Part shown: one piece after another, positions 1 through 37,769 of the stretch
Layout of the letters: the number at the start of each line of letters is the position of its first letter
How positions within the stretch are numbered: the first letter of the stretch is position 1
IMG/VR virus record: IMGVR_UViG_3300045988_180316
Strand: one strand, 5' to 3'
Length of the DNA: 37,769 nucleotides
DNA from: a virus
Taxonomy: Duplodnaviria; Heunggongvirae; Uroviricota; Caudoviricetes
Program-made: the position numbers and the translations under genes
The notes under the pieces: model-generated
Seen by the model: the letters and a program-made list of their open reading frames with translations, nothing else
The model's database searches: none
Told to the model about the DNA's origin: nothing

Positions 1-38
1 TAATGAAACTTTTGAAAAAGTAATTCTTTTTCCATAAG

Positions 39-78
39 GCCCGATTGTTCTGAAAAAGAGCAATCGGGCTTGCTTTTT
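39..78 (+). terminator. Rho-independent terminator, probably ending an upstream host gene
   Basis: Stem gcccgattgttc (39-50) pairs with gagcaatcgggc (58-69) around loop tgaaaaa, followed by ttgcttttt. Read by eye, not folded. Confidence 0.45.
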
Positions 79-160
79 ACTCGTTTTCGCCTCTTTTATG
101 TACGTTTTGTTGCTATTCTGTTTAATAACTGTTAAATATATGCAGATTTCTGACAAAATG

Positions 161-192
161 TTTGGTGGGGTCGGAAAAAAGTCGTACCTTTG
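161..192 (+). promoter_or_regulatory. Bacteroidota-type promoter (TTTG -33, TACCTTTG -7) in front of the tRNA
   Basis: TTTG at 161-164 and TACCTTTG at 185-192, 20 nt apart, about 30 nt upstream of the tRNA 5' end. Matches the Bacteroides TTTG-N19-21-TAnnTTTG consensus. Confidence 0.5.
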
Positions 193-223
193 CACTCGCA
201 ATTCAGAAATGAGTTGATTATAT

Positions 224-299
224 CGCGGTGTGGAGCAGTTGGTAGCTCGCCAGGCTCATAACCTGGAGGTCGCATGTTCGAGTCCTGCCGCCGCAACCA
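224..299 (+). tRNA. tRNA-Met (anticodon CAT), initiator-like
   Basis: 76 nt from CGCGGTG to CAACCA with encoded CCA. Anticodon loop CTCATAA has CAT at 257-259. T-loop GTTCGAGTC. The acceptor stem has a C1:A72 mismatch, as in E. coli tRNA-fMet, to which the whole sequence is closely similar. Confidence 0.85.
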
Positions 300-415
300 A
301 TATCGGGTAAGAAGTTGGAAACAATATTCTTATCCGATTTTCCGTTTTGGGGAGGGACGGAAACAAAATACTTTATTGTTGAATATCATTGGCTGGCAAC
401 GGACAATGAAAAAAA

Positions 416-1579
416 ATGACTGCAAAAGAAATTGATTTTTTGAGCTCGCGTGAAATAGTAGGTTTCACGCTGCCTGTGTTGCATACCAAGGGCGGTTACT
501 GGTATGTTGACTTTACTGCCTTTGACCCTGTCTCGGGTCGGATGAAGCGCAAGAAGTACATGCTTAATAGGTACAAGACAGACCACAAGAAGCGTATGAT
601 GGGTACCTTGCTTATCCACAATATCACGGCAAAATTGACCGCTGGCTGGAATCCTTGGGTGAATGCCGACAAGTCGAGACAATTCACTGAAATACCAATT
701 ATCTTTAGTCGTTATCGTGATTATATTAAGTCGATGACCGACAAAAAGTCGATGAAGGAAAAGACCTCTATCGACTACCTCAGCCGCCTCAAGACTCTGG
801 AGTCTTTTATCTCTGAGTGCAAGAGTGTCAAATATGCCTATCAGATTGACCGTGCCTTTGCCATCGACTTCTTAGACCACCTGATGTATGACCGTGATGT
901 GAGTGCTACCACAAGAAACAACTATCGCTCTTGGCTTGTGTCCTTCGGCACTTGGCTTATGGATAGAAAATATATCAGCGAGAACCCTGCCATCGACATC
1001 AGAAACATCGCTCAGAAGGAGAAGTTCAGAGACCCTTTGACCGAGGGCGCACTTAAGAAGCTGAAGACTTATCTCTATGATAACAACAGACATTTTCTCT
1101 TGGCTTGCCTCTTTGAATATTATACCTTTATCCGACCGAATGAGTTGACGCAGATAAGAATCAAAGATGTGTCGATTGCTGACCAGACGGTCTTTATCAG
1201 TTCTGCCATCAGCAAGAACCGTAAGGACGGACTTGTGGCATTGAACGATGAAATCTTGAAGCTCATGATAGAGCTGAAGATATTTGAGCATCCGGGACAT
1301 TGTTTTATCTTTGGCAAGGGTTTGAAGCCCGGAGAGGAAAGAGCACCTTATAATCAGCTGAGAGTGGAGTGGGGTAAGATGAGAGATGCGATTGGGTTTC
1401 CGAAGGAGTATCAGTTTTATAGCCTGAAGGACACTGGCATCAGGGATTTGGCGAACGCACAGGGTATCGTGGTCGCCAAGGATCAGGCACGCCACTCTGA
1501 TATATCTGTGACGAATCGATATATCAAGAACCAGATGAAAGTGAACGAGGAGACCAAGCACTTCAAAGGTGGGCTTTAG
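416..1579 (+). CDS. Tyrosine recombinase / phage integrase
   Basis: 387 aa. C-terminal catalytic region contains the conserved Arg (FIRPNELTQIRIKDV), the His/Arg box (QARHSDISV) and the Tyr nucleophile (TNRYI). Sits next to the tRNA 3' end. Confidence 0.9.
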   Translation: MTAKEIDFLSSREIVGFTLPVLHTKGGYWYVDFTAFDPVSGRMKRKKYMLNRYKTDHKKRMMGTLLIHNITAKLTAGWNPWVNADKSRQFTEIPIIFSRYRDYIKSMTDKKSMKEKTSIDYLSRLKTLESFISECKSVKYAYQIDRAFAIDFLDHLMYDRDVSATTRNNYRSWLVSFGTWLMDRKYISENPAIDIRNIAQKEKFRDPLTEGALKKLKTYLYDNNRHFLLACLFEYYTFIRPNELTQIRIKDVSIADQTVFISSAISKNRKDGLVALNDEILKLMIELKIFEHPGHCFIFGKGLKPGEERAPYNQLRVEWGKMRDAIGFPKEYQFYSLKDTGIRDLANAQGIVVAKDQARHSDISVTNRYIKNQMKVNEETKHFKGGL

Positions 1580-1636
1580 TCTCCTCGATGAGGTGGTGTC
1601 GTGGCTTCGCTGGTTTGTGTTTGATGAGTAGCGAAG

Positions 1637-3535
1637 TTACGACATCATATAAAAATATCCTGTATAGATAGGCTCAATCTGGTCATCCTTGACCTCCATC
1701 TCTATTTTTTCGCATACGAATTTTTTGTTGTGTATGATGTATGTGTGAGATGGGTCAGGGATGGTATCAGATTGAAATTTTACCTGAAGGCAGTTTTTGT
1801 TGTCTATCTTGAGACCGCTGTCGTGGAGCTCACCCAAACAGGTTCCTGCTTGCCAAGCCTTGTTTAGGGATAGGGAAGCCATCAGAACGGTTGGAAACGT
1901 GCCAATATTGCCAGGATCGAGCAACTCCATCCTATACATGGAATTGATGCGGCTGTCAGTCATGAACTGCTGCCATCTGGACTTCTCCCCTACCCATGAG
2001 ACGTTGCCATTGAGTGGGTGTTCGTATTTTTGAACTTTGCCAGGCACTATGAAAAACACATTCATGCACTCCTGGTCATCCTCGGAATCATCCAAGGTGG
2101 ACTCATCATCGATGGCATCCTGTATGGAGACGTAGTTGTAGCCATCCTCGTCTGTGTCGCTCTCTTTGGCTTCGGCTTCTTTGTCGTTTGGCATAGACAG
2201 GAGGCAGCGCCATTCGCTGTGTTTACCCTCAAAAAGAAAAGACCTAAAGCTAACATTTTCCACGACCTGTGCTGCTGGGGATATGTTGAGGTCTGTGTAA
2301 TCATCGGAGGAGTTATCCCTTATCAGTGGCGACCAGACACCAGCCAACTGCCAGCTCTTGTTGCCGTCGGTATCCTCGACATATATATAATAATCGCTGC
2401 CCAGATGACGGATGATGGTGGTGCGCTTCTTCTTCTCGGACCATCCACTGGTAGTGGCAGGAAACTGAAAGTTGGTACCAACGGCTGTCTCGAACGAATC
2501 GACTATATCGAAATTATCAAAAACTTTTTTGGGAATGACTTCGTAATCACCTCTGTTGGCTGAGTCGCCTAAGTTGTACTGCAGGTTGGCTGTCGATGAG
2601 GTTGAGAACGAACCATCGGCATCGTAGTCGGTGGTGTACTCGTCGAGTGTCTCTATCTCTACGGAGTCGGCGGATGATAGCTCTGAGGACTTGATGACCT
2701 GACAAGTCTTTTTGATGTCGTCGAAGTATATGGTGGCGTTGAAGAGCTTGCGGAACTCCTCGATGAAGGTGTAGCTAGTCCAATGAGGAAGGGCACGGCG
2801 AAGCTCTAGGGTCTTGAAGGCGGAGGCGATGTAGAGCAAGTTCCATGGAGAAACATCGAGGTCGTTGCGTGTGAGGGTGTAGCCCTCGTAGGCGATGACT
2901 CGCTTGAAGATGTACATCAGGTTGGGCTGCACGGCGACGTTGCTGATGTATGGATCTTTGCTGCCTATGAAATTGCCCGTGCGGTCAACGCCCACGAAAT
3001 TGGCTATCATGTCGTTGGTCTCGTCTCTGACTGGCATGAAGCACCACTTGCCCTGCTCGCCCAGAAACTTGCTCTGGTCGGCGACGAGCCTATAGACGGA
3101 TTGAACCTTGGGGATGTTTTTCCAGCCCTGTGAAAAACCTTTATCTACCGTATAGCCTGGTGCGGATGCCTTGCCGAAGTCTATCTCGTCGATGTAGTGC
3201 TTGGTCATCTTGTCGTTGAACTTGATGCGAGACTTGCCGCCCACTATCTGAAGCTTTATCTCAGAGTCGGTGACGCTGATGATGGTACCCACGCCAGAGA
3301 GTACCAGGCGACCGCTCACGTAAAGCTTGCAATCGTTGTAGGTCTGGGTGGATTTGGAGACATCGAAGCGGCTCACGTTGTGGAAAACTCGGCGGTTGGG
3401 CATTATTGCCATGGGGAAATTGATGTCGTAGGAGTATTCGCCATCGTCGGTGACGTATTGGTTGGCGTATGTGAGCTTGATGGATTGGCTGGCAGCCGGA
3501 TAGGCTGCCATGCCATTGATGATGCATGTTATCAT
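1637..3535 (-). CDS. Tail-associated protein immediately after the tape-measure gene (distal tail or tip protein?)
   Basis: 632 aa ORF whose start is 34 nt after the tape-measure stop. Assignment is by position only; no recognisable motif. An alternative start exists at 3511. Confidence 0.4.
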   Translation of the reverse strand: MITCIINGMAAYPAASQSIKLTYANQYVTDDGEYSYDINFPMAIMPNRRVFHNVSRFDVSKSTQTYNDCKLYVSGRLVLSGVGTIISVTDSEIKLQIVGGKSRIKFNDKMTKHYIDEIDFGKASAPGYTVDKGFSQGWKNIPKVQSVYRLVADQSKFLGEQGKWCFMPVRDETNDMIANFVGVDRTGNFIGSKDPYISNVAVQPNLMYIFKRVIAYEGYTLTRNDLDVSPWNLLYIASAFKTLELRRALPHWTSYTFIEEFRKLFNATIYFDDIKKTCQVIKSSELSSADSVEIETLDEYTTDYDADGSFSTSSTANLQYNLGDSANRGDYEVIPKKVFDNFDIVDSFETAVGTNFQFPATTSGWSEKKKRTTIIRHLGSDYYIYVEDTDGNKSWQLAGVWSPLIRDNSSDDYTDLNISPAAQVVENVSFRSFLFEGKHSEWRCLLSMPNDKEAEAKESDTDEDGYNYVSIQDAIDDESTLDDSEDDQECMNVFFIVPGKVQKYEHPLNGNVSWVGEKSRWQQFMTDSRINSMYRMELLDPGNIGTFPTVLMASLSLNKAWQAGTCLGELHDSGLKIDNKNCLQVKFQSDTIPDPSHTYIIHNKKFVCEKIEMEVKDDQIEPIYTGYFYMMS

Positions 3536-3568
3536 AAACTTATCATAAATGAGGTTTGATGAAAACCG

Positions 3569-6500
3569 TTATTTGTTTGACTTCATTTTTTGATATTGGC
3601 TCCATTGGCGGTCGAAGCCATCGGGGCCGGTGATGACCACGTATGACTTGATGCCAGCGTTGAGCTGCTCGTTGAGTCTGTCGATGGTGGTATGCACGCT
3701 ATCGAGGGATGCGCCCATCTGCTCGGTGTCGCCACCTGATACGTTGACCACTGGGGCGACCACGGCTGCGCTGCCTGTGCCCATGGCACGGCTCACGTCT
3801 TGGGCGGTGAGCGAGGCGACCGTGTTGTTGCGCTGCGCCATATCGATGAGCTGCAGGGCAGGGAGGAGCTGAGGATTGTTGACGGCGTTGTGGTTGGCGA
3901 CGAACTCGCCAGCGTGAACCACGCCAGCCTCTTTCTTGTAATTGCCAGGACCAGTGAAACCACCCTCGTAATAGCCAGCCGCCTCTGCCTGGTGCTGCTT
4001 TTTGATTGTTGCTATCTGGAGCATGCCCGCTGCGGTGGCGAGACCTGCGGCGATAGGACCAAGGATGTGACCCACCACTGGGATGGCTGCGGCTGATGAG
4101 TAGGCGTTGATGGCAGCCATGGCGGTTGAAGCTATGGCTTGTGCGATCTCTATCTTCATCGCCTTTTTGTTGGCCTTGCTCTTGGCTGCAGCCACCTCTT
4201 TGTCTCGCTTCGCCTCGAGACGCTTTTTCTTGGCTGAGTTGTTGCCAGCGGCAGAAATCTGCTTATCGTAGTTTTTCTCGATCTTGGCGACCTCTAGGTC
4301 TGAGCATGCCTGGGAGTAGGCGGAGGCAGCGCCCATCATCGTGTTGATGCTGCTGAAGGCAGCGCCAGCGATGGAGGCTATCTCTTGATAGGTCTCTTTG
4401 TTCATCTGCTTTTTGGCATCCTGGTATTGCTGCTCGCTGATTTTATCCTCGTCTCGAAGCTTCTGAAGGTTTTGGTTGACCATCTTTTGCTGTTGGATGG
4501 CTGCGATGGCACCACCTGCGATTGTGGCGAGGTTGTCGCTGCCCATGGCATTACTGTTGTCGCCATTGCCCTTGGTCATCTTTTTGGCGGTGTCGAGGGC
4601 GGTGTTGGCATCCTCTTTGCGCTGCTCATCGGCGGTAGGCTTGTATGAGGCGTATTTGTTGGCGATGCCCATCTTTGTGCGCTGGTATTCCTCCTCTCTG
4701 ATGAGACCTGCCTTGTAGATGGCTTCGAGCCCCTGCAGCTCTAGTTGCATCTGCTCTTCGTTGCCGAGCTTGCCGTATTCTTGGCGCAGCTGAAGGAGTT
4801 GTTCGTCGTGTTGCTTCTGAAGGTCGTATTTGCGTTGCTGTTGGGTCAGCTCTCGCTCTTTCTCGATCTGGGCGTACTCGTCAGATGAGGAGAGGTAGAG
4901 GGCTTGTTTTTTGTTGAGATAGTCCTGGTATGAGAGAAAGAGAGCCTCGTTGACGGCATCCTCATTGTGATAGAGGTTGGAGTCTTTGTTGTAGTAATCG
5001 GCATTGAGCTTCATTTCTTTTTTCTGTCGCTCGGTCTCCAGGGCTTCGAGGTCGGCGGTCTGCTTTTTCTCGTAGTCGGCAGCGATGTTTTCTTTCTCTG
5101 CATTGAGTCGCTTGTACTCTTCGCTCTCAGCCTCGCCATACTTTTTGAGAATGTCGAGGCGATCCTGAAGCCCCTGCTCTTTGATATTCTTCATCTTCTC
5201 GTTGTATTCGGCGAGTCGAATCTGACCTGTAGCGTAGAGGGTCTTGGCATCGAGCTCTTCGGCTTGGTTGGCTTTCTTAGCATCGTCTAGCTCTTTTTTC
5301 ATGTCGGCCTTGCGCTTTGCCTCTGCCTTGCGAGCGGCAGCCTCACGTTTCTTTTTCTCCTTTTCGGCAGCTTTGCGCTCTTTCTCGGTCATGGTATGGC
5401 CAGAGGAAGGGGTGGTGTGTGTCTCTGTAGTTGCGCTATTGTTTAGTAAATTCTTCTTTACAGTCTTGTTGTACTGTTTCTGCAAATTTACGTTTTTCTC
5501 TAATTGCTGATTATAGAAATTCTCTTCAGCATTGACTTGCTTTTGCAGGCTTAGGTTTGCCTGTAGTCTTTGCGTATGAACTTGCTTTTGCTTCTCGTTA
5601 CTCTTCAGTGCCTCGTTTTGTTCGATGAGCTGACCTGTCCATCCATCAGCCACGGCATTGCTCTCATATTGCTTAGGATGAGCCTTGCGCTCAGCATCGA
5701 CAGCCTTCAGCGAATATCGTATGCGGCTTTCTTTTTGTTTGAGTTCCAGTTTCTTTTTATTGATTTCCACCTTGCGCTCATAGATGGCTTCTGCCATGGC
5801 AGCATTTTCTAGCTCCTTGATGTAGTTTTGGATGGCAATCTGGTTGTCGTTATACAACTTGCCCTCTTTGGAGATAGAGGCGTGATATTCTGGGACGAGC
5901 TTTATCATATTTGCGATAGCTTGCTTTCGCTCGTCAACGGTATAGGCATTGGAGTGGATAACCTTGTTGAGCATATCGACCTTGTTGCGCTCATCGAGGG
6001 TAGCATCAGACACCTTTTTGGCGAGGCTGGCTTGAGCCTCTGCCACTGCTCTGTTGTTTTTAGCCTCTTGCGTGTTGTTGCGCATCGCCTCGTTGTAAGA
6101 TGTTATGGCTTTGTATGCCCCATAGGCAGCCACGCCCACCACGGTGATGACTGTGGCGAGGGCAGCCCATGGATTGGTGAGACTTGCTAGGCGTGCTGCC
6201 CTCATCACCACGATGTAGCCCTGTATGCCTTTTGTGAGATAAGCCCATGTGGCTTGCAGTGCCACTAAGGCAGCACGCAAGAGTGTAGATGTAGCGGTAT
6301 AAGCTTTATCGACAGCTGAAGCGTATTGTACGGCGGCTGTTTTAATCTTAATGGCGATGGTCTCCTTGTACCAGAGAGCAGTACAAACAGCGATGGCTGT
6401 TGACAGCACGGCTATTTGTTTTGCATAGGTGACGGTGAAGGTGATGAGCGTGGACATGACCTTTATGGTCAGACTGAATGATGTGATGCCATATTTCATG

Positions 6501-7915
6501 GCAGGGATGAGTTTTTCTCCGAGTTCGATGGTGAGGTCTTGGAATCGCTTCTTGGCTTTGTCTAGTTCTGCCTGTACCGTTGTATTCTGGGTATTGAACT
6601 CATTGATGACACTGGTACCGTCGGCATACGACTTGGTGGCGATGTCTTGCGCCTCTTTCACTTGGTCGAGGTGTGTAGCCACGGCGGAGAGAACGCCCAC
6701 GGCACGGGTGCCGTTAAGCTGCATCTCCTCAAACATCGGTGCCATCTCGGCGAAACCACCCTTTGACTTCATGGCTTGCATGAACTTCATCAAGCCCTCG
6801 TTGGCGTTGGTCTTCATCAGGTTGGAGAACTCCTTGACCTGCATGCCCGCTATCTTGGCGAACTTGGCTGGCTCTTGGTACATCTTGGTGATGAGCTGTG
6901 AGAAGACGGTGGCGGAAGTCGCCTCCTCTTGCATATTTTGGTCGAGGGCAGAGGCGAGACCCATGAGCTGTGCCTGGGTCATGCCGGCCTGGATGCCGAC
7001 ACCTGAGAGGTCGGCAGTGAAATCGACGATGTAGCCAGCGTTGGCTGATGAGCTTTGTGCCAGCTCATTGACGGCGGAACCTGTGGCGAGCATCGCACCA
7101 CGAAGGCCTTTGGTCTTATCCTCACCAAACATCTGGGCGAGCTTGCCGATTTTATCGACCGCCCCCTTGCCGAGGTCATCGCCGAGGGCGACATTGATTT
7201 TGTCGGCACCATCAACGAACTCCTCGATCATCTCTTTGCTGGTGATGCCGAGGCGACCGGCAGAGCCAGCCAGCTCGTTGAGCTGCTCACGAGCCGTGCG
7301 GGTATCCATGCGCTTGAAGTCCTCGTTCATCTGATGAACTTGCTCATCGGTCTGACCTGTATATTTGCGCACGTCAGCCATCGACTCCTCCATGTCGGCG
7401 TAGGCTTGAGCTGCAGCTCTCAAAGTAAGAGTGAGTGTGGTGAGACTGCCCAGTATCTGGGTGAAGGCACCCCAGTTTTTGTTAAGACCATCCCACATTC
7501 TAGAGAACAAACTTCTGGAAGCTTTACCTTCGTCGTTGATGTGCTGCATCTCTGCTCGCACTTGCTTTAATTGCTTTTGCAGTTTTTTCCATTCGTCTGA
7601 GTTGCGCTTGATGGCACCGCTTTTCAACTCTCTGTTGAGAGCCTTGGCGACTAGTTGCAGCTCCTTGTATGATGCAGAAGAAAGATTGTTGAGAACTTGG
7701 TTAACCTTCTCTTGGCTAGTCATGTATGCTTTTGTCTCAGCCTTTAATCTCTTTATCTGTCGTTCGAGGGCTGTTGTTGACTCGCCCTTTGCATAAGCCT
7801 CGTCTCTGGCTTTTTGCACTTCTTTCAGCTTGTTTTGCAATTCGTTGAGTTTATCCTTAGCCTCTTTGGTGTCAAGAATAACTCTGCTAACATGGGTATC
7901 TGTATTTGTTGCCAT
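3569..7915 (-). CDS. Tail tape-measure protein
   Basis: 1448 aa. Long coiled-coil, Lys/Glu/Gln-rich repeats; a central hydrophobic segment (residues ~480-600) likely transmembrane; N-terminal core region of the kind seen in TP901-type tape-measure proteins (AGSAGRLGITSKEMIEEFVDGADKINVALGDD). Confidence 0.85.
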   Translation of the reverse strand: MATNTDTHVSRVILDTKEAKDKLNELQNKLKEVQKARDEAYAKGESTTALERQIKRLKAETKAYMTSQEKVNQVLNNLSSASYKELQLVAKALNRELKSGAIKRNSDEWKKLQKQLKQVRAEMQHINDEGKASRSLFSRMWDGLNKNWGAFTQILGSLTTLTLTLRAAAQAYADMEESMADVRKYTGQTDEQVHQMNEDFKRMDTRTAREQLNELAGSAGRLGITSKEMIEEFVDGADKINVALGDDLGKGAVDKIGKLAQMFGEDKTKGLRGAMLATGSAVNELAQSSSANAGYIVDFTADLSGVGIQAGMTQAQLMGLASALDQNMQEEATSATVFSQLITKMYQEPAKFAKIAGMQVKEFSNLMKTNANEGLMKFMQAMKSKGGFAEMAPMFEEMQLNGTRAVGVLSAVATHLDQVKEAQDIATKSYADGTSVINEFNTQNTTVQAELDKAKKRFQDLTIELGEKLIPAMKYGITSFSLTIKVMSTLITFTVTYAKQIAVLSTAIAVCTALWYKETIAIKIKTAAVQYASAVDKAYTATSTLLRAALVALQATWAYLTKGIQGYIVVMRAARLASLTNPWAALATVITVVGVAAYGAYKAITSYNEAMRNNTQEAKNNRAVAEAQASLAKKVSDATLDERNKVDMLNKVIHSNAYTVDERKQAIANMIKLVPEYHASISKEGKLYNDNQIAIQNYIKELENAAMAEAIYERKVEINKKKLELKQKESRIRYSLKAVDAERKAHPKQYESNAVADGWTGQLIEQNEALKSNEKQKQVHTQRLQANLSLQKQVNAEENFYNQQLEKNVNLQKQYNKTVKKNLLNNSATTETHTTPSSGHTMTEKERKAAEKEKKKREAAARKAEAKRKADMKKELDDAKKANQAEELDAKTLYATGQIRLAEYNEKMKNIKEQGLQDRLDILKKYGEAESEEYKRLNAEKENIAADYEKKQTADLEALETERQKKEMKLNADYYNKDSNLYHNEDAVNEALFLSYQDYLNKKQALYLSSSDEYAQIEKERELTQQQRKYDLQKQHDEQLLQLRQEYGKLGNEEQMQLELQGLEAIYKAGLIREEEYQRTKMGIANKYASYKPTADEQRKEDANTALDTAKKMTKGNGDNSNAMGSDNLATIAGGAIAAIQQQKMVNQNLQKLRDEDKISEQQYQDAKKQMNKETYQEIASIAGAAFSSINTMMGAASAYSQACSDLEVAKIEKNYDKQISAAGNNSAKKKRLEAKRDKEVAAAKSKANKKAMKIEIAQAIASTAMAAINAYSSAAAIPVVGHILGPIAAGLATAAGMLQIATIKKQHQAEAAGYYEGGFTGPGNYKKEAGVVHAGEFVANHNAVNNPQLLPALQLIDMAQRNNTVASLTAQDVSRAMGTGSAAVVAPVVNVSGGDTEQMGASLDSVHTTIDRLNEQLNAGIKSYVVITGPDGFDRQWSQYQKMKSNK

Positions 7916-7937
7916 AATTGAATATTTTATTTTATGG

Positions 7938-7945
7938 CAAAGGTA
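7938..7945 (-). promoter_or_regulatory. -7 promoter element TACCTTTG (minus sense) upstream of the tape-measure gene
   Basis: Plus-strand caaaggta, 22 nt from the tape-measure ATG. Same motif family as at 10440, 20298, 25661, 26924, 27444, 28377 and 37310. Confidence 0.35.
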
Positions 7946-7960
7946 ATAAGGAGGAAAATA

Positions 7961-7999
7961 TAATAAAAATACGAGACCGTATGTATTGCGGTCTCGTAT
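7961..7999 (-). terminator. Rho-independent terminator (minus strand) after gene 8000-8341
   Basis: Perfect 11-bp stem (7969-7979 with 7989-7999), 9-nt loop, followed in minus sense by ATTTTTATT. Confidence 0.5.
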
Positions 8000-8341
8000 T
8001 TACTTGGTTATCTCTTGCTCTTTTTTAAAGAACTCGTATGCAAGATTGTTTGCATCCCAAACAAGATATTTCTTGTTGGTGTTTCTGAGTGTCTGTTTAT
8101 CACCTGTTATGGAGTTTGCTATCGTGACGCAGAAGAATCTGCCTCGCTTTACGATTTCGGTTGCCGTATTGTTTGGCGATGCCAGTCTTATAGGCTCGTC
8201 AAAATTCTCATCAAAAGTATCAAACAATGGTTCGGAAGCCACTGTGGCTGGGCAAGAACTATTGCCAAGCTTGTCGAGACCTTTGAGGAGTGCAACTGTT
8301 ATAATCGCTAGTATCCAGCATCCAAATATAGTCGTAATCAT
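8000..8341 (-). CDS. Small hypothetical protein with N-terminal hydrophobic segment (secreted or membrane)
   Basis: Start moved to the internal Met MITTIFGCWILAIITVALL (8341); the longer ORF-track start at 8539 would run through the AT-rich promoter region. Confidence 0.4.
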   Translation of the reverse strand: MITTIFGCWILAIITVALLKGLDKLGNSSCPATVASEPLFDTFDENFDEPIRLASPNNTATEIVKRGRFFCVTIANSITGDKQTLRNTNKKYLVWDANNLAYEFFKKEQEITK

Positions 8342-8563
8342 AATTTGCAAGTTTATTATTATCTTTGTTGCAAATTTAATAATAATATTTGGAATATGCA
8401 AGTATTTTGTGTTAAATCTTTGATTTGTTTTGCGGTATGGTGGAAAAATATTATATTTGCAGTGGCAATTTAATTTTAGAAAGTATGAATAAAGATTTTG
8501 CTTTAATATTGGTAAACATAATATGCGCCTTAACGGCATTTGTTTGTATGATAATCACTATTG

Positions 8564-9004
8564 TTATTTCATTAGTGAGATTATAATAGTAATACACATA
8601 GATGCGATTGTAATAATCGTGCAAATGATATTGATATATTCTTTGTATTCTTTCAGAAGTGTCAGTCTCTCCTGTCTTCTCTTCTGTTTGTTATAGCCTT
8701 TCTTGGCAGCATTCTCCCCTTGTGGTGTCAGCTTATAATAAGCTTCTCCCCACTCATAAACAAGTCCCTCGTCTTGAAGTGATTGTAGAACATCGTATGG
8801 CTCAATGTCATATCCATACGTATCATTTATAGCACTGTGTACATCGTCTTTGTTAGGACTACCTTCTAAGAACTGGCTTAAAATGAAATCTGCGATTTCT
8901 ATTTGCTTTTTAGTCATCATAATCAAATAAAAACGGCTCGTGCATCGGGAGGGCAGTCCTTCAGCACGAGCCATTAACAGCTGTATATCTTTATGTCTTG
9001 CCAC
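8564..9004 (-). CDS. Hypothetical protein with C-terminal transmembrane anchor
   Basis: ORF ends in hydrophobic INIICTIITIASMCITIIISL. Start uncertain (MARHK at 9004 or MMTKKQ downstream). A TATCTTTG -7 motif lies at 9056-9063. Confidence 0.4.
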   Translation of the reverse strand: MARHKDIQLLMARAEGLPSRCTSRFYLIMMTKKQIEIADFILSQFLEGSPNKDDVHSAINDTYGYDIEPYDVLQSLQDEGLVYEWGEAYYKLTPQGENAAKKGYNKQKRRQERLTLLKEYKEYINIICTIITIASMCITIIISLMK

Positions 9005-9103
9005 TCATGAGACCTGCCCGAATCATGTTTGACATCATTGTCTTTAAATATGGTGCAAAGATAACGCTTTTATCTGAAAGCACCAAATGATTTTACGAAA
9101 ACT

Positions 9104-9715
9104 TTATTTCACCACCTCTATGTATCTCGAGTAATCAATCTTGGAGTGGGGATTGTGGCTGACTATCTGCACCTGATAGCCCTTGGTGCCCCATCGCCAC
9201 CAGAGGAACTTGTGGCGGTAGGTGCGGCTCACGATGGTCGTCAGGCTGTCTCGAGACGAGTACTGGCACTCTCGCTTGGGGATGTCGATATGGAGGGAGA
9301 GCCATTGGTCTCGGTAGGTGTAGATGGAATCGGGGATGCCGGAACCAGCCACGGCGGCGGTCGGTTCGGGCGTGAGATAGACCGTATCGGCGGTGGTTGA
9401 CGAAGCTGTGTGGATAGACTGCACATCTTTGAGCCGCACTTTGAGGTCTTTGATGAGCTTGGTATCGGCGAGGTGGAGCTTTTGCAGCTCGTCGTATTTC
9501 GCCTGAAGGGCGTTGAATATGGCGACATTGAGAGTGTCTCTCACGTTGGCATATTCAATGTCGTAGTTGAGGTTGGCTACGTTGTAGCTCTGTCGGTCGA
9601 GGTCAGCCTGAAGCTGCTCGCACTTGTTGGCGGAGTGGATGAATGCGACGGCGGTCACGATGAGCAGGGCTGCCAGGAGCTGGATGATAATCTTGGGTGT
9701 GATTTTTTTTATCAT
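9104..9715 (-). CDS. Spanin-like lysis-associated membrane protein (putative)
   Basis: N-terminal transmembrane helix (IIIQLLAALLIVTAVAF) followed by a coiled-coil segment, directly after the endolysin gene. Called by architecture and position only. Confidence 0.35.
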   Translation of the reverse strand: MIKKITPKIIIQLLAALLIVTAVAFIHSANKCEQLQADLDRQSYNVANLNYDIEYANVRDTLNVAIFNALQAKYDELQKLHLADTKLIKDLKVRLKDVQSIHTASSTTADTVYLTPEPTAAVAGSGIPDSIYTYRDQWLSLHIDIPKRECQYSSRDSLTTIVSRTYRHKFLWWRWGTKGYQVQIVSHNPHSKIDYSRYIEVVK

Positions 9716-9745
9716 TGTCTTTTTATGGAATATTTGGTGAGTGAG

Positions 9746-10171
9746 TTATGCGATGTCTTTGTATTCGTCGATGGCATTGAAGCAAGGACACATCTTCTTC
9801 CATTTGGACTTGTCCTTGCCCCAGATGTCACGATGGCCCATTATCTGGGCATCAGGGAACTGAGCCTTCAGTTTGTGGAGAAGCAAAACGAGGGCGTCTT
9901 TTTGCTCTGGTGTGCGGTTGTCGATAGCCTTGCCCTTAGCATCGATGCCACCGATATAGGCGACGTTGATGGCTGTGGAGTTGTAGCCCTGCACGCCGTT
10001 GCTCACCTTTTCGATGGCTAGGAGTTGGTGGATGCCGCCGTTTGGGGCGATGACGTAGTGATAACCTGGATTGGTCCAGCCCTTGCGGCGGAACTCTGCC
10101 TTGAGGTCGTCGATGGACTGACTTTGTGAACCTGCGGTGCAGTGGACGAAAATGCGTTTAATCTGTCTCAT
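9746..10171 (-). CDS. Endolysin: N-acetylmuramoyl-L-alanine amidase, T7-lysozyme / PGRP type
   Basis: IFVHCTAG, GYHYVI and GHRDI...CPCF correspond to the zinc-binding His/His/Cys motifs of T7 lysozyme. Start moved to MRQIKR (10171); the longer ORF-track N-terminus is Ser/Pro-rich and overlaps the holin gene. Confidence 0.8.
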   Translation of the reverse strand: MRQIKRIFVHCTAGSQSQSIDDLKAEFRRKGWTNPGYHYVIAPNGGIHQLLAIEKVSNGVQGYNSTAINVAYIGGIDAKGKAIDNRTPEQKDALVLLLHKLKAQFPDAQIMGHRDIWGKDKSKWKKMCPCFNAIDEYKDIA

Positions 10172-10412
10172 TATTTTGCTTGTTATGATTGAACAATTTG
10201 TTTTTGATGTTGTCGAACTTGGCATCGATGGCGATGGCGACACCGAAGATGGATCCGGCATACATGAGCGACTGGGCGAAGTACCAGAGCACATTGTCGG
10301 TGACATCACGTGCCTGGGACGTGAAGTAACTGATGTAAACCAGTATGATGGCGAGGAGGAGCACGGCGATGGCTGAGCCGTATTGTATCCATTCTTTAGT
10401 ATTTCTCTGCAT
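10158..10412 (-). CDS. Holin (putative)
   Basis: ~84 aa with two hydrophobic helices (YGSAIAVLLLAIILVYISYF and LMYAGSIFGVAIAI), overlapping the endolysin start by 14 nt. Start taken at MQRNTKEW (10412); TATCTTTG motif at 10440-10447. Confidence 0.5.
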   Translation of the reverse strand: MQRNTKEWIQYGSAIAVLLLAIILVYISYFTSQARDVTDNVLWYFAQSLMYAGSIFGVAIAIDAKFDNIKNKLFNHNKQNNETD

Positions 10413-10460
10413 GGTGAATCTTGTTTTTGTTTTACAGTGCAAAGATAAGAAGGGTAGGGT

Positions 10461-10498
10461 GATAATAAAAATACGAGACCGCCCTAACGATCTCGTAT
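10461..10498 (-). terminator. Rho-independent terminator (minus strand) after gene 10513-10920
   Basis: 8-bp stem atacgaga (10471-10478) with tctcgtat (10491-10498), followed in minus sense by ATTTTTATTATC. Same ataaaaatacgag module as at 7961. Confidence 0.45.
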
Positions 10499-10512
10499 TA
10501 TATGTTTAACTG

Positions 10513-10920
10513 TTAGACCTCTCTTGCGAGAATCTCCTTGGCTATCTCCTTGGCCTCTTTGCGCCACGACTGATAAGCCTCGAACTCTGCCTCGTGAGTC
10601 TCGTCACCATCGCCACGGTTGGCAAGAATAGCCTCGACCTGATTTTGGCTGTATCGGGTGCGAACCAAACCTGCGGTGAAATCGTCGTAGGTGGCTGCGG
10701 TCGCCTGAATCTTGGTCGAGCCATCAGGCTCTGTGCCCTCATAGCTGTAAGCAGTGACACCCTCGGAGTTTTCATCTTCTGACTGCTCTGAGGTATCGGA
10801 AGAGCCTGTAGCGGCCTCTGGGTGATAGTTTTCAACTTTCTGCTCACCAGTGTAGAGCAGATAATGGTTATCGTCATACTTGACGAAGCTCTTGCGAGCG
10901 AGATAATACTTCTTGTTCAT
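10513..10920 (-). CDS. Acidic hypothetical protein just downstream of the DGR reverse transcriptase
   Basis: 135 aa, Glu/Asp/Ser-rich, 6 nt after the RT stop. It does not look like a basic Avd-type accessory protein. Confidence 0.45.
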   Translation of the reverse strand: MNKKYYLARKSFVKYDDNHYLLYTGEQKVENYHPEAATGSSDTSEQSEDENSEGVTAYSYEGTEPDGSTKIQATAATYDDFTAGLVRTRYSQNQVEAILANRGDGDETHEAEFEAYQSWRKEAKEIAKEILAREV

Positions 10921-10926
10921 AATTGA

Positions 10927-12570
10927 TCACGTGAATTTATAGAACTTCTTTTTGAACTTATTGTGAAGCTCTGCGACCACGGTGGAGAAGGGTAGCTCGT
11001 CACGACAGAAGTCGTTGAGGGCTTGGTCTATCAAGATCTTGGAGCCTGTATAGAGGTAGTGCTCCTGAGGCTGCCATACCTCGGTGCCGTCTGGCTCCAG
11101 GTGGTCGATGATGCGATAGCGAAGGGAGAGGCGCTTCTTGGGTACCTCTTTGGTGACCATGTGGGTGGAGCCGTCCGGGGCGGTCTCCTCTTGCTGGATG
11201 GTCTCCTTCTCTATCACCGAGTCATCGACCTTGTAGTCTATCACTTGGACGAGGAACTTGTTCTCGTCCTGACCCTCACGGCAGATGATGTCCTCGATGG
11301 ACTGCTGCTGTGATTTCTCCATACCGTCAAAAGGCACGCGCGCACGGCGAGCCTTGACGAGTTTACCGAATCTTTCCATACCGATTTTCTTATATAAGTG
11401 TTTTGAGTTTGCGTGGATGCCCAGTCCTAGGCGAGAGGCTGCCTTGATCTGTATCTGACGGTCTGTGAAGCCCGCCTTGCGTAAGTTGGCAATCTGTTTG
11501 CAGAGGTCGTGCTTGAACCGCTTGCGCAGCAGGGCGTGGTCAGCGTAGATGATCTGACCGCAGAAGTCGATGCCATCGCAGGTGCGGTGGATACCCCAAG
11601 ACTTATTGATGGATAGGTGCCAGTCACGGGCGAGGTGCATCACGGCAAGCTCTGCCATCAGCCTGAGGAACACCTTATCCTCGTGGAGGATGTAGATGTT
11701 GTCCATGAAGCGGTAATAATGGCGAAGACCTTGGCGGCAGAAGCGCTCGAACCTATCGTTGAGCGACTTCACCCCCCCACATAGCAGCTGAGCTTGCTGC
11801 TGAGTGCGACAGGTAACGAGCATGTCGCTCACGTAGCGAGCCTGCCAGTAACGGAACTTGTCGGTGTCTTGGAGAATGTCGAAGCATCGGAGTGCCAGGT
11901 AATCGAAGCGGGCGAGGAAGAGCTGACCCAAGAGTTGGGCGAGCTTGACGCCGAGCACGATGCCTGGATTGAAGCTATCGACCACCTCGTCGATGAAGGC
12001 GAGGAGCTTGCGGTCTTTGATCTTGCGGCGATATTCACTTTTGAGAAGAGCGTGGTCTATGCTCTGAAAATAATGGTGAATATCCATGGGCAAGCAGTAG
12101 AAGGTATCTTGCTGTGGCGAGTTGAAGATGTCTCGCTTGACAAGATTATAGAAATAATGGGTGCCCTTGCCCTTGGAACCAGCCGGACTGTGGCTGTAGA
12201 GTGTCTTGCGAAGGTTATCCTCTACAGGTTGCAGGGCAGCGTGCTGGATGACGTGGTCGATAACGGGCAGCTTGTTGACTTGGCGATGTTTTGGATAGTC
12301 GATATCTTTGGCGACATAGGCTGAGGTATGCCAAGTTTGTTGGGTGTAAGCATCGAGCATGCGTCCGATGTTATGGTCTAGGTTTGCCTCGAATTTTTGG
12401 ACCGCACGGCGAGACATCTTTTGTCGGGCGTAGTCATAGAATGCCCGACGAAAGTTGTCTAGTGTCTCGACCTGTGGCGATATGTTGCCAAACCTTTTCA
12501 TAAGCGGTGTAATGTCTGTGTTGAACGGTGTATAAACTGTGTATAGTCTGAATCGTCTGCTTTTGTACAC
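10927..12570 (-). CDS. DGR-type reverse transcriptase with non-canonical catalytic motif
   Basis: RT motifs in the translation: SPAGSKGKGTHY (compare bRT RPDKGTH), FYCLPMDIHHYFQSIDHALL (motif 3), GIVLGVKLAQLLGQLF (motif 4, the DGR-typical G-x-x-x-S/A-Q) and RFMDN-IYILHEDKVF where Y-x-D-D is expected. Start may be 12570 or 12501. Lies downstream of the template repeat. Confidence 0.8.
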   Translation of the reverse strand: MYKSRRFRLYTVYTPFNTDITPLMKRFGNISPQVETLDNFRRAFYDYARQKMSRRAVQKFEANLDHNIGRMLDAYTQQTWHTSAYVAKDIDYPKHRQVNKLPVIDHVIQHAALQPVEDNLRKTLYSHSPAGSKGKGTHYFYNLVKRDIFNSPQQDTFYCLPMDIHHYFQSIDHALLKSEYRRKIKDRKLLAFIDEVVDSFNPGIVLGVKLAQLLGQLFLARFDYLALRCFDILQDTDKFRYWQARYVSDMLVTCRTQQQAQLLCGGVKSLNDRFERFCRQGLRHYYRFMDNIYILHEDKVFLRLMAELAVMHLARDWHLSINKSWGIHRTCDGIDFCGQIIYADHALLRKRFKHDLCKQIANLRKAGFTDRQIQIKAASRLGLGIHANSKHLYKKIGMERFGKLVKARRARVPFDGMEKSQQQSIEDIICREGQDENKFLVQVIDYKVDDSVIEKETIQQEETAPDGSTHMVTKEVPKKRLSLRYRIIDHLEPDGTEVWQPQEHYLYTGSKILIDQALNDFCRDELPFSTVVAELHNKFKKKFYKFT

Positions 12571-12709
12571 TTGATAACCTTCGACCGGATGACCGTGTTG
12601 TCATCATCTACCAGCTGTCTTATTGATGTGTATGTATCGCCATGGGGCGAGGATTGACCCTGTAATCTCGAAGTGGGAGCAAACGACCCACGAAGAGATA
12701 TGTCTGTAA

Positions 12710-12831
12710 GTTGAGGGCGGCGCCGTAGTTCACATTGGCATTCGAGACAGCATTGTTCACGTTGAGCGTCGAAAGACCGCATTGACCACCATTGTTAGCG
12801 TTAGCACCACGAAGGCAGACACGAAAACCGG
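12710..12831 (-). repeat. DGR template repeat (TR)
   Basis: ~122 bp, near-identical to the target-gene 3' end at 13121-13242. In gene sense it is full of AAC/AAT (Asn) codons. By eye there are 15 mismatches to the variable repeat, 14 of them at TR adenines (sense strand). Confidence 0.8.
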
Positions 12832-12863
12832 CACCTAGGGTCACACCCTGATATCATAACCGC

Positions 12864-12871
12864 CGCAAAGG
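12864..12871 (-). promoter_or_regulatory. -7 promoter element TACCTTTG (minus sense) just upstream of the template repeat
   Basis: Plus-strand caaaggta at 12864-12871, about 33 nt upstream of the TR start in minus sense. Could drive the TR-RT transcript. Confidence 0.35.
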
Positions 12872-13023
12872 TAATAAAAATAATCGGTATGGAAGCATGT
12901 CAAAGAGCTTTTTTGATGTTTTTATTGATATTTTTTTTGTCGCCGACCGCCACAGGCGGTAACTTAAGGCGAGCTACGCTCGCTGGGTGCTTCGGCTTCG
13001 CCGAGGGTGCTCAGGTCTCTTTT

Positions 13024-13061
13024 GCACACCCAGTAAACCGATGCACACCCAGCAAACTGAT
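13024..13061. repeat. Tandem 19-bp direct repeat just downstream of the DGR target gene
   Basis: gcacacccagtaaaccgat (13024-13042) then gcacacccagcaaactgat (13043-13061), 2 mismatches. Lies between the variable and template repeats together with palindromes at 12946-12960 and 12969-12983. Confidence 0.5.
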
Positions 13062-13069
13062 GTAGTCTT

Positions 13070-14542
13070 TTAGGCCGCCTCGTAATACACGGGTTCCACT
13101 GACCACTCGGATGCTGCTTCGCAGAGGGCGGCGCCGCAGTACACATAGGCAAGCGAGACAGCATCGCTCACGTCGCGCGTCGAAAGACCGCATTGACCAC
13201 CAACGTAAGCGCTAGCACCACGAAGGCAGACACGAAAACCGGATGTAGCGCCGCTATTATTCCAGAAATAGCTAGTCCAATAGGTTGACTCGGATGCGCC
13301 CGTGGCGGTCGGGAAGTTCTCCAGATGCTCCATCGAGAGCGTCTTGATAAAGCCTTCGCCCTTGGTCGGCGAGGTGCTGTAAGCCACCATGCCATCGGCG
13401 GAACCTATCGTCCACGTGCCGTAGATGGACGGTGCCACGAGATGGGTCACGGAAGTGTCTTCGTTGCATCGCACCTGCTCGTCATCCATGTGTCGCCACA
13501 ACGAGCCGAAGCCATTTTTGTAGCCGAAGAAGGATGGTATCTTGGCGGTATAGACCACGGTGCCATCGTCTTTTTTGACCTCGTAGCTTGCCTCGCCACA
13601 AGCGTCGCCCAGCTCGATGCCGGCAGACATCGGCACGACAGGGCGATAGCCGTTGTAACCACCCCAATCAGGCATCTGTGTCACGCCAGCTCCGAGACCA
13701 CCCTGGTAGAGACCGTTGGCATCTTTTTGGCTGTTGACGGCATCCTGGTCGTAGTGGGTGCCGAAGATGACCCCGAAGAGCACGGCGATGGCAGAGGTGT
13801 GGCGCATGGTGGTGCAGAGCCAGCCTGTGCCGTTTTTGCGGGCAGCGGCACGCCAGTATTCGGTAGTCTGGTTGGTGGCAGCCTTGCCCAGCATGGTGCG
13901 GTTGGTGTTATCTAACGTTGAGTCGTTGTTGCCGCCTCGGTAGTCTGTGCCCTCGTTGATGTAACTCACCAGCTTGCCTGTGCTGCGCTCTAGCGTGGCG
14001 AAGCCAGCGGCGGAGATGCTGCCAACAGGTATCTTGTAGTTGTACTCGCCTGGTATCGGCGTAGGGCTGACCATCTCGTAATGGAGTCTGCCCACGGTCT
14101 TGATGACCATGTACCACTCCTTGCCCCAGCCCCACTGGTAGTGCCCCTCTGAGCCGTCGAGCTTGGCTGTCTCGCCGGTGGCATACTTGTAATGGTCTTT
14201 GGAGTCGAGCTTGCGACGGGAGTGGTCATTCTTGACTAGGTAGCAGCCCAGACCCAGCTCCGCTGGTAGGGTCTGCAGTAACTCCAGCGAGCCCACATAA
14301 GTGGCGGCCTTAGGGGTTGCATTGTCGAGGTTCCACACTCGACCACACCAAGGATGCTGTCCCATCTGGACGGCGCTTTTGAGCGACATCTGCTCAGACC
14401 TGCCAGACTTTTTGTCGAAGACCTCGACAATCTTGTCTGTGGCGCTCATGTCTGACTGTGGGAGGTCGTCAACCTGTTGACCTCCATCGAAAGCGGCTAT
14501 GATAGCCTTGAGCTTACTCTCTTCTTCTGATGTTAATGCCAT
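13070..14542 (-). CDS. DGR target protein, putative receptor-binding / tail fibre protein with C-terminal variable region
   Basis: ~490 aa. The C-terminal ...GFRVCLRGASAYVGGQCGLSTRDVSDAVSLAYVYCGAAL... is the variable counterpart of the template repeat. Start moved to MALTSEEE (14542) to remove overlap with the upstream gene. Last gene of the tail-fibre operon. Confidence 0.8.
   Translation of the reverse strand: MALTSEEESKLKAIIAAFDGGQQVDDLPQSDMSATDKIVEVFDKKSGRSEQMSLKSAVQMGQHPWCGRVWNLDNATPKAATYVGSLELLQTLPAELGLGCYLVKNDHSRRKLDSKDHYKYATGETAKLDGSEGHYQWGWGKEWYMVIKTVGRLHYEMVSPTPIPGEYNYKIPVGSISAAGFATLERSTGKLVSYINEGTDYRGGNNDSTLDNTNRTMLGKAATNQTTEYWRAAARKNGTGWLCTTMRHTSAIAVLFGVIFGTHYDQDAVNSQKDANGLYQGGLGAGVTQMPDWGGYNGYRPVVPMSAGIELGDACGEASYEVKKDDGTVVYTAKIPSFFGYKNGFGSLWRHMDDEQVRCNEDTSVTHLVAPSIYGTWTIGSADGMVAYSTSPTKGEGFIKTLSMEHLENFPTATGASESTYWTSYFWNNSGATSGFRVCLRGASAYVGGQCGLSTRDVSDAVSLAYVYCGAALCEAASEWSVEPVYYEAA
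13121..13242 (-). repeat. DGR variable repeat (VR) inside the target gene
   Basis: Aligns to the template repeat with an offset of 411 bp. 10 of the 12 differing codons are Asn in the TR. A GC-rich CGGCGCCGCCCTC sits at the 3' end of both repeats (IMH-like). Confidence 0.8.
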
Positions 14543-14564
14543 AATAAAAAATGTATTTAATCGA

Positions 14565-15329
14565 TTAAACAATGCGTAATTTATCACCAACTTTTCTAAG
14601 CTTGCTCGATGCCGACAGGCGAAGGCGAGGCTGGCGTACGGTGATGCTGACCTCTTGCCAGAGCGGTGTGTTGGCGGTGGGGATGACCCAGAACTTGGTG
14701 ATGCCCTCGCCCTTGATGGTGAGGTTGCCGCTTGGGTCTGCCACGAGCGAGTCACCCTCGGCTCGCTGGAAGAGCACGCTCTGTGGGAGGTAGCTCGGCA
14801 GGATCTGCACGGCGATGCGCTGAGCCACCTTGTTGCGCAGGCTTATCTCGGGGAGATAGGCCAGGTTCATGCGAGCTGGCGCGATGAAGCCTGTGGCTAT
14901 CTGAGCGGCGAGACCATCCATCTGCGCTATCTTGGCATCGGCTCGCTTGGATGCCGCGTCTGCCTCTGCAGCCTTGGTCTCTGCCAAGGCTGCCTGTGAT
15001 GCTGCCGCCTCGCCCTGCTCGCCAGCCGCCTTGGCTGCGCTCTGGGCGAGGTTAGCCGCCTTGTTGGCATCGTCGGCCGCACCCTGCGCTCTGACGGTCG
15101 GTGTCTTGTCGAGCCACAAGCGCCACTTGGCGTTGGTATCTGAAGGAGTCGTCGTGTTGCCATCCTCTAGGGAGGCGAAGACTCCTGACGATGTGTGAAC
15201 GATGTCGCCCTCGTCGTAGCCCTTGACGGTCTGGCCATCCTCATCTTGATAGGAGTAGCCCGACTGCCAGGTGCCCTGGTCGGTGAAGGCGACATTGCCC
15301 ACGACAATGATGTTTGTGTTATCTGCCAT
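14565..15329 (-). CDS. Hypothetical tail-fibre-operon protein with Ala-rich coiled coil
   Basis: 254 aa; central Ala/Gln/Glu-rich helical segment; tightly spaced in the operon 13070-20281. Confidence 0.45.
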   Translation of the reverse strand: MADNTNIIVVGNVAFTDQGTWQSGYSYQDEDGQTVKGYDEGDIVHTSSGVFASLEDGNTTTPSDTNAKWRLWLDKTPTVRAQGAADDANKAANLAQSAAKAAGEQGEAAASQAALAETKAAEADAASKRADAKIAQMDGLAAQIATGFIAPARMNLAYLPEISLRNKVAQRIAVQILPSYLPQSVLFQRAEGDSLVADPSGNLTIKGEGITKFWVIPTANTPLWQEVSITVRQPRLRLSASSKLRKVGDKLRIV

Positions 15330-15335
15330 AATGAT

Positions 15336-16178
15336 TTATACTTTAATGACTAACTTGTTTCTGCGCTTGACAACGTGCTCAGCGACATGACTGCCGTAGT
15401 CGATCATGAGGAGTTTGTTGCGCCGTTGACGGAACGCCGGATACATGGCACCGCCTCGGGCGATGACTCCTGTATCGACATAGGTGTGCTTGGAGAGATC
15501 CCACTGCCACCAGTTGCCGTTGTCGCCCATCTTGGGTGGATGGTCGTTGAGTTCCTGGGCTAGGTTGGTCTGCTTCTCGCTCTCGGTGAGGGCTGTGAGC
15601 GTATCATCGATGCGCTTGTTCTCGGCGGTGACACGACCCGCCTCGGCGGCTATGCGAGCATTTTCGGCTGTCGCTCGCTTGGTCTCTGAATCCATGCGAG
15701 CTTGCTCTTGGGACTGTCGGGTCTGCTCGGCAGCTTGTCTCTTGGCCTCGTTGCTCTCAATGGCAGCCTTGGAAGAGAGCGTGGCTTCGGTCGCCTGTTT
15801 GGCAGCCTCGGTCTGCGACTTGCTGGCACTGACCGCATCCTCTACCTTTTTGCGTTCGGCGGTGAGGTCAGTTGTCGCCTTGTTGACGCTAGCCGCCGCA
15901 TCGTTGGCTTTGCCAGCTGCGGTGTTGGCCTCCTCTGTCGCCTGTTTCGCCTCCTCGATGCGGATATCCACATCTTTAGTCAAGAGTGACAGCGGTGCGA
16001 TGACTTGCTTTTGCACACCGTCTTTGCTGTAGAGGGCGGGTATCGTACTGATGCCATCGAGCGAGGTGGCGAGCTCGCAAGAGAAGATGTTCTTGCTGTG
16101 CCGCTGTAGATATTCGTTGAACTTAGGTAAGAGCCGGGCGCATAGCGCCTCGAACTCTGTGTCATTCTCTATGCCCAT
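15336..16178 (-). CDS. Hypothetical coiled-coil structural protein
   Basis: 280 aa, long Ala/Glu/Lys/Thr-rich helical region; 3-6 nt gaps to its neighbours. Confidence 0.45.
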   Translation of the reverse strand: MGIENDTEFEALCARLLPKFNEYLQRHSKNIFSCELATSLDGISTIPALYSKDGVQKQVIAPLSLLTKDVDIRIEEAKQATEEANTAAGKANDAAASVNKATTDLTAERKKVEDAVSASKSQTEAAKQATEATLSSKAAIESNEAKRQAAEQTRQSQEQARMDSETKRATAENARIAAEAGRVTAENKRIDDTLTALTESEKQTNLAQELNDHPPKMGDNGNWWQWDLSKHTYVDTGVIARGGAMYPAFRQRRNKLLMIDYGSHVAEHVVKRRNKLVIKV

Positions 16179-16181
16179 AGG

Positions 16182-16478
16182 CTATGATTTTAAGATGTCC
16201 TGTTTCCACTCGGCAATCTTGGCGAAGACAGCCCCTGCCTCTTCATCGCTCAGCACGGCAGTGTTGATGCGACATGAGAGGTTGGCATCCATAAAGCTGA
16301 TGTATCCAGCACCGCTCTCGGAGGCTGGTGCATCATCTTTGGACTCTGTACGTTTATAGACCTCACCGGAAAAAGAGACCTTGTCATCTCGCTTTGTCTT
16401 GGTGAACTTGACGAAAACGCCTGTAACAACCTCAATCTCCTGGATGTCGGTTGTCGTAACTGTTGACTCTACCTTCAT
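16182..16478 (-). CDS. Hypothetical small phage protein
   Basis: 98 aa ORF, 2 nt from the upstream gene; no recognisable motif. Confidence 0.4.
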   Translation of the reverse strand: MKVESTVTTTDIQEIEVVTGVFVKFTKTKRDDKVSFSGEVYKRTESKDDAPASESGAGYISFMDANLSCRINTAVLSDEEAGAVFAKIAEWKQDILKS

Positions 16479-16480
16479 AA

Positions 16481-16783
16481 TTAATCTTGCTCTATTAGTT
16501 TAACAATCTGACAATATACCCCTGGCACCAAGGAAGCCTTGGCGACCTCTTTGATCATGGTTAAGTCTTCGGTCGTACACTCGACCTCACTTGGTTTAGT
16601 GTGCATCTGCACACTCAGGTTGTAGGCTCTCTTAAGAGACTCATCATCAGCCTTGACGCTGTTATTGCTTCCGTTGAACAGATGAAGTCCGAGCACCTCA
16701 TTCATCATCTGAGGCTGTCCGTTGCTGTCTGTCATCACCCCGCCCCTGTAGTTACGGATGACGACCTTAAAATTTCTTTTCAT
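16481..16783 (-). CDS. Hypothetical small phage protein
   Basis: 100 aa ORF in operon; no recognisable motif. Confidence 0.4.
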   Translation of the reverse strand: MKRNFKVVIRNYRGGVMTDSNGQPQMMNEVLGLHLFNGSNNSVKADDESLKRAYNLSVQMHTKPSEVECTTEDLTMIKEVAKASLVPGVYCQIVKLIEQD

Positions 16784-16801
16784 ATCTGTCTAAGTTTAAA
16801 A

Positions 16802-19800
16802 TTAATATGCGTGGTTCAGCTTGCGCGCTGTGTATTTGGTCGTGTAGTCACTCACCTTGTTGCCCATGGTTGAGTTATAGACCAGCAGGAACGTCGCACT
16901 GTCGCCCTGTCCCATCTCTATGTAATCTTTGTTGCCGCAGTTCTCATCGAGAATCAAAGGTAACTCCTCTTTGTTCCATGCGTAGGAATCGCTTTTGTCT
17001 TTGATCTTGTTGCGCCCATAAATGAAGAAGTTTGTCGTGCCTGGCTCAGCGACCACCGTAAATGTCACGGCGAAGTTGGTAGATGAGCCACAGCCTAATG
17101 CGCTGCGCACCTCAGACAGTGTTGGCAGCGTTATGCCGCTTGACGAGACGTAGCTGTAGATGAGCCAGACGTTATTCTCAGAAATCTTGGCATAGCCATT
17201 GTAGATGGTGTTTTTTGTGCTAAGTGCATATCTGCTATACTTATATCCACCTATCCATCCATTGAGTACGCCATTGCCAGCACCTGTGAAAGCAAAATTA
17301 TAGGCACCGTTTTTAGCCGAGAGTATGGCTGCGATATTGTAACCAAGCCCCCACCAGTCGCTGCTGTCCTCATTTTCGAATCGGGCCACCGCACGCTGTC
17401 CTGACGACGCAGGGAGCACGTTGCCACCGATGCCCGCAAAGCATTTATGGGTATCGTTGCGAAATATGATGTATGCATCATTGGTAAATGGGTCGTTAGT
17501 CAGACCCGTGCCCTGGATAGTGAAGCCGGCGATCTTGCCCGCCAAAGCCTCCATGGAGCCATCTTTGTTGATTTTGAAATTGCTGTTGGCCGTGACCACA
17601 CCGTTAAGGTTGATTTGGTCTGCCGTGATGGTGGCAGAGGAGATGCCGTTGGCAATCATTGTCTTGATGGTAGCCTCGGATAGAATCTTGCCATCGACAC
17701 CCTCGATTTTTGTAGTCAACGCATTGTAGTCTGCCGTCACAAGCAAGCCACCTTTGTTTTTGAGCGTGCCATCGGCATTGAATCGCTCGCTCATCAGGGC
17801 GTTGTAGTCAGCGGTGGTGATAAGATAGCTCGTATCTTTGAGCTTGCCATTGGCATCGAAACGAGCAACTGCCGAAGACCACGAATCGGCGTTTTGACTG
17901 ACCAACGATATAGTCGGACCATAATCGTTGCGTATGTCTGAGCCTACGCTGTCGGCGTGTCTCCTGGCTTCGGCAACGGAACTGTTGAGGGCATTGTAGT
18001 TGTCAGACATAGTCCCTTGCAAAGTGTTTTTGGCTGCATTCAGCTCGTCTTTTGTCGCAGCCTTGCCCACCGTGGTATTGATGCCATTGACCGTTATCTT
18101 TAACTCAGCGAGTGCCGCCTTGGTGCCGTTGGCAGTATTGGTGACGCTCTCGACACGTGCAGTGATGCTGTCGATGTCGGTGTAGATGCCAGAAATTTTC
18201 TCGTTTGTGCTATCCTGCCAGGTGTTGATGAGGTCGATGCGACCTGCCTCTATCTCTATTCTTGACGAGAGTGTTGTGTTGAGTTCGCCGTATCTCTTAT
18301 CGACATATAGGCGTATTGCCTCTTTCTCAGCGTCCAGCTCGATGCCGAGCTGAGTTGTGGTACCATTGACCTTGTCGATGTTTTGTCCCAGCAGCTTGAT
18401 GTTTTTAGCCGTCTGAAGTATTTGTGTCGAGACGGTCTTGCTCAGGTTGTCGAGCGGCTCGTCGGTGATGGTGAGCAGCGCGACGTAGATGTCGCCTGTA
18501 TATCGGAGCACGAAGTCGCCTGTGCCATTCCACTTGCCATTTAGCTCTACCGTCTGCCACTCTGCCGAGTATGGCACGCTGACGCTCTGGGCTGACAGGT
18601 CGTTGGTCTTGCCTTCGACGGCCTTGCAACCCTCGAAGCCAAAGGTGAGGGTGCCAGCAGTCTTGGCATAGATGCGAGCACTTATATATAAGGTGTTTTG
18701 CACCTCGGTGTAGCTGTCGCCAGTGGTATTCATGCCATCCTCGCCTTTTTCTGCCGATGGCTGGGTATATTCCTTGTGAGTACCGGGCTTGCGGATGAGG
18801 TCATTGGATTGTTTGACGCCGCTGTCCTGTATATGCAGCATGTTGCGCCCCTCGTTGTTGTCGATGCTCACTCGGTGGTTGCCACTCACGGTGGCGGCAC
18901 CATTGACCATGACAGGTAAGCCATTGGCATCGACCCAGAACTGGGACTCGTCTGTATCGTCGATGGTCCAGCCATCAATGAGCTGCTCATCGTTATAGCC
19001 TATCGCCGTCAGAAACTGACCGTTATGGAGGTAGTTGTTCTCCTCTGTCGCCTCGTAGGAGGTCTGTGCGAAGCGGGTGGCGAACTGGTTCTGCAGCATC
19101 TGTATTTTGGTGTCGATGCTCTCACCTGTGCGGCGGAGCACGAAGTCGCCCGTGGCGTAGAGGTTCTGCAGGAACTCACCGAAGCCTGAGAGTGCACCGA
19201 AGAGTGGATGGGTGATGCCCCGTAAGTTGCCGAGGCGACCTTTGAGCGCATTGTCTGGGTCTGTCTTGAGACCATAGATGATGTCCATGTAGGGCGTATC
19301 GCTGCCCACGGTCATCATCTGTATGATGCCCTTGCGGTCGGGGTCGGTGAGGTTGTCGACCCTAACAAAAGTGTCTCGCTTGGTGATGAGCTGCTCTGCG
19401 GTGGCACCCTCCATCGATGAGGTGAAGTTCTTGAACTTAACCCATGCCAACATATCCTCGCCACTGCCCTCGCTGCCCACCTCTGTCACGATAAGCTCGT
19501 ATCGCTTGGTGACATAGTGGTTGTTTTCGGTGGAGGGCATGCCATTGTACTGCTGTACCATGATGTAGTCATCCTTGCGGAAGGGGTTGTACATCCTGCC
19601 CTCGTGGGTGTCGAGATAGACCCTGCCTGTCTCTGGATTGTAGTGGTCAACCTCTAGCATCGCCGTGAAGATGCGGTTGTCATTCTCACCCAAGAGTTGA
19701 GAGACGATCATCTCGAAGATGCGCATGGTACCACGCACGATGAGATTATCCAGCTCTAGGTTGTATTTATTCTCCTGTACCCCGGCAGCGTTGGTCGTGG

Positions 19801-20281
19801 GGTTGTTGGCGAGTCGCCAGCCCTTGCCATCGAGGAAGCCCGAGACGAAGTCGGGAGAGCCTATGGTATCATCAAAACGAGCAGCGCCCTTGACGTGCAG
19901 CGCACTGACTGTCGCCAAGCCCCACGCCAGGATCTCTTCGATGCAAAGCTTGTAACCCCCATTCTCTTTTGTGGCGAGGCAGAAGCCTTTTTGACCAGCC
20001 TCGGAGTAGTCATCAGTGGCGATGGAGTGGGCGATGATGTCGCCCTCTTTGGAGAAAGAAAAGAGGTTGCCTATCTTGATGCCCTTGAGAAAGGTGATGA
20101 GCCCATGGGCTGTATCGTCGTTGATGGCGGAGAGTTTATCGTTGTCAGCAGAGGAAGCATAGTCGAGCAGGGACAGGAAGGCGTTGCCAATGCGGCTTGC
20201 CGTATTGGCGTGCTTGACTCTCTCGTCACGGATGCCCTCGAAAGCCTCTCTGATTTTGTTGATGTCTTTATTTTCTGCCAT
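16802..20281 (-). CDS. Large tail fibre / host-specificity protein (putative)
   Basis: 1159 aa, Gly/Asn/Thr/Ser-rich beta-type composition. Internal duplicated segment FDANGKLKDTSYLITTADYNAL / FNADGTLKNKGGLLVTADYNAL. First gene of an operon behind a TATCTTTG promoter. Confidence 0.55.
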   Translation of the reverse strand: MAENKDINKIREAFEGIRDERVKHANTASRIGNAFLSLLDYASSADNDKLSAINDDTAHGLITFLKGIKIGNLFSFSKEGDIIAHSIATDDYSEAGQKGFCLATKENGGYKLCIEEILAWGLATVSALHVKGAARFDDTIGSPDFVSGFLDGKGWRLANNPTTNAAGVQENKYNLELDNLIVRGTMRIFEMIVSQLLGENDNRIFTAMLEVDHYNPETGRVYLDTHEGRMYNPFRKDDYIMVQQYNGMPSTENNHYVTKRYELIVTEVGSEGSGEDMLAWVKFKNFTSSMEGATAEQLITKRDTFVRVDNLTDPDRKGIIQMMTVGSDTPYMDIIYGLKTDPDNALKGRLGNLRGITHPLFGALSGFGEFLQNLYATGDFVLRRTGESIDTKIQMLQNQFATRFAQTSYEATEENNYLHNGQFLTAIGYNDEQLIDGWTIDDTDESQFWVDANGLPVMVNGAATVSGNHRVSIDNNEGRNMLHIQDSGVKQSNDLIRKPGTHKEYTQPSAEKGEDGMNTTGDSYTEVQNTLYISARIYAKTAGTLTFGFEGCKAVEGKTNDLSAQSVSVPYSAEWQTVELNGKWNGTGDFVLRYTGDIYVALLTITDEPLDNLSKTVSTQILQTAKNIKLLGQNIDKVNGTTTQLGIELDAEKEAIRLYVDKRYGELNTTLSSRIEIEAGRIDLINTWQDSTNEKISGIYTDIDSITARVESVTNTANGTKAALAELKITVNGINTTVGKAATKDELNAAKNTLQGTMSDNYNALNSSVAEARRHADSVGSDIRNDYGPTISLVSQNADSWSSAVARFDANGKLKDTSYLITTADYNALMSERFNADGTLKNKGGLLVTADYNALTTKIEGVDGKILSEATIKTMIANGISSATITADQINLNGVVTANSNFKINKDGSMEALAGKIAGFTIQGTGLTNDPFTNDAYIIFRNDTHKCFAGIGGNVLPASSGQRAVARFENEDSSDWWGLGYNIAAILSAKNGAYNFAFTGAGNGVLNGWIGGYKYSRYALSTKNTIYNGYAKISENNVWLIYSYVSSSGITLPTLSEVRSALGCGSSTNFAVTFTVVAEPGTTNFFIYGRNKIKDKSDSYAWNKEELPLILDENCGNKDYIEMGQGDSATFLLVYNSTMGNKVSDYTTKYTARKLNHAY

Positions 20282-20297
20282 ATTTTTTATTTTGATG

Positions 20298-20305
20298 CAA
20301 AGATA
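20298..20305 (-). promoter_or_regulatory. -7 promoter element TATCTTTG (minus sense) for the tail-fibre operon
   Basis: Plus-strand caaagata, 16 nt upstream of the ATG at 20281, preceded in minus sense by GTATTTTTAT. Confidence 0.4.
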
Positions 20306-20333
20306 GGTATGATGAGAACTATATAAAAATACG

Positions 20334-20792
20334 CTAGATCGGTGTGCCGAACATCTGCTTGAAGATGTCGGCCATCAGTCCCTGGTATTCATCGCCATAG
20401 AAGTAGCCCTCCATGTCGTTGAGCTTCATGATGGAGGCGTAGTACTTGCGATTGAACCATGGACGGCGCTGTCGTGGCTCGCCCAAGTTATGCTTGGCAC
20501 GGTACTCAGGGTCGAGAAACTCTAGGTCGCCGGGGTTGCCATGGTAATAACCATTGCCCGTGCCTGTCTCTTGATAGAGGCCGTAGAGCAGGAACTTGTG
20601 GGCTATCTGGCGAGAGGAACCGCCAAAGGATGTGGCTTGGACGGAACTGAAGAGGGCTCCGGTATGTCGGATGCGATAGTGGATGATTTTCTCTTTCCAG
20701 ATATGCACCATCTCCTCAGCCCATCCTCGTTCGTAGGCGTAGATGTCCTCTTGTGAGACGGGTTGCTTGATGTCATTCGTTCCATTCCTCAT
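20334..20792 (-). CDS. Hypothetical phage structural-module protein
   Basis: 152 aa ORF; 3' end overlaps the next gene's start by 20 nt; no recognisable motif. Confidence 0.4.
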   Translation of the reverse strand: MRNGTNDIKQPVSQEDIYAYERGWAEEMVHIWKEKIIHYRIRHTGALFSSVQATSFGGSSRQIAHKFLLYGLYQETGTGNGYYHGNPGDLEFLDPEYRAKHNLGEPRQRRPWFNRKYYASIMKLNDMEGYFYGDEYQGLMADIFKQMFGTPI

Positions 20793-21303
20793 AATTATAC
20801 TCCAGGTCTAGTGGCTCGCTCACGTCAAGATGAAACTCGACGCCTGTGAGACCGTTGATGAAATAGGCACCCATCTCTCGGCTGTCTATCTGGTCGCTGA
20901 GGGTGTAGGTGTTATAGTTGTCTTGCCAGTTGTATTTGTCGATGACAATCTTGCTCAGGAACTGTCGGAATATCTTGCGGCAGGTGTTGAGCTTCTCTTG
21001 TCGGTCGTTCATGTCGAACTGTTTGTATCGCATGAGAATCCACACGGTATAGGTCATCACCTTGCGATAGCTGCCATCGCCGTTGATGGCGACGTTGCCC
21101 TCGTTGGTGTCGTCGATGACCACGAAGTTTTTGCTCTTCGCCATATTCTGTAGCATGCCCTCAAACGAGGCAGGGGTGCTGCAGGTGGTAGGAGTGAAGC
21201 CAAGCTCGGAGGTGAGCTTGTTTTGTCGGGTGAGGTCTCGAAAGTAGGAGAAGGCATCGAAGCCCACCTGAGTGTCTGGAGTCTTAACATCTGTACTGAT
21301 CAT
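20773..21303 (-). CDS. Hypothetical phage structural-module protein
   Basis: 176 aa ORF overlapping its neighbours at both ends. Confidence 0.4.
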   Translation of the reverse strand: MISTDVKTPDTQVGFDAFSYFRDLTRQNKLTSELGFTPTTCSTPASFEGMLQNMAKSKNFVVIDDTNEGNVAINGDGSYRKVMTYTVWILMRYKQFDMNDRQEKLNTCRKIFRQFLSKIVIDKYNWQDNYNTYTLSDQIDSREMGAYFINGLTGVEFHLDVSEPLDLEYNYEEWNE

Positions 21304-22097
21304 GATTTTTGTTTTAATCGTTTGTCTAACTCGTCAGCCTCGCGAGCCTTGGCATCCAGTTCGGTGAGTGCTCGCCATACGTCAGAGTCTCTAATCTGCC
21401 CTTCTTTGGTGATGTCGCCGCCCGTGAGGGCACGGATCTGGGCGTTCATCGCCTCTATCATATCGTAGTCGCCATCAGCTGAAGCTGGCTTGAAGAGGTG
21501 TGGAAAACTTGTGGAAAAGTTTTGCTTGACCCACATGAACCACAGGAAGGCACCCATCACCTCGACTGGCGTACACTCGATATGTTCGGGTGGGTTGCCC
21601 TTGGCATCGAGATAGAGGTAGCGCATCATCTCTCTGAGCGGTGCGTCGCTCGACTGGTCTGACTGCAGAAACTGCTGGAAGTAGTTGTCGGCGATGAGGT
21701 AATGTTGAAATGGGTACTCGTGCAGCTCGATGTCGGCGGCTTGGAAAAGCCCGATATGATCGAGGCGGTTGTCTGCGCCCTTGCCGTCGAATATGTAGTC
21801 GAAGGCTTGGCAGAAGTCTTGCACTTGCCATAGCTGAAGGAAGAAGCGCACAGTCTTGCCACTGTCTAGCTGGGTTTGGCAGAGCCAGCCGTCTTTTTTC
21901 TCGTTGAGCACCTCGATGCCAGCGAAGCGAGCGAAGAGGTAGGTGCGCACCTGCCACTCTTGCCACCCTTGGGTGAGGAGGTAGAGCACGTAGCGCAGCT
22001 GGTCTTGGGTGAGCTCGCCCCAGGAGTGAGGCACGTGGAGGTTGAGCGTGCCGTCAGCCAGCAAAGAAGAAGGTTGTGTCGTCAGCATTGTTTTCAT
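21300..22097 (-). CDS. Hypothetical phage structural-module protein
   Basis: 265 aa ORF; 4-nt overlap with the downstream gene. Confidence 0.4.
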   Translation of the reverse strand: MKTMLTTQPSSLLADGTLNLHVPHSWGELTQDQLRYVLYLLTQGWQEWQVRTYLFARFAGIEVLNEKKDGWLCQTQLDSGKTVRFFLQLWQVQDFCQAFDYIFDGKGADNRLDHIGLFQAADIELHEYPFQHYLIADNYFQQFLQSDQSSDAPLREMMRYLYLDAKGNPPEHIECTPVEVMGAFLWFMWVKQNFSTSFPHLFKPASADGDYDMIEAMNAQIRALTGGDITKEGQIRDSDVWRALTELDAKAREADELDKRLKQKS

Positions 22098-22899
22098 AAG
22101 CTATATTGTGGCTAGCCTTGTAGGCGGTGGAATCTCTATATTTGGCGAAGTCATCGATGTTATCGTCTATGAGGGAGAGTAGGCTGAAGAAGAGTTTGTC
22201 TCTCGCCCTGAGGTCGATGGAATCGCCGTTTTTTGTGATATGGCACCCGATGAAATCGTAGATGCGCATGATGGCGACCCGATGGGAGGTGGTCGGGAAC
22301 TGAGCCTTGCGCTCCTCTTCGAGCAACTGGTCTATCTGTGCATCGGAGAGCTCTCGGCGCAGGAAGGTCTCGGCTTGGTCTATCTCGCCCTTGTGCGCCA
22401 CGAGGTCATCGAAGGTAAGCTTGCCGGGGATGCCGCAGAACTTGTTGAGGATGTATGGCGACCAAATGAAGGAGCGGATGGTGTTGAAGGCTTGCAAGCT
22501 GTCAGCCCAGCCCTCGACCTGTCGCAATCGGTTGATGACGTTGTGCAGGGCGTAGTCTCGCCTGTAGGCAAGCTCGTGCTCCATGGCATCGACACGAGCC
22601 TGTGAGGCTGGGGCGATGTTGTCGTTGGAGACCACCCCGAAGCCGTTGTCGGTCATGATGATGTCGTGGGAGTGGAGACTATCGAGGAAGGTGGCCAGTA
22701 TGACATAGTCTCTGGCGTAGCGCTGCAGGGGCGAGTCTTCGGTCGAGACCGCTTGCTCGGCATCTGCGCCCACGACGGTGGCGATAAGATCGTCAAAATG
22801 GTTCTCGAAGGATGGCTGCATCTTGGTGAAGACATCCTCGGAGGCTGCCGCCACGAATGGCAGCAGCTGCTCGAACTGGTTTATATCAATCTGTATCAT
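22054..22899 (-). CDS. Hypothetical phage structural-module protein
   Basis: Start moved to MIQIDINQFEQLL (22899) to reduce overlap with the upstream gene; ORF track gives 22941. Confidence 0.4.
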   Translation of the reverse strand: MIQIDINQFEQLLPFVAAASEDVFTKMQPSFENHFDDLIATVVGADAEQAVSTEDSPLQRYARDYVILATFLDSLHSHDIIMTDNGFGVVSNDNIAPASQARVDAMEHELAYRRDYALHNVINRLRQVEGWADSLQAFNTIRSFIWSPYILNKFCGIPGKLTFDDLVAHKGEIDQAETFLRRELSDAQIDQLLEEERKAQFPTTSHRVAIMRIYDFIGCHITKNGDSIDLRARDKLFFSLLSLIDDNIDDFAKYRDSTAYKASHNIAYENNADDTTFFFAG

Positions 22900-24292
22900 C
22901 TTGTTGCTTTGATTTTGGGTTGTTGGAAACTTGCTTGGCATCCTTGTTCTCGTCGAGGGTGGTGAGCATGATGAGCGGCACGTCTGGATAGACCTTCTGC
23001 TCCCAGTGGTTGAAGTAGATGACCACCCAGTGAACGGTCTCCATGAGGTCGTGGAACGCCTTCTCTATCGACTGCTTGAGGGTGAAGAGCTCTCGCTTGT
23101 CTGAGCCAGAGTTGTTGGTTTGGCTCTTGCCCGGTGTGGCGCCCACGAGATTAGGGTGGATGTTGTCGGCATAACACTGCATGTTGTTGCTCTCGGCGAT
23201 GTCGTCGCTGTAGTCACCGCCATCCTTTGAGGTGTCGATGCGCGTGATGCGCACCATCTTTACCTCTTTGCCATCAGGTGTGGTGTAATAGCCCGCTATC
23301 CAGAGCTTGCCGCTATTCTCGATGCCTGAGATGAAGGAGCGGATTTTTTCTTTCTCCTTCAGCTTGCGCTCCTTTTGCTTTGCCTTGTCGGTGATGTGCT
23401 CCTCTTGGAAGATGCCACGCCAATAGTCGTTGTGTATCTCTACGAGGTATGGGATGGCGGCGTGGTTTTTGAGCTTCGCCATCTTGCCGATGGCGATGAG
23501 CCGGGAGATGTCGTACCACTTGTCTCGGAAGATGGCGCTGTAGTAGGGCACGGGGTAGTATTGGCTGCCAGGAGTAGGGAAGCGGGTCACGATGGCGAAG
23601 ACACGGTCATTGCACTTCGCGCCACCCGTCTGTCTGGTCAGGGTCTGTCCGCTTTGTCCGTCGAGCCCCATGCGCTGCTGCAGGTCGCCCAGTGGGTCTA
23701 GCTCGTCGAGGAGCGGCAGCACCTCGATGTTGTCGGGATTGACGGCATTGCGCCAGTTGGCATAGAGCACGTATTCGGAGCGACCGTTTTTGCTCTGGGT
23801 GAACCGACAGTAGCACGCCTCTTTGTGCCGTATGCCCACGATGCGATCGCCCTTTTTGTTGAGGATGATGGCTGAGACACAAAAGAAGAAGTACTTCATG
23901 TCTGTGATTTGCTCTAGGAAGAAGCGCGAGAGGTTGTTGTGCATCTTGAAGAGGTTGACCTCTTTGTCTTGTGTCGGAAGCTTTGTCTTGATGTCGTTGT
24001 ACTGGAAGCCCATGCCGTAGCAGGTGAGCACGTTGAAGAGCTTGTTTTGCGCCATCACGCTGCTCTCACCGATATTTTTGATGAGCTGGTAGGGCAGCTT
24101 GTTGTCTGCCCCGAAGGGGATGTAGGTGTATCGCTGCTTTCCCACCTCTACGGAGACGGTGGGTGTGGTACCATCATCATCGAAGATGGATGAGGACTCG
24201 ACGAAGCCGCTGGTGGGCGAGGAGGTCTGGTAATCGAGCACCTCGCCCATGGTTGCGTATGTGATGTTTATGTTATCGCTTTTGTCTGTCAT
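22886..24292 (-). CDS. Hypothetical large phage morphogenesis protein (portal or tail candidate, unresolved)
   Basis: Start moved to MTDKSDNINITY (24292); ~469 aa. No motif I can name. Confidence 0.35.
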   Translation of the reverse strand: MTDKSDNINITYATMGEVLDYQTSSPTSGFVESSSIFDDDGTTPTVSVEVGKQRYTYIPFGADNKLPYQLIKNIGESSVMAQNKLFNVLTCYGMGFQYNDIKTKLPTQDKEVNLFKMHNNLSRFFLEQITDMKYFFFCVSAIILNKKGDRIVGIRHKEACYCRFTQSKNGRSEYVLYANWRNAVNPDNIEVLPLLDELDPLGDLQQRMGLDGQSGQTLTRQTGGAKCNDRVFAIVTRFPTPGSQYYPVPYYSAIFRDKWYDISRLIAIGKMAKLKNHAAIPYLVEIHNDYWRGIFQEEHITDKAKQKERKLKEKEKIRSFISGIENSGKLWIAGYYTTPDGKEVKMVRITRIDTSKDGGDYSDDIAESNNMQCYADNIHPNLVGATPGKSQTNNSGSDKRELFTLKQSIEKAFHDLMETVHWVVIYFNHWEQKVYPDVPLIMLTTLDENKDAKQVSNNPKSKQQDDTD

Positions 24293-24297
24293 AATTT

Positions 24298-24558
24298 TTA
24301 TAAGTATATTGAATGGTCGTTGTATCTGAAGATGAAGATGTCTCTCACCTTGCGTATCTGGTGGTTGACGGGATTGTAGAGGGTGTGGGTGCCATTCTGC
24401 CAGGATGAGGACTTGACGAGCCATCCCCGGTATTGGATGATGGAGCCGTCGCCGCCCTTCCAGCAGTCGATGTCAACGGTCGAGCGGTCGATGCGCGATA
24501 TGTCGAGGGCACGGCGCAGCTCGTTGATGTGTATTGCCTTGGGTGTCTTATCTGCCAT
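24298..24558 (-). CDS. Hypothetical small phage protein
   Basis: 86 aa ORF between two larger structural-module genes. Confidence 0.4.
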   Translation of the reverse strand: MADKTPKAIHINELRRALDISRIDRSTVDIDCWKGGDGSIIQYRGWLVKSSSWQNGTHTLYNPVNHQIRKVRDIFIFRYNDHSIYL

Positions 24559-24575
24559 ATATCTGAAGCTTTTGT

Positions 24576-25637
24576 TTAGTTGAACGTATCGTCGAAGGAG
24601 TCGTCGAAGATGCGACCGCCTGTGTTGCCGATGTTCTTGAACACGACATTCTGGACTCGCTGGGCATATTGGTAGCTGAAGGTGAACTCAGCCATGTCGT
24701 CCAGCTCGTTGGTGCGCTCGCTCTTGGAGTCGGTAAAGGTTATCTCTTTGTCCTGGGTGTAGTCACGGAACAGATAGATCTCATCGGAGCGCAGCAGGTC
24801 TTCGGCGAAGTGTGCCATGGACGGTGGGATAACGCCTGTGTCGCCCTCGAAGGTGCGGGTCTCTTTGACGGAGTAGTTGATCTTTTTGCCGCTGATGACG
24901 GCGCTCTTGCGCTCGAAGGTAGGTGCGATTTTCTTTTTGCCCAGGCAATAGAAGATCTCTTGGCACCCGAAGGAGTTGGTGAAGAGGAGCACCGGGTCGG
25001 CGACCGCCTCGGTATGGTCTATCTGGAAGTCTTGCACTCGCTTGCCCACGGTGACGGTGTAGGCGAAGAGGTCGCCACGGTCGGCATCGTAGTAACGGTC
25101 GGGCGAGACATCGAAGGTGGTGATGTTATTCACCGTATGGGTAGGGGTGGCATCGGCGGCGATATTGCCCTCCACGACCTTGCCGTCTTTGTAATATCGG
25201 GCTGTGACGGCGGCAGTGGTGCTGTCGGCACCTGCGGCATGGAGATATTCACGATGGCCGAGCTGTGTGAGCTTGGCACCATCGAGGAGGGTGAGGAAGT
25301 ATTGGTCGAGGAACGCCTGGCACGACATGTTGATGTCAACGGTGGCGTAGTAGGCGGTGAACTCGCACGACCAGTTGGCGACATCGCTCTCGCCATTGTG
25401 CTCGACAATCTTGATGGCGCACTTGGCGACCACGGTCGTGCGCACGGCATCGGAGATGAGCGTGCCGAGGTCGTAGATGGTGATGGTGCCAGCCACTGGG
25501 TAGTAAGTCTCGCTGAGCAGCTCTTCGCCCTCGCAGGTGATGGTAACGGTAGCGCGCTCGCCACCTATCTTGAAGGAGAAGGAGTCGAGCGCACTGGTGA
25601 ACAATGGCGAAGATGGTTGGTTGGTAACTGTAATCAT
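24576..25637 (-). CDS. Hypothetical phage structural protein, first gene after a terminator/promoter module
   Basis: 353 aa. The overlapping plus-strand ORF 24669-25793 looks like an antisense artefact. TATCTTTG promoter 20 nt upstream. Confidence 0.45.
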   Translation of the reverse strand: MITVTNQPSSPLFTSALDSFSFKIGGERATVTITCEGEELLSETYYPVAGTITIYDLGTLISDAVRTTVVAKCAIKIVEHNGESDVANWSCEFTAYYATVDINMSCQAFLDQYFLTLLDGAKLTQLGHREYLHAAGADSTTAAVTARYYKDGKVVEGNIAADATPTHTVNNITTFDVSPDRYYDADRGDLFAYTVTVGKRVQDFQIDHTEAVADPVLLFTNSFGCQEIFYCLGKKKIAPTFERKSAVISGKKINYSVKETRTFEGDTGVIPPSMAHFAEDLLRSDEIYLFRDYTQDKEITFTDSKSERTNELDDMAEFTFSYQYAQRVQNVVFKNIGNTGGRIFDDSFDDTFN

Positions 25638-25660
25638 ATCAATGTCTCATTAAAACGATG

Positions 25661-25668
25661 CAAAGATA
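25661..25668 (-). promoter_or_regulatory. -7 promoter element TATCTTTG (minus sense)
   Basis: Plus-strand caaagata 25661-25668, downstream of the terminator at 25682-25721 and about 24 nt upstream of the ATG at 25637. Confidence 0.4.
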
Positions 25669-25681
25669 GGAAGGAAGGGGA

Positions 25682-25721
25682 GAAAATAAAAATACCTGAT
25701 TGTCATCACGACAACCAGGTA
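25682..25721 (-). terminator. Rho-independent terminator (minus strand) after the three-gene small-protein operon
   Basis: 11-bp stem with one mismatch (25693-25703 with 25711-25721), 7-nt loop, followed in minus sense by TTTTTATTTTC. Confidence 0.45.
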
Positions 25722-25810
25722 TCGACTCATGGAGCTGACCACGCCTTGTTAAGCCTAAGGCTCCATTCCGAGACTGTTTTATGTTGTAAATGAAAAAAAA
25801 TGTATTTGCA

Positions 25811-26134
25811 TCATAATGGACTGCGCACGCCGTATTCCAGCTCCCAGACGAGACGACCACCACTTGGGCAAATCAGCTTGTAGCCATGTGCGACCATGTA
25901 TTCTGTAATGGTGGAGACGGAGGCTGTCACGATGTCTTTGATGTCGTCTTGTATCTCTTTTGATGTCATGACCTCTATCGGACCATCGCGCTCATCGGTT
26001 GGCGGGCGGTAGCCTTGGAAATAGGCATCGAGCGCCATATTGACGTAATCGACCTTAGTCTCTGGCTCTGGTGGTACAGCCGGGATGTCGGCTGTCACGT
26101 TGAAGCCCATGATGCGTTTGCGATTGTTGCTCAT
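25811..26134 (-). CDS. Hypothetical small protein, third gene of the small operon
   Basis: 107 aa; start overlaps the stop of the upstream gene (ATGA). Confidence 0.45.
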   Translation of the reverse strand: MSNNRKRIMGFNVTADIPAVPPEPETKVDYVNMALDAYFQGYRPPTDERDGPIEVMTSKEIQDDIKDIVTASVSTITEYMVAHGYKLICPSGGRLVWELEYGVRSPL

Positions 26135-26400
26135 GCCTCACCTCCTTTCGCCTCCAGGGCAATGTTGATGGTCTTGAAGAGCTTGCTCATGTGGTCGAAG
26201 TTATTGAGCATGAGCAGCACCCTGTCGGCACCGCCGAGGTCTTCGACGCAGTTGGTCACCACCTCGTCGGAGATGAGTACCTTTTTGACTTGCTCAAGGT
26301 ACTCGATGAAGTAGTTGAGCTGGTTGACATCCATCATATCTACGAGCGCATTCCAGACCTCTGCTGTCATGTGTATGTTTGTTGCGTTGTTTGTGTTCAT
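26131..26400 (-). CDS. Hypothetical small protein, second gene of the small operon
   Basis: 89 aa; overlaps both neighbours by 4 nt. Confidence 0.45.
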   Translation of the reverse strand: MNTNNATNIHMTAEVWNALVDMMDVNQLNYFIEYLEQVKKVLISDEVVTNCVEDLGGADRVLLMLNNFDHMSKLFKTINIALEAKGGEA

Positions 26401-26660
26401 GCTGCAATTCCTCCCATCAGATAACCACCAGCAATCATCACTACCGCGAAGCAGGCTATGCCCACCATGGTCAATGCCACCTCGCCATAAGTAACCGTCT
26501 CTTCGCAGAGGTAGCTGAAGGTCTCGCTCCTGGTAGCCATGAGGCGCTTAGCCTCACGCTTGATTGCACACTTGAGGGATTTCATTCCCTCGTTCACATT
26601 CACGTGGATGCCGGCAGGCTTAGCCTGCATCGCATCATTTAATAAAATAGAATTCTGCAT
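26397..26660 (-). CDS. Small tail-anchored membrane protein, first gene of the small operon
   Basis: 87 aa with C-terminal hydrophobic helix (VALTMVGIACFAVVMIAGGYLMGGIAA). Its ATG is 4 nt downstream of the third copy of a repeated 16-nt leader element. Confidence 0.45.
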   Translation of the reverse strand: MQNSILLNDAMQAKPAGIHVNVNEGMKSLKCAIKREAKRLMATRSETFSYLCEETVTYGEVALTMVGIACFAVVMIAGGYLMGGIAA

Positions 26661-26664
26661 ATTG

Positions 26665-26931
26665 CATCATCTGTTAAGCATTAGCAGCCAACTTGATTTC
26701 GTGAGAAAAGGGTGGCGGCTGCATTCCCCGTTGCTTAACAGATGATGACTTATCCGAGAGGACTAATCAAAAATCTACGGTTCATGCAGCCGCCATATTG
26801 GTACACCTTTTTCCCGTTGCCGGGAAAATGATACTCTTGGGCATAAAAAAAGCCTGCGGCTGAGAAGCCATAGGCGAAACGGTCGCCCTGCCGGATAGAT
26901 TACTATCATCTGTTAAGCGTTGGCAAAGGTA
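26665..26931 (-). promoter_or_regulatory. Structured leader / operator region with three copies of a 14-16 nt element, plus promoter
   Basis: catcatctgttaagca at 26665-26680, its exact reverse complement at 26732-26747, and a direct copy atcatctgttaagcg at 26905-26919. A second inverted pair ggcggctgcat (26714-26724) / atgcagccgcc (26784-94) interleaves with the first. -7 motif TACCTTTG at 26924-26931 with a TTTG 20 nt upstream. Confidence 0.5.
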
Positions 26932-26948
26932 AGAAGAAAATCCGGAAC

Positions 26949-26985
26949 CGCCAAAAAAAAAGCGAGAAATTTTCATTCCTCGCTC
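26949..26985 (-). terminator. Rho-independent terminator (minus strand) after the secreted-protein gene
   Basis: Minus sense reads gagcgag-gaatgaaaattt-ctcgct followed by nine T. Confidence 0.45.
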
Positions 26986-27017
26986 AATTTTATTTTCAAA
27001 ACATGTTTAATAACATA

Positions 27018-27416
27018 TTATTGCTCATCTTTGGTAATTAACCCTGCTCGAATCTCATCATCGTTCTTCACTCTCTTCACCAGAACATAGTGGAGAACAG
27101 CCCTGCCGGCACCCTCTGTTATATAATATGTCTTGTCAAGTTTCCAACCTTTCTTAGCCATATAATTCACGGCTGCCATGACGGTATTGAACTTGATCTG
27201 TTTGCCATCCTCACCATATAAGCTCTCGAAAGAACCTCCACCATTGGAGACTGCACCCATATCAAGCATGACCTTCACTTTGCCGACGCCCCAAAAGTTA
27301 TATGCCTTGAGGTCGCAATAAACCGGATACTTACCATCCTCAGACTGGATGGTGCTCTGCGCTCTAGCGCCAATAGCCATAAAAATGATGGCCATCATAA
27401 CTAAAAACCTTTTCAT
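27018..27416 (-). CDS. Secreted hypothetical protein (signal peptide)
   Basis: 132 aa. N-terminus MKRFLVMMAIIFMAIGARAQ is a typical signal peptide. Lower GC than the phage core. Own promoter motif TATTTTTG at 27444-27451. Confidence 0.55.
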   Translation of the reverse strand: MKRFLVMMAIIFMAIGARAQSTIQSEDGKYPVYCDLKAYNFWGVGKVKVMLDMGAVSNGGGSFESLYGEDGKQIKFNTVMAAVNYMAKKGWKLDKTYYITEGAGRAVLHYVLVKRVKNDDEIRAGLITKDEQ

Positions 27417-27542
27417 TTTTTAATGTTTAAATTTAAATCGATACAAAAATAACAATAAAATATTAGTTATTCTAACCATTTTATCTGTATTTATATAAAA
27501 TCTGCTGGAAATATGTTGTAGAGCATAAAAACGAGGGACTTT

Positions 27543-27581
27543 GGGAAGAAAAAAGCCCCGATGCATCACGCACCGGGGCTT
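27543..27581 (-). terminator. Rho-independent terminator (minus strand) after hicB
   Basis: 8-bp stem aagccccg (27553-27560) with cggggctt (27574-27581), followed in minus sense by TTTTTTCTTCCC. Confidence 0.45.
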
Positions 27582-27647
27582 CTAAAGCGATCTTTTAATT
27601 TTTAATTGCATGAAGTACAATCGGCATGAAGCCGATCGAACTGTTCT

Positions 27648-28073
27648 TTAAACATACTGTAGAACTGGTCTATCTATCAAGAGTCCAGTATCTATATCTC
27701 CTTTAACTTTTGCTATACCTTGTCTAATTTTCTCCAAGCTTTTGCCTTGTGGTACCTTGATGCCTGCTGCATATTGTCGAAGCAACGAGGCGTTCATGCC
27801 GATATACTTGGCGAAGGCTGAGATACTTAGAGGATAGTAGTTGAAAAATGCCCCAACATCGAAGACGAAGTGAAACTCCAAGTCTGGGTACTCCTTACCT
27901 TCCTCCTCATAGAATTCTCTCATTTCCTTATCTGCAATGAGGAAATCTTCCATAGCAGCCTTTGCGGTCTTGCCGTCACCAATAAGGCCAAACGTCAAGT
28001 CATCAGTCCCAGTCATGAAGCAAGAATATAAATCCTTGCCAGACTCCACTACAACAGTAACTTTTCTTGCCAT
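27648..28073 (-). CDS. hicB: HicB-family antitoxin with C-terminal HTH domain
   Basis: 141 aa. N-terminal ~90 aa has the HicB-like pattern (KVTVVVESGKDLYSCF...GDGKTAKAAMEDF). C-terminal segment YPLSISAFAKYIGMNASLLRQYAAGIKVP is HTH-like. Downstream of hicA. Confidence 0.6.
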   Translation of the reverse strand: MARKVTVVVESGKDLYSCFMTGTDDLTFGLIGDGKTAKAAMEDFLIADKEMREFYEEEGKEYPDLEFHFVFDVGAFFNYYPLSISAFAKYIGMNASLLRQYAAGIKVPQGKSLEKIRQGIAKVKGDIDTGLLIDRPVLQYV

Positions 28074-28149
28074 ATCTTTCTATATATAAAGTTCATAATC
28101 AAAAGTGTCCTTCTTGCATACCAAGAAAATCATGGAAGAAGAACCTGGG

Positions 28150-28332
28150 CTAAAGCCCAAGTTCTTGATAGATAGATTTCAGAGTGCGAATATTCACCTC
28201 TTCAGTTCCATGCCGAGGAACGGCAGTGCTCTTCCCATTGGCTGGGTTGAACCAAATGTCGTGTCGGCCTCCATGACGAAGTAGAAAGCATCCCGCTTTC
28301 TTTAACTTCCGATACAGTTCACTGTATTTCAT
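28150..28332 (-). CDS. hicA: HicA-family toxin (mRNA interferase)
   Basis: 60 aa from MKYSELYRKLKKAGCFLLRHGGRHDIWFNPANGKSTAVPRHGTEEV..., the HicA pattern. Start moved from the ORF-track 28407 to 28332 because a TACCTTTG -7 motif lies at 28377-28384 inside the longer ORF. Confidence 0.65.
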   Translation of the reverse strand: MKYSELYRKLKKAGCFLLRHGGRHDIWFNPANGKSTAVPRHGTEEVNIRTLKSIYQELGL

Positions 28333-28376
28333 AATCTCAGTATGTTTAAAGAACACTTTGTCCTTATTGGACGATG

Positions 28377-28384
28377 CAAAGGTA
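28377..28384 (-). promoter_or_regulatory. -7 promoter element TACCTTTG (minus sense) for hicAB
   Basis: Plus-strand gatgcaaaggta; 45 nt upstream of the hicA ATG at 28332. Confidence 0.4.
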
Positions 28385-28520
28385 ACAATAAAGTTATAAA
28401 TAACCAAATATTTCGGTAACTATTTTGTTATATTACCTAAGATTTAACATTTATACATAAAGATAAGCGATGTCCCTACCTCTTTTAGGCTCTTGCCAGA
28501 CCGCTTTCGCCGCTAGGCGA

Positions 28521-28560
28521 AAAATTTTCAGAAAAATAGGGAAGGTCGAAAAACCTTCCC
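28521..28560 (-). terminator. Rho-independent terminator (minus strand) after radC
   Basis: Perfect 8-bp stem gggaaggt (28539-28546) with accttccc (28553-28560), loop cgaaaa, followed in minus sense by TATTTTTCTGAAAATTTTT. Confidence 0.5.
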
Positions 28561-28576
28561 TTGTACCTATTATATA

Positions 28577-29263
28577 TTATAGCTTTCCCTTGTCGTGGTA
28601 GCTGTAGAAGCCATCCTCGGCTAAGATGATGTGGTCCATCAAGAAGAGTCTCATCACCTCGCACGCCTTGGCTATCTTCTGCGTGAGCATATCGTCCGCC
28701 TTGCTCGGCTGCGTGCTGTTCGATGGGTGGTTGTGCGCCACGGCGATGATGGTTGCGTTGTTGAGCACGGCTTCTTTCATTATCAGCCTTATGTCCACCG
28801 CTGTGTCGGTGATGCCTCCCTCGCTGAGCTTCACACTCTTTATCAGTCTGAAGTTTTGGTTCATCAGCACTACCCAAAAGCCCTCTGTCTCATTGCTTCC
28901 CATCATCGGGCGAAGATAGTTGTAGAGTGCTAGGCTGCTGCCTAGGTCGGTATTACGTGCCACCTTTTCCATTTGGTAGCGTCTGCCTAGCTCGATGGCT
29001 GCCTGTAGGGCTATCGCCTTGCAGTCGCCGATGCCTGGTACCACCTCTAGGTCTTCGATTCTCGCCTTGCCGATATTGCGAAGTGAGTTGTCCATGATGT
29101 TATAAATCTGTCGTGCCTGCTCTTGGCTGTCCTTGGTACCTGCCCCTCTGTTGATTACCAAAGAAATCAAGTCAACGTTGGTTAGGGTGTCGAAGCCTTG
29201 GTTATAGGCTCTGTACTGCGGTCTCTCCTCCATACAAAGGTCGTTATAATTTTGTCGTATCAT
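28577..29263 (-). CDS. radC: RadC-like JAB-domain protein
   Basis: 228 aa with the JAB/MPN metal-binding motif HNHPSNSTQPSKAD and the helix-hairpin-helix-like N-terminus typical of RadC (UPF0758). Confidence 0.75.
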   Translation of the reverse strand: MIRQNYNDLCMEERPQYRAYNQGFDTLTNVDLISLVINRGAGTKDSQEQARQIYNIMDNSLRNIGKARIEDLEVVPGIGDCKAIALQAAIELGRRYQMEKVARNTDLGSSLALYNYLRPMMGSNETEGFWVVLMNQNFRLIKSVKLSEGGITDTAVDIRLIMKEAVLNNATIIAVAHNHPSNSTQPSKADDMLTQKIAKACEVMRLFLMDHIILAEDGFYSYHDKGKL

Positions 29264-29279
29264 AGCTATATTGTTTTAA

Positions 29280-29804
29280 TTAGTTATACATTCTCTTGGT
29301 TCTCGCTAGGAACATCGCTCCCATCACTTGTGCGCCACATTCTGCTAGCTCGTTGGCGAACTCTCGGGCGGTCGCACCGCTTGTCACCACATCGTCGAAG
29401 ATGATGACTTTCTTTCCGTTGAAATACTCTCTATCGAGTGCCACTCTGTAGTCGAAGCTCTCGCACACTCTGTCGGCGCTGAAGTGCTTTGCCGTGCGCT
29501 CGCCATAGATGGAAATGTGCTCGCTTCCGTTCTGTACCTTTGCGCCTTGGCTCACCTTTTGGGCGAAGCGAGAAAAGCGCTTGTTGTACTTCTTGGAGTT
29601 GGCTGCTGGTGCGCATACCATCACGAAGTCGCTGGCTTTGTCGCCATAGGTGTTGACGAAAGAGCTGACCACCATATCGGCTGCGGCGTCTGTCGCCCAC
29701 TGCTTGCCATCCTTGAAAGCAAAGATGAAGTTTCTCACTTGCTCGGCTTGCGCTGAGCGGTCGAAACGCTTGGAGTTGTACTCGTAATAATTGAAAGTTT
29801 TCAT
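29280..29804 (-). CDS. ComF-like phosphoribosyltransferase-domain protein, no N-terminal zinc finger
   Basis: 174 aa with the PRPP-binding motif VIIFDDVVTSGATA. Start is 16 nt upstream of radC, so probably co-transcribed. Family called from motif only. Confidence 0.55.
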   Translation of the reverse strand: MKTFNYYEYNSKRFDRSAQAEQVRNFIFAFKDGKQWATDAAADMVVSSFVNTYGDKASDFVMVCAPAANSKKYNKRFSRFAQKVSQGAKVQNGSEHISIYGERTAKHFSADRVCESFDYRVALDREYFNGKKVIIFDDVVTSGATAREFANELAECGAQVMGAMFLARTKRMYN

Positions 29805-30701
29805 ACGCTCAAAATTTTTATTCTAGCCAGAGGGAGGAAGGAGCTTTTTGTTTGAACTCGTCTTTGCCTGCCCGTCTGAGAGTTTTTTTTATTCTGTCCG
29901 TCGGTCGTTTTTGTCGCTTTTTACGGTGCGATGCAGACGAGCGGAGAAGAGGTATGAAAGCCAAGGAATTTTGCAAAAAGTTTATGGAAAACCGCCATCT
30001 CTGATTGCGGAAGGCTGCCGAAAAGTTTTTGGAAAATAGATTTATCGGTACTTGGTGCATACCATCCGCCGTACCTTTGCACCCGAAAAAGAGATAATGA
30101 CCGATGGATAACCGATAAAGGGAAAAGCTCTCGGACAGGAAAAGCGGGCAAAGAAAAGGCTCTGCCTTACCTTGGTGGTTAAGCCTTAGCGACGTTTGAG
30201 CGCCATCACGGTCACCACCGCTTGAAAATTCGCAAATTTTAACCCTAGCGTATGAAATGAAAGATGGAAAATTTGCGTCATCAAAAACACCATGTTTTTC
30301 AGACTTCAGGAGGAAAAACATACCTTGGAGCGATGAAATCGCAGCATTTGGCAGGCTTCGACCCCGAGGTTGAAGATGCCAAATGTGTCGTTTTACGACA
30401 GGTTTTCCACACCCACGGATTGGAAAACCCCGATTTTATCGTGGTTTTAGGGATTCAAAGGGAAAATAATTCCCCTTTGTCGGCGATAGCACCCCCCACC
30501 GCCCTACGCCCGAGGGCGCCTTCCGCCCCCTTGGAAAAGACGGAATATGTAAAAGACCGTTAACGTTTTTGTAGGAATGTAAAAAGCCAAAAGGCACGAA
30601 AAAAGGGAACACGCTTCGCAGCGCACTCCCCTTATCGGCGGTCAAGCAAGAATGCCAGCCACCTAACTTATATAAGAATCGTACTATCTAAAGAAATCAA
30701 A
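29805..30701. other. ~900 bp apparently non-coding region with repeats, hairpins and a plus-strand promoter-like motif
   Basis: No convincing protein-like ORF. Repeated TGGAAAA(C/A) near 29985, 30031, 30265, 30421 and 30529; 9-bp inverted repeat ggttttcca / tggaaaacc at ~30401-30429; TACCTTTG on the plus strand at 30072-30079. Confidence 0.4.
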
Positions 30702-32303
30702 CTATAGCATGGAACCCGTGGCGATGTAGCCATCAGCCTGAGGGTATTTCTCCATGCCAATCATGAGCGTGTCGTAGGCATCGGAGCCATCGGTGCGAGC
30801 CTCCAACTTATCCTCCTCGGTCTCTGCCAGCTTCTCGCCTCGCTTATCCTTCTTGCCGTTGTAGACCCCGGCCAGGCGGATGGAGATGAGCAGGTCTTCG
30901 TTGTTCTCGCTGTTGATCATCGAGCGATGCTCAGCCTTGCCGAGGAACATGCGGTTGAGCAGAAGCATCTTTTCGAGATGTCCCATCGGGTTGCCCAGAT
31001 AGACCTCGTTGACATACCAGCCATGGTCGGTGAGGTAGTCGGTGATGAAGGTATGGAAGTCATCGTTCATCAGGGCGTAGTTGTTGCCCACGAAGGTGGA
31101 GTCGTAGTAGAAGTTGACCTCCTTGCACCGATGGTACTCATAGTACTGCATGAACTTGTCGAGCAGGGCGGGCAGCTTCTCCTCATACTTCACGAAGATG
31201 CTCTTGAGGCAGCGTGCCTCGCCCCGCAGGTTGTCTTGTCCGACGGCTATCCAGTTGATGAGGGCGTTGGCATCGAAGGCGATGCAGAGCGGACGGTCGG
31301 GGTCAACGTCGGCATCCATTCTGGAATCTACATGCTTGAGCTTGTCGATGTCGTAGCCTAAGCCATCGAGGTAGGCGAGGTTGGGCGCCGTGTATAGGTT
31401 GGCATCCCTGAGGTTGGAGTAGAAGCCATCGAGCGAGATGGAAGGCCGCTTGCACATGATGGAGGTCTGGAAGGTGAGGGCAGGGAGGTCTCGCTTCATC
31501 TGCTTGATGAACTCCATGCCGAGCACCTCGATGTTATAGACCGATGAGTACTCTTTATAGAAGAGTGCCTTGGAGCGCAGTTGCGCCAGGAGCTGACCAA
31601 TCTCTCGGAGTCGGCGCTGGGCATAGCCTGAGACATGGCCCGAGGTCTTGATGCGGTTGCGTATGTCATACTCCTCTACCACGAGCGAGGCGATGGCGTC
31701 GATGAGCAGCTGGTCGCAGTCTTTCTTGTAGTTGAGGAACCAGGAGCCCTTCTTGGTCACGGGCATATCAGAGGTGATGAGCATGCCATGGTGGTAGTAG
31801 TGCTGGCCGAAGAGGTTGACGTTGCCTCGATTGGCAGGGAAGGTCTCGTCTTTGAGCTGTTCGAAGTTGATGAACTTCGCCTCGTCGATGTCGAGGTAGT
31901 CGAGCGAGAGGGAGTTGGAGGTACCCTTGCGGTCTTGCGAGATGATGGTACCGATGGAGCCGTTATAGAAAGAGATGGTGTTCTCCCAGTTGCTGGGCGG
32001 TATGACCGGGTCGGGCCATCCCAGTTTTTTGGGAGGCTTGACCCCGATGAGATAATGCTTGCCCCGGTGGAAGCCCCATCGCTCCCAGTGCTGAAGCATC
32101 GACGGTATGGTGTTGGTGAGGCATCGCTTGGTGTTGGCGGATACGAAGCCGCCGTTGCTGCCAGGCATGCGCTGCATGTTGCGCAGGTTGAAGGTGGCGT
32201 GGAGAATGCTCTTGCCGATGCCTCGACCGCCCACGACCACGTTGTCGCGGGCGGAGATGAGGTTGACCTCCATCTGGGCTGGGTTGAGATATTGATCTAT
32301 CAT
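30702..32303 (-). CDS. terL: Terminase large subunit
   Basis: 533 aa. N-terminal Walker A (VVVGGRGIGKS), Walker-B-like LDYLDIDEA, C-terminal Asp-rich region consistent with a nuclease domain. Confidence 0.7.
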   Translation of the reverse strand: MIDQYLNPAQMEVNLISARDNVVVGGRGIGKSILHATFNLRNMQRMPGSNGGFVSANTKRCLTNTIPSMLQHWERWGFHRGKHYLIGVKPPKKLGWPDPVIPPSNWENTISFYNGSIGTIISQDRKGTSNSLSLDYLDIDEAKFINFEQLKDETFPANRGNVNLFGQHYYHHGMLITSDMPVTKKGSWFLNYKKDCDQLLIDAIASLVVEEYDIRNRIKTSGHVSGYAQRRLREIGQLLAQLRSKALFYKEYSSVYNIEVLGMEFIKQMKRDLPALTFQTSIMCKRPSISLDGFYSNLRDANLYTAPNLAYLDGLGYDIDKLKHVDSRMDADVDPDRPLCIAFDANALINWIAVGQDNLRGEARCLKSIFVKYEEKLPALLDKFMQYYEYHRCKEVNFYYDSTFVGNNYALMNDDFHTFITDYLTDHGWYVNEVYLGNPMGHLEKMLLLNRMFLGKAEHRSMINSENNEDLLISIRLAGVYNGKKDKRGEKLAETEEDKLEARTDGSDAYDTLMIGMEKYPQADGYIATGSML

Positions 32304-32929
32304 AGTGCTTTGTCCTCCTTGACTTCTTCTGTAGGTGTATATTCCAAGAGCTGTTCGTCGTAGTCCTCGGCCTCGATCTTGACGAGATCCATGGAGTTGT
32401 CGGTGTATTTCTTGACGAGCTTCTTGATGGTCTGCATCACGTTAGGGATGCGCTTGAGACCCAAGTGTCGTGGGTCGGTGGTAGGGATGAAGACCTGAGG
32501 CTGAATCTGGTCGTAGCCGTTGTCGGTAGGATCCTCTTTGTCGAGCAGGTGATATTTGCCGTATGCCGCTGCGGCGGCAGCCATGGCCCGGGCATCGCCC
32601 ACGGAGTCGGCCTTGTCGTAGGTGCGCTGTATCATCTGGTCGAAGCGATAGCGGGCGAAGTCTTTTGACACTTTTTGCAGGTTGCCCAATATGAGCTTGA
32701 TGAGGTGCAGGTCGTTGTAAGCCATCATGCGCTGCACCTTGTAGTCGTGCATATCTTTATAGACCAGCTCTTGGTCGCTCTTGCGAGGGTTGATGAGCCA
32801 CCAGGCATAGAGGGCACGGATGCGCAAAATGCGGTCGCGCACTGGGGCGGGCACATTTTGCGCATCCATCTCTTCGGGTGTGCGGTCCATCAGTTCGATG
32901 ATGGCATCGATGTTGGCGGGTTCTCTCAT
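32300..32929 (-). CDS. Putative terminase small subunit
   Basis: 209 aa; stop overlaps the terL start by 4 nt. Positional inference only. Confidence 0.35.
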   Translation of the reverse strand: MREPANIDAIIELMDRTPEEMDAQNVPAPVRDRILRIRALYAWWLINPRKSDQELVYKDMHDYKVQRMMAYNDLHLIKLILGNLQKVSKDFARYRFDQMIQRTYDKADSVGDARAMAAAAAAYGKYHLLDKEDPTDNGYDQIQPQVFIPTTDPRHLGLKRIPNVMQTIKKLVKKYTDNSMDLVKIEAEDYDEQLLEYTPTEEVKEDKAL

Positions 32930-33207
32930 ATTCTAATCTCCTCTAACATTTGGTTCAGATATTCGTGTGTGCGCTGCACCGCCTGTGGCGAGCCAGCCGC
33001 AGCCAGGTCTAGCTCGTTTTTGCGTATCTGCTGGCGCACCGTCGCCATGCCCAAGTAATAGACACGGTGAAGCTCGGAGTCGGGCTTCAGTATCTCGTCA
33101 CGCAGATCGTCCTCGCTAATATCCAAAAGGACGGACATCTCGGATATCGGAGTCAACGTCTCCGCGAAGTCTTGCACTTTTTTGAGTAATTCCTGAGAAA
33201 TTTCCAT
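32926..33207 (-). CDS. Hypothetical small phage protein
   Basis: 93 aa; overlaps the next gene downstream by 4 nt and the upstream ORF by ~90 nt, so the start is uncertain. Confidence 0.35.
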   Translation of the reverse strand: MEISQELLKKVQDFAETLTPISEMSVLLDISEDDLRDEILKPDSELHRVYYLGMATVRQQIRKNELDLAAAGSPQAVQRTHEYLNQMLEEIRI

Positions 33208-33691
33208 TGATTCTTAAGCTTTGAGTGTCACAATGTAGGGTATATCCGCCGAAGAGGTCGGCGAAGACCTGCGGGTCGGTGGTGATGATGGTTGACTCGT
33301 CTCGGCTGCCATAGGTCTGGTTTTGCGAGGTGACGACCGACACGACGTGCTGGTCGTTGCGGAAGAGTGTCACCTTGGAGTGGTTTTGCCCCAGGAACAC
33401 ATCGTCGAAGCAGGTCTGCATCATGCGCCACAGCTGCACGGTCTTCTTGCTCGCCTTGACATCGAGCAGCATCGTTGCCGACAGGATGCTGCCCGACTGG
33501 CGCATCAGGCGGAAGCCACGCAGGAACTCCTCGGAGGTGGAGTAGGAAGACACCCACACATCTGCAGGACCTATCTGGGAGAGAATCCACTTGATGAGAC
33601 CGAGGGTGTGGAGGTGTCGCCCGAAGTAGGCTTGCGTCTGGGCATCGGCGATGGGACGGAGCAGGTCACTGACCTTGACCTTGGTCGGCAT
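33116..33691 (-). CDS. Hypothetical phage protein
   Basis: 191 aa ORF; no recognisable motif. Confidence 0.4.
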   Translation of the reverse strand: MPTKVKVSDLLRPIADAQTQAYFGRHLHTLGLIKWILSQIGPADVWVSSYSTSEEFLRGFRLMRQSGSILSATMLLDVKASKKTVQLWRMMQTCFDDVFLGQNHSKVTLFRNDQHVVSVVTSQNQTYGSRDESTIITTDPQVFADLFGGYTLHCDTQSLRINGNFSGITQKSARLRGDVDSDIRDVRPFGY

Positions 33692-34409
33692 TGGCGGCTA
33701 GCTTAGCCTTGGCTACACGGTCACGGTCGGCAGTGGTGACCTGGTATGAGTCGTAGGTGAGCATGTCGGCACGATAGCGCTTGTCGAGGTCGGAGAGTAT
33801 CTTGAGAAGCTCGTATCTGTCGCATGGCTCCTGGTGCTCCATCGTCTTGAGCGTCTCGAAGGTGGATTTAATCTGCTTGTATCGCTTGGCGTTGGCATCC
33901 CAGAGAGCGGCAACCTCGGCAGGAAGAAACTCATGGTCGCTGCGCTTGCCCTTGCGGATGACCGCCACGCCATCGCTCTCGGAGGAAGGAAGCTCGGCAT
34001 CATCGGTCGAGCCATCATCGTCGATGGAATCGGCATTTTTTGCGATTTCATTGCCATTTTCGTCGGTTTCATCGGTCTTTTTGGTCGTTTTCTCGGTCGT
34101 ATCGGTCGTTTCTTCGGTCGTTGCCACAGGTACGCCCTCACTGATGATGGCTTGCGCCTCTGGTATGACGATGGCATCCATCTGCTTGACCTCTTCGATG
34201 GTCATGCCATCGAGACGAATCTTCAGGAACTTATTCAGCTCATACTCAATGTTGGAACGATAAGCCTGTGGCTGTCGGGTGGCACGAGCATGGTAGAAGC
34301 GATTGCGGTTGAGACGGAAGAGCATGCCTGCGCCCTTGATGATGTCAGCGTCGCTCTCGTGCTTGGCATTGAGCCACGCCTGTATCTGTTTGGTGAATTG
34401 ATGATCCAT
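33666..34409 (-). CDS. Hypothetical phage protein with acidic Thr/Glu/Asp-rich low-complexity segment
   Basis: Start moved to MDHQFTKQIQ (34409) because a terminator hairpin at 34441-34469 sits inside the longer ORF-track version. Confidence 0.4.
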   Translation of the reverse strand: MDHQFTKQIQAWLNAKHESDADIIKGAGMLFRLNRNRFYHARATRQPQAYRSNIEYELNKFLKIRLDGMTIEEVKQMDAIVIPEAQAIISEGVPVATTEETTDTTEKTTKKTDETDENGNEIAKNADSIDDDGSTDDAELPSSESDGVAVIRKGKRSDHEFLPAEVAALWDANAKRYKQIKSTFETLKTMEHQEPCDRYELLKILSDLDKRYRADMLTYDSYQVTTADRDRVAKAKLAANADQGQGQ

Positions 34410-34424
34410 ATATAAGAATGTTTT

Positions 34425-34469
34425 TGATGAAAAGAACAAAGGTGGCTCAGGCACGAAGCGAGAGCCACC
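34425..34469 (-). terminator. Rho-independent terminator (minus strand) after gene 34526-35122
   Basis: 8-bp stem ggtggctc (34441-34448) with gagccacc (34462-34469), followed in minus sense by CTTTGTTCTTTTCATC. Confidence 0.45.
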
Positions 34470-34525
34470 TAAGCTTTGAAGTTTAAACTGTATGTAGTTA
34501 TGCAAAAATTTGGGCAAATGAACGT

Positions 34526-35122
34526 TTATGCCGCCACCCATACAGAGCCATCGGCACCGCTGATGTCTCCGGACTCTGTCTCGATCTTGCCAGGATAGAA
34601 CGGTGTAGGGCAGAAGTCTGTCGCCTCGGTGTTGACGGTTGTGGTGCAAGCATCGGTCACGCCGCTGCCTGAAGCCTGGCTGACGGTAATCTTAGGAGCG
34701 AAAGCCTCGCAGCCGATGAGACGGGCACGACCCTTGCGGTCTTGCACCATCATGATGAGTTCGTCGTTGATAGCCATGGTAGCGAAGCCACTGATGTCCT
34801 CGTCGGTACCACCGACCACGAACTCGCCCTTGTTGAGGAACGTAGCGGAAGGTGCCTCGCCCTGAGTCTCAGCTGTAAAATTGCTCTTGGCATCGACAAG
34901 GTCTAGGCTGTGCCACTTGGCATCGCTCGCCAATGTGAAGTCGCCCGTATATTGAGCGAGCTTGGCCGGGTCTGTGGTCTTGTCATCAGCTGCTGGCAAT
35001 GTTGGCCAAGTCAGGATCTGACTCTTGAGGATGAAGAATACACGAGGTTTAATGCCTGGGGCTATGCGAGCCCCAGGACATTTTTTGACTGATTTATATA
35101 AATCTTTTGTAGTACAAGCCAT
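34526..35122 (-). CDS. Hypothetical head-associated protein (decoration or head-tail connector candidate)
   Basis: 198 aa, immediately after the putative major capsid gene and followed by a terminator. Function by position only. Confidence 0.35.
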   Translation of the reverse strand: MACTTKDLYKSVKKCPGARIAPGIKPRVFFILKSQILTWPTLPAADDKTTDPAKLAQYTGDFTLASDAKWHSLDLVDAKSNFTAETQGEAPSATFLNKGEFVVGGTDEDISGFATMAINDELIMMVQDRKGRARLIGCEAFAPKITVSQASGSGVTDACTTTVNTEATDFCPTPFYPGKIETESGDISGADGSVWVAA

Positions 35123-35155
35123 AATTTAATCTCCTATATATAATAAGGTGAAACT

Positions 35156-36259
35156 TTACTCCTTGCCCTCATCGTCAGTGTCGCTTGAAGACGTATCCAC
35201 TGGGTCGCCACTGGCAGTGTTGCTTGCAGCCTCTGCGAGCGAAGTCTTCTGGATGAGCGGTGTGGTACCATCGTTGGTGATGACAAGAAGGCGCTCTTTG
35301 TTGATGCTCTCGTACTGGCAGCCGAAGAACTTGGTGGCGATGAAGTCGAGCTTCCAAGGGTGGTACTTCTCCACGCTGATCTTCTCCTCGTCGCTGTTGT
35401 TTGCCTCGTTGACACCCACGAGCATGTTGTTGCGAGTGGTGAGCTGGAAGAATGGCGCATTCTTCTTGTTGACGAGCGGTACCATCTCTACGTTGTCGAA
35501 GCCCTCGATGGTGTTGTGGTTGTAACCTGTATTGTATGGCACATTGCCAAACTTTTTGAGGTAGTTGCGGTTGTAGAGGTTGATGAACGCCTGTGGCACG
35601 TAGAGATAAAGCTTCTCTTCGCCAATCAGCTCTTCGTCAGCCGACTCGCAGATGGCCTGAGCGAAGTCAACGGCGTTGTCGTCGCTGATGGAAGCGTCGC
35701 TGCCCAGAATGTCTGAGACCTTGATGAGGTTGCCGAGTTCGCTAGACAGCTTGGCATTGGTCAACTCTGTCTTGGCGATGGTATCGAAACCATTGAAAAG
35801 GTCTTTTGAACCCTTGCCCTGGTCGTTGCGCACGGCATCGAAGAGGTGGAGGTTGAGGTTTTTGCCCATCTTGAGCGCAAGCAACTGCAGCACCTGAAGG
35901 GTGATAGGCACGTTCTTAAGCGCTTCGCCATTCATGGCGTTGGCACCCCAGATAGTGGAATAAACCGAGTTAGGGGAGAACTTGATGTCAACGTTGCCGA
36001 GGTACACCTGCAGGGTACGAGGTGTAATCTTAACGCCACCATCGCCCACACGGTTCTCGTCGTATGGACCGAGCTCAGCGTTGCCGAGCAACTCGCCCAC
36101 GGTCTCTGAAACTCTGATGCCCGGGCGCAGGGTCATATATTTGAGCGACTGAGCCAAGCCCTTTGTCGGCATCGTAATCAACTGCGAACGGTAAGTTTTC
36201 GCAGTGTTCTGCAGCTGTACATCGACATCTGCAGGCGCAATGAATTTATTATCTGCCAT
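35156..36259 (-). CDS. Putative major capsid protein
   Basis: 367 aa, starting 1 nt after the ClpP-like protease stop, the usual protease then capsid arrangement. No fold evidence available here. Confidence 0.5.
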   Translation of the reverse strand: MADNKFIAPADVDVQLQNTAKTYRSQLITMPTKGLAQSLKYMTLRPGIRVSETVGELLGNAELGPYDENRVGDGGVKITPRTLQVYLGNVDIKFSPNSVYSTIWGANAMNGEALKNVPITLQVLQLLALKMGKNLNLHLFDAVRNDQGKGSKDLFNGFDTIAKTELTNAKLSSELGNLIKVSDILGSDASISDDNAVDFAQAICESADEELIGEEKLYLYVPQAFINLYNRNYLKKFGNVPYNTGYNHNTIEGFDNVEMVPLVNKKNAPFFQLTTRNNMLVGVNEANNSDEEKISVEKYHPWKLDFIATKFFGCQYESINKERLLVITNDGTTPLIQKTSLAEAASNTASGDPVDTSSSDTDDEGKE

Positions 36260-36260
36260 A

Positions 36261-37286
36261 TTATGCGAACTGATTTAAAGCATCCAACACTTGATCTGAG
36301 CAGAAATCCTCGACCTTGGTGTCATCGACAGCAGTGTGCGTGTCGCCACCAGGCTCTCCCTCCAGATCCTTCACTTTATCCTTCAGGTCATCTCTCTCCT
36401 TTTCGAGATTCTTGACCTGAGTCTCTAACTCCTTCTTCTCATCCTTGACCTTCTGAAGCTCTGTGTCTTTGTCGGTCACGGCCTTGGAGTCGGCAGCGAT
36501 CTTATCCTCCAGCTTCTGCATCTGCTCCTGAGAGATGGTGCAGTCTTTGGCTGAATCCTCTGCCTCAATGCCCTCGATGTTGAGGACATTGTTGATGTGA
36601 GTCCATTTTTTAATCATATTAATAATTTTGTTTTGAGATTTATCTTTGCCGAAAATTCGGTCGATGAAGCTTGGCTTTTTATCATACCAGGAGTTGACAA
36701 CCTCAGGGAGCACCGGAAGATTGTTGTACTTGATGAAGTCTTGTGTCTGCTCAGTGATGTCAGCAGGTTTGCCATCCATGGACTCATCGACGAGACCCAG
36801 TTCGATGCACTCATCGACGGTGTGCCACTTTGCCTCGGACATCACCTTGACGATGTCCTCGTGCTTCTTGCCCGAGCGATCGCAGTAAACGTTGGCGATG
36901 ATGTTGTCGATTTTCTGCTGGTTCTCTTGCTGTTTCTGTAGCTGTTCGATGAGCGATCCAATCTGCTCCTCGTTGAGCGCAGACCACACAAACTGCTCGG
37001 TAGAGCACTTGTGTACCAGGAGTAAGCTATATTTGCTCATGCGAATCTTGCTGGCACCCATCGCACAGATGGTGGCAGCAGAGGCAGAGAAGCCAGCCTG
37101 GAAGTCAACGGTCACATCACCATGTGACTTGAACATCTGGCAGATGGCGAGACCTGCGGAGACCTCGCCACCCAAGGAGTCGATGGCAACATCGACGTGC
37201 TTGTCTTTGTTAGCCTTGAGAATGTCGCGGACCATGAGCTTGGTCCACGAGCCAATATATCCTGTGATAGAAATTTGGTACTTCAT
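36261..37286 (-). CDS. ClpP-family prohead protease with C-terminal coiled-coil (scaffold-like) extension
   Basis: N-terminal ~190 aa resemble ClpP/S14 serine proteases (GYIGSWTKLMVRDIL...DSLGGEVSAGLAICQMF...LLLVHKCST). C-terminal ~140 aa are Lys/Glu/Asp-rich coiled coil. Confidence 0.65.
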   Translation of the reverse strand: MKYQISITGYIGSWTKLMVRDILKANKDKHVDVAIDSLGGEVSAGLAICQMFKSHGDVTVDFQAGFSASAATICAMGASKIRMSKYSLLLVHKCSTEQFVWSALNEEQIGSLIEQLQKQQENQQKIDNIIANVYCDRSGKKHEDIVKVMSEAKWHTVDECIELGLVDESMDGKPADITEQTQDFIKYNNLPVLPEVVNSWYDKKPSFIDRIFGKDKSQNKIINMIKKWTHINNVLNIEGIEAEDSAKDCTISQEQMQKLEDKIAADSKAVTDKDTELQKVKDEKKELETQVKNLEKERDDLKDKVKDLEGEPGGDTHTAVDDTKVEDFCSDQVLDALNQFA

Positions 37287-37319
37287 ATATCTTTGCGATT
37301 TTTACGGCGCAAAGATATA
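37286..37319. promoter_or_regulatory. Palindromic promoter region in front of the protease gene
   Basis: Perfect 12-bp inverted repeat tatatctttgcg (37286-37297) / cgcaaagatata (37308-37319) with a 10-nt spacer. Each arm carries a TATCTTTG -7 motif, one per strand; the minus-sense one is 23 nt upstream of the ATG. Confidence 0.4.
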
Positions 37320-37346
37320 TAATAATGTATAAGGATAAAAAAACTT

Positions 37347-37766
37347 TTATTGGATGATTTGGAGTGGTTTTATCACGTCAGACCATGTCACGGTATAAGT
37401 GATGAGCGATGAATCTGTGTGCGAGCTTGGCATATTTTCGGTGCGAGTGAGCACCGGGAAGGGACGCTGGTCTCTGCCCAGAAGATAGGCGCACCCATCG
37501 GCGGTAGTCACCTTGTAGGCGAGCGGGTGAACCTCTGAGTCTATCTGCTCGCTCGACTTGAAGGTGAGCTTTGAAGTGAAAATGCGAACCTTGGACTCAA
37601 TTTTGTCAGTGATTTCACAACTCGACGGCGTTTTGCACTTTATCTGCTGGAAGACTGCGCTTGCAGGAATGATGGAAAGATTTTTGGCTGGGAAGATGAC
37701 AGCCTTGAGGTCATCGGCTCTCACGACCTCAATCTTGATGATGTTTTTGATGTATGACATAAGCAT
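37347..37766 (-). CDS. Hypothetical phage protein (may extend past the window edge)
   Basis: 139 aa ORF whose first in-window ATG is at 37766; the true start may lie beyond the window. Confidence 0.35.
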   Translation of the reverse strand: MLMSYIKNIIKIEVVRADDLKAVIFPAKNLSIIPASAVFQQIKCKTPSSCEITDKIESKVRIFTSKLTFKSSEQIDSEVHPLAYKVTTADGCAYLLGRDQRPFPVLTRTENMPSSHTDSSLITYTVTWSDVIKPLQIIQ

Positions 37767-37769
37767 GAA

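Follow-up and report, generated by a model that had tools for sequence, protein, structure and literature searches.

A diversity-generating retroelement with an atypical reverse transcriptase targets a tail protein in a temperate gut Bacteroidetes phage

The stretch of phage DNA analysed here (the window; 37,769 nucleotides) very probably carries, on the minus strand at positions 10513-14542, the complete and active diversity-generating retroelement (DGR) of a temperate gut Bacteroidetes phage, with activity here judged from close relatives. It shows adenine-specific divergence between a template repeat (TR) and a variable repeat (VR), hypervariation at adenine-templated codons, a DGR-type reverse transcriptase (RT), a C-type-lectin target, and the RNA RT-17 in the spacer position (Table 1). 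A preliminary description had read the region as a DGR diversifying a putative receptor-binding protein, and the adenine-enriched mismatches, the RT, and the lectin-type target support that reading. DGRs are a well-known kind of element, but the RT branch found here is undescribed within it. What the DGR rewrites is the tip of a tail protein in a gut phage that has no close GenBank relative. The element plausibly sits after tail-fibre-like genes; genes neighbouring the target have weak tail-fibre matches, and a lysis cassette lies downstream of the DGR region.

Table 1. Features of the DGR region, in window coordinates
Feature	Position	Strand	Remarks
Small acidic ORF, 135 aa	10513-10920	minus	directly after RT; candidate cassette component
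DGR RT, 524 aa	10927-12501	minus	divergent clade
RT C-terminal extra domain, aa 388-524 (~140 aa)	10930-11340	minus	beta-rich; ends KKFYKFT; conserved family-wide
RT motif C, F-M-D-N in place of Y-x-D-D, aa 265-268	11698-11709	minus	aligned to bRT YMDD
G7 homopolymer, RT codons 242-244	11772-11778	minus	in frame here; length varies in relatives
Structured RNA RT-17 (Rfam RF03020), between TR and RT	12553-12654	minus	covariance model
TR	12713-12831	minus	22 adenines, nine AAY codons
TACCTTTG, Bacteroidetes-type -7 promoter motif, putative promoter of TR-RT transcript	12866-12873	minus	42 nt upstream of TR
Conserved GC-rich hairpin ACCGCC-TGT-GGCGGT, terminator-like	12946-12960	minus	compensatory changes in L004, L006
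Conserved hairpin GCGAGC-GTA-GCTCGC, after GAGCACCC motif	12969-12983	minus	compensatory changes
Tandem 19-nt direct repeat, just past target stop codon	13023-13060		kept in L108 and L096 lineages
Target gene, tail protein, 490 aa	13070-14542	minus	C-terminal C-type-lectin/FGE-type domain bears VR
CGGCGCCGCCCTC, GC-rich VR 3' end common to TR; candidate IMH-like element	13124-13136	minus	read from sequence; TR/VR homology ends here
VR, target codons 434-473	13124-13242	minus	repeat alignment and natural variants

Template and Variable Repeats

Repeat search and ungapped alignment identify a single direct repeat, 119 nt long and 89% identical at an offset of 411 nt, and no additional VRs were found in the window. 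The two copies differ at 13 positions, 12 of which are adenine in the template on the gene-sense (minus) strand (six A>G, five A>T, one A>C; the thirteenth mismatch is T>G). Given 22 adenines in the 119-nt TR, 12 or more of the 13 mismatches would fall on adenine with a hypergeometric probability of 8e-10, so the adenine enrichment claimed in the preliminary description holds. Its repeat of 122 nt with 15 mismatches, 14 at adenine, is reproduced when the next codon (AAC in the TR, TGC in the VR) is included, but the true repeat is 119 nt long. This codon encodes an invariant Cys in 13 natural variants, which marks it as a fixed flank difference rather than a product of adenine mutagenesis. Its count of 10 Asn codons among 12 changed codons is likewise correct as made and becomes 9 of 11 inside the true repeat, and its peptide strings for template and gene are accurate. 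The non-adenine mismatch, CTC>CGC (L456R), is found only in the window, Leu being present in each of the 14 other cluster members sampled.

The GC-rich 13-mer at the VR 3' end is a candidate IMH-like element by analogy with the GC-rich element of the BPP-1 IMH (PMC3240598). Whereas a GC-rich GRNA-loop hairpin abuts the VR in BPP-1, no hairpin of this type directly abuts it in the window: the adjoining stem is a weak one of 4 bp (CTGC-GAA-GCAG), and conserved hairpins lie 140-180 nt downstream.

Target Gene and Its Natural Variation

The target's PHROG match is 5302 ("tail protein"; 1e-57), and Pfam and NCBIfam give no usable match for it. Its C-terminus has a C-type-lectin fold, in favour of the earlier proposal, and the VR lies inside this scaffold, as expected of a DGR. 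Its best structural match is TaqVP, and it contains no other recognisable domains.

Among 13 near-identical public variants, the hypervariable residues are 444, 446, 447, 450, 455, 457, 459, 460, 464, 466, and 468, which correspond to 11 of 13 adenine-containing codons and none of the 477 other codons (P=9e-21). The 90% identity cluster holds 545 distinct target sequences, and the VRs of the 14 genuine members compared are all different; a fifteenth, P0248, is a VR/TR assembly chimera and was set aside. These public near-identical copies stand in for read mapping; their variation falls almost exclusively at adenine-templated VR codons, and at this population level ongoing diversification is confined to such positions.

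The pattern extends to more distant relatives. Four loci with RTs 36-65% identical share the architecture and have purely adenine-directed mismatches (8/8, 3/3, 8/8, and 16/16). In 53 further TR/VR loci, about 96-100% of mismatches are at adenine, with the exception of three L108 OFF loci (24/36), and within the four largest lineages among them the VR is distinct in each locus while the TRs are common.

Non-Coding Elements

The promoter motif TACCTTTG is present just upstream of the template, as previously described, and presumably drives the TR-RT transcript. Its position is conserved: TAnnTTTG precedes the TR by 41-50 nt in 52 of 53 related loci, compared with an occurrence in 3.2% of random 80-nt windows.

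RT-17 matches its model over the full length (positions 1-95) at 59.4 bits, above the gathering score of 40.4, and occupies the same position in L001 and L004-L007. It is the positional counterpart of the BPP-1 DGR spacer RNA; BPP-1-type phage carries RF03022 (Phage_DGR) at this position. The source paper of RT-17 (Weinberg et al. 2017, PMC5737381) ties RT-10 alone to a DGR and speculates that further RT motifs might have a DGR association.

For the GCGAGC hairpin, L004 (GCGTGC/GCACGC) and L006 (GGCAC/GTGCC) carry compensatory changes, as does L011 (GCGAAC/GTTCGC) on visual inspection; the hairpin covariation comes from few lineages plus such inspection. A U-run comes after the ACCGCC hairpin in those L110 and L104 lineage members that were aligned. 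The global fold that RNAalifold gave for the entire VR-TR spacer was unconvincing.

Reverse Transcriptase

The RT gene follows the template, as the preliminary description stated. Its start is the ATG at 12501 rather than the GTG at 12570, because the N-terminal MKRxG is conserved across the family and a GTG start would overlap the RT-17 RNA. The RT family profile matches bRT in the PDB at E=4.9e-36 and the best group II RT at 3.4e-10, and the best Foldseek match is 8ub7_A (TM 0.87); the RT thus groups with DGR RTs and not with the RTs found in group II introns, retrons, or Abi systems. The nearest phage RTs by tblastn include those of crAss-like and BPP-1-type phages reported to carry DGRs.

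The RT belongs to an atypical, essentially unannotated clade. Neither Pfam nor NCBIfam yields a usable match, and RVT_1 fails to recognise it, so DGR finders based on RVT_1 would miss the whole clade. At the DGR RT signatures, [I/L]GxxxSQ of motif 4 and the catalytic YxDD, it aligns unambiguously in position with bRT, with two canonical residues differing. In place of IGxxxSQ the clade has LGxKLxQ (LGVKLAQ in the window); at the bRT Ser position, 56 of 118 members have Ser and 58 have Ala, and the Gln is invariant. In place of YMDD it has F-x-D-N, the Asn being shared by 117 of 118 members, which range down to 35% identity, and a helical insertion of ~55 aa separates motifs B and C. No description of YxDN, FxDN, or another Asn variant of YMDD/YxDD was found in the open-access subset of the literature, which is weak evidence of novelty. 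Replacement of the second catalytic Asp by Asn is expected to impair catalysis.

That expectation, together with the failure of RVT_1 and the frameshift that splits the RT in many relatives, could be taken to mean that the DGR is a fossil with an inactive RT and that the TR/VR differences are relics. Such decay is very improbable. Conservation of the Asn over so wide a range of identity points to a selected state, and with adenine mutagenesis throughout the clade it counters the concern over catalysis. Both RT halves have pN/pS of 0.07-0.16, all 14 genuine near-identical targets differ in the VR, and, within the set of 53 TR/VR loci, every VR is distinct in each of the four largest lineages over common TRs. 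It is scarcely credible that the RT is of another class (group II intron, retron, Abi, or DRT) beside repeats that arose by ordinary duplication and divergence: all of these RTs score far below bRT, and an Rfam scan found no intron or retron RNA. The matches pointing that way are a sub-threshold NCBIfam group II RT match at 4e-9 and weak PADLOC matches to DRTs, such as UG17 at 1e-11.

C-Terminal Domain and Small Acidic ORF

The C-terminal domain of the RT has only 65 representatives among 1.84 billion proteins, occurs in one unannotated record among 50,697 in phages, and has no sequence relative in the PDB even at E<=10. A likeness of ~40 residues to giant adhesin-like repeats was rejected since it looks like a generic strand-helix motif. 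Apparent standalone matches of 115-150 aa begin at the internal invariant Met375 of the RT and are most simply ORF fragments.

The small acidic ORF is homologous in every related locus examined, across differing phage backbones, and has 705 homologues. It has no Pfam, PHROG, or PADLOC match, and NCBIfam gave nothing usable on the small ORFs. None of the 39 window ORFs matches an Avd-family Pfam model at E<=0.01, at Pfam-level sensitivity. An accessory gene (for Avd, HRDC, or MSL) is not obligatory: Wu et al. (2018, PMC5758913) recognised none in 29% of their curated DGRs, whose Avd-less "Architecture A" consists of target, TR, and RT. We hypothesise that at least one of the FxDN motif, the helical insertion, the C-terminal domain, and the acidic ORF takes the role of Avd.

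Poly-G Tract

In L022, the closest relative, the tract is G8 and the RT frame is broken, with flanks 100% identical to those of the window (G7, ON). Among relatives, 54 of 57 broken RTs are restored by changing tract length alone. In the sister lineage L110, all 37 contigs are out of frame (G7 in 32 and G9 in five), and none of them, over a nucleotide divergence of about 4%, has the in-frame G8. Both halves of the L110 RT nevertheless have pN/pS of 0.09-0.12, the VRs of all 25 TR/VR-bearing loci are distinct, and 253 of 263 mismatches are at adenine. Purifying selection on both halves and diversifying VRs in an out-of-frame lineage suggest recoding or phase variation, and the tract probably modulates RT production.

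Variation in tract length was rejected as special in itself after a homopolymer control, in which other runs of >=7 nt in the same contigs varied at similar rates (9-14%); the argument instead draws on out-of-frame being the modal state, on selection, and on activity. These rates, and the intact frame of the window RT, also fit sequencing or assembly noise or neutral slippage, with the split RTs of relatives simply broken. We consider this explanation unlikely, though it carries real weight. The other variable runs are non-coding, save one A7 in a long ORF with a single variant, and G8-G10 tracts were assembled in other lineages, so a systematic cap at 7 does not exist. The repair of broken RTs by tract length alone, the modal state of L110, its constrained RT halves, and its diversifying VRs all speak against this explanation.

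Proposed Mechanism

By analogy with BPP-1, the element would act through an RNA intermediate, spacer-RNA priming, and a homing step. A transcript starting just downstream of TACCTTTG would carry the TR, the RT-17 RNA, and the RT mRNA. The RT would copy the TR into cDNA faithfully except opposite adenines, and the cDNA would supplant the VR at the tail-protein gene's 3' end. As a result, 12 codons on the ligand-binding face of the C-type lectin would be randomised (roughly 3e12 possible peptides), which may alter receptor binding.

It is conceivable, though on the doubtful side, that these gut Bacteroidetes phages carry an Avd-independent DGR subtype, in which an RT with FxDN is catalytic and adenine-mutagenic, the C-terminal domain and/or the acidic ORF replaces Avd together with RT-17, and the poly-G tract sets RT dosage. 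Full-length RT in the obligatorily out-of-frame sister lineage would then have to arise by -1 ribosomal frameshifting at GGG GGG UAA or by transcriptional slippage.

Comparison with Known Systems

The BPP-1 DGR (mtd-avd-TR-brt) contains avd, unlike the element in the window, whose RT clade adds the insertion between motifs B and C and the C-terminal domain, and whose target is closer to TaqVP than to Mtd. The cassette resembles Architecture A in being Avd-less, and its RT resembles the C-terminally extended RTs of the same survey (PMC5758913), in which about 20% of DGR RTs continue downstream of the thumb by up to ~150 aa, with no function assigned. FxDN, RT-17 RNA, a small ORF after the RT, and an RT homopolymer are not described in the accessible text of that survey.

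TaqVP-like targets in Bacteroides prophages constitute the "domain group 2" of Macadangdang et al. (bioRxiv 10.1101/2024.11.15.621889), which shares with the window a gut Bacteroidetes prophage context, TaqVP (PDB 5VF4) as best structural match with no further recognisable domains, and a presumed tail-fibre receptor-binding role. The accessible text of that preprint describes no RT peculiarities for this prophage group, and the five elements it details encode Avd-like proteins and target pilins, unlike the window.

The Quimbyvirus DGR (Benler et al. 2021, PMC8008677) is also found in a temperate gut Bacteroides phage. There, a gene that comes after the tail fibres bears the first VR at its C-terminus, and the RT is next. 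Although this RT has an interrupted reading frame, adenine substitutions are still seen, and Benler et al. put forward programmed frameshifting. Quimbyvirus belongs to a different phage family (about 75 kb, myovirus-like, two VRs), and its RT spans three frames, is shifted twice, and has no described slippery site, whereas the window RT is intact and the RTs of its relatives break at one defined poly-G tract whose length varies. Hankyphage identity for the Mu-like relative L004 was rejected, as L004 has no GenBank phage match.

Significance

The DGR itself is ordinary; what makes it useful is that an uncharacterised temperate gut phage supplies a clean case of verifiable activity. The RT clade is of greater weight. 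Adenine-specific infidelity with Asn for the second catalytic Asp bears on how DGR RTs misincorporate selectively, and an Avd-less RT that has a fused domain and is faithfully accompanied by a small partner ORF opens a way to DGR tools that are simpler and portable. The coding poly-G tract is out of frame throughout a lineage that is active and under selection, which suggests throttling or switching of the hypermutator by phages, and the defined site makes the programmed-frameshift idea from Quimbyvirus testable. If true, poly-G dosage control would be a gag-pol-like throttle on a hypermutator.

Adenine-Directed Diversification of the Target

The window very probably carries a functional diversity-generating retroelement (DGR) that diversifies a tail receptor-binding protein. 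This reading, proposed in the preliminary description, is supported by adenine-directed mismatches between the template repeat (TR) and the variable repeat (VR), by a DGR-type reverse transcriptase (RT), and by hypervariation at A-containing codons in natural variants of the target.

A repeat search recovers a single long direct repeat in the window, with an offset of 411 nt between TR and VR, at the place originally claimed; no second VR was found anywhere in the window. Read in the sense of the gene (minus strand), the two copies differ at 13 positions of the 119-nt core. At 12 of these the TR has A (A>G 6, A>T 5, A>C 1); the remaining mismatch is T>G. Given 22 A in the TR, at least 12 of 13 mismatches at A has P = 8e-10, which bears out the enrichment at template adenines that had been read from a hand alignment. 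The figures then given (122 nt, 15 mismatches, 14 at A) are reproduced when one further codon is added, but they overstate the diversified core. That codon, AAC in the TR and TGC in the VR, encodes Cys without exception in the natural variants examined and is therefore flank, outside the diversified sequence. The T>G change produces L456R, seen in the window alone among the target-cluster members compared.

The 90%-identity cluster of the target contains 545 distinct sequences. Fifteen members were compared, and the 14 genuine ones each have a different VR. The formal variability test used 13 sequences, after removal of a chimera and one indel-bearing member: at least four different residues occur at 11 of 13 codons that contain A in the TR versus none of the 477 others (Fisher P = 9e-21). 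Substitutions match the codon neighbourhoods expected at 450 (CNN) and 469 (TNC). Four loci with RTs 65, 49, 39, and 36% identical to the window RT share the same layout, and their TR/VR mismatches fall at A in 8/8, 3/3, 8/8, and 16/16 cases, respectively.

The chimera, cluster protein P0248 (502 aa), was rejected as a genuine variant, as its VR is identical to the TR and continues into TR-downstream sequence, the mark of a VR/TR assembly join. MT835875.1 likewise stops at the TR. Assemblies suffer breaks or mis-joins at DGR repeats, which may distort DGR surveys.

Coordinates of the retroelement and of neighboring phage features
Feature	Position	Strand	Remark
tRNA-Met (CAT)	224-299	+	Window edge, directly upstream of integrase
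Tyrosine integrase	416-1579	+	
632-aa protein	1637-3535	-	
PhageMin_Tail protein	3569-7915	-	1448 aa, tape-measure-like
Acidic ORF	10513-10920	-	135 aa, directly after RT
RT	10927-12501	-	524 aa, counted from conserved MKRxG start
RT motif C	11698-11709		RT aa 265-268
G7 run	11772-11778	-	RT codons 242-244, within clade-specific insertion
RT-17 RNA (RF03020)	12553-12654	-	
TR	12713-12831	-	
TR-proximal hairpin	12946-12960	-	Downstream of target stop codon; compensatory changes between lineages
Target-proximal hairpin	12969-12983	-	Downstream of target stop codon; compensatory changes between lineages
Tandem 19-nt direct repeat	13023-13060		TGCACACCCAGYAAACYGA x2, just past target stop codon
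Target tail protein	13070-14542	-	490 aa
VR	13124-13242	-	3' end of target gene

Reverse Transcriptase

The RT has no Pfam match at E<=0.1, and NCBIfam returns group II RT alone, below threshold; PHROG 1423 'reverse transcriptase' is matched at 5e-54. Among 50,697 phage records, tblastn relatives are 25-29% identical, confined to residues 1-375, and include RTs of phages reported with DGRs (crAss-like, BPP-1-type). A 65-sequence family profile retrieves bRT, the RT of Bordetella phage BPP-1, from the PDB at E = 4.9e-36, the best non-DGR match being a group II intron RT at 3.4e-10. Foldseek with the AlphaFold model (pLDDT 89.4) likewise ranks bRT first (8ub7_A, TM 0.87), with group II intron RTs at ~0.6-0.76. 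Because bRT outscores group II RTs in both searches and PADLOC makes no strong assignment to retron, Abi, or DRT systems, the enzyme is placed with DGR RTs, in agreement with the preliminary description.

The clade numbers over 100 full-length homologues of 510-550 aa, drawn from gut, Bacteroidaceae, Rikenellaceae, and Prevotella assemblies; almost all are unannotated and lack a precomputed Pfam RT match. Alignment of this clade against bRT and one crAss RT defines several departures from reference DGR RTs. The Asp of motif A and the first Asp of motif C never vary. In 117 of 118 members Asn takes the place of the second catalytic Asp of motif C, a variant for which no description was found in the open-access literature. 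The histidines of DIHHYF might compensate for this Asn in metal binding.

Differences between reference DGR RTs and the RT clade
Element	Reference	RT clade
Motif C	YxDD	F-x-D-N
After motif A Asp (RT aa 140-145)	DFSKFF (bRT)	DIHHYF, His-His invariant or near-invariant
Motif 4	IGxxxSQ	LGxKLxQ
Motif B-to-C interval	No insertion	~55-aa helical insertion
C-terminus	Ends after thumb	Added ~140-aa beta-rich domain behind disordered linker

The C-terminal domain is rare, carried by just 65 representatives in a set of 1.84 billion proteins, and full-length matches are always C-terminal in an RT-sized protein. It has no sequence relative in the PDB and, among GenBank phages, occurs in one unannotated scaffold only. 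Invariant Met375 (window 11375-11380 region) precedes the linker (aa 378-386) and the domain, and several database proteins of 115-150 aa begin exactly at this residue. These are probably ORF fragments; internal initiation at Met375 may also release the free domain. C-terminal RT extensions and cassettes lacking Avd, the accessory protein of BPP-1-type DGRs, are catalogued yet unexplained DGR variation (PMC5758913).

Poly-G Tract in the RT Gene

The window RT is intact at its G-tract. In several relatives the RT is split close to the tract; the breaks map exactly onto it, and a change in tract length alone restores a frame of 523-538 aa. A degenerate pattern scan yielded 108 metagenome contigs, 80 of them fetched as loci, to which 10 viral contigs were added (relatives in the observation: L001, L011-L016, L022-L111). 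Among 76 loci with full flanks, the RT is in frame in 19, broken and repairable by tract length alone in 54, and affected by other lesions in 3. Tract length ranges from G6 to G10.

G-tract length by lineage
Lineage	Contigs	In-frame length	Observed lengths
L108	16	G7	G7 x13, G8 x2, G9 x1
L096 (incl. MT835875)	6	G7	G6 x2, G7 x3, G8 x1
Window lineage	2	G7	Window G7; L022 G8, flanks 100% identical
L104	10	G8	G6 to G10, G8 once only
L110	37 (about 4% divergent)	G8	G7 x32, G9 x5, G8 never

Lineage L110 is thus out of frame at the tract in 37/37 contigs. Its pN/pS is 0.12 in the upstream RT half and 0.09 in the downstream half (pS 0.15-0.18), equal to that of the in-frame L108 lineage. Among the 25 L110 loci that carry both repeats, no two share a VR, but there are just 11 distinct TRs, and 253 of 263 mismatches lie at A. 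Purifying selection on both halves, together with continuing VR diversification, suggests that these out-of-frame RTs still function. The L110 G7 state reads GUG GGG GGG UAA, where a -1 slip gives V-K-S-L-N, homologous to the in-frame product of the window.

Other homopolymers of at least 7 nt in the same contigs, non-coding except for an A7 run inside a long ORF, of which one variant was seen, vary at 9-14%, so individual +/-1 differences in the G-tract are unremarkable. What needs explanation is the modal out-of-frame state, the selection, and the ongoing diversification taken together, rather than length variation. On sequence evidence, this combination suggests that the RT is phase-variable, or recoded through slippage at the ribosome or during transcription; both readings are ranked above noise. 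Benler et al. proposed programmed frameshifts for the DGR RT of Quimbyvirus (B. dorei CP011531 prophage), which spans three frames (PMC8008677); the present tract adds a defined slippery site, length polymorphism, and evidence of selection in a different phage group.

Accessory ORF and Non-Coding Elements

A search for Avd-family proteins in the window found none. Homologues of the acidic ORF are 28-72% identical with 16 invariant positions, within a family of 705 members, none annotated. One occupies the post-RT position in every related locus examined, on Mu-like and integrase-type backbones alike, and this constancy makes the ORF a candidate cassette component, possibly a new DGR accessory factor. 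It may instead be a tail-associated protein.

RT-17 RNA lies at the same place in relatives with RT identity of at least 49% and scores below threshold in the distant members L008 and L009; a BPP-1-type phage carries RF03022 'Phage_DGR' in that position. RT-17 is therefore most plausibly interpreted as the spacer/priming RNA of this DGR clade. The paper defining the RT motifs tied RT-10 alone to a DGR and offered a DGR link for the others as speculation (PMC5737381). In the crAss-like phage cr60_1 (L003 3422-3502), the sequence just upstream of the DGR RT matches RT-17 (37.2 bits) and RT-18 (34.8 bits) below threshold, a hint that the two motifs form a set of related spacer RNAs in the DGRs of Bacteroidetes phages.

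A putative promoter motif, TACCTTTG, precedes the TR by 42 nt; of 53 related loci, 52 have TAnnTTTG at 41-50 nt upstream of their TR, versus 3.2% background. The TR-proximal hairpin is followed by a U-run in aligned L110 and L104 members and looks like an operon terminator. Unlike BPP-1, with its GC-rich GRNA hairpin (PMC3240598), the window has no such counterpart abutting the VR, just a 4-bp CTGC-GAA-GCAG stem. The tandem repeat is kept in two sister lineages and may be a protein-binding site.

Phage Context

The window has the appearance of a complete temperate phage, and the adjacency of tRNA-Met and integrase fits an attachment site within or next to the tRNA gene and a near-complete prophage or phage genome. 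No close relative was found among GenBank phages. The window encodes a ClpP-type prohead protease, a holin-like gene, an amidase, and a DUF6549 gene, and a 1159-aa fibre-like protein is followed by 280-aa and 254-aa proteins with weak tail-fibre matches and then by the DGR. The PhageMin_Tail and 632-aa genes follow the lysis cassette next to the integrase, remote from other tail genes, an odd position for a tape measure; their order is conserved in relatives L008, L009, and L011-L019. Further ORFs may represent moron, defence, or counter-defence cargo, coding for a HicA toxin, a RadC-like JAB protein, and a protein with a phosphoribosyltransferase domain.

Distinguishing Features of the Clade

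The DGR itself is of a known kind, and Bacteroides prophages with TaqVP-like targets are a described group (bioRxiv 10.1101/2024.11.15.621889). What sets the RT clade apart is FxDN, the insertion, the fused domain, the lack of Avd, the RT-17 RNA, the partner ORF, and the coding G-tract. These combined features merit experimental follow-up.

Follow-up and report, generated by a model that had tools for sequence, protein, structure and literature searches.

What do three small overlapping genes in a temperate prophage do, and how are they controlled? The genes lie in a 37,769-nucleotide stretch of DNA (the window) from a temperate siphovirus-like prophage of Segatella (Prevotella) copri. Almost all genes of the window are without annotation.

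ORF1-3 are conserved, tightly coupled genes

The three open reading frames are as follows:

26397..26660, minus strand: ORF1 (family c0), 87 aa
26131..26400, minus strand: ORF2 (family c6), 89 aa, its start overlapping the ORF1 stop (ATGA)
25811..26134, minus strand: ORF3 (family c3), 107 aa

The original prediction had proposed three ATGA-coupled ORFs of 87, 89 and 107 aa, and both the coordinates and the sequence agree: ATGA overlaps are read at 26400-26397 (ORF1/ORF2) and 26134-26131 (ORF2/ORF3). The gene junctions are also tight across relatives, 30 ATGA overlaps being found among them. Because homologue clusters exist and dN/dS is low, ORF1-3 are, on comparative grounds, genuine genes rather than chance ORFs. 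Indeed, homologues form more than 1100 clusters for ORF1 and 134 for ORF2; for ORF3, a word search found 6 and an exhaustive HMMER search found 35 at 50% identity, and tblastn detected ORF3 relatives in most related loci. Measured against same-length homologues, dN/dS was 0.23-0.5 for ORF1 and 0.07-0.4 for ORF2, values by which both genes are judged to be under purifying selection.

The trio lies behind a host-type promoter

Scans for promoters and terminators delimited the operon on both sides:

26960..26985, minus strand: intrinsic terminator of the lipoprotein-like gene upstream (27018-27416), 11-bp stem and T8 (terminator scan)
26924..26955, minus strand: cassette promoter, -33 TTTG at 26955-26952, 20-nt spacer, -7 TACCTTTG at 26931-26924 (regex scans)
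25682..25723, minus strand: operon intrinsic terminator, hairpin 25723-25691 followed by a T-run (terminator scan)
25661..25695, minus strand: second-class promoter GTATTTTTAT-N17-TATCTTTG of the next block, overlapping the T-run of the operon terminator

The T-run of the upstream terminator, whose hairpin coincides with a weak, below-threshold L20_leader match (26948-27037), continues into the cassette promoter at its -33 element. This promoter, TTTG-N20-TACCTTTG, is a perfect match to what we take to be the Bacteroides consensus, and it was found upstream of ORF1 homologues in 65/65 unique leaders examined. Only three full-consensus promoters exist on this strand of the window, each preceding accessory genes. 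Over 42 unique loci, the operon terminator shows covariation in its stem and a largely conserved loop. The promoter scan, RNA folding and terminator scan bear out the earlier proposal of an operon with its own promoter, structured leader and terminator, and the trio is thus supported as an autonomous, tightly coupled transcription unit with a host-type promoter.

The second-class promoter serves the next block, which starts with a 353-aa gene at 25637 and continues with 86-aa, 512-aa and DUF6712 genes (a literature search on DUF6712 gave nothing relevant). Promoters of this class have no consensus -33 TTTG; GTATTTTTAT-N17-TATCTTTG occurs in four exact copies in the window versus 0 expected. 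We compared 92 related Segatella/Prevotella phage loci, 56 of lineage 1 and 36 of lineage 2, and found it in 51/56 and 0/36 of these, respectively. Since terminator-plus-promoter junctions border several blocks of the same phage, insulation is not peculiar to the ORF1-3 cassette; its distinguishing trait is a promoter of the full host consensus type.

The leader carries three covarying antisense boxes

Between the promoter and ORF1 we recognized the following elements:

26905..26918, minus strand: box A (GCTTAACAGATGAT), complementary to box B and lying at, or adjacent to, the predicted 5' end of the transcript
26845..26875, minus strand: terminator-like hairpin (26875-26852) and U7 (26851-26845), between boxes A and B (terminator scan)
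26809..26840, minus strand: variable leader insert with hairpin TTTTCCCGGCAACGGGAAAA (alignment columns about 122-232)
26706..26795, minus strand: B-domain, a candidate stable antisense RNA, with a 12-bp closing stem (26795-26784 with 26724-26713)
26733..26746, minus strand: box B (RNA: AUCAUCUGUUAAGC), which is the reverse complement of A and C
26666..26679, minus strand: box C (GCTTAACAGATGAT), separated by GCAAT (5 nt) from the ORF1 AUG at 26660

The leader, about 260 nt long, is structured and folds better than 200/200 shuffles (z = -4.2). Its B-domain is especially stable (MFE -39.7 kcal/mol, z = -5.4, 0/200 shuffles as good): inside the closing stem lie a CCGU/ACGG stem and a small hairpin, CCC-UUUU follows the stems, and the variable half of box B (GUUAAGCA) is unpaired in an internal loop. 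An RNAalifold consensus returned the same B-domain stems with a few compensatory pairs. When relatives were aligned, the terminator-like hairpin was nearly invariant and the insert with its TTTTCCCGGCAACGGGAAAA hairpin was replaced, duplicated or deleted. Two small ORFs in the leader (44 and 64 aa) were rejected as genes, being broken by indels in relatives.

In the window the box is present in just three copies, an exact triple match for which the chance expectation is 0.33. All leaders carry three boxes, with A = C = revcomp(B) in 51/65 unique leaders, and the 65 leaders fall into 29 box types. Both A:B and B:C were 98.1% paired; compensatory changes affected 8/14 pairs of A:B, and B:C showed 127 cells with compensatory changes versus at most 8 in slid controls. 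Taking A:B and B:C together, 126-127 doubly changed cells were counted versus at most 10 in slid controls, and 0/500 shuffles reached the observed score. The predicted duplex energy was -24.4 kcal/mol for cognate and -14.1 kcal/mol for non-cognate boxes, a difference of about 10. Judged from these alignments, a hypervariable, covarying three-box antisense arrangement, overlooked by the original prediction, is aimed at the start region of ORF1. The box type was shared in 31% of comparisons at a flank identity of 97-99% and in 3% below 97%; by this measure it turns over much faster than the flanks diverge. Diversification by a DGR was rejected: the variable positions are not adenine-specific and the three sites change together.

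These properties bear on two other explanations. The boxes could act as DNA, either as recombinase or invertase sites (A/B inverted, A/C direct) or as operators, the operon being switched by rearrangement or repression. The three copies are exactly identical and G-U intermediates are almost absent from the box helices, which is unusual for RNA helices and compatible with a DNA-level cause of exact repeats; moreover, a tyrosine-recombinase-like gene (c11) lies within the cassette of 14 related loci. However, an invertible switch was set aside because the variable core has no dyad symmetry and the window and most loci have no recombinase in the cassette; the left flanks also differ among the three boxes. 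In addition, to account for 29 variants in near-identical phages one would have to assume a protein that covaries with them, and no such protein was seen. The location of box B, looped out of a highly stable RNA fold, and that of box C, exactly in the region where translation starts, also tell against DNA sites. Action as DNA is therefore highly improbable in our judgement.

Alternatively, the operon could be a moron expressed constitutively in the lysogen, ORF1 together with ORF2 and ORF3 conferring superinfection exclusion or another host-fitness trait, and the leader using alternative A:B and B:C folds to tune translation in cis. As in morons, the operon has its own promoter and terminator inside the late-gene region, and the full host-consensus promoter and flanking terminators recall the neighbouring hicAB and lipoprotein accessory genes. 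However, a purely cis-acting switch leaves unexplained why the boxes (29 types) turn over far above the rest of the leader. We regard a constitutive moron as rather unlikely; the three-box arrangement at the ORF1 start points instead to expression that is gated and may be silent in the lysogen.

A tail-anchored protein and two small acidic proteins

ORF1 has a single strongly hydrophobic segment (residues 61-87, Kyte-Doolittle 2.32) that reaches the C-terminus, so the protein is predicted to be tail-anchored, as had been suggested originally. This transmembrane helix follows a conserved, predicted cytoplasmic N-domain of about 60 aa with two conserved Cys. ORF2 is acidic (pI 4.5) with four predicted helices; its model was of low confidence (pLDDT 65) and its fold matches were uninformative. 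ORF3 (pI 4.75) combines a disordered N-terminus with a predicted winged-helix-like domain at residues ~27-99. Its acidity is atypical of a DNA-binding winged helix and counts against the explanation that we favour below.

Sequence searches with ORF1-3 gave no matches in Pfam, PHROGs, NCBIfam, PADLOC or PDB. In PADLOC, 0 families were found at E <= 0.1, so a defence role gets no support there, which also speaks against a moron. The exhaustive HMMER search with the ORF3 profile returned 35 small relatives only, none fused to a known domain; a BFVD fold search with ORF3 found uncharacterised family members only, and PDB sequence searches with a 42-member ORF3 profile and with the 353-aa and 512-aa neighbours found no match. 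None of the three proteins resembles any known antirepressor, a further point against the favoured explanation. It had been predicted that they are not standard structural or lysis proteins, a view that homology to virion-assembly or lysis components would contradict. The sensitive profile and structure-prediction searches proposed along with it found no such homology, neither by profile nor by fold (PHROGs, Pfam, BFVD), in line with the Pfam, NCBIfam, PADLOC and PDB results. The lysis cassette does lie elsewhere, as predicted, and we place it at about 9104-10442 by a homologue of the DUF6549 gene, which adjoins the endolysin in a related phage, by amidase-like motifs recognised by eye, and by a 94-aa ORF that, also by eye, resembles a two-helix membrane protein.

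HK97 gp15 and T4 Imm exemplify the small membrane proteins that are typical exclusion factors, and to that extent ORF1 would suit a moron; however, the part of ORF1 that is conserved is the N-terminal cytoplasmic domain. A membrane protein with an antisense box over its translation start region also evokes a type I-like toxin/antitoxin or addiction module, in which ORF1 would be a membrane-damaging toxin left untranslated through the box-B antisense RNA of the same transcript. The hydrophobic C-terminal helix would fit, and the nearby hicAB shows that toxin-antitoxin cargo is tolerated at this position. Yet typical type I toxins are short peptides of <60 aa with a separately transcribed antisense RNA, whereas ORF1 has 87 aa and a conserved 60-aa soluble domain, and ORF1 and the antisense element share strand and transcript. 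The coupled downstream genes would also be left unexplained, and we find such a module very unlikely.

ORF1-3 are the shortest form of a modular cassette

Across the 92 loci, the window represents the minimal form (c0-c6-c3) of a colinear cassette of 3-8 genes. By this comparison ORF1-3 are not a fixed unit but the shortest version of a modular cassette, which the original prediction had overlooked. The ORF1 family comes first after the leader in each locus whose cassette start was captured, and in the lineage with the 353-aa gene the cassette invariably closes with a member of the ORF3 family, the 353-aa gene coming next. In the second lineage, the ORF1-plus-leader unit occurs without the 353-aa block, after the lysis genes and adjoining small genes on the opposite strand. 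Nine further cassette families (c5, c1, c13, c2, c7, c12, c16, c9 and c10) had no significant Pfam, PHROGs, NCBIfam or PADLOC matches. The nearest relative of ORF1 and the leader belongs to a different phage lineage, and that of ORF2, ORF3 and the downstream gene is locus L003, so a recombination joint is apparent between ORF1 and ORF2. In a phage GenBank collection, the upstream accessory-gene/leader region was shared by only one unannotated record, and the 353-aa protein had no tblastn match.

Gene content that varies at a fixed genome position would be expected of a moron; the cassette order, however, is colinear rather than random. Morons and acr-aca loci carry variable small, often acidic proteins, and a conserved last gene of helix-turn-helix-type fold. 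Our cassette likewise combines an independent promoter and terminator in the late region with variable small acidic proteins at a fixed locus and a conserved last gene (the ORF3 family) whose fold is tentatively predicted to be winged-helix-like. It differs from both in its colinear order, its conserved first gene and its apparently RNA-based regulation.

The pair formed by c6 (or c12/c16) and c3 was found only in the lineage with second-class junctions, always abutting the first junction downstream. ORF2 and ORF3 might thus form a lineage-specific late-gene regulator (activator or antiterminator) acting at GTATTTTTAT-N17-TAYCTTTG junctions, with ORF1 and the leader gate keeping late genes off in immune cells. 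The predicted winged-helix fold of ORF3 and the missing consensus -33 TTTG of the junction promoters would fit this proposal. However, simple linkage may explain the co-occurrence, the head protease block, which lies upstream of the cassette, is itself preceded by a looser copy of the junction, ORF3 is acidic, and nothing similar among known late activators, sigma factors or antiterminators emerged from profile and PDB searches. A late regulator is distinctly unlikely in our view.

Co-inheritance of ORF2 and ORF3 with the downstream block, together with the connector-typical sizes of the trio and its position directly upstream of the 353-aa / 86-aa / 512-aa / DUF6712 genes, could also mean that ORF1-3 are small virion-assembly or connector proteins. 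Against this, the operon is equipped with a consensus promoter, a terminator and a gating leader of its own, ORF1 is predicted to be a membrane protein, the ORF1-plus-leader unit also exists in the second lineage without the downstream block, and no structural-protein matches were found. We consider a virion role extremely improbable.

A model for antisense gating of the operon

The explanation that we favour, which we hold to be about evenly balanced between right and wrong, is that ORF1-3 form an antisense-gated accessory or early-lytic operon, controlled post-transcriptionally by its own leader RNA and encoding neither virion nor lysis components. The host-consensus promoter would produce a transcript with its 5' end at or next to box A, followed by the terminator-like hairpin and then by the very stable domain of about 90 nt, which would display box B in a loop. 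Box B could act in cis, or in trans as a processed or terminated small RNA. By pairing with box C it would block ribosome access to ORF1, and ORF2 and ORF3 would be silenced as well because each starts inside the preceding stop codon (AUGA). Box A would set the switch by competing for box B or by offering it a second target, as happens in P4. The rapid change of the 6-8 variable bases leads us to suggest that the boxes are a specificity label, which discriminates between related co-resident or superinfecting phages.

More tentatively, ORF1 would be tail-anchored in the inner membrane, ORF2 would be a small helical protein of acidic character and ORF3 an acidic protein with a winged-helix fold; the last two may work as a pair. 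By analogy to P1 icd-ant, P4 kil-eta-epsilon and Gifsy-1 orf45-anrP, the three products could be a membrane or division effector and antirepressor-like or regulator proteins, possibly acting early in infection or at the lysis-lysogeny switch. The operon is surrounded by late and accessory genes with no recognisable repressor adjoining, which counts against this model.

Relation to known RNA switches

A cmscan of 25600-27100 at E <= 5 found no C4 (presumably RF01695), IsrK or related Rfam family, and a search of the whole window at the gathering threshold returned tRNA and RT-17 only. With no covariance-model match to C4 / P4 CI or IsrK, the similarity to P4 and P1 is therefore architectural only. 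As in P4 CI and P1 c4-type systems, an antisense segment is complementary to targets both up- and downstream on the same transcript, and the downstream target lies at the start region of the first ORF, with later genes coupled. In P4, the leader lies behind a constitutive promoter and contains the CI RNA, which pairs with sequences on either side of it, seqA upstream and seqC downstream (PMC4825925). The order of boxes A, B and C thus corresponds to seqA, CI RNA (seqB) and seqC, with the downstream target at the first ORF start. Unlike P4, the leader has no sequence or covariance-model similarity (Rfam), the host phylum is Bacteroidota and not Proteobacteria, and the controlled genes are unrelated ORFans rather than those of the PLE operon (kil-eta-cII-epsilon-alpha). 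The likeness rests on sequence layout; processing, termination control and immunity are features of P4.

Differences in RNA specificity define P1 and P7 as heteroimmune relatives, and the box differences among our relatives are comparable, with 29 types here versus two. As in the immI operon of these phages, the antisense RNA would be encoded upstream on its target's own transcript and the first small ORF would gate later genes. However, there are three boxes here instead of two paired segments, ORF1-3 show no similarity to Icd or Ant, and no C1-type operator or repressor was seen nearby (for the c4-icd-ant content of P1 immI and its roles, see PMC8198154).

In Gifsy-1, IsrK controls orf45-anrP: a short promoter-proximal RNA ends at an intrinsic terminator, and in the isrK-orf45-anrP-isrJ transcript read-through reaches a small ORF that gates the antirepressor, RNA-RNA pairing remodelling the translation start region (PMC4825925). 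Our leader similarly has a terminator-like hairpin after box A. There is no homology, and the Gifsy-1 short RNA activates translation, whereas the control proposed here could be of either direction.

A stronger version of antisense gating is possible but somewhat doubtful: the box-B domain would be a trans-acting antisense RNA whose 6-8-nt loop sets dozens of heteroimmunity or orthogonality groups among S. copri prophages, ORF1-3 and the longer cassettes would be silenced lytic-switch or early genes, and the system would have arisen independently of P4 CI and P1 c4 and been kept in the human gut by frequency-dependent selection. Should the three-box leader be such a switch, the box type would be a sequence-readable label of prophage exclusion or coexistence. 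It would also offer a compact programmable translational gate for Bacteroidota, where Shine-Dalgarno-based tools fail, an entry point to conserved dark-matter proteins (the ORF1 family) and an instance of the P4/P1 design having evolved convergently in a distant phylum. If box B does act in trans, phages of Bacteroidota would have an immunity system based on RNA; our literature search found no earlier description of RNA immunity or of such antisense control in phages of Prevotella or gut Bacteroidota. A 20-mer genome scan pointed to Segatella/Prevotella hosts, with a few presumably chance matches in unrelated phyla.

A host-type promoter and a terminator delimit the cassette

The original prediction described three overlapping ORFs of 87, 89 and 107 aa in an autonomous accessory cassette. 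Their minus-strand coordinates are exactly as claimed, both junctions (ORF1/ORF2 and ORF2/ORF3) read ATGA with the start over the preceding stop, and the cassette indeed has its own promoter, leader and terminator, the promoter being of the host-consensus type and the upstream gene being separately terminated.

Features of the transcription unit
26985-26960, minus: terminator of the upstream lipoprotein-like gene, directly before the cassette promoter
26955-26924, minus: cassette promoter, TTTG-N20-TACCTTTG
26918-26905, minus: box A, starting at about the predicted transcription start
26875-26845, minus: terminator-like hairpin and U7 between boxes A and B, nearly invariant
26809-26840 (columns 122-232 of A3, the alignment of unique leaders): indel-rich leader insert
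26795-26706, minus: B-domain, 90 nt, containing box B
26746-26733, minus: box B, reverse complement of box A
26679-26666, minus: box C, repeat of box A, 5 nt before the ORF1 AUG
26660-26397, minus: ORF1, 87 aa
26400-26131, minus: ORF2, 89 aa
26134-25811, minus: ORF3, 107 aa
25723-25691, minus: operon terminator hairpin, with a T-run

We take TTTG-N20-TACCTTTG to match the -33/-7 consensus of Bacteroides promoters. Every ORF1 homologue examined (65 unique leaders, 92 loci) has such a promoter 290-350 nt upstream. On the minus strand of the window, full-consensus promoters were found only ahead of hicA, the cassette and a 146-aa gene, and all three precede accessory genes. At the far end, the operon terminator hairpin stem covaries (42 unique loci), and its T-run is overlapped by a second promoter class, GTATTTTTAT-N17-TAYCTTTG, with four exact copies in the window versus 0 expected by chance; they stand before the 353-aa gene, the 1159-aa gene, the lysis genes and a tape-measure-like gene.

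Copies of the second promoter class
25661-25695, minus: exact junction
20298-20332, minus: exact junction
10440-10474, minus: exact junction
7938-7972, minus: exact junction
about 37310-37330: looser copy

Three of the four exact junctions have an ATAC...GTAT hairpin ahead of the motif. Junctions of this type were present at 51 of the 56 loci of the window's lineage (phages with the 353-aa gene) versus 0 of 36 in the other, and the motif is possibly a phage-specific late promoter class. Because it recurs before each late-gene block, terminator-promoter junctions are general in this phage; the cassette is set apart by its host-consensus promoter and leader, not by such a junction.

Three covarying boxes suggest antisense gating of the operon

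When 65 unique leaders were aligned, the leader proved largely invariant outside three short boxes and a single insert. This insert is the only indel-rich part, both flanks being nearly invariant, and relatives differ there by exchange, duplication or loss of alternative small hairpins (TTTTCCCGGCAACGGGAAAA versus TTTTCCTAACTGGGAAAA). The window has exactly three copies of the box 14-mer, against 0.33 expected, and the relation A = revcomp(B) = C is exact in 51/65 leaders despite 29 box sequence types. For A:B and B:C alike, 98.1% of cells can pair, with two-sided changes at 8 of 14 pairs; doubly changed cells number 126-127, versus at most 10 with the partner slid by 1-3 columns, and the observed covariation was reached in 0/500 shuffles. 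Mean B:C duplex energy is -24.4 kcal/mol for cognate and -14.1 kcal/mol for non-cognate boxes. Box types are replaced much more rapidly than the flanks change: 31% of leader pairs at 97-99% flank identity have a type in common, and 3% below 97%.

That all three boxes are hypervariable and covary is strongly suggestive of P4/P1-type antisense gating. In satellite phage P4, processing of an untranslated leader yields the CI RNA, which pairs with two sites on either side of it, seqA upstream and seqC downstream (PMC4825925); boxes A, B and C have the same arrangement, a putative antisense element between two targets on one leader. The window leader and operon have logic in common with the P1 immI operon c4-icd-ant, in which Icd is an inhibitor of cell division and Ant an antirepressor (PMC8198154), and with the Gifsy-1 operon IsrK-orf45-anrP (PMC4825925). 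The likeness is one of design, with no demonstrable homology: Rfam searches of the leader returned no C4, IsrK or other family even at E <= 5, and the three-box leader is absent from Rfam (window and leader searches). Our literature search found no description of such three-box antisense gating in Bacteroidota phages.

In the gating that we propose, B:C pairing would block initiation at ORF1. In Bacteroidota, translation typically starts on unstructured leaders that have no Shine-Dalgarno sequence, so such a block would matter particularly in these hosts. Silencing of ORF1 would in turn silence ORF2 and ORF3 because of the ATGA coupling, and box A would either compete for box B or offer it a second target. 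The B-domain has a 12-bp closing stem followed by CCC-UUUU and folds at -39.7 kcal/mol (z = -5.4); the variable bases GUUAAGCA of box B are unpaired, in an internal loop of the predicted fold.

Rapid three-way turnover is hard to explain by a purely cis structure and fits a trans-acting specificity determinant, putatively an RNA, between related phages. G-U pairs are nearly absent from the box pairings, which keeps alive the explanation that the boxes work at the DNA level; however, they are not dyad-symmetric, a recombinase is missing from most loci, and an RNA mechanism would predict box B to sit in an RNA loop and box C at the start of translation, as they do. The B:C match is retained more often than the three-way match. 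In several leaders (L001, L033 and L063) only box A deviates, and in the L013 leader (3707-4012) all three boxes differ in type (GGTTACA / GTCTACA / GCTTAAC). Such leaders may represent switches that have recombined or are decaying; as natural experiments they could show which pairing is essential.

The cassette belongs to a modular family

Clustering the ORFs after ORF1 homologues into families (92 loci) revealed a colinear pool, c0-c5-[c11 + c14]-c1-c13-c2-c7-(c6 or c12/c16)-c3-c4, where c0, c6 and c3 are ORF1, ORF2 and ORF3, c4 is the 353-aa gene, c11 is tyrosine-recombinase-like, c1 a coiled coil and c2 basic. Family c0 leads the cassette in every locus with the cassette start captured, and c3 is invariably the final gene ahead of c4. 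Relatives carry 4-8 pool genes, the window only c0-c6-c3. The second lineage (e.g. MT835559.1, L013-L023) has the same leader and c0, then c5-c1-c7-c9-c8-c10, without c6, c3 or c4, and its cassette follows the lysis genes and precedes opposite-strand small genes.

The window leader and ORF1 are 93-96% identical to those of the second lineage, whereas relative L003 is closest over ORF2 (95%), ORF3 (84%) and the 353-aa gene (99%) but just 59% identical in ORF1. These identities to L003 and L013-L023 therefore place a recombination joint at the ORF1/ORF2 junction (26397-26400). What our analysis adds to the original prediction is the three-box leader and the place of the window cassette in a widespread modular family, of which it is a minimal and recombinant member. 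Gene junctions across relatives are mostly ATGA overlaps or 1-4-nt gaps, and cassette genes appear to be swapped or deleted precisely at ATGA junctions. L003 has an additional basic 98-aa gene (c2) between ORF1 and ORF2. The cassette also seems to be an insertion hotspot. The 368-aa c11 (motifs by eye) is inserted inside it after c5 in some relatives.

Insertions in related loci
L018, L019, L023, L031, L053, L073, L076-L078, L080, L083-L085, about 700-1900 nt after ORF1: c11
L068, 5039-6046: c24, N6-adenine methyltransferase-like (motifs by eye), in the cassette after c5, one relative

The three products

Homologues of ORF1 form >1100 clusters and those of ORF2 134; ORF3 gave 6 clusters in a word-indexed search and 35 (at 50% identity) when 1.84 billion proteins were scanned exhaustively with HMMER, and in most related loci tblastn found an ORF3 relative with 45-54% identity. 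Against same-length homologues, dN/dS was 0.23-0.5 for ORF1 and 0.07-0.4 for ORF2. By these sequence comparisons all three are real genes.

ORF1 has one strongly hydrophobic stretch only (residues 61-87), and since this extends to the C-terminus the protein is tail-anchored, as had been proposed; conservation is highest in its N-terminal 60 residues, including two cysteines. ORF2 and ORF3 are acidic (pI 4.5 and 4.75). The predicted ORF2 model is four-helical, its confidence is low (pLDDT 65), and its fold matches were generic. The cassette families tested had no match in Pfam, PHROG, NCBIfam or PADLOC, and nothing favours a structural, lysis or known-defence role for the three, in agreement with the earlier view that nothing marks them as standard phage structural or lysis proteins.

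The penultimate gene (c6, or alternatives c12/c16) is co-inherited with the matching c3 subtype, which fits a two-protein complex but could equally reflect simple linkage. Because this pair is restricted to the lineage having GTATTTTTAT-type junctions, a late-gene regulator is a live sub-hypothesis for it.

Genome context

The window is a prophage adjoining tRNA-Met and an integrase, at what is likely the attachment site and prophage boundary. By source names and a genome scan, the hosts belong to Segatella copri and Prevotella. Nearly all genes are on the minus strand.

Gene order, minus strand
head protease, 367-aa gene
HNH-like gene, then a weak TerL match
accessory genes: phosphoribosyltransferase-like, RadC, HicA, HicB-like, lipoprotein
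cassette, then 353-aa/86-aa/512-aa/DUF6712 block, then 1159-aa gene
tail-fibre-like genes, diversity-generating retroelement reverse transcriptase and RT-17 RNA, lysis genes, tape-measure-like gene

Located features
224-299, plus: tRNA-Met, left end
416-1579, plus: tyrosine integrase, beside tRNA-Met
3569-7915: tape-measure-like gene, downstream of the lysis genes
9104-10442, minus: lysis cassette
10927-12570, minus: reverse transcriptase, 547 aa (PHROG reverse transcriptase, E = 1e-54)
12553-12654, minus: RT-17 RNA (Rfam, 59.4 bits)
27018-29804, minus: accessory island upstream of the cassette
28150-28407, minus: HicA toxin

The 141-aa HicB-like protein, which had no family match, is named only by position and sequence similarity across relatives. 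The island's RadC gene is of the RadC/JAB type, its 132-aa protein looks signal-peptide-bearing by eye, and almost all related loci have a different island content (DUF6941, DUF5053, DUF2335 and others).

The lysis genes lie elsewhere, as expected: the lysis cassette encodes a 203-aa DUF6549 homologue (27% identity to a gene beside the endolysin in MT835559.1), a 187-aa ORF with amidase-like motifs (by eye) and a 94-aa ORF with a two-helix holin look (by eye). Since the amidase-like motifs begin at an internal Met, the 187-aa ORF probably has its true start near residue 47. A diversity-generating retroelement is probably present in the prophage. The RT-17 RNA lies directly upstream of the reverse transcriptase, and a 561-aa tail protein gene just upstream. 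The position of the tape-measure-like gene beside the tRNA-Met/integrase end is unusual.

Follow-up and report, generated by a model that had tools for sequence, protein, structure and literature searches.

The leader of a small-protein operon in the 37.8-kb window (the whole stretch of viral DNA analyzed here) is probably a three-part antisense-RNA cassette of a Segatella/Prevotella copri prophage, with a build like that of phages P4 and P1, that represses translation of an 87-aa protein gene by allele-specific recognition. Function of the cassette at the RNA level is well supported. We infer that the antisense RNA, here called the B RNA, is processed and acts in trans, and likewise the sign of the effect of the upstream element A and the physiological role of the cassette.

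Layout of the repeat and of the operon

The 14-mer ATCATCTGTTAAGC is found at 26666-26679 (+), 26733-26746 (-) and 26905-26918 (+), i.e., in two direct copies and one inverted copy, and has no further copy in the window even when 2 mismatches are allowed. Three copies were seen versus 0.32 expected, a number reached in 0/100 dinucleotide shuffles; the triple repeat is far above chance level, and the three-copy element described by a first-pass annotation of this DNA was thus confirmed. That annotation also held that its element 2 could pair perfectly with either element 1 or element 3 over 14-16 nt, and a repeat search of the window found perfect complementarity of 16 nt between 26665-26680 and 26732-26747 and of 14 nt between 26733-26746 and 26905-26918. 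The second inverted pair it had described is real as well, with TGGCGGCTGCAT at 26713-26724 pairing with 26784-26795 over 12 perfect bp. A search for further target sites elsewhere in the phage gave sporadic 8-mers only, and the 8-mer at ~25754 in the window was not kept in loci with the same allele.

Elements 1, 2 and 3 are referred to below as A, B and C. The following features lie upstream of the B RNA:

26950..26985, minus strand: upstream intrinsic terminator, a hairpin followed by U9, ending a 132-aa gene (terminator scan, sequence)
26924..26955, minus strand: Bacteroidota-type promoter, with -33 TTTG at 26955-26952, a 20-nt spacer and -7 TACCTTTG at 26931-26924
26905..26918, minus strand: element A, GCUUAACAGAUGAU, a putative 5'-terminal target or decoy, 14 nt complementary to B
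26845..26919, minus strand: predicted A RNA of ~75 nt, consisting of 5' seed A, HP1, S1, S2 and terminator T1
26907-26894, minus strand: HP1 hairpin of the A RNA, with compensatory changes in 4/5 pairs
26893-91 / 26882-80, minus strand: S1 helix of the A RNA, 3 bp, in 4 covarying forms, 100% paired
26887-83 / 26877-73, minus strand: S2, a possible pseudoknot arm of the A RNA (sequence/folding)
26875-26852 (hairpin) and 26851-26845 (U7), minus strand: T1 terminator of the A RNA, its U-run invariant in the alignment
26808..26828, minus strand: spacer hairpin UUUUCCCG-gcaa-CGGGAAAA, conserved, in 1-3 copies in relatives

By direct reading of the sequence the promoter in the window is TTTG-N20-TAccTTTG, for a Bacteroidota promoter consensus of TAnnTTTG/TTTG, and it is nearly invariant across 70 aligned leaders (pi = 0.09). 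It lies just upstream of element A, in agreement with the earlier prediction of a transcription start near that element, and we predict the start at ~26919-26917. The terminator at 26950..26985 appears to shield the cassette from upstream transcription. Judging by sequence, a short structured RNA would run from the operon promoter and stop, ahead of the antisense RNA, at an intrinsic terminator; element A forms the 5'-terminal single strand of this predicted A RNA, with its last 3 nt within the HP1 stem. The terminator-like hairpin with U7 (26875-26845) between elements A and B was absent from the first-pass annotation. Compensatory variants of the spacer hairpin (GCUG/CAGC and CCUCC/GGAGG) were found in the leader alignment.

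Downstream of the B RNA, element C and the operon are arranged as follows:

26665..26680, minus strand: element C, UGCUUAACAGAUGAUG, the putative mRNA target, complementary to B over 16 nt, ending 4 nt before the AUG
26397..26660, minus strand: p87, 87 aa with a transmembrane helix at the C terminus, the first ORF after the cassette
25811..26400, minus strand: two ORFs of 89 and 107 aa, each sharing 4 nt (ATGA) with the ORF before it
25683..25720, minus strand: strong operon-closing terminator-like hairpin, 11 bp with a U-rich tail, ending the 87/89/107 operon (direct reading)

The position of element C directly ahead of a start codon, as first annotated, is borne out by the ATG of the 87-aa ORF at 26660. 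p87 is the only gene always linked to the cassette: every leader compared (151/151) precedes an ORF of the p87 family, which in each case starts 40-53 nt after the B RNA. Members of the family are 80-87 aa long and contain a conserved soluble domain of ~55 aa, and the p87-linked protein family comprises at least 1488 sequence clusters. The 89-aa/107-aa part of the operon varies between relatives. The 87-, 89- and 107-aa proteins had no family match in PHROGs, Pfam, PADLOC or NCBIfam, and homologue searches for the small operon proteins returned "hypothetical" proteins only; for the 107-aa protein, AlphaFold and Foldseek gave weak winged-helix-like matches (E > 0.1). A promoter-like box, TAtcTTTG, follows the closing hairpin (25683..25720) ahead of a 353-aa gene. 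The cassette sits among structural genes and morons, outside any obvious lysogeny module, and no antirepressor or replication gene was recognised among the regulated genes. Two ORFs of 64 and 44 aa over the leader were considered as coding sequences and are contradicted by 1-nt indels and compensatory changes (alignments A1 and A5).

The B RNA and the variation of its pairing sites

Element B lies within a discrete structured unit:

26710..26795, minus strand: B RNA, predicted antisense RNA, structured, ~86 nt (fold, covariation, covariance model R1)
26795-84 / 26724-13, minus strand: stem P1, 12 bp, the terminal closing stem
26780-77 / 26731-28, minus strand: helix P2, CCGU/ACGG (fold)
26776-73 / 26743-40, minus strand: helix P2b, AGAU/AUCU (fold, covariation)
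nested inside P2b, minus strand: inner hairpin P3 (fold)
26713-26710, minus strand: 3' tail A-CCC (sequence)
26732..26747, minus strand: element B, CAUCAUCUGUUAAGCA, the antisense segment
26739-26732, minus strand: open seed loop GUUAAGCA, 8 nt, the 3' part of element B (fold)

The 5' part of element B is held in P2b. The predicted fold has an energy of -39.7 kcal/mol (z = -6.2), and model R1, a covariance model made here, scores 94.4 bits. The B RNA is 95.8% paired, whereas slid controls reach 26-56%; compensatory changes occur in 5 pairs, and these pairing and covariation values were reached in 0/500 shuffles. Helix P2b occurs in several forms that covary with B (AAGAU/AUCUU, AAGAU/GUCUU, AAAGAU/AUCUUU, AAGAA/UUCUU and AACAU/GUGUU). 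The B RNA cells of the alignment contain 147 G·U versus 24 A·C, indicating that the structure is valid on the gene strand only. The compensatory changes in stem P1 come from one sublineage of these closely related leaders, and the covariation therefore represents few independent events. The compact ~86-nt fold around element B, in which half of the element is paired, was absent from the first-pass annotation.

The ends of the B RNA resemble a tRNA acceptor, U↓GGCGG…CCGCC-ACC, where the arrow marks the predicted RNase P cut between U26795 and G26794. In full the termini read AUAU↓GGCGGCUGCAU…AUGCAGCCGCC-A-CCC, with -ACCA in one subfamily, and they are invariant in 62 units. Release of the 5' end by RNase P is suggested by this terminal motif only; C4 RNA is among the listed RNase P substrates (PMC2190699). 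The unit contains no tRNA or tmRNA, the only ARAGORN prediction being a tRNA-Met at 224-299.

The variation of the cassette was followed in 151 distinct leaders from >120 viral contigs and Segatella genomes (Segatella/Prevotella copri phages), taken among the matches listed with the closest 80 loci first and hence close relatives. INPHARED contained one relative, MT835559, which is unannotated. Cultured lysogens with the cassette include S. copri OF03-3 (QSCI01000001.1, locus L087) and MSK.21.95 (L090). The three elements hold their positions in the 151 leaders while their sequences change together: there are 39 distinct B-core alleles at 14 nt and 33 at 11 nt, and A and C are both the reverse complement of B in 131/150 leaders, compared with a mean of 8.4 and a maximum of 19 in 2000 shuffles. 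In the remaining ~13%, A or C does not match B. Element C is kept in 145/151 leaders and element A in 143/151, both sharing strand and transcription unit with the B RNA, which A precedes by 110 nt and C follows after 30 nt; B and C pair over at least 14 contiguous nt in 145/151. The most variable positions of the leader are the pairing segments themselves, with pi of 0.21-0.29 versus 0.04-0.09 for the promoter, the A-RNA body and the B-RNA arms (~3-fold more variable), and backbones that are 100% identical carry up to 6 alleles. Where B and C differ at a single position, the difference is G·U-compatible in 3/4 cases (L043, L072 and L196 against L004), of which two of the three may be one event. 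The first-pass annotation had proposed covariation analysis across relatives as a check, and its outcome was positive, as the helices around the elements covary and the repeats are kept with concerted changes. The hypervariable, allele-specific pairing sequence argues for recognition in trans, as in P1 c4 and P4 CI.

Pairing energies point in the same way to allele-specific recognition. Cognate duplexes average -24.6 kcal/mol for B:C and -21.8 kcal/mol for B:A, compared with -13.7 and -11.2 kcal/mol for non-cognate pairs, only 1.5% of which come within 3 kcal/mol of the cognate value. On sequence and energy grounds, a gap of ~11 kcal/mol between cognate and non-cognate pairs thus accompanies 33-39 alleles and their concerted change. 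Cofolding without pseudoknots (RNAcofold) did not predict the B:C duplex with an intact scaffold, and because this program cannot put intermolecular pairs inside a closed scaffold, the sum of opening and duplex energies was used instead. Opening the seed loop costs 0.2 kcal/mol, and the net energy of interaction in trans is -10.2 kcal/mol for C and -8.2 kcal/mol for A.

Proposed mechanism and alternative explanations

We propose that a constitutive-type promoter starts the transcript at element A and that most transcripts would stop at T1, giving a structured A RNA of ~75 nt with a 5' seed. Read-through would enter the tRNA-acceptor-like B unit of ~86 nt, from which RNase P would free the B RNA at U↓G, and the B RNA would accumulate. 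Its open 8-nt loop could then nucleate on element C, with the pairing extending to 16 bp and displacing P2b. The B:C duplex would span positions -20 to -5 before the p87 AUG and block initiation of translation, and the downstream small genes may be silenced too, via translational coupling or polarity. Element A, which has the same sequence as C, may act as a second target, as in P4, or as a decoy that titrates B and lifts repression, as with IsrK. The pairing sequence would be the specificity determinant of an immunity- or incompatibility-like function, and since the B of each phage matches its own A and C only, many mutually non-cross-reacting phage classes would be expected.

The first-pass annotation regarded the repeat as a translational switch or attenuator and suggested RNA folding as a check. 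When A:B, B:C or the B unit was enforced, the full leader folded at -92.0, -90.8 and -90.2 kcal/mol, i.e., the three alternative states are nearly isoenergetic and lie within 2 kcal/mol. This result favours a purely cis-acting leader switch, in which B within one read-through mRNA would pair either with A, leaving the start free, or with C, burying it; so do the presence of the A:B duplex in the centroid of the free leader fold and the location of A, B and C in one transcription unit. Such a switch predicts, however, that the elements are more conserved than their flanks, and instead their variability is ~3 times that of the flanks, with up to 6 alleles per identical backbone. A conserved terminator stands between A and B, and B is part of a compact unit whose RNase P-substrate-like end and open seed loop are typical of trans-acting antisense RNAs. 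There is also no evident ligand- or signal-sensing element; the earlier finding of no match to a known riboswitch class holds, as Rfam gave no relevant match at the leader. We consider a cis-only switch unlikely. What stands of the earlier proposal is the RNA-level role, upheld by the covarying helices, the gene-strand G·U pairs and the place of C beside the start codon. The self-contained cis picture is probably too narrow, because B is in a discrete RNase-P-substrate-like RNA, A is in a separate, predicted terminated RNA, and the alleles are hypervariable.

A second alternative has its RNA mechanism in common with the trans-acting antisense cassette that we favour but gives it a different biological role. 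In a type I toxin-antitoxin-like or "kil-control" module, p87 would be toxic and the B RNA its antitoxin, serving prophage stabilisation or abortive infection. At 80-87 aa p87 is short, it has a transmembrane helix at its C terminus, its gene is the only one invariably linked to the RNAs, and the antisense site covers its translation start; tisB/istR-1 and zor/orz likewise have a small membrane protein whose start lies under a 14-20-nt antisense segment, and are often prophage-borne. The first c4-controlled gene of phage P1, Icd, is also small and harmful (P1 annotation), and allelic diversification would be expected as well for addiction modules that avoid cross-neutralisation. Against this, p87 is longer than typical type I toxins, contains the ~55-aa soluble domain and has no match in PADLOC, Pfam, NCBIfam or PHROGs. 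Unlike at classical type I loci, moreover, the antisense RNA and its target here share one strand and one transcript, with a second target and a tRNA-like processing signal. A toxin-antitoxin role therefore has a modest chance at best.

The first-pass annotation offered three operator sites for a DNA-binding regulator as another reading of the repeat, and this proposal fared poorly. Three identical 14-bp sites by a promoter and a gene start could be operators, arm-type sites or iteron-like sites for a protein of phage-specific specificity, and concerted variation could follow such a co-evolving protein. Yet the element is not palindromic, its copies are identical over 14-16 bp whereas operators within one phage normally differ, and the cassette has no linked DNA-binding gene that varies. 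The 5' strand of P2b, a fourth partial copy, covaries to pair with B inside the structured RNA, the surrounding helices covary with G·U pairs that hold on just one of the two strands, and pairing between B and C tolerates G·U substitutions (3/4 single differences); we regard DNA sites as very improbable. An invertible DNA segment (inverton- or shufflon-like) recombining at A/B or B/C can practically be dismissed, for although 14-16-bp inverted repeats flank segments of 158 and 51 bp and invertible promoters are common in Bacteroidales, T1 is gene-sense in 147/151 distinct leaders and inverted in 0/151, all aligned leaders (70/70) are collinear, the promoter lies upstream of A outside the flanked segments, and there is no adjacent invertase gene, the only recombinase found in the window being an integrase at 416-1579.

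Comparison with known antisense-RNA systems

The Rfam C4 model (RF01695) gave no match at the gathering threshold on the window, nor at E <= 10 on 451 nt or 103 nt; the same model scores 68.8 bits on phage P1 and 74.9 bits on P4. Likewise, isrK (RF01394) and c4-a1b1 (RF03163) had no match at E <= 10 on these 451 nt or 103 nt, while the isrK model scores 60.8 bits on P4 and the c4-a1b1 model 51 bits on phage P1. Other Rfam matches in the leader or B unit were terminator-like or long-hairpin chance matches only (STnc240, L20 leader, mir-731 and others). In the opposite direction, a search of phages P1 and P4 with model R1 found neither P1 c4 nor P4 CI. As no model matched in either direction, homology to the P1/P4 systems is unproven, and the common termini could be a convergence on RNase P.

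The B RNA carries the C4 closing-helix motif U↓GG.GG…CC.CC-A-CC and matches every conserved position of the C4 consensus uuuuAu↓GGcgGg…cCcgCC-a-CC. Its seed occupies the same 3' junction place as c4 a', but its interior is one nested hairpin (P2, P2b, P3) with a contiguous antisense segment, as against two adjacent inner hairpins in C4 RNAs, whose antisense segments lie in a hairpin loop (b') and in the 3' junction (a'). In keeping with P1/P4 architecture, targets flank the antisense RNA gene in a single transcription unit on one strand, and the downstream target covers the translation initiation region of the first ORF. Element A does not display its target in a hairpin loop, a feature of isrK and c4-a1b1.

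Antisense-RNA immunity (P1 c4, P4 CI, Gifsy IsrK) has been catalogued in Proteobacteria and phages of that phylum only (Weinberg et al. 2010, PMC2864571), and within the literature searched no such RNA was described from phages of Bacteroidota. The same antisense logic as in P1/P4 would now be seen in a very abundant family of Segatella copri prophages, whose host is a dominant bacterium of the human gut. We suggest, tentatively and with somewhat divided judgment, that S. copri phages use an undescribed small-RNA pair for programmable RNA-RNA immunity or incompatibility, with B as an RNase-P-mimic repressor, A as a 5'-seeded decoy or co-target, and dozens of naturally orthogonal specificities under diversifying selection; this would be the first C4/CI-type system outside Proteobacteria, whether extremely diverged from the P1/P4 RNAs or convergent on their RNase P-dependent design. 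If confirmed, the cassette would provide two new RNA families, a natural substrate of RNase P that is likely new for Bacteroidota, a marker by which phage immunity or incompatibility groups could be read from metagenome sequence, and >30 orthogonal 14-nt antisense/target pairs on one scaffold as genetic parts for Bacteroidales. Four pairing sites that change together on otherwise identical backbones make a clean case for RNA-RNA specificity diversification. To our knowledge, Bacteroidota lack Hfq, Shine-Dalgarno-led initiation is largely absent from them, and little is known of their phage regulation and sRNA mechanisms.

The P4 immunity region has the same order as the present cassette: a promoter, a terminated short RNA with a target, a long-stem antisense RNA and a downstream target. 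In P4 these are the PLE promoter, a short seqA-bearing RNA (isrK family), the CI RNA (C4 family) and seqC (PMC4825925). Both systems have one antisense segment and two direct-repeat targets, one upstream and one downstream, and in both the antisense RNA derives from the same transcript as its target, here as predicted from sequence. They differ in host (Proteobacteria versus Bacteroidota), in the upstream target, which is in a hairpin loop in P4 and at the RNA 5' end here, and in the antisense RNA, where P4 CI has two side-by-side hairpins and the B RNA one nested inner hairpin. The reported outcome in P4 is premature transcription termination of the replication genes, whereas start-codon occlusion is predicted here.

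In Gifsy-1 of Salmonella (IsrK / STnc1160 / orf45-anrP), one promoter gives rise to a terminated sRNA and a read-through mRNA, a processed RNA lies beyond the terminator, and IsrK acts in trans, opening a start site that is otherwise buried (PMC4825925). The common sequence logic of its short RNA and mRNA leader is a precedent for A as a decoy or activator, although the isrK model has no match here and the host and genes differ.

In phages P1 and P7 the order of immI is P51 promoter, a1 b1, c4, a2 b2, icd, ant (P1 annotation). As in the present operon, the downstream target of P1 stands just before a small first ORF (icd, 73 aa, compared with p87) with coupled genes behind it, and c4 has the same terminal motif. 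In both RNAs, unpaired antisense nucleotides (a' in c4, the seed loop in the B RNA) directly precede the 3' arm. P1 c4 uses two separate segments of 7-8 nt (a' and b'), whereas the B RNA has one contiguous segment of 14-16 nt, half masked by an internal helix, and P1 has an antirepressor where none was recognised downstream here. Differences in c4-type specificity reportedly define heteroimmune phages (P1 versus P7), as Citron and Schuster are said to have described in 1990, and the alleles of the present cassette (33-39 in one phage family) are far more numerous than those of P1/P7.

Genomic setting of the repeat

The window represents the left portion of a prophage, with its end and attachment site probably in the tRNA-Met/integrase stretch (224-1579, plus strand), and its named-genome relatives all belong to the Segatella/Prevotella copri group. 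A complete diversity-generating retroelement is present, its template and variable repeats (119 nt, 89% identical) differing almost only at template adenines. The repeat region lies between accessory and structural genes and not within an evident lysogeny module. Genes for a ClpP-like prohead protease and a weak large-terminase match lie upstream and those for an amidase and a minor-tail/tape-measure-like protein downstream. The accessory-gene island directly upstream of the leader varies in gene content among related phages. Because the minus strand carries every gene from 37766 down to 1637, the region is described 5' to 3' on that strand.

Features around the leader
224-299, plus strand: tRNA-Met (CAT), adjoining the integrase gene
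416-1579, plus strand: tyrosine integrase, next to tRNA-Met
10927-14755, minus strand: diversity-generating retroelement with the next four features
10927-12570: RT-like ORF
12553-12654: RT-17 RNA (RF03020)
12713-12831: template repeat
13124-13242: variable repeat, at the 3' end of a 561-aa ORF (13070-14755)
27018-29804, minus strand: accessory island (HicA toxin, HicB-like, RadC/JAB-like, ComF-like phosphoribosyltransferase, 132-aa protein)
26985-26950, minus strand: intrinsic terminator of the 132-aa gene, upstream boundary of the leader
26918-26905, minus strand: element A
26747-26732, minus strand: element B, inverted relative to A and C
26680-26665, minus strand: element C

Three copies of the 14-mer ATCATCTGTTAAGC are present in the window (26666-26679, plus; 26733-26746, minus; 26905-26918, plus), against an expected 0.32; three copies arose in 0 of 100 shuffles, and no further copy with up to 2 mismatches was found elsewhere in the window. 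Complementarity is perfect over 16 nt between 26665-26680 and 26732-26747 and over 14 nt between 26733-26746 and 26905-26918, confirming the mutually complementary three-copy element of the first-pass annotation. The second inverted pair it described is likewise a perfect 12-bp repeat (26713-26724 / 26784-26795). In the related loci L005, L006, L032, L034 and L049, two to four copies of a 10-nt tandem repeat, TTCCGATTGA, stand upstream of the leader, roughly at positions -450 to -395 relative to the ATG; this repeat is absent from the window.

Concerted variation among related leaders

The closest 80 viral loci found via the 87-aa protein encoded after the leader, 10 genome loci and more than 120 viral contigs gathered with a DNA pattern for the 12-bp stem yielded 151 distinct leader sequences. 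The positions of A, B and C are fixed among them while the sequences are phage-specific (e.g., GCTTAACAGATGAT, GGTTACAAGATGAT, GTCTACAAGATGAT, GCTTAAAAGACGAT, GGTAATAAGAAGAT, GCTTATAACACGAT), with 39 distinct B-core alleles at 14 nt and 33 at 11 nt. Over the common 11-nt core, A and C both equal the reverse complement of B in 131 of 150 leaders; when B was shuffled among loci the mean was 8.4 and the maximum 19 (2000 shuffles). Contiguous pairing of B with C reaches at least 14 nt in 145/151 leaders, and of B with A at least 11 nt in 143/151. Three matched sites, effectively four, vary in concert and allele-specifically; the relatives being close, part of the covariation reflects only a few events.

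If pairing were the sole constraint, the elements should be better conserved than the sequence flanking them. No part of the leader varies more than they do: pi is 0.21-0.23 (seed half 0.28-0.29), compared with values of 0.09 in the promoter, 0.07 in the A-RNA body and 0.04-0.09 in the B-RNA arms. Otherwise 100%-identical backbones bear up to six alleles, and a single allele, such as that of the window, accompanies 87-aa proteins whose mutual identity is only 54-100%. From this hypervariability and concerted change we infer a specificity determinant under diversifying selection. In about 13% of leaders A or C mismatches B (L002, L004, L020, L022, L052, L071, L082, L126, L127, L147, L161 and L189), with no two of the three matching in L002; A and the promoter have been lost from L048, where the 87-aa gene is shortened to 62 aa. 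Escape mutation, prophage decay or chimeric assembly could account for these mixed leaders and for L048.

RNA structures and the operon downstream

Features of the leader and operon (all minus strand)
26955-26952 and 26931-26924: Bacteroidota-type promoter TTTG-N20-TACCTTTG, almost invariant in the family
downstream of A: HP1, GAUAG-uaau-CUAUC, compensatory changes in 4/5 pairs
after HP1: S1, 3-bp helix (CGG/CCG, CAG/CUG, CUG/CAG, CGU/ACG), 100% paired
26875-26845: T1, terminator-like hairpin with an invariant U-run
26808-26828: spacer hairpin UUUUCCCG-gcaa-CGGGAAAA between A RNA and B RNA (columns ~140-200 of A1, the alignment of 70 leaders)
26795-26710: B unit fold, -39.7 kcal/mol, z = -6.2
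within the B unit: P1, UGGCGGCUGCAU / AUGCAGCCGCCA, 12 bp
within the B unit: P2, CCGU / ACGG
within the B unit: P2b, AGAU / AUCU
within the B unit: P3, inner hairpin
within the B unit: internal loop GUUAAGCA, 8 nt, unpaired
25720-25683: strong operon-end terminator-like hairpin (11 bp and U-rich tail) after the 107-aa gene
after the 25683 hairpin, ahead of a 353-aa gene: TAtcTTTG promoter-like box

The promoter places the predicted transcription start 1-3 nt before A, in agreement with the earlier placement of that element near the start. S2 (GGCGA/UCGCC), a possible pseudoknot arm whose columns hardly vary, shares three bases with the foot of T1 and could form a terminator/antiterminator alternative with it. 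Compensatory variants of the spacer hairpin exist (GCUG/CAGC, CCUCC/GGAGG), and other phages carry one to three of it in tandem; on neither strand is it a terminator. A 64-aa ORF lying across the leader (26782-26976, minus strand), predicted as a gene in one public contig (L214 1409-1603), was judged non-coding because of 1-nt indels and compensatory changes among relatives. In the leader alignment no promoter consensus was found between T1 and the B unit, so the B RNA would come from read-through transcripts.

Among 62 distinct B units, pairing is 95.8%, compared with 26-56% with slid partners, and compensatory changes occur at five pairs, values matched in 0 of 500 shuffles. In P1, one sublineage has C-G changed to U-A and has gained U·G and G·U pairs, while P3 varies from UCC/GGA to CCC/GGG and ACCU/AGGU. 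P2b is the most informative helix, its short 5' strand pairing with the half of B that stays constant. Among these units the helix takes the forms AAGAU/AUCUU (23), AAGAU/GUCUU (16), AGAU/AUCU (12), AAAGAU/AUCUUU (3), AAGAA/UUCUU (3) and AACAU/GUGUU (1); in L151, the sole bearer of the last, the matching change is also found in A and C, so that four sites moved together. Non-Watson-Crick cells in the B RNA are G·U in 147 cases and A·C in 24, indicating that the fold is kept only on the gene strand. Covariation across related phages, named as a check by the first-pass annotation, is seen both in the concerted change of A, B and C and in two RNA structures on that strand. The variable half of B forms an always-open seed loop, with an opening cost of 0.2 kcal/mol. 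Trans-acting antisense RNAs usually nucleate at an exposed loop and then proceed by strand displacement, a design that the modelled loop layout fits.

In the window, C ends 4 nt upstream of the AUG of the 87-aa ORF, p87 (26397-26660), and a p87-family ORF follows the B unit by 40-53 nt in 151/151 leaders. Members are tail-anchored proteins of 80-87 aa in which the N-terminal part is conserved and the C terminus carries a transmembrane helix; some gene calls stretch to 125 aa, starting inside the leader. No match to p87 was found in Pfam, PHROGs, PADLOC or NCBIfam. The family is very common in public data (at least 1488 clusters at E <= 0.001 among 8000 candidates scored) and entirely without annotation there. 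Genes behind p87 vary between phages; the window has an operon of 87-, 89- and 107-aa ORFs with ATGA overlaps. The AlphaFold model of the 107-aa protein (pLDDT 74) gave weak Foldseek matches only, with E > 0.1 and almost exclusively to winged-helix domains. A hairpin loop at ~25754 (within 25683-25760, minus strand) holds 8 nt of the target core, GCTTAACA; phages sharing the allele do not conserve this copy, which is therefore probably due to chance.

Proposed function and relation to known antisense-RNA systems

Mean cognate duplex energies are -24.6 kcal/mol for B:C and -21.8 for B:A, against -13.7 and -11.2 for non-cognate pairs, of which only 1.5% lie no more than 3 kcal/mol from the cognate value. 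For the window, the energy calculated for interaction in trans, after opening costs, is still favorable both for B RNA with C, the target abutting the start codon (-10.2 kcal/mol), and for B RNA with A RNA (-8.2). The region is most likely an RNA switch of the P1/P4 antisense-RNA cassette type. The conserved promoter would yield, for the most part, a terminated A RNA, and read-through transcripts would carry the B unit, to be released by RNase P. Pairing of B RNA with C would block initiation of p87 and of the coupled genes. A may titrate B, in the manner of IsrK, or serve as a second site reinforcing repression or termination, like P4 seqA; the alleles would define classes of non-cross-reacting phages.

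The first-pass annotation had proposed a translational switch or attenuator, of which the RNA switch stands and the self-contained attenuator most likely gives way to the cassette. A leader switching in cis only is compatible with the alternative-structure folding, where the states of the full-length leader with enforced A:B, B:C or B unit are near-isoenergetic (-92.0, -90.8 and -90.2 kcal/mol), but it does not account for the extreme variability of the elements, for a terminator separating A from B or for the processing-signal-like ends of the B RNA, and we consider it improbable. A type I toxin-antitoxin or "kil control" module would employ the same RNA mechanism as the antisense cassette; we give it little weight. 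Three operator sites, the other earlier suggestion, are unlikely: the element is not palindromic, any one phage carries identical copies of it, RNA-like behavior is seen in the flanking helices and in a fourth partial copy, and 3/4 single B/C differences (two possibly one event) are G·U-compatible. An inverton was rejected, the inverted configuration occurring in 0/151 leaders.

The antisense-cassette reading draws on phages P1, P4 and Gifsy-1. The P1 record is annotated in the order promoter P1c4, a1 and b1, c4 RNA (77 nt), a2 and b2, icd (73 aa) and ant, while Rfam places in P4 an isrK-type RNA (two hairpins and an intrinsic terminator) with a C4-family CI RNA 108 nt after it. Hartmann et al. 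reportedly described c4 as an RNase P substrate in 1995. It is included in a list of such substrates (PMC2190699). P4 CI RNA pairs with seqA upstream and seqC downstream, and in Gifsy-1 the short terminated IsrK RNA, which has a processed RNA downstream, opens in trans the buried start site of a read-through mRNA (PMC4825925). The order of parts is the same here, including the terminator between upstream target and antisense RNA. The B RNA ends (AUAU|GGCGGC…GCCGCC-A-CCC; -ACCA in a subfamily) resemble a tRNA acceptor, with U at -1, G at +1, a discriminator A and then CC, and coincide at every conserved position with the Rfam C4 terminal helix uuuuAu|GGcgGg…cCcgCC-a-CC. The single-stranded B seed, too, occupies the place of the c4 a' segment.

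With the Rfam C4, c4-a1b1 and isrK models no match was obtained at the locus, even when 103 or 451 nt were searched at E <= 10. R1, our covariance model of the B unit, scores 94.4 bits on the window and found nothing in P1 and P4. The interior also differs: P1 c4 has two hairpins and two 7-8-nt segments, whereas the B unit has one nested hairpin and one contiguous 14-16-nt antisense segment. The upstream target lies in a loop in P1 and P4, whereas A is 5'-terminal. For these reasons we treat the locus as one that may work like a C4/CI cassette but do not assign it to those Rfam families. A search of the available literature for such an RNA in Bacteroidota found no report; c4 and c4-a1b1 are catalogued for Proteobacteria and their phages only (Weinberg et al., PMC2864571). 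Relative to these systems, the locus offers two RNA families missing from Rfam, a host phylum that is new and an unusually rich allelic diversity.

Follow-up and report, generated by a model that had tools for sequence, protein, structure and literature searches.

A hairpin with promoter-like elements precedes a conserved phosphoribosyltransferase-RadC gene pair in Prevotella phages

Frpo, a stem-loop a few hundred nucleotides long, belongs to the Frpo/ssi single-stranded-DNA promoters found in the leading regions of conjugative plasmids (F, ColIb-P9), reportedly described by Masai and Arai in 1997. In such leading regions, promoters of the Frpo type stand before ssb and anti-defence genes (PMC11541004). 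Among phosphoribosyltransferases (PRTases), those of invasive elements make up a group of their own that is related to ComFC and has a proposed role at DNA entry (Iyer et al. 2017, PMC5512222). A PRTase is also found in E. coli ShosT, where it is fused to an N-terminal pyrophosphatase/hydrolase domain (PMC11961720).

We analysed a stretch of 37,769 nucleotides (the window; IMG/VR record IMGVR_UViG_3300045988_180316), whose source is a Prevotella prophage. All open reading frames of the block at 27018-29804 lie on the minus strand. A preliminary description had treated this block as a single cargo island. It is not: the block has two layers, one of variable cargo and one that belongs to a conserved hairpin-PRTase-RadC module. 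The hairpin lies in an 897-nt non-coding stretch upstream of the PRTase gene (29805-30701) that had been overlooked. We give about an even chance to the reading that the locus is an entry/establishment cassette of the conjugative-element type that has become fixed in a lineage of phages, with the hairpin as its single-stranded-DNA promoter and two morons added.

The phosphoribosyltransferase and its RadC partner

The conserved genes and their terminator are as follows.
29280-29804, minus strand: PRTase, a 174-aa type I phosphoribosyltransferase (family and profile matches, AF2 model)
28577-29263, minus strand: RadC, with N-terminal UPF0758/HhH and JAB domains (Pfam, TIGR00608)
28538-28561, minus strand: intrinsic terminator closing the PRTase-RadC unit (terminator scan)

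The two genes are 16 nt apart with no signals in between, and they are probably co-transcribed, as had been supposed. RadC lies directly 3' of the PRTase in all 89 related loci found through the protein (42-97% PRTase identity, 28-100% TerL identity) and in 51 of 51 loci retrieved via the DNA motif of the upstream element. Even in phages with TerL only 28-57% identical, the pair and its upstream element keep their position. In this lineage of temperate Prevotella/Segatella phages, PRTase-RadC has a fixed place downstream of the terminase gene.

The PRTase scores above the Pfam cut-off for PF00156 (29.2 versus 26.3 bits) and has an intact PRPP loop with a DD motif, VIIFDDVVTSGAT; D137 is invariant in the family and D138 nearly so. 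An exhaustive search returned 716 family representatives (E<1e-10, full-length matches). The top curated match is ComF (TIGR00201), which spans the whole PRTase domain (residues 21-168) at 32.5 bits, far under the family cut-off of 233.55, and the top fold match of the AF2 model (pLDDT 91.6) is H. pylori ComFC (TM-score 0.55). Like the invasive-element PRTases (PMC5512222), this is a solo PRTase of phages and plasmids with an invariant R76 after strand 2. Unlike ComFC, it has no ComFA partner and no four-cysteine zinc finger at its N terminus (the TIGR00201 match begins at model position 43, and residues 1-60 hold no cysteine cluster), and its family has a conserved N-terminal half of its own (Y9, F30-K31-D-G). 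Profile searches and fold matching thus place it as a ComF-like PRTase without a zinc finger, resembling the PRTase domains of ShosT and PsyrT, and not as a salvage enzyme; the ComF-like label of the preliminary description was apt.

RadC-like JAB proteins occur in E. coli cryptic prophages (YeeS, YkfG, YfjY). The phage RadC passes the cut-offs of PF04002 (122.9 bits, 9e-36), UPF0758_N (PF20582, 45.9 bits) and TIGR00608 (149.9 bits, cut-off 133.85), and the JAMM motif read off its translation is intact (E...HNH-x7-SKAD; KEAV ... AHNHPSNSTQPSKADD). In its full-length architecture, its intact JAMM motif and its setting among entry, anti-restriction and toxin-antitoxin genes it is like the RadC of other mobile elements. 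These include the RadC-DUF3085 pairs of plasmids (PMC12826799); here, by contrast, there is no DUF3085 or antirestriction neighbour, and RadC is paired with a PRTase behind one upstream element for both. The earlier statement that no established system pairs RadC with a PRTase holds for PADLOC and for the literature searched, neither of which contains a named one.

Homologous cassettes, often in more than one copy, are also carried by plasmids and mobile elements of Prevotellaceae, where the hairpin again precedes them. The plasmid PRTases (30-38% identity) are followed by YpsA, a SLOG protein, and lie near SSB, ParA, Mob_Pre and resolvase genes; the hairpin also stands upstream of these PRTase-YpsA pairs. 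A role in DNA-entry conflict, at first put forward as speculative, gains support from such cassettes beside ssb.

The main rival to an entry role is that PRTase-RadC is a Shosta-like toxin-antitoxin or abortive-infection pair serving the host, in which the PRTase would consume PRPP and poison nucleotide metabolism and RadC would replace the DprA-like antitoxin. PADLOC profiles for ShosT (3.9e-10) and PsyrT (2.6e-8) both match residues 30-171. The locus also shares with ShosTA and PsyrTA/RqlHI a two-gene architecture, here strictly linked, whose first gene encodes a PRTase domain that binds PRPP and has the DD motif; in ShosT, D331A/D332A abolishes toxicity (PMC11961720). Moreover, the plasmid homologues are paired with the SLOG-superfamily YpsA, as ShosT is with DprA-like ShosA, and the adjoining slot holds another toxin-antitoxin pair, hicAB. 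However, the PRTase has neither the N-terminal pyrophosphatase domain of E. coli ShosT nor the RecQ-like helicase domain of PsyrT, and crystallised ShosT aligns with it only at residues 130-168, the PRPP loop (E=0.0026, not above APRT or OPRT). The partner gene encodes the JAB protein RadC instead of a SLOG protein, and the conserved hairpin upstream is undescribed for those systems. Nor is the pair obligatory, because in plasmids RadC stands alone behind its own hairpin and the PRTase also occurs without RadC or YpsA. Furthermore, the plasmid modules sit among ssb-type entry genes. We consider the toxin-antitoxin role unlikely. The matches to the toxin models ShosT and PsyrT in themselves are as compatible with defence or toxin-antitoxin action as with anti-defence.

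The hairpin upstream of the pair

Three features of the non-coding stretch concern us here.
29897-30108, plus (template) strand: long imperfect hairpin of ~210 nt (DNA fold, covariation)
30051-30079, plus strand: -33-like CTTG (30051-30054) and -7 box TACCTTTG (30072-30079) in the 3' arm of the template-strand hairpin
30599-30631, minus strand: intrinsic terminator after the terminase large-subunit gene (GC stem and T-run by eye; folds as a tight hairpin), which is also the start of the conserved non-coding 'part A'

The DNA fold of the hairpin has z=-3.8 in the window and z=-6.75 in a plasmid copy. Covariation, which cannot distinguish the two strands, gives 19-20 pairs with compensatory changes; 91-95% of cells are paired, compared with 35-57% in slid controls, and 0 of 500 shuffles reach the observed value. 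The z-scores are significant for both strands, with means of -3.9/-4.1 for the template strand and -3.0/-2.9 for the sense strand, and the template-strand fold is the more stable in 22 of 22 hairpin versions, by 8-15 kcal/mol. The non-coding blocks are kept even where PRTase identity is only ~50%. The hairpin is upstream of the PRTase in all related phage groups except one, the L061 group, which retains short matching blocks only.

The -33 and -7 elements point such that a polymerase would leave through the hairpin base and head for the PRTase gene. Of 158 distinct hairpin copies, 153 carry the motif [C/T]TTG-N16-19-TAnnTTnG in the correct arm and orientation, with a perfect TAnnTTTG box in 86, TAnnTTCG in 65 and TAnnTTAG in two. 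Folding of 20 sequences predicts a paired -33 element and a -7 box in a bubble: bases 2-4 of the box have mean predicted unpaired probabilities of 0.9, 0.93 and 0.78, and the end bases 0.05 and 0.02. The arm facing the -7 box is not conserved in the alignment. The hairpin -33 reads CTTG in the window, not TTTG, and the spacer is 16-19 nt, compared with 20 nt in the ordinary promoters of the window.

This architecture resembles that of Frpo/ssi in four respects. The hairpin is long, imperfect and conserved in structure; the promoter elements sit in the stem and are directed at the downstream gene; the element of the melting region falls, by prediction, in mismatches; and in plasmids several copies, pointing the same way, stand in front of ssb and other entry genes. 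It differs in having promoter elements of the -33/-7 kind used by Bacteroidota rather than -35/-10, and in that the hairpin is also fixed in tailed temperate phages. The likeness rests on architecture, and sequence similarity to Frpo is not expected.

A metagenome scan returned 75 hairpin copies, often at least two per element and always co-oriented, which precede PRTase-YpsA, PRTase-RadC, RadC alone or other small genes. On the Segatella copri DSM 18205 plasmid, radC and a hypothetical gene each follow a copy, and both ssb genes follow weaker variants of it. The plasmid copies lie among ssb, parA, radC, toxin-antitoxin and mob genes, a gene content that suggests a leading region, and the genes they precede are unrelated (ssb, radC, membrane proteins).

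Most likely, then, the hairpin is a Frpo-type single-stranded-DNA promoter for PRTase-RadC. The template strand, once single-stranded, would fold back on itself; the stem would rebuild a duplex -33 element, and the -7 element (TAnnTTTG) would be presented on the non-template arm in a pre-opened bubble. Polymerase could then transcribe out of the hairpin base into PRTase-RadC, and the hairpin would be a promoter of the Frpo/ssi kind adapted to a Bacteroidota sigma factor. Several observations speak against this. It is not obvious that a tailed double-stranded-DNA phage must pass through a single-stranded stage at entry, and neither the covariation nor the significance of the z-scores singles out one strand. 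The 65 TAnnTTCG boxes among the 153 copies depart from the consensus TTTG, as does the -33 CTTG, and the spacer is slightly short of 20 nt.

The hairpin might instead act as RNA, either as a structured 5' leader or as a separate non-coding RNA on the sense strand, controlling PRTase-RadC through PyrR-like binding or as an RNA antitoxin. In the consensus fold of the sense strand, 20 of the 44 pairs show compensatory changes and 95% of cells are paired; sense folds also score below shuffles (mean z about -3). Read-through transcripts would include the hairpin, because no terminator lies between it and the PRTase ATG. PRTase-fold proteins can bind RNA (PMC5512222), PyrR is among the fold matches of the PRTase model, and RNA would be the more natural agent for a double-stranded-DNA phage. 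Nevertheless, it is the antisense strand that folds more stably in every version, and the hairpin precedes unrelated plasmid genes, which speaks against an RNA partner specific to the PRTase. On the other strand, the -33/-7 promoter falls on the invariant blocks, and conservation in the bubble is one-sided. Furthermore, no promoter was found upstream of the hairpin (the motif scan gave no ordinary bipartite promoter between TerL and the PRTase), and the region matches no Rfam family. We regard an RNA role as quite improbable.

The variable slot behind the cassette

Downstream of RadC lie the cargo genes and their signals.
28377-28408, minus strand: Bacteroidota promoter TTTG-N20-TACCTTTG for hicAB (motif scan)
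28150-28332, minus strand: HicA toxin, 60 aa from the ATG at 28332 (Pfam, PHROG)
27648-28073, minus strand: HicB-like antitoxin candidate, 141 aa, N-terminal alpha/beta and C-terminal HTH (mainly gene order)
27549-27580, minus strand: terminator after hicAB, 7-bp GC stem and T-run (convincing by eye)
27444-27451, minus strand: -7 box TATTTTTG before the secreted-protein gene, without a -33 TTTG (read from sequence)
27018-27416, minus strand: 132-aa secreted protein, family unassigned (open reading frame, and signal peptide by eye)
26960-26985, minus strand: terminator at the end of the cargo block (terminator scan)
26924-26955, minus strand: promoter TTTG-N20-TACCTTTG restarting transcription into downstream, presumably structural, genes (motif scan)

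The genes, promoter boxes, terminators and AT-rich composition of the preliminary description are all where it placed them, with one promoter and one terminator just beyond 27018-29804 and the other signals inside. Its three -7 boxes all read TAnnTTTG, and its three promoter motifs and three terminators stand, the box at 27444-27451 without a -33 element and the terminator at 27549-27580 by eye (its 13-nt loop is beyond the rules of the scan, which misses it). The full motif TTTG-N20-TAnnTTTG has six matches in the window versus 0.51 expected by chance.

HicA is well above the PF07927 cut-off (48.2 versus 27 bits, 1.1e-12). Its start is most likely the ATG at 28332, because the -7 box falls inside the TTG-started reading frame. 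As in described HicAB type II systems, hicA comes before hicB, the unit has its own promoter and terminator, and it is AT-rich and variable in the manner of a moron. Unlike in those systems, the partner has no HicB profile match, nor any other Pfam or NCBIfam family match. In its AF2 model (pLDDT 94) it appears weakly HicB-like by fold, the top two PDB matches being E. coli HicB3 and E. coli HicB at E 0.06-0.07, and one homologue is named HicB by NCBI. Of the original HicA/HicB call, therefore, the toxin is secure and the antitoxin is a candidate by gene order and weak fold resemblance.

The secreted protein begins with a signal peptide that we read as MKRFLVMMAIIFMAIGARA/QS, and its gene is confined to a subset of the closest relatives. 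Among related phages, hicAB and the secreted-protein gene are present, absent or on the other side of the PRTase. GC content is 0.40 in the cargo block at 27018-28560 (GC3 0.44-0.51), compared with 0.51 for the window; TerL has 0.56 (GC3 0.81), the PRTase 0.52 (GC3 0.68) and RadC 0.51 (GC3 0.69). We read hicAB and the secreted-protein gene as two independently acquired, self-promoted and self-terminated AT-rich morons in a variable slot behind the cassette. The proposal that each unit has its own signals fits these AT-rich, variable units. It does not fit PRTase-RadC, which has no ordinary promoter and is preceded by the conserved hairpin. Nor is the pair recently acquired cargo: it has near-core GC and the same position in 89 of 89 related loci, the outcome that the preliminary description had itself named as a refutation.

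We therefore think it very improbable that the entire block at 27018-29804 is one recent cargo island of unrelated accessory genes. Its place between the terminase and the downstream genes, a known moron hot spot, its several promoters and terminators and the AT-richness of 27018-28560 would suit such an island, but cargo behaviour is limited to hicAB and the secreted protein, while PRTase-RadC has the GC content of the window mean and is kept, with its element, across divergent phages. That the PRTase is an ordinary nucleotide-salvage enzyme (an auxiliary metabolic gene) is barely credible: it has the type I fold and PRPP loop, but Apt, Hpt and PyrE models align only with the ~40-residue loop (16-25 bits, cut-offs 107-200), and the full-length family is distinct and mobile-element-associated.

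A possible promoter class in Bacteroidota mobile elements

In the entry-cassette reading that we prefer, PRTase and RadC would be early entry or establishment (counter-defence) factors acting on nucleotides or on incoming DNA, and RadC may fill the place that a SLOG protein (YpsA, DprA-like) has in the plasmid versions and in ShosTA. The gene identities, their linkage, conservation and variability, the covarying hairpin, the motif and where it sits, and the homologues on plasmids are all observed. That transcription depends on single-stranded DNA, what PRTase and RadC do biochemically, and when a double-stranded-DNA phage would expose the template strand are inferred.

Tentatively, and as a possibility short of probable, we propose that Bacteroidota mobile elements have a Frpo-like promoter class of their own, a hairpin of ~200-300 nt, which became fixed in one lineage of tailed temperate phages of Prevotella to switch on a PRTase-RadC entry/counter-defence pair with RadC in place of a ShosTA-like SLOG partner. 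If this is true, transcription gated by single-stranded DNA would be used outside Proteobacteria and outside conjugation, and PRTase-RadC would be a previously undescribed entry/counter-defence pair.

The PRTase-RadC pair and its variable neighbours

The PRTase gene and the radC gene that follows it form a fixed module, next to morons (self-contained cargo genes) that occupy a variable slot. The preliminary description had treated the whole block at 27018-29804 (minus strand) as a single cargo island. That view holds for hicAB and the secreted-protein gene, which are variable morons, but not for the PRTase and RadC genes: RadC lies ~15-100 nt after the PRTase in all 89 loci compared (PRTase identity 42-97%, 80 further viral loci included), and the linkage extends to phages with TerL identity of just 28%. 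These two genes keep their position in relatives and have core-like composition, which speaks against describing them as variable cargo. The pair is encoded as follows.

29280-29804, minus strand: PRTase, a 174-residue ComF/ShosT-like type I phosphoribosyltransferase; PF00156 match barely over the cut-off
28577-29263, minus strand: RadC, a UPF0758/JAB protein; full-length, TIGR00608 cut-off passed

The order TerL, gap, PRTase, RadC, HicA recurs in eight loci with an 83%-identical PRTase. A single locus, with PRTase identity of 53%, has TerL, gap, PRTase and RadC in turn, and the gene right after RadC is the next conserved one of the phage. Some relatives lack HicA and the HicB-like gene; in others these genes lie downstream or separate TerL from the PRTase. 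The secreted-protein gene is present only in some close relatives. For annotation, conserved genes and swappable morons of the region can now be told apart.

ORF, profile and signal checks placed all genes, domains and signals of the block where they had first been described. HicA matches PF07927, and the two other ORFs have products of 141 aa and 132 aa, the second with a signal peptide. The HicA start is probably the ATG at 28332; the TTG-started 85-aa ORF, whose extra part (28333-28407) contains the gene's own promoter box, is probably a wrong call. 'HicB' has no family match, and its assignment rests on gene order and a confident AF2 model, the two best PDB matches of which are E. coli HicB3 and E. 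coli HicB (E ~0.06). TAnnTTTG is present at all three proposed -7 boxes and the full TTTG-N20-TAnnTTTG promoter at two of them; the whole window has six such matches against 0.51 expected. Two of the three proposed terminators were recovered by scanning and the third is evident by eye. The AT-richness of 27018-28560 was also borne out by calculation (GC 0.40 versus 0.51 for the window), with the PRTase and RadC genes at 0.52 and 0.51.

What kind of enzyme is the PRTase? ComF is the nearest curated model, matching over the whole PRTase domain yet far under its cut-off, and the ComF zinc finger is absent from the PRTase; salvage-enzyme models match at the PRPP loop only. The fold of the AF2 model (pLDDT 91.6) is that of a type I PRTase, and its best TM-score is to H. 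pylori ComFC. Moreover, the PADLOC toxin profiles ShosT and PsyrT match residues 30-171, and the ShosT-type DD motif is intact. ShosT is a PRPP-dependent toxin in which this motif is essential, and its antitoxin is the DprA-like ShosA (PMC11961720, PMC12961424). Iyer et al. placed the PRTases of invasive elements in a distinct ComFC-related group and proposed a role in DNA entry (PMC5512222).

An exhaustive profile search gave 716 cluster representatives with a full-length match at E<1e-10. Many are ~170-230 aa long and many form the C-terminal domain of 500-1000-aa proteins. Family members P0031, P0056, P0060, P0061 and P0077 are of the latter kind, with N-terminal parts lacking a Pfam match; P0031 has two PRTase domains. 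P0233 and P0216 (Phocaeicola vulgatus, Prevotellaceae) carry the NCBI name 'ribonucleotide-diphosphate reductase subunit alpha', apparently a mis-annotation.

The window represents a temperate phage of Prevotella/Segatella type and is probably a prophage. Its genes include those for a tape-measure-like protein and a ClpP-like prohead protease, one product weakly matches the terminase large subunit, and nearly all genes are on the minus strand. Loci with the DNA motif from the PRTase region came from Prevotella, Segatella copri and Leyella genomes and from IMG/VR viral contigs; a search of an annotated phage collection returned two unannotated records only, with partial similarity. Other features of the window are listed here.

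224-296: tRNA
416-1579: integrase
10927-12570, minus strand: reverse transcriptase of a diversity-generating retroelement (DGR); PHROG RT, 1.4e-54
12553-12654, minus strand: DGR RNA, Rfam RT-17
12713-12831, minus strand: DGR template repeat
13124-13242, minus strand: DGR variable repeat, at the 3' end of ORF 13070-14755

The DGR is complete (10927-14755, minus strand), and 12 of the 13 differences between its repeats fall at template-repeat adenines. Immediately 5' of the tRNA is a full Bacteroidota promoter motif (161-192, plus strand), consistent with the left window end being host DNA at a prophage junction. Elsewhere, a 260-nt leader (26661-26923, minus strand) separates the promoter at 26924-26955 from the next ORF. 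It has GCTTAACAGATGAT at 26905-26918 and 26666-26679, the reverse complement between these copies (~26735-26750) and a terminator-like hairpin (26857-26870); the repeats look like alternative pairings of an attenuator for the downstream genes.

A conserved hairpin upstream of the PRTase gene

The 897 nt that separate TerL from the PRTase contain no credible gene. The gap is also present in relatives, and near-identical blocks persist in it even at ~50% PRTase protein identity. Profile searches divide it into part A, on the TerL side, and part B, ~330 nt by the PRTase and present in nearly all loci. Part B is a long hairpin, because it matches its own reverse complement; the conserved imperfect element occupies 29897-30108. 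The consensus fold from 19 distinct phage versions has 44 predicted pairs, 20 of them with compensatory changes. In these versions 95.4% of cells are paired, against 35-48% with slid partners, and the observed pairing values were reached by none of 500 shuffles.

The hairpin accompanies the PRTase-RadC pair. A DNA motif taken from the 3' portion of the hairpin occurs at 79 places in genome and viral collections, and in all 51 with enough flank the PRTase follows 65-94 nt downstream, then RadC. This motif served for the locus search in genome contigs, no stretch being conserved enough for a protein-pattern scan; homology searches with the hairpin used nhmmer profiles. The upstream regions of two loci, L169 and L173, do not match the hairpin profile. 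In L169 there are a similar motif and a hairpin, the latter weak (z=-1.06); we regard both loci as unconfirmed divergent copies. Rfam scans of the window and the plasmid loci, with gathering and permissive thresholds, gave no match in the hairpin.

Several candidates were discarded. A 167-aa ORF across the hairpin (29818-30321) is not a gene: in relatives the ORF is interrupted by an 83-column gap, and gene callers do not report it. A retron-like RNA was rejected since the PADLOC PRTase_III-A match covers the PRPP loop only (E=2.5e-4) and the reverse transcriptase of the window belongs to the DGR, 17 kb away. A pac/cos site or terminase-tied origin was rejected because the hairpin stays with the PRTase when genes intervene before TerL, and because it occurs in plasmids.

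Part A (~30370-30600, minus strand; 7295-7523 in L061) is strongly structured, with z=-4.55 for the folded stretch 30191-30701. Its conserved blocks include TACATATTCCG and GGGCGTAGGGCGGTGGGGGGT (30491-30511), and 23 nt overlapping the second of these are fully conserved (100% identity) in phages with TerL identity of 53%. In that phage group (L061) part A follows RadC instead of preceding the PRTase, and is thus an element separate from part B.

Strand, promoter boxes and plasmid relatives

The main rival reading of the hairpin is a sense-strand RNA leader. Covariation serves this reading and one on the template (antisense) strand alike, being symmetric between strands: the antisense alignment gives equivalent support. 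Counts of G-U versus A-C cells were dropped as a strand test, with ~65 wobble cells on either strand. Stability is on the side of the template strand, which folds more stably in 22 of 22 versions, by a mean of 14.9 kcal/mol with RNA parameters and 8.3 kcal/mol with DNA parameters. Mean fold z-scores are -3.9/-4.1 for the template versus -3.0/-2.9 for the sense strand. The hairpin of the window has a z of -8.4 versus -1.1 (RNA parameters), and its DNA fold has z=-3.8.

The template-strand 3' arm has [C/T]TTG-N16-19-TAnnTTnG in 153 of 158 distinct copies (-7 box TAnnTTTG in 86, TAnnTTCG in 65, TAnnTTAG in 2). Judged by sequence, this is a Bacteroidota -33/-7 promoter; the ordinary promoters of the window read TTTG-N20-TAnnTTTG. 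In predicted single-stranded DNA folds, averaged over 20 versions, the -33 element is paired, whereas the -7 box is open at bases 2-4 (unpaired at 0.78-0.93) and paired at its first and last bases. The arm facing the -7 box is not conserved. A paired upstream element with a pre-opened melting element, as these models predict, is how a mimic of the open complex should look. Masai and Arai reportedly described such a promoter, of the Frpo type, in 1997. Frpo-type single-stranded promoters, known from the leading regions of conjugative plasmids, have been described with a duplex upstream element and a pre-opened melting element (PMC11541004). The Frpo literature examined covers sigma-70-type examples in Proteobacteria, whereas the hairpin here has Bacteroidota-type boxes; that literature does not mention Bacteroidota, RadC, PRTase or YpsA, and our literature search listed no paper on single-stranded DNA promoters in this phylum.

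PRTases of 30-38% identity (~190 aa) occur in Bacteroidota plasmids and mobilisable elements, near SSB, ParA, Mob_Pre, resolvase and AbiEii genes. There the next gene encodes not RadC but YpsA, of the SLOG superfamily, an architecture like that of ShosTA, a PRTase toxin with a DprA-like antitoxin. The part-B hairpin lies 5' of one of these plasmid or mobilisable-element PRTases (E=3e-23) and of a solo PRTase (E=3e-15). A metagenome scan with the hairpin motif found 75 copies. About 32 stand before a PRTase gene, which is accompanied by YpsA or RadC. In others the gene behind the hairpin encodes RadC on its own, a member of a 191-aa family, an 82-aa membrane protein or a 115-aa protein. The downstream ATG is always ~130 nt away, and several contigs carry at least two co-oriented copies, 2-10 kb apart. 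In six metagenome loci (L183, L185, L214, L220, L243, L249) the cassettes within one element are near-identical from ~-330 to ~15 nt before the ATG and stand before unrelated genes; promoter and 5' UTR appear to be copied as a unit within elements.

PLSDB gave one plasmid match. The Segatella copri DSM 18205 plasmid has strong hairpin copies 5' of radC and of a hypothetical gene, and weaker hairpins with the same motif 5' of both ssb genes; the ssb-hairpin block is co-oriented, with a ParA-like ATPase and a HipA toxin-antitoxin pair. An annotated 'hypothetical protein' of this plasmid (NZ_CP085933.1 149727-149918; L252 16090-16281), wholly inside the hairpin copy 5' of radC, is probably not a gene.

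Proposed working and implications

We propose that the hairpin-PRTase-RadC cassette is of the kind that acts on entry of conjugative elements. Once the hairpin strand became single-stranded, the genes downstream would be switched on. The geometry fits: the 3' arm would serve as non-template and the 5' arm as template, the polymerase leaving the hairpin base towards the PRTase gene, with a predicted RNA start opposite ~29915-29930, near GCACCGUAAAAAG. The PRTase and RadC, the latter in place of the SLOG partner, may then aid establishment, their early target being a nucleotide or the incoming DNA. For RadC, a hydrolase with the JAB fold, nucleic acids or nucleotides have been proposed as substrates (PMC5512222). 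The weakest step is the single-stranded state in a double-stranded DNA phage, which could come from rolling-circle or recombination-dependent replication. For the proteins, the main rival is a Shosta-like toxin-antitoxin or abortive-infection role.

The anatomy and the comparative evidence are solid; our confidence in the mechanism is only moderate. As families, HicAB and RadC are nothing unusual, and the PRTase group has been outlined before. We found no description in the literature of the strict PRTase-RadC pairing or the RadC/SLOG exchange, nor of a hairpin with Bacteroidota promoter elements common to phages and plasmids. We rate the cassette as a variant of two known kinds, the Frpo-like promoter and the ShosTA-like PRTase pair.

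If the hairpin is a single-stranded DNA promoter, it would serve as a marker by which genes acting early in entry, for anti-defence or establishment, could be located by sequence search in plasmids, ICEs and phages of Bacteroidota. Present Frpo searches, built on proteobacterial sequences and sigma-70 boxes, are blind to such elements in this dominant gut phylum. Candidates for entry functions would then be PRTase-YpsA, PRTase-RadC, RadC, ssb and several uncharacterised small proteins, the genes found behind it. The exchange of RadC for SLOG beside a ShosT-like PRTase also offers a testable handle on the function of RadC, which has long been unclear.

Follow-up and report, generated by a model that had tools for sequence, protein, structure and literature searches.

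A conserved bipartite element beside terL in Bacteroidales prophages is a candidate cohesive-end packaging site

The gap between the PRTase-like gene and terL

The stretch of DNA analysed here (hereafter the window) comprises 37,769 nucleotides of a Caudoviricetes virus, IMG/VR record IMGVR_UViG_3300045988_180316, and includes an 897-bp gap at 29805-30701 between a PRTase-like gene and terL, the gene for the terminase large subunit. This gap is a mosaic, made up of four units or more, and not an iteron origin. Its features, together with the two genes that border it, are:

29280-29804, minus strand: PRTase-like gene (Pfam Pribosyltran match)
29805-30071, minus strand: sequence upstream of the PRTase-RadC cargo module, or its leader, with an eight-T run (plus strand) at 29881-29888 and direct repeats
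29976-29991 and 30021-30036: 16-nt direct repeats, 45 bp apart, that carry TGGAAAA and are not conserved in relatives
30072-30079, plus strand: Bacteroides-type -7 promoter box, TACCTTTG, pointing toward the core and terL
30147-30166, minus strand: terminator-like hairpin followed by CGCUUUUCC, from a terminator scan
30231-30277: inverted repeat, CGCAAATTTT, 27 nt, AAAATTTGCG (10-nt arms, 100% complementary), at the left edge of the widely conserved part
30282-30479 (or, taken more widely, to 30491): hairpin-rich conserved flank
30292-30321, 30330-30342, 30345-30385 (two-tier), 30387-30399, 30401-30429 and 30456-30479: hairpins of this flank
30479-30492: short hairpin or palindrome abutting the G/C block, GTCGGCGATAGCAC
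30492-30510 (19 bp): G/C block of the core, CCCCCCACCGCCCTACGCC (terL strand, GGCGTAGGGCGGTGGGGGG), a candidate cohesive-end or cleavage sequence
30511-30540: core spacer, of fixed length and with a sequence that varies between groups
30541-30552 (12 bp): terL-proximal box of the core, CGGAATATGTAA (terL strand, TTACATATTCCG)
30599-30631, minus strand: intrinsic terminator of terL, stem GGGAGUGCGC / GCGUGUUCCC, loop UGCGAA, then UUUUUU
30702-32303, minus strand: terL (weak PHROG 2 "terminase large subunit" match, and 34% identity to annotated terminases, E 4e-81)

An earlier note on this DNA, made from its letters and open reading frames, saw no protein-like ORF spanning the gap, and this holds. 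Mechanical ORF calling yields frames of 167 aa (minus strand) and 99 aa (plus strand, 30264-30563). The gap is judged non-coding because neither frame has a match in Pfam, both are truncated, frameshifted or absent in relatives, and the variable sites of the 99-codon frame are spread evenly over the codon positions (13.2/12.3/14.0), without 3-base periodicity. The coding signal that the note had proposed to look for in that frame is thus missing. GC content across the gap is 0.44-0.50, and the AT skew of the plus strand is positive from about 29900 to 30700.

The hairpin at 30599-30631 is a terminator for terL on the minus strand only. Its folding energy is -20.7 kcal/mol (z -4.2) for the minus strand and -11.7 (z -1.9) for the plus strand, three G.U pairs of the former being A.C mismatches on the latter, and relatives keep the stem, again with minus-only wobble; a simple terminator scan did not list it. 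The hairpin at 30147-30166 folds at -8.9 kcal/mol (z -2.1) on the minus strand versus -7.1 on the plus strand. The inverted repeat at 30231-30277 keeps its arms in relatives while its loop varies.

The left part of the gap, 29805-30222, belongs to the PRTase-RadC cargo module as its leader and divergent plus-strand promoter. The segment 29805-29975 is nearly invariant in the window's group and recognisably homologous in distant groups and in relatives at 52% terL identity, and the PRTase itself (174 aa) matches the PADLOC models ShosT (4e-10) and PsyrT (3e-8). The plus-strand -7 motif that the earlier note placed at 30072-30079 is there and is conserved: TACCTTTG is the sole TAnnTTTG in the gap, the motif occurs 38 times in the window (14.7 expected), otherwise upstream of genes, and relatives have the box in the same place, with the two free positions varying (TACCTTTG / TAAATTTG) and TA and TTTG kept. 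This promoter travels with the PRTase and not with the core: of 80 loci that have a PRTase on that side, 79 carry it at 330-480 nt from the core, and of the 62 loci without one, 55 lack it. A 9-bp inverted repeat (30041-30049 / 30111-30119) flanks the box. An invertible promoter of the Bacteroides inverton kind was considered and rejected, since the promoter has the same orientation in all 79 PRTase-type loci despite this repeat.

The bipartite core at 30492-30552

At the centre of the gap is a 61-bp core, nearly identical in sequence across gut Bacteroidales prophages. It reads CCCCCCACCGCCCTACGCC, a 30-nt spacer and CGGAATATGTAA on the plus strand or, on the terL strand, TTACATATTCCG, then 28-30 bp, then GGCGTAGGGCGGTGGGGGG. 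The G/C block occurs once in the window even when 3 mismatches are allowed, and the terL-proximal box CGGAATATGTAA is unique there too. Elsewhere, the exact 21-mer was found in 60 IMG/VR stretches, and the strict bipartite pattern in about 250 fetched loci (173 distinct neighbourhoods), covering 16 species of Phocaeicola, Bacteroides, Segatella and Paraprevotella (Bacteroidales) as well as 119 metagenome stretches. Two of the pattern searches demanded the terL-proximal box, which is also present in groups retrieved with the C-block alone; the left half of the G/C block is likewise conserved where the pattern did not require it. Under a pattern that permitted 27-32 nt, spacers of 29 and of 30 nt were equally frequent (117 loci each) and the other 19 of the 253 loci had one of 28 nt; the spacer sequence cannot be aligned between groups. 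The flanks of the core are only 38-46% identical between groups and otherwise unalignable. A reduced form of the element, CATATT-N33-36-CGTAGG, occurs exactly once in each of 193 matching fetched loci (102 loci had no match), at the core wherever this was checked.

The position of the core is as constant as its sequence. There is one copy in the window and one per locus, always in the same orientation and usually about 150-200 nt after terL. In 114 of the 147 distinct loci whose flanks are long enough, terL is found on the box side at no more than 400 nt; in 22 more it is farther away in the same orientation, and none shows another arrangement of terL and core. This holds across terL identities of 51-100%. 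In the relatives at 52% terL identity, and also in the loci L144 and L111, PRTase-RadC sits between terL and the core, with the orientation unchanged, and a hairpin-rich stretch and a sense-strand promoter follow. The core is thus separable from its neighbours. Searches of deposited phage genomes with the core gave matches at chance level only, and a literature search for the motif as text returned nothing relevant.

A proposed cohesive-end packaging site and its alternatives

Our best reading, which we hold tentatively and at somewhat less than an even chance, is that the core serves the prophage as its cos (cohesive-end packaging) site. We favour it because the core shows extreme site-specific conservation while its flanks diverge; because the spacer keeps its 28-30 nt in all 253 loci with its sequence left free, as expected for two protein contacts on DNA; because the core stays on one side of terL in one orientation and is separable from neighbouring modules; because it aligns with the predicted genome end of Polaribacter phage Leef_1, where CATATT-N33-36-CGTAGG also occurs once, as it does in each matching locus; and because, between terL and portal, the related Bacteroidota phages Ingeline_1 and Porphyromonas phage028a have the break in their record or a block rich in G. 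Hence the packaging site, one of several functions offered in the earlier note, becomes the best supported of them, although through a feature that the note had not seen.

An invariant G/C-rich block as long as this one would be in keeping with known cohesive ends, such as those of lambda and P2. Here, a single site per genome lies beside the terminase genes, and its invariant short sequence and putative recognition element keep a fixed spacing (19-bp block, 12-bp box, 28-30 bp). The terL of Leef_1 is 27% identical to that of the window, and the Leef_1 record ends 83 nt after it with TTTCATATTATC-N31-CGTAGGCCACGGCGTTGT. The core, read on the terL strand, aligns without gaps to the last 60 nt of that record, its TTACATATTCCG box aligning with TTTCATATTATC; the last letter of the record falls at the far edge of the block, in the column aligned with window position 30491. 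The ends of Leef_1 are given by class only, as "Cos 3'", predicted with PhageTerm (PMC8776804). The record was probably rotated to this predicted cos.

Under the cos reading, the terminase encoded just upstream would recognise the G/C block and, at a constant helical distance from it, the box, and would cut concatemeric DNA at or within the block. This would leave terS-terL at one end of the virion chromosome and, at the other, the hairpin-rich arm followed by accessory genes (here PRTase, RadC and HicAB). The conserved hairpin-rich flank of about 200 bp might serve as a cosB-like arm or as an RNA. The sequences themselves show how the core is conserved, placed, oriented and spaced, that it is homologous to the end of a related phage record, the terL terminator, and the promoter's linkage to PRTase; binding and cutting by terminase at the core, the polarity and length of the overhang and the role of the hairpins are what we infer.

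Some observations sit less easily with a cos site. As a rule such sites are found upstream of terS, whereas the core lies downstream of terL. The nearest cultured relatives of TerL are only 24-34% identical, comparison with Pfam and PDB sequences gave no match and PHROG 2 alone matched, weakly; TerL appears too divergent for a packaging class to be assigned. Three collection scans with flank or core patterns, covering about 250 contigs, found none that breaks at the core, which counts only weakly against a cos site because these are bulk or prophage assemblies. A preprint on gut capsid DNA held no usable end data. A cos site also does not explain the compensated hairpins, notably the fast turnover of the one abutting the block, or why G.U pairs outnumber A.C pairs on the plus strand.

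These hairpins speak for the chief rival, a structured non-coding RNA absent from Rfam, which we regard as possible but clearly less probable; it would take in the conserved stretch, at about 30282-30552 or, where the locus is of the PRTase type, 30087-30552. The invariant block, C-rich on the plus strand and G-rich on the minus strand, would be a single-stranded site (seed, protein platform or Rho-loading) and the hairpins its scaffold. The flank is 76-97% identical in relatives whose adjacent terL is only 50-69% identical at 4-fold sites, and is under purifying selection stronger than at those sites. Its hairpin chain folds far better than shuffled sequence (z -5.0 plus, -4.3 minus), and 84% of alignment cells are paired, a share that falls to 38-48% with slid partners. 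Both partners have changed in ten pairs, versus 4-6 slid. Covariation is nevertheless modest: its score was reached by 12 of 500 shuffles, and the count of ten by 89 of 500. The 9-bp inverted repeat noticed by the earlier reader at 30401-30429 is real and 100% complementary (30401-30409 / 30421-30429) and forms one of these hairpins, with which an alternative pairing at 30424-30448 competes. Between groups, certain hairpins have clearly given way to unrelated sequences in which the pairing persists (CTTCGACC/GGTTGAAG versus CTATCAT/GTGATAG). The hairpin beside the block (30479-30492) exists elsewhere in at least six fully compensated versions (GTCGG/CCGAC, GTCAA/TTGAC, GTAGC/GCTAC, GTCTC/GAGAC, CTGCC/GGCAG and GCTGC/GCAGC), and in alignment A1 both pairs of its short helix (helix 8) change on both sides.

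A plus-strand transcript would agree with the GNRA loops (GAAA, GGAA, GTAA) on that strand, with the positive AT skew, with the conserved promoter 381-431 nt upstream in PRTase-type loci, and with G.U exceeding A.C (31 versus 13 cells in well-aligned sequences), although over all hairpins scanned the count is 54 versus 73. The signals of strand conflict, however: wobble in the hairpin at 30456-30479 is confined to the minus strand, and on the terL strand the block is followed, in some groups, by terminator-like hairpins. The plus strand yielded no terminator, and the promoter, as part of the PRTase module, is missing from most loci without it and, in the relatives at 52% terL identity, lies 2 kb from the core and points away. 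A single plus-strand RNA running from this promoter through the core is weakened by the same two facts. Pairing of the C-block with an upstream G-rich segment, also considered, reaches -23 to -27 kcal/mol in one group and is absent from the window's group. A spacer of free sequence and fixed length fits protein-DNA contacts better than RNA. Finally, Rfam 15 at gathering thresholds gave no match in the gap (the window's only matches, tRNA-Met and RT-17, lie elsewhere), its covariance models gave none in 29700-30800 even at E<=10, and ten related distant loci gave none at gathering thresholds. The non-coding RNA suggested in the earlier note therefore gains a hairpin-rich flank under selection, while a known family, for which it had proposed a covariance-model scan, is not found. 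It is unlikely, in our estimate, that the 200-470 nt around the core constitute a new structured RNA family of gut Bacteroidales prophages, absent from Rfam, whose functional site is an invariant 19-nt single-stranded C-rich (or G-rich) block next to a rapidly co-varying hairpin. Such an RNA could have a part in packaging or help to control the accessory-gene island, and could overlap a cos site as a dual DNA/RNA element.

Improbable, though in keeping with the bipartite form and fixed spacing typical of protein-binding DNA, is a transcription regulator or insulator site that separates the late terminase operon from the accessory island, working with the terminators and with a promoter 200-430 bp downstream. 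The core is always bracketed by a terminator that follows the genes upstream of it and by the first promoter of the block beyond, and a minus-strand TAnnTTTG is found 150-420 nt away in 56 of the 62 loci without PRTase. However, the nearest promoter is far off and at no constant distance (205-431 nt), the genes to be regulated differ wholly between loci while the core is invariant, no regulator gene co-occurs with it, terminase being its sole constant neighbour, and the match to the end of the Leef_1 record is left unexplained.

Still less probable is an attC-like or att-like site for site-specific recombination or cargo exchange, at which accessory modules would be swapped. Cargo on one side of the core does differ among close relatives (PRTase-RadC, ArdC-like, DnaQ-like exonuclease, HicAB), PRTase-RadC is found on either side, and hairpins that keep their pairing with free sequence recall attC sites. 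Yet no recombinase is linked to the core, the only integrase of the window being 30 kb away beside tRNA-Met; conserved sequence gives way to variable sequence 200-380 nt from the core and not at it; and each locus has one core copy, so that cassettes are not bounded by core repeats.

The TGGAAAA repeats that the earlier note called iteron-like are enriched but form no array. There are six copies in the 897 bp (29985, 30030, 30265, 30403 on the minus strand, 30421 and 30532) and 16 in the window versus 4.5 expected, an enrichment that is real because none of 100 shuffles reached 16. Their spacing is irregular and their orientation mixed, and Tandem Repeats Finder found no array. The conservation of the repeats that the note had proposed to check extends to the 30403/30421 pair alone. 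A replication origin built on these repeats is therefore very improbable, despite their enrichment and the two 16-nt direct repeats at 29976-30036, given that the gap lacks both an array of tandem or phased repeats and an AT-rich unwinding element, that the promoter-proximal copies are not conserved in relatives at 80% identity, and that its neighbours are terminase and cargo genes with no adjoining replication initiator gene.

Significance and relation to known systems

Temperate Bacteroidales phages of the core-bearing lineage are common in human gut metagenomes (119 metagenome stretches, 16 species-representative genomes), and the lineage has no cultured, end-mapped representative, nor is the core carried by any deposited phage genome. 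If the core is a cos site, the physical ends of these genomes are fixed, their packaging site is placed between terL and the portal side, and the variable accessory genes (PRTase-RadC, ArdC-like, HicAB, exonuclease) lie at a chromosome end. This last point, if true, would bear on which genes enter the cell first and on cos-dependent mobilisation of other elements. If the region encodes an RNA instead, it would represent an uncatalogued family with an unusually invariant 19-nt block. The 61-bp pattern is in addition a very specific marker (one match per locus) for finding the lineage and its cargo hot spot in assemblies.

The gap shares with iteron-type origins (lambda ori, theta plasmids) a short motif that is over-represented in a non-coding stretch, but lacks their phased direct-repeat array, AT-rich unwinding element and adjacent initiator gene, and its repeats are not conserved. 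Its promoter candidate resembles the Bacteroides primary-sigma promoter (-33 TTTG / -7 TAnnTTTG) in that TACCTTTG keeps TA and TTTG while the free positions vary; it differs in lacking a clear -33 element and in pointing away from the only adjacent genes. Like the ShosTA and PsyrTA PRTase toxin systems, the neighbouring cargo PRTase is always paired with a second gene, but the partner is RadC, a RadC/JAB protein, and not a DprA-like ShosA. With the phage and prophage RNAs GOLLD and ROOL of Rfam and the phi29 packaging RNA (pRNA), the region has in common several hundred nucleotides of conserved, hairpin-rich, non-coding sequence near packaging genes in a prophage. It differs from them in that the conserved flank matches no Rfam model (E<=10), in its modest covariation, and in a promoter and terminator that are undefined in most loci.

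The closest comparison is with cos phages (lambda with cosQ-cosN-cosB, the PhageTerm "Cos 3'" class such as HK97-like phages, and Leef_1 with its predicted cos). The core differs from these in lying downstream of terL, on the terL-portal side, and not upstream of terS, and in having as its flank a chain of compensated hairpins and not repeated terminase-binding boxes. It resembles them in being a single copy adjoining the terminase genes, in joining a short invariant G/C-rich block to a second conserved box at a fixed distance, in its non-coding flanking arm of 100-300 bp, and, for Leef_1, whose ends are predictions, in the gap-free match to the close of the record.

Composition of the gap

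The earlier note had described the interval between the PRTase-like gene and terL (29805-30701) as lacking a protein-like ORF, and this was borne out. Mechanical calls gave a 167-codon minus-strand and a 99-codon plus-strand ORF crossing it, neither with a Pfam match; both are truncated, frameshifted or absent in relatives, and their variable sites are spread evenly across the three codon positions, with no coding signal for the plus-strand ORF that had been singled out for checking. The gap is non-coding. The observation was thus correct; the interpretation as a single element was not. Five units make up the gap: the terminator of terL, a bipartite site, a conserved hairpin-rich arm, an inverted repeat, and the PRTase-RadC leader with a divergent promoter.

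Features of the window (coordinates, strand where assigned, description)
224-299, tRNA-Met, at one end of the window
416-1579, tyrosine integrase, at the same end
10927-12654 and 13070-14755, minus, RT-17, reverse transcriptase and tail protein region
29280-29804, minus, PRTase-like gene, 174 aa (Pfam Pribosyltran)
30072-30079, plus, TAnnTTTG box TACCTTTG
30231-30277, inverted repeat
30479-30492, 5-bp hairpin abutting the G/C block
30492-30510, G/C block CCCCCCACCGCCCTACGCC, with the next entry the most conserved letters
30541-30552, terL-proximal box CGGAATATGTAA
30599-30631, minus, hairpin and six U (folding energy, relatives)
30702-32303, minus, terL, 533 aa (weak PHROG 2 match and similarity to annotated terminases)

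The tRNA-Met and tyrosine integrase at one end indicate that the window is a prophage. The 533-aa product is 34% identical to annotated terminase large subunits across 98% of its length, and its gene (30702-32303) encodes a large terminase. The hairpin at 30599-30631 is the terL terminator: the minus-strand fold has -20.7 kcal/mol (z -4.2), the plus-strand fold only -11.7 because three G.U pairs turn into A.C mismatches there, and the hairpin is kept in relatives, wobble again being minus-only. Downstream of the PRTase gene come RadC and HicA (Pfam). The HicA toxin (Pfam, 1e-12) precedes a 141-aa gene (together 27648-28407, minus) resembling HicB-like genes that adjoin the core in other loci. 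Elsewhere, a 547-aa ORF has no Pfam RT match but does hit PHROG 1423, 'reverse transcriptase' (E 1e-54); an Rfam RT-17 RNA (12553-12654, 59 bits) immediately precedes it, and its next neighbour is a tail protein gene (PHROG 5302); the three together look like a candidate diversity-generating retroelement cassette.

A bipartite core and its cargo

Seventy-two IMG/VR relatives were fetched via TerL. Those with the PRTase are 77-98% identical across the entire gap, while those with other downstream genes keep only its right-hand part (about 30223-30678). Identity here is 76-97%, against only 50-69% at the 4-fold degenerate sites of the neighbouring terL in the same pairs, so this part is under purifying selection with or without the PRTase. 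Read along the terL strand, the window's core is TTACATATTCCG, 30 nt, GGCGTAGGGCGGTGGGGGG. A 21-mer containing the G/C block occurs in 60 IMG/VR stretches, many otherwise only 38-46% identical to the window. The looser bipartite pattern was found in 16 species-representative genomes (Phocaeicola, Bacteroides, Segatella, Paraprevotella) and one contig labelled Lachnospiraceae, and likewise in 119 metagenome stretches. Spacer length in 253 loci is 28, 29 or 30 nt (the pattern permitted 27-32), and the half of the G/C block that the pattern left free stays almost invariant. A version of the motif reduced to six plus six letters, CATATT-N33-36-CGTAGG, has exactly one occurrence per locus in the 193 fetched loci with a match.

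Position was scored in the 147 of 173 distinct neighbourhoods with sufficient flank. terL lies within 400 nt of the core, on the box side, in 114 and further away in the same orientation in 22; none was seen in 11, and no other arrangement occurred. Among core-bearing loci, terminase identity to that of the window is 51-100%. Relatives with a TerL about 52% identical carry the core after PRTase-RadC, with one letter altered, and two comparison loci (L144 and L111) share this gene order. This makes the core an autonomous unit; cargo occurs on either side, and the terminase is its sole constant companion. Tentatively, a cos packaging site is the best reading of this bipartite, near-invariant DNA site; the packaging function earlier listed as one option for the gap would belong to the core. 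On the side facing away from terL, the core is flanked by a cargo hot spot (six loci), and ArdC-like anti-restriction genes, a DnaQ-like exonuclease, HicAB or lysis genes replace PRTase-RadC in different loci.

The left-hand 420 bp of the gap are part of the cargo, not of the core. The plus-strand TACCTTTG, reported earlier as a -7 motif, was found at the same position; it is conserved, with its two free positions varying. In distant PRTase-type groups the core has the same plus-strand box at a distance of 381-431 nt. Of the 80 loci with the PRTase on that side, 79 have the box; of the 62 without, 55 lack it, and a sense-strand promoter lies 150-420 nt from the core there instead. In the relatives with 52% identical TerL the box sits between terL and the PRTase, at 2 kb from the core, and is aimed at terL. 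The 170 bp preceding the PRTase start codon hardly vary and can be recognised from group to group; the gap contains no canonical TAnnTTTG promoter for the PRTase. The PRTase matches the PADLOC toxin models ShosT (4e-10) and PsyrT (3e-8), and PRTase-RadC may be a toxin-antitoxin or defence pair. RadC always accompanies the PRTase (28577-29804, minus). A conserved leader of about 270 nt and the divergent promoter go with the two genes, which can be on either side of the core. A human faecal phage contig (MT836929, 3001-3129) shares 72% identity with window 29962-30087 only, the segment carrying the plus-strand promoter, and is otherwise unrelated.

Hairpins, repeats and competing readings

About 200 bp left of the G/C block form a chain of hairpins, which the cos reading does not explain. 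A new structured RNA, which could coexist with a cos site, is the main rival, and we consider it unlikely. In its favour, the segment folds far better than shuffles (z -5.0 and -4.3 on the two strands), and the comparison between groups is more telling than that within the window's group: unrelated yet still pairing sequences stand in for entire hairpins. In an 18-sequence alignment of the window's group with eight hand-defined helices, 84% of cells pair, vs 38-48% with partners slid, and ten pairs show double-sided changes, vs 4-6 when slid. The shuffle control, however, was only moderately exceeded (ten pairs reached in 89/500 shuffles, the covariation score in 12/500), and the covariance-model scan proposed earlier gave no Rfam family in the gap or in related loci. 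Furthermore, the strand signals conflict: G.U over A.C (31 vs 13 cells), GNRA loops and positive AT skew at about 29900-30700 favour plus, whereas wobble in hairpin 30456-30479, a minus-only T run after hairpin 30292-30321 and, in several groups, terminator-like hairpins after the G/C block favour the terL strand.

The hairpin abutting the G/C block has at least six compensated versions, three among loci with identical flanks; in five such loci, three of its five pairs are altered and fully compensated. This turnover is unusually fast, and no reading explains it. Compensated hairpins point to probable selection on single-strand pairing (RNA or DNA) or on dimer-bound palindromes. The 9-bp inverted repeat was confirmed where previously placed (30401-30409 / 30421-30429). 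Outside the window's group, a small AATT-centred palindrome (CTAATTAG, GGCAATTGCC, GGAATTGCC) is usual in the spacer (five loci) and may be a third recognition element or cleavage centre. One group has, upstream and some 245-280 nt away from the core, a GTAGGG...GGGGCGGGTGGG segment that is complementary to the C-block; the duplex comes to -23 to -27 kcal/mol. The window's group has no counterpart.

TGGAAAA, described earlier as iteron-like, has six copies in the 897-bp gap and 16 in the window (4.5 expected from shuffling), so its enrichment stands; its iteron nature does not. An iteron replication origin is rejected, with copies irregularly spaced on both strands, the two promoter-proximal ones missing from relatives about 80% identical, no tandem repeats reported in the gap by Tandem Repeats Finder and no AT-rich stretch there.

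The cos reading and reported phage ends

All TerL relatives from cultured phages are distant. Polaribacter phage Leef_1 has its terL homologue as the final gene, and the record stops 83 nt beyond it; the genome ends are listed as 'Cos 3'', a PhageTerm prediction (PMC8776804). Its final 60 nt are TTTCATATTATC, 31 nt, CGTAGGCCACGGCGTTGT, and the last 18 nt are 67% G+C (genome 29.7%). MAFFT aligns Leef_1 with 29-nt-spacer loci without a spacer gap, the window's 30-nt spacer having one extra base; T, CATATT and CGTAGG are invariant, and the record ends at the column of window 30491, the far edge of the G/C block. By a rough hand estimate, the probability that both short matches occur by chance with the correct spacing in the 83-nt AT-rich tail is about 1e-6. 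Additionally, the break in the linear Ingeline_1 record falls between terL and a small ORF, with the portal next, and about 210 nt past terL, ahead of the portal, a Porphyromonas prophage carries a G-run block. Both agree with a putative end of the chromosome between the terL and portal genes of this terminase lineage. Porphyromonas phage028a (BK068109) has a 124-aa 'hypothetical protein' annotated at 4233-4607, after terL and before the portal; it contains the G-run GGGAGGGGGGTGGGGGTG and may be a mis-called non-coding packaging region.

With a strictly conserved G/C-rich block and a second box at a fixed distance, the core would resemble the cos sites described for lambda and P2.
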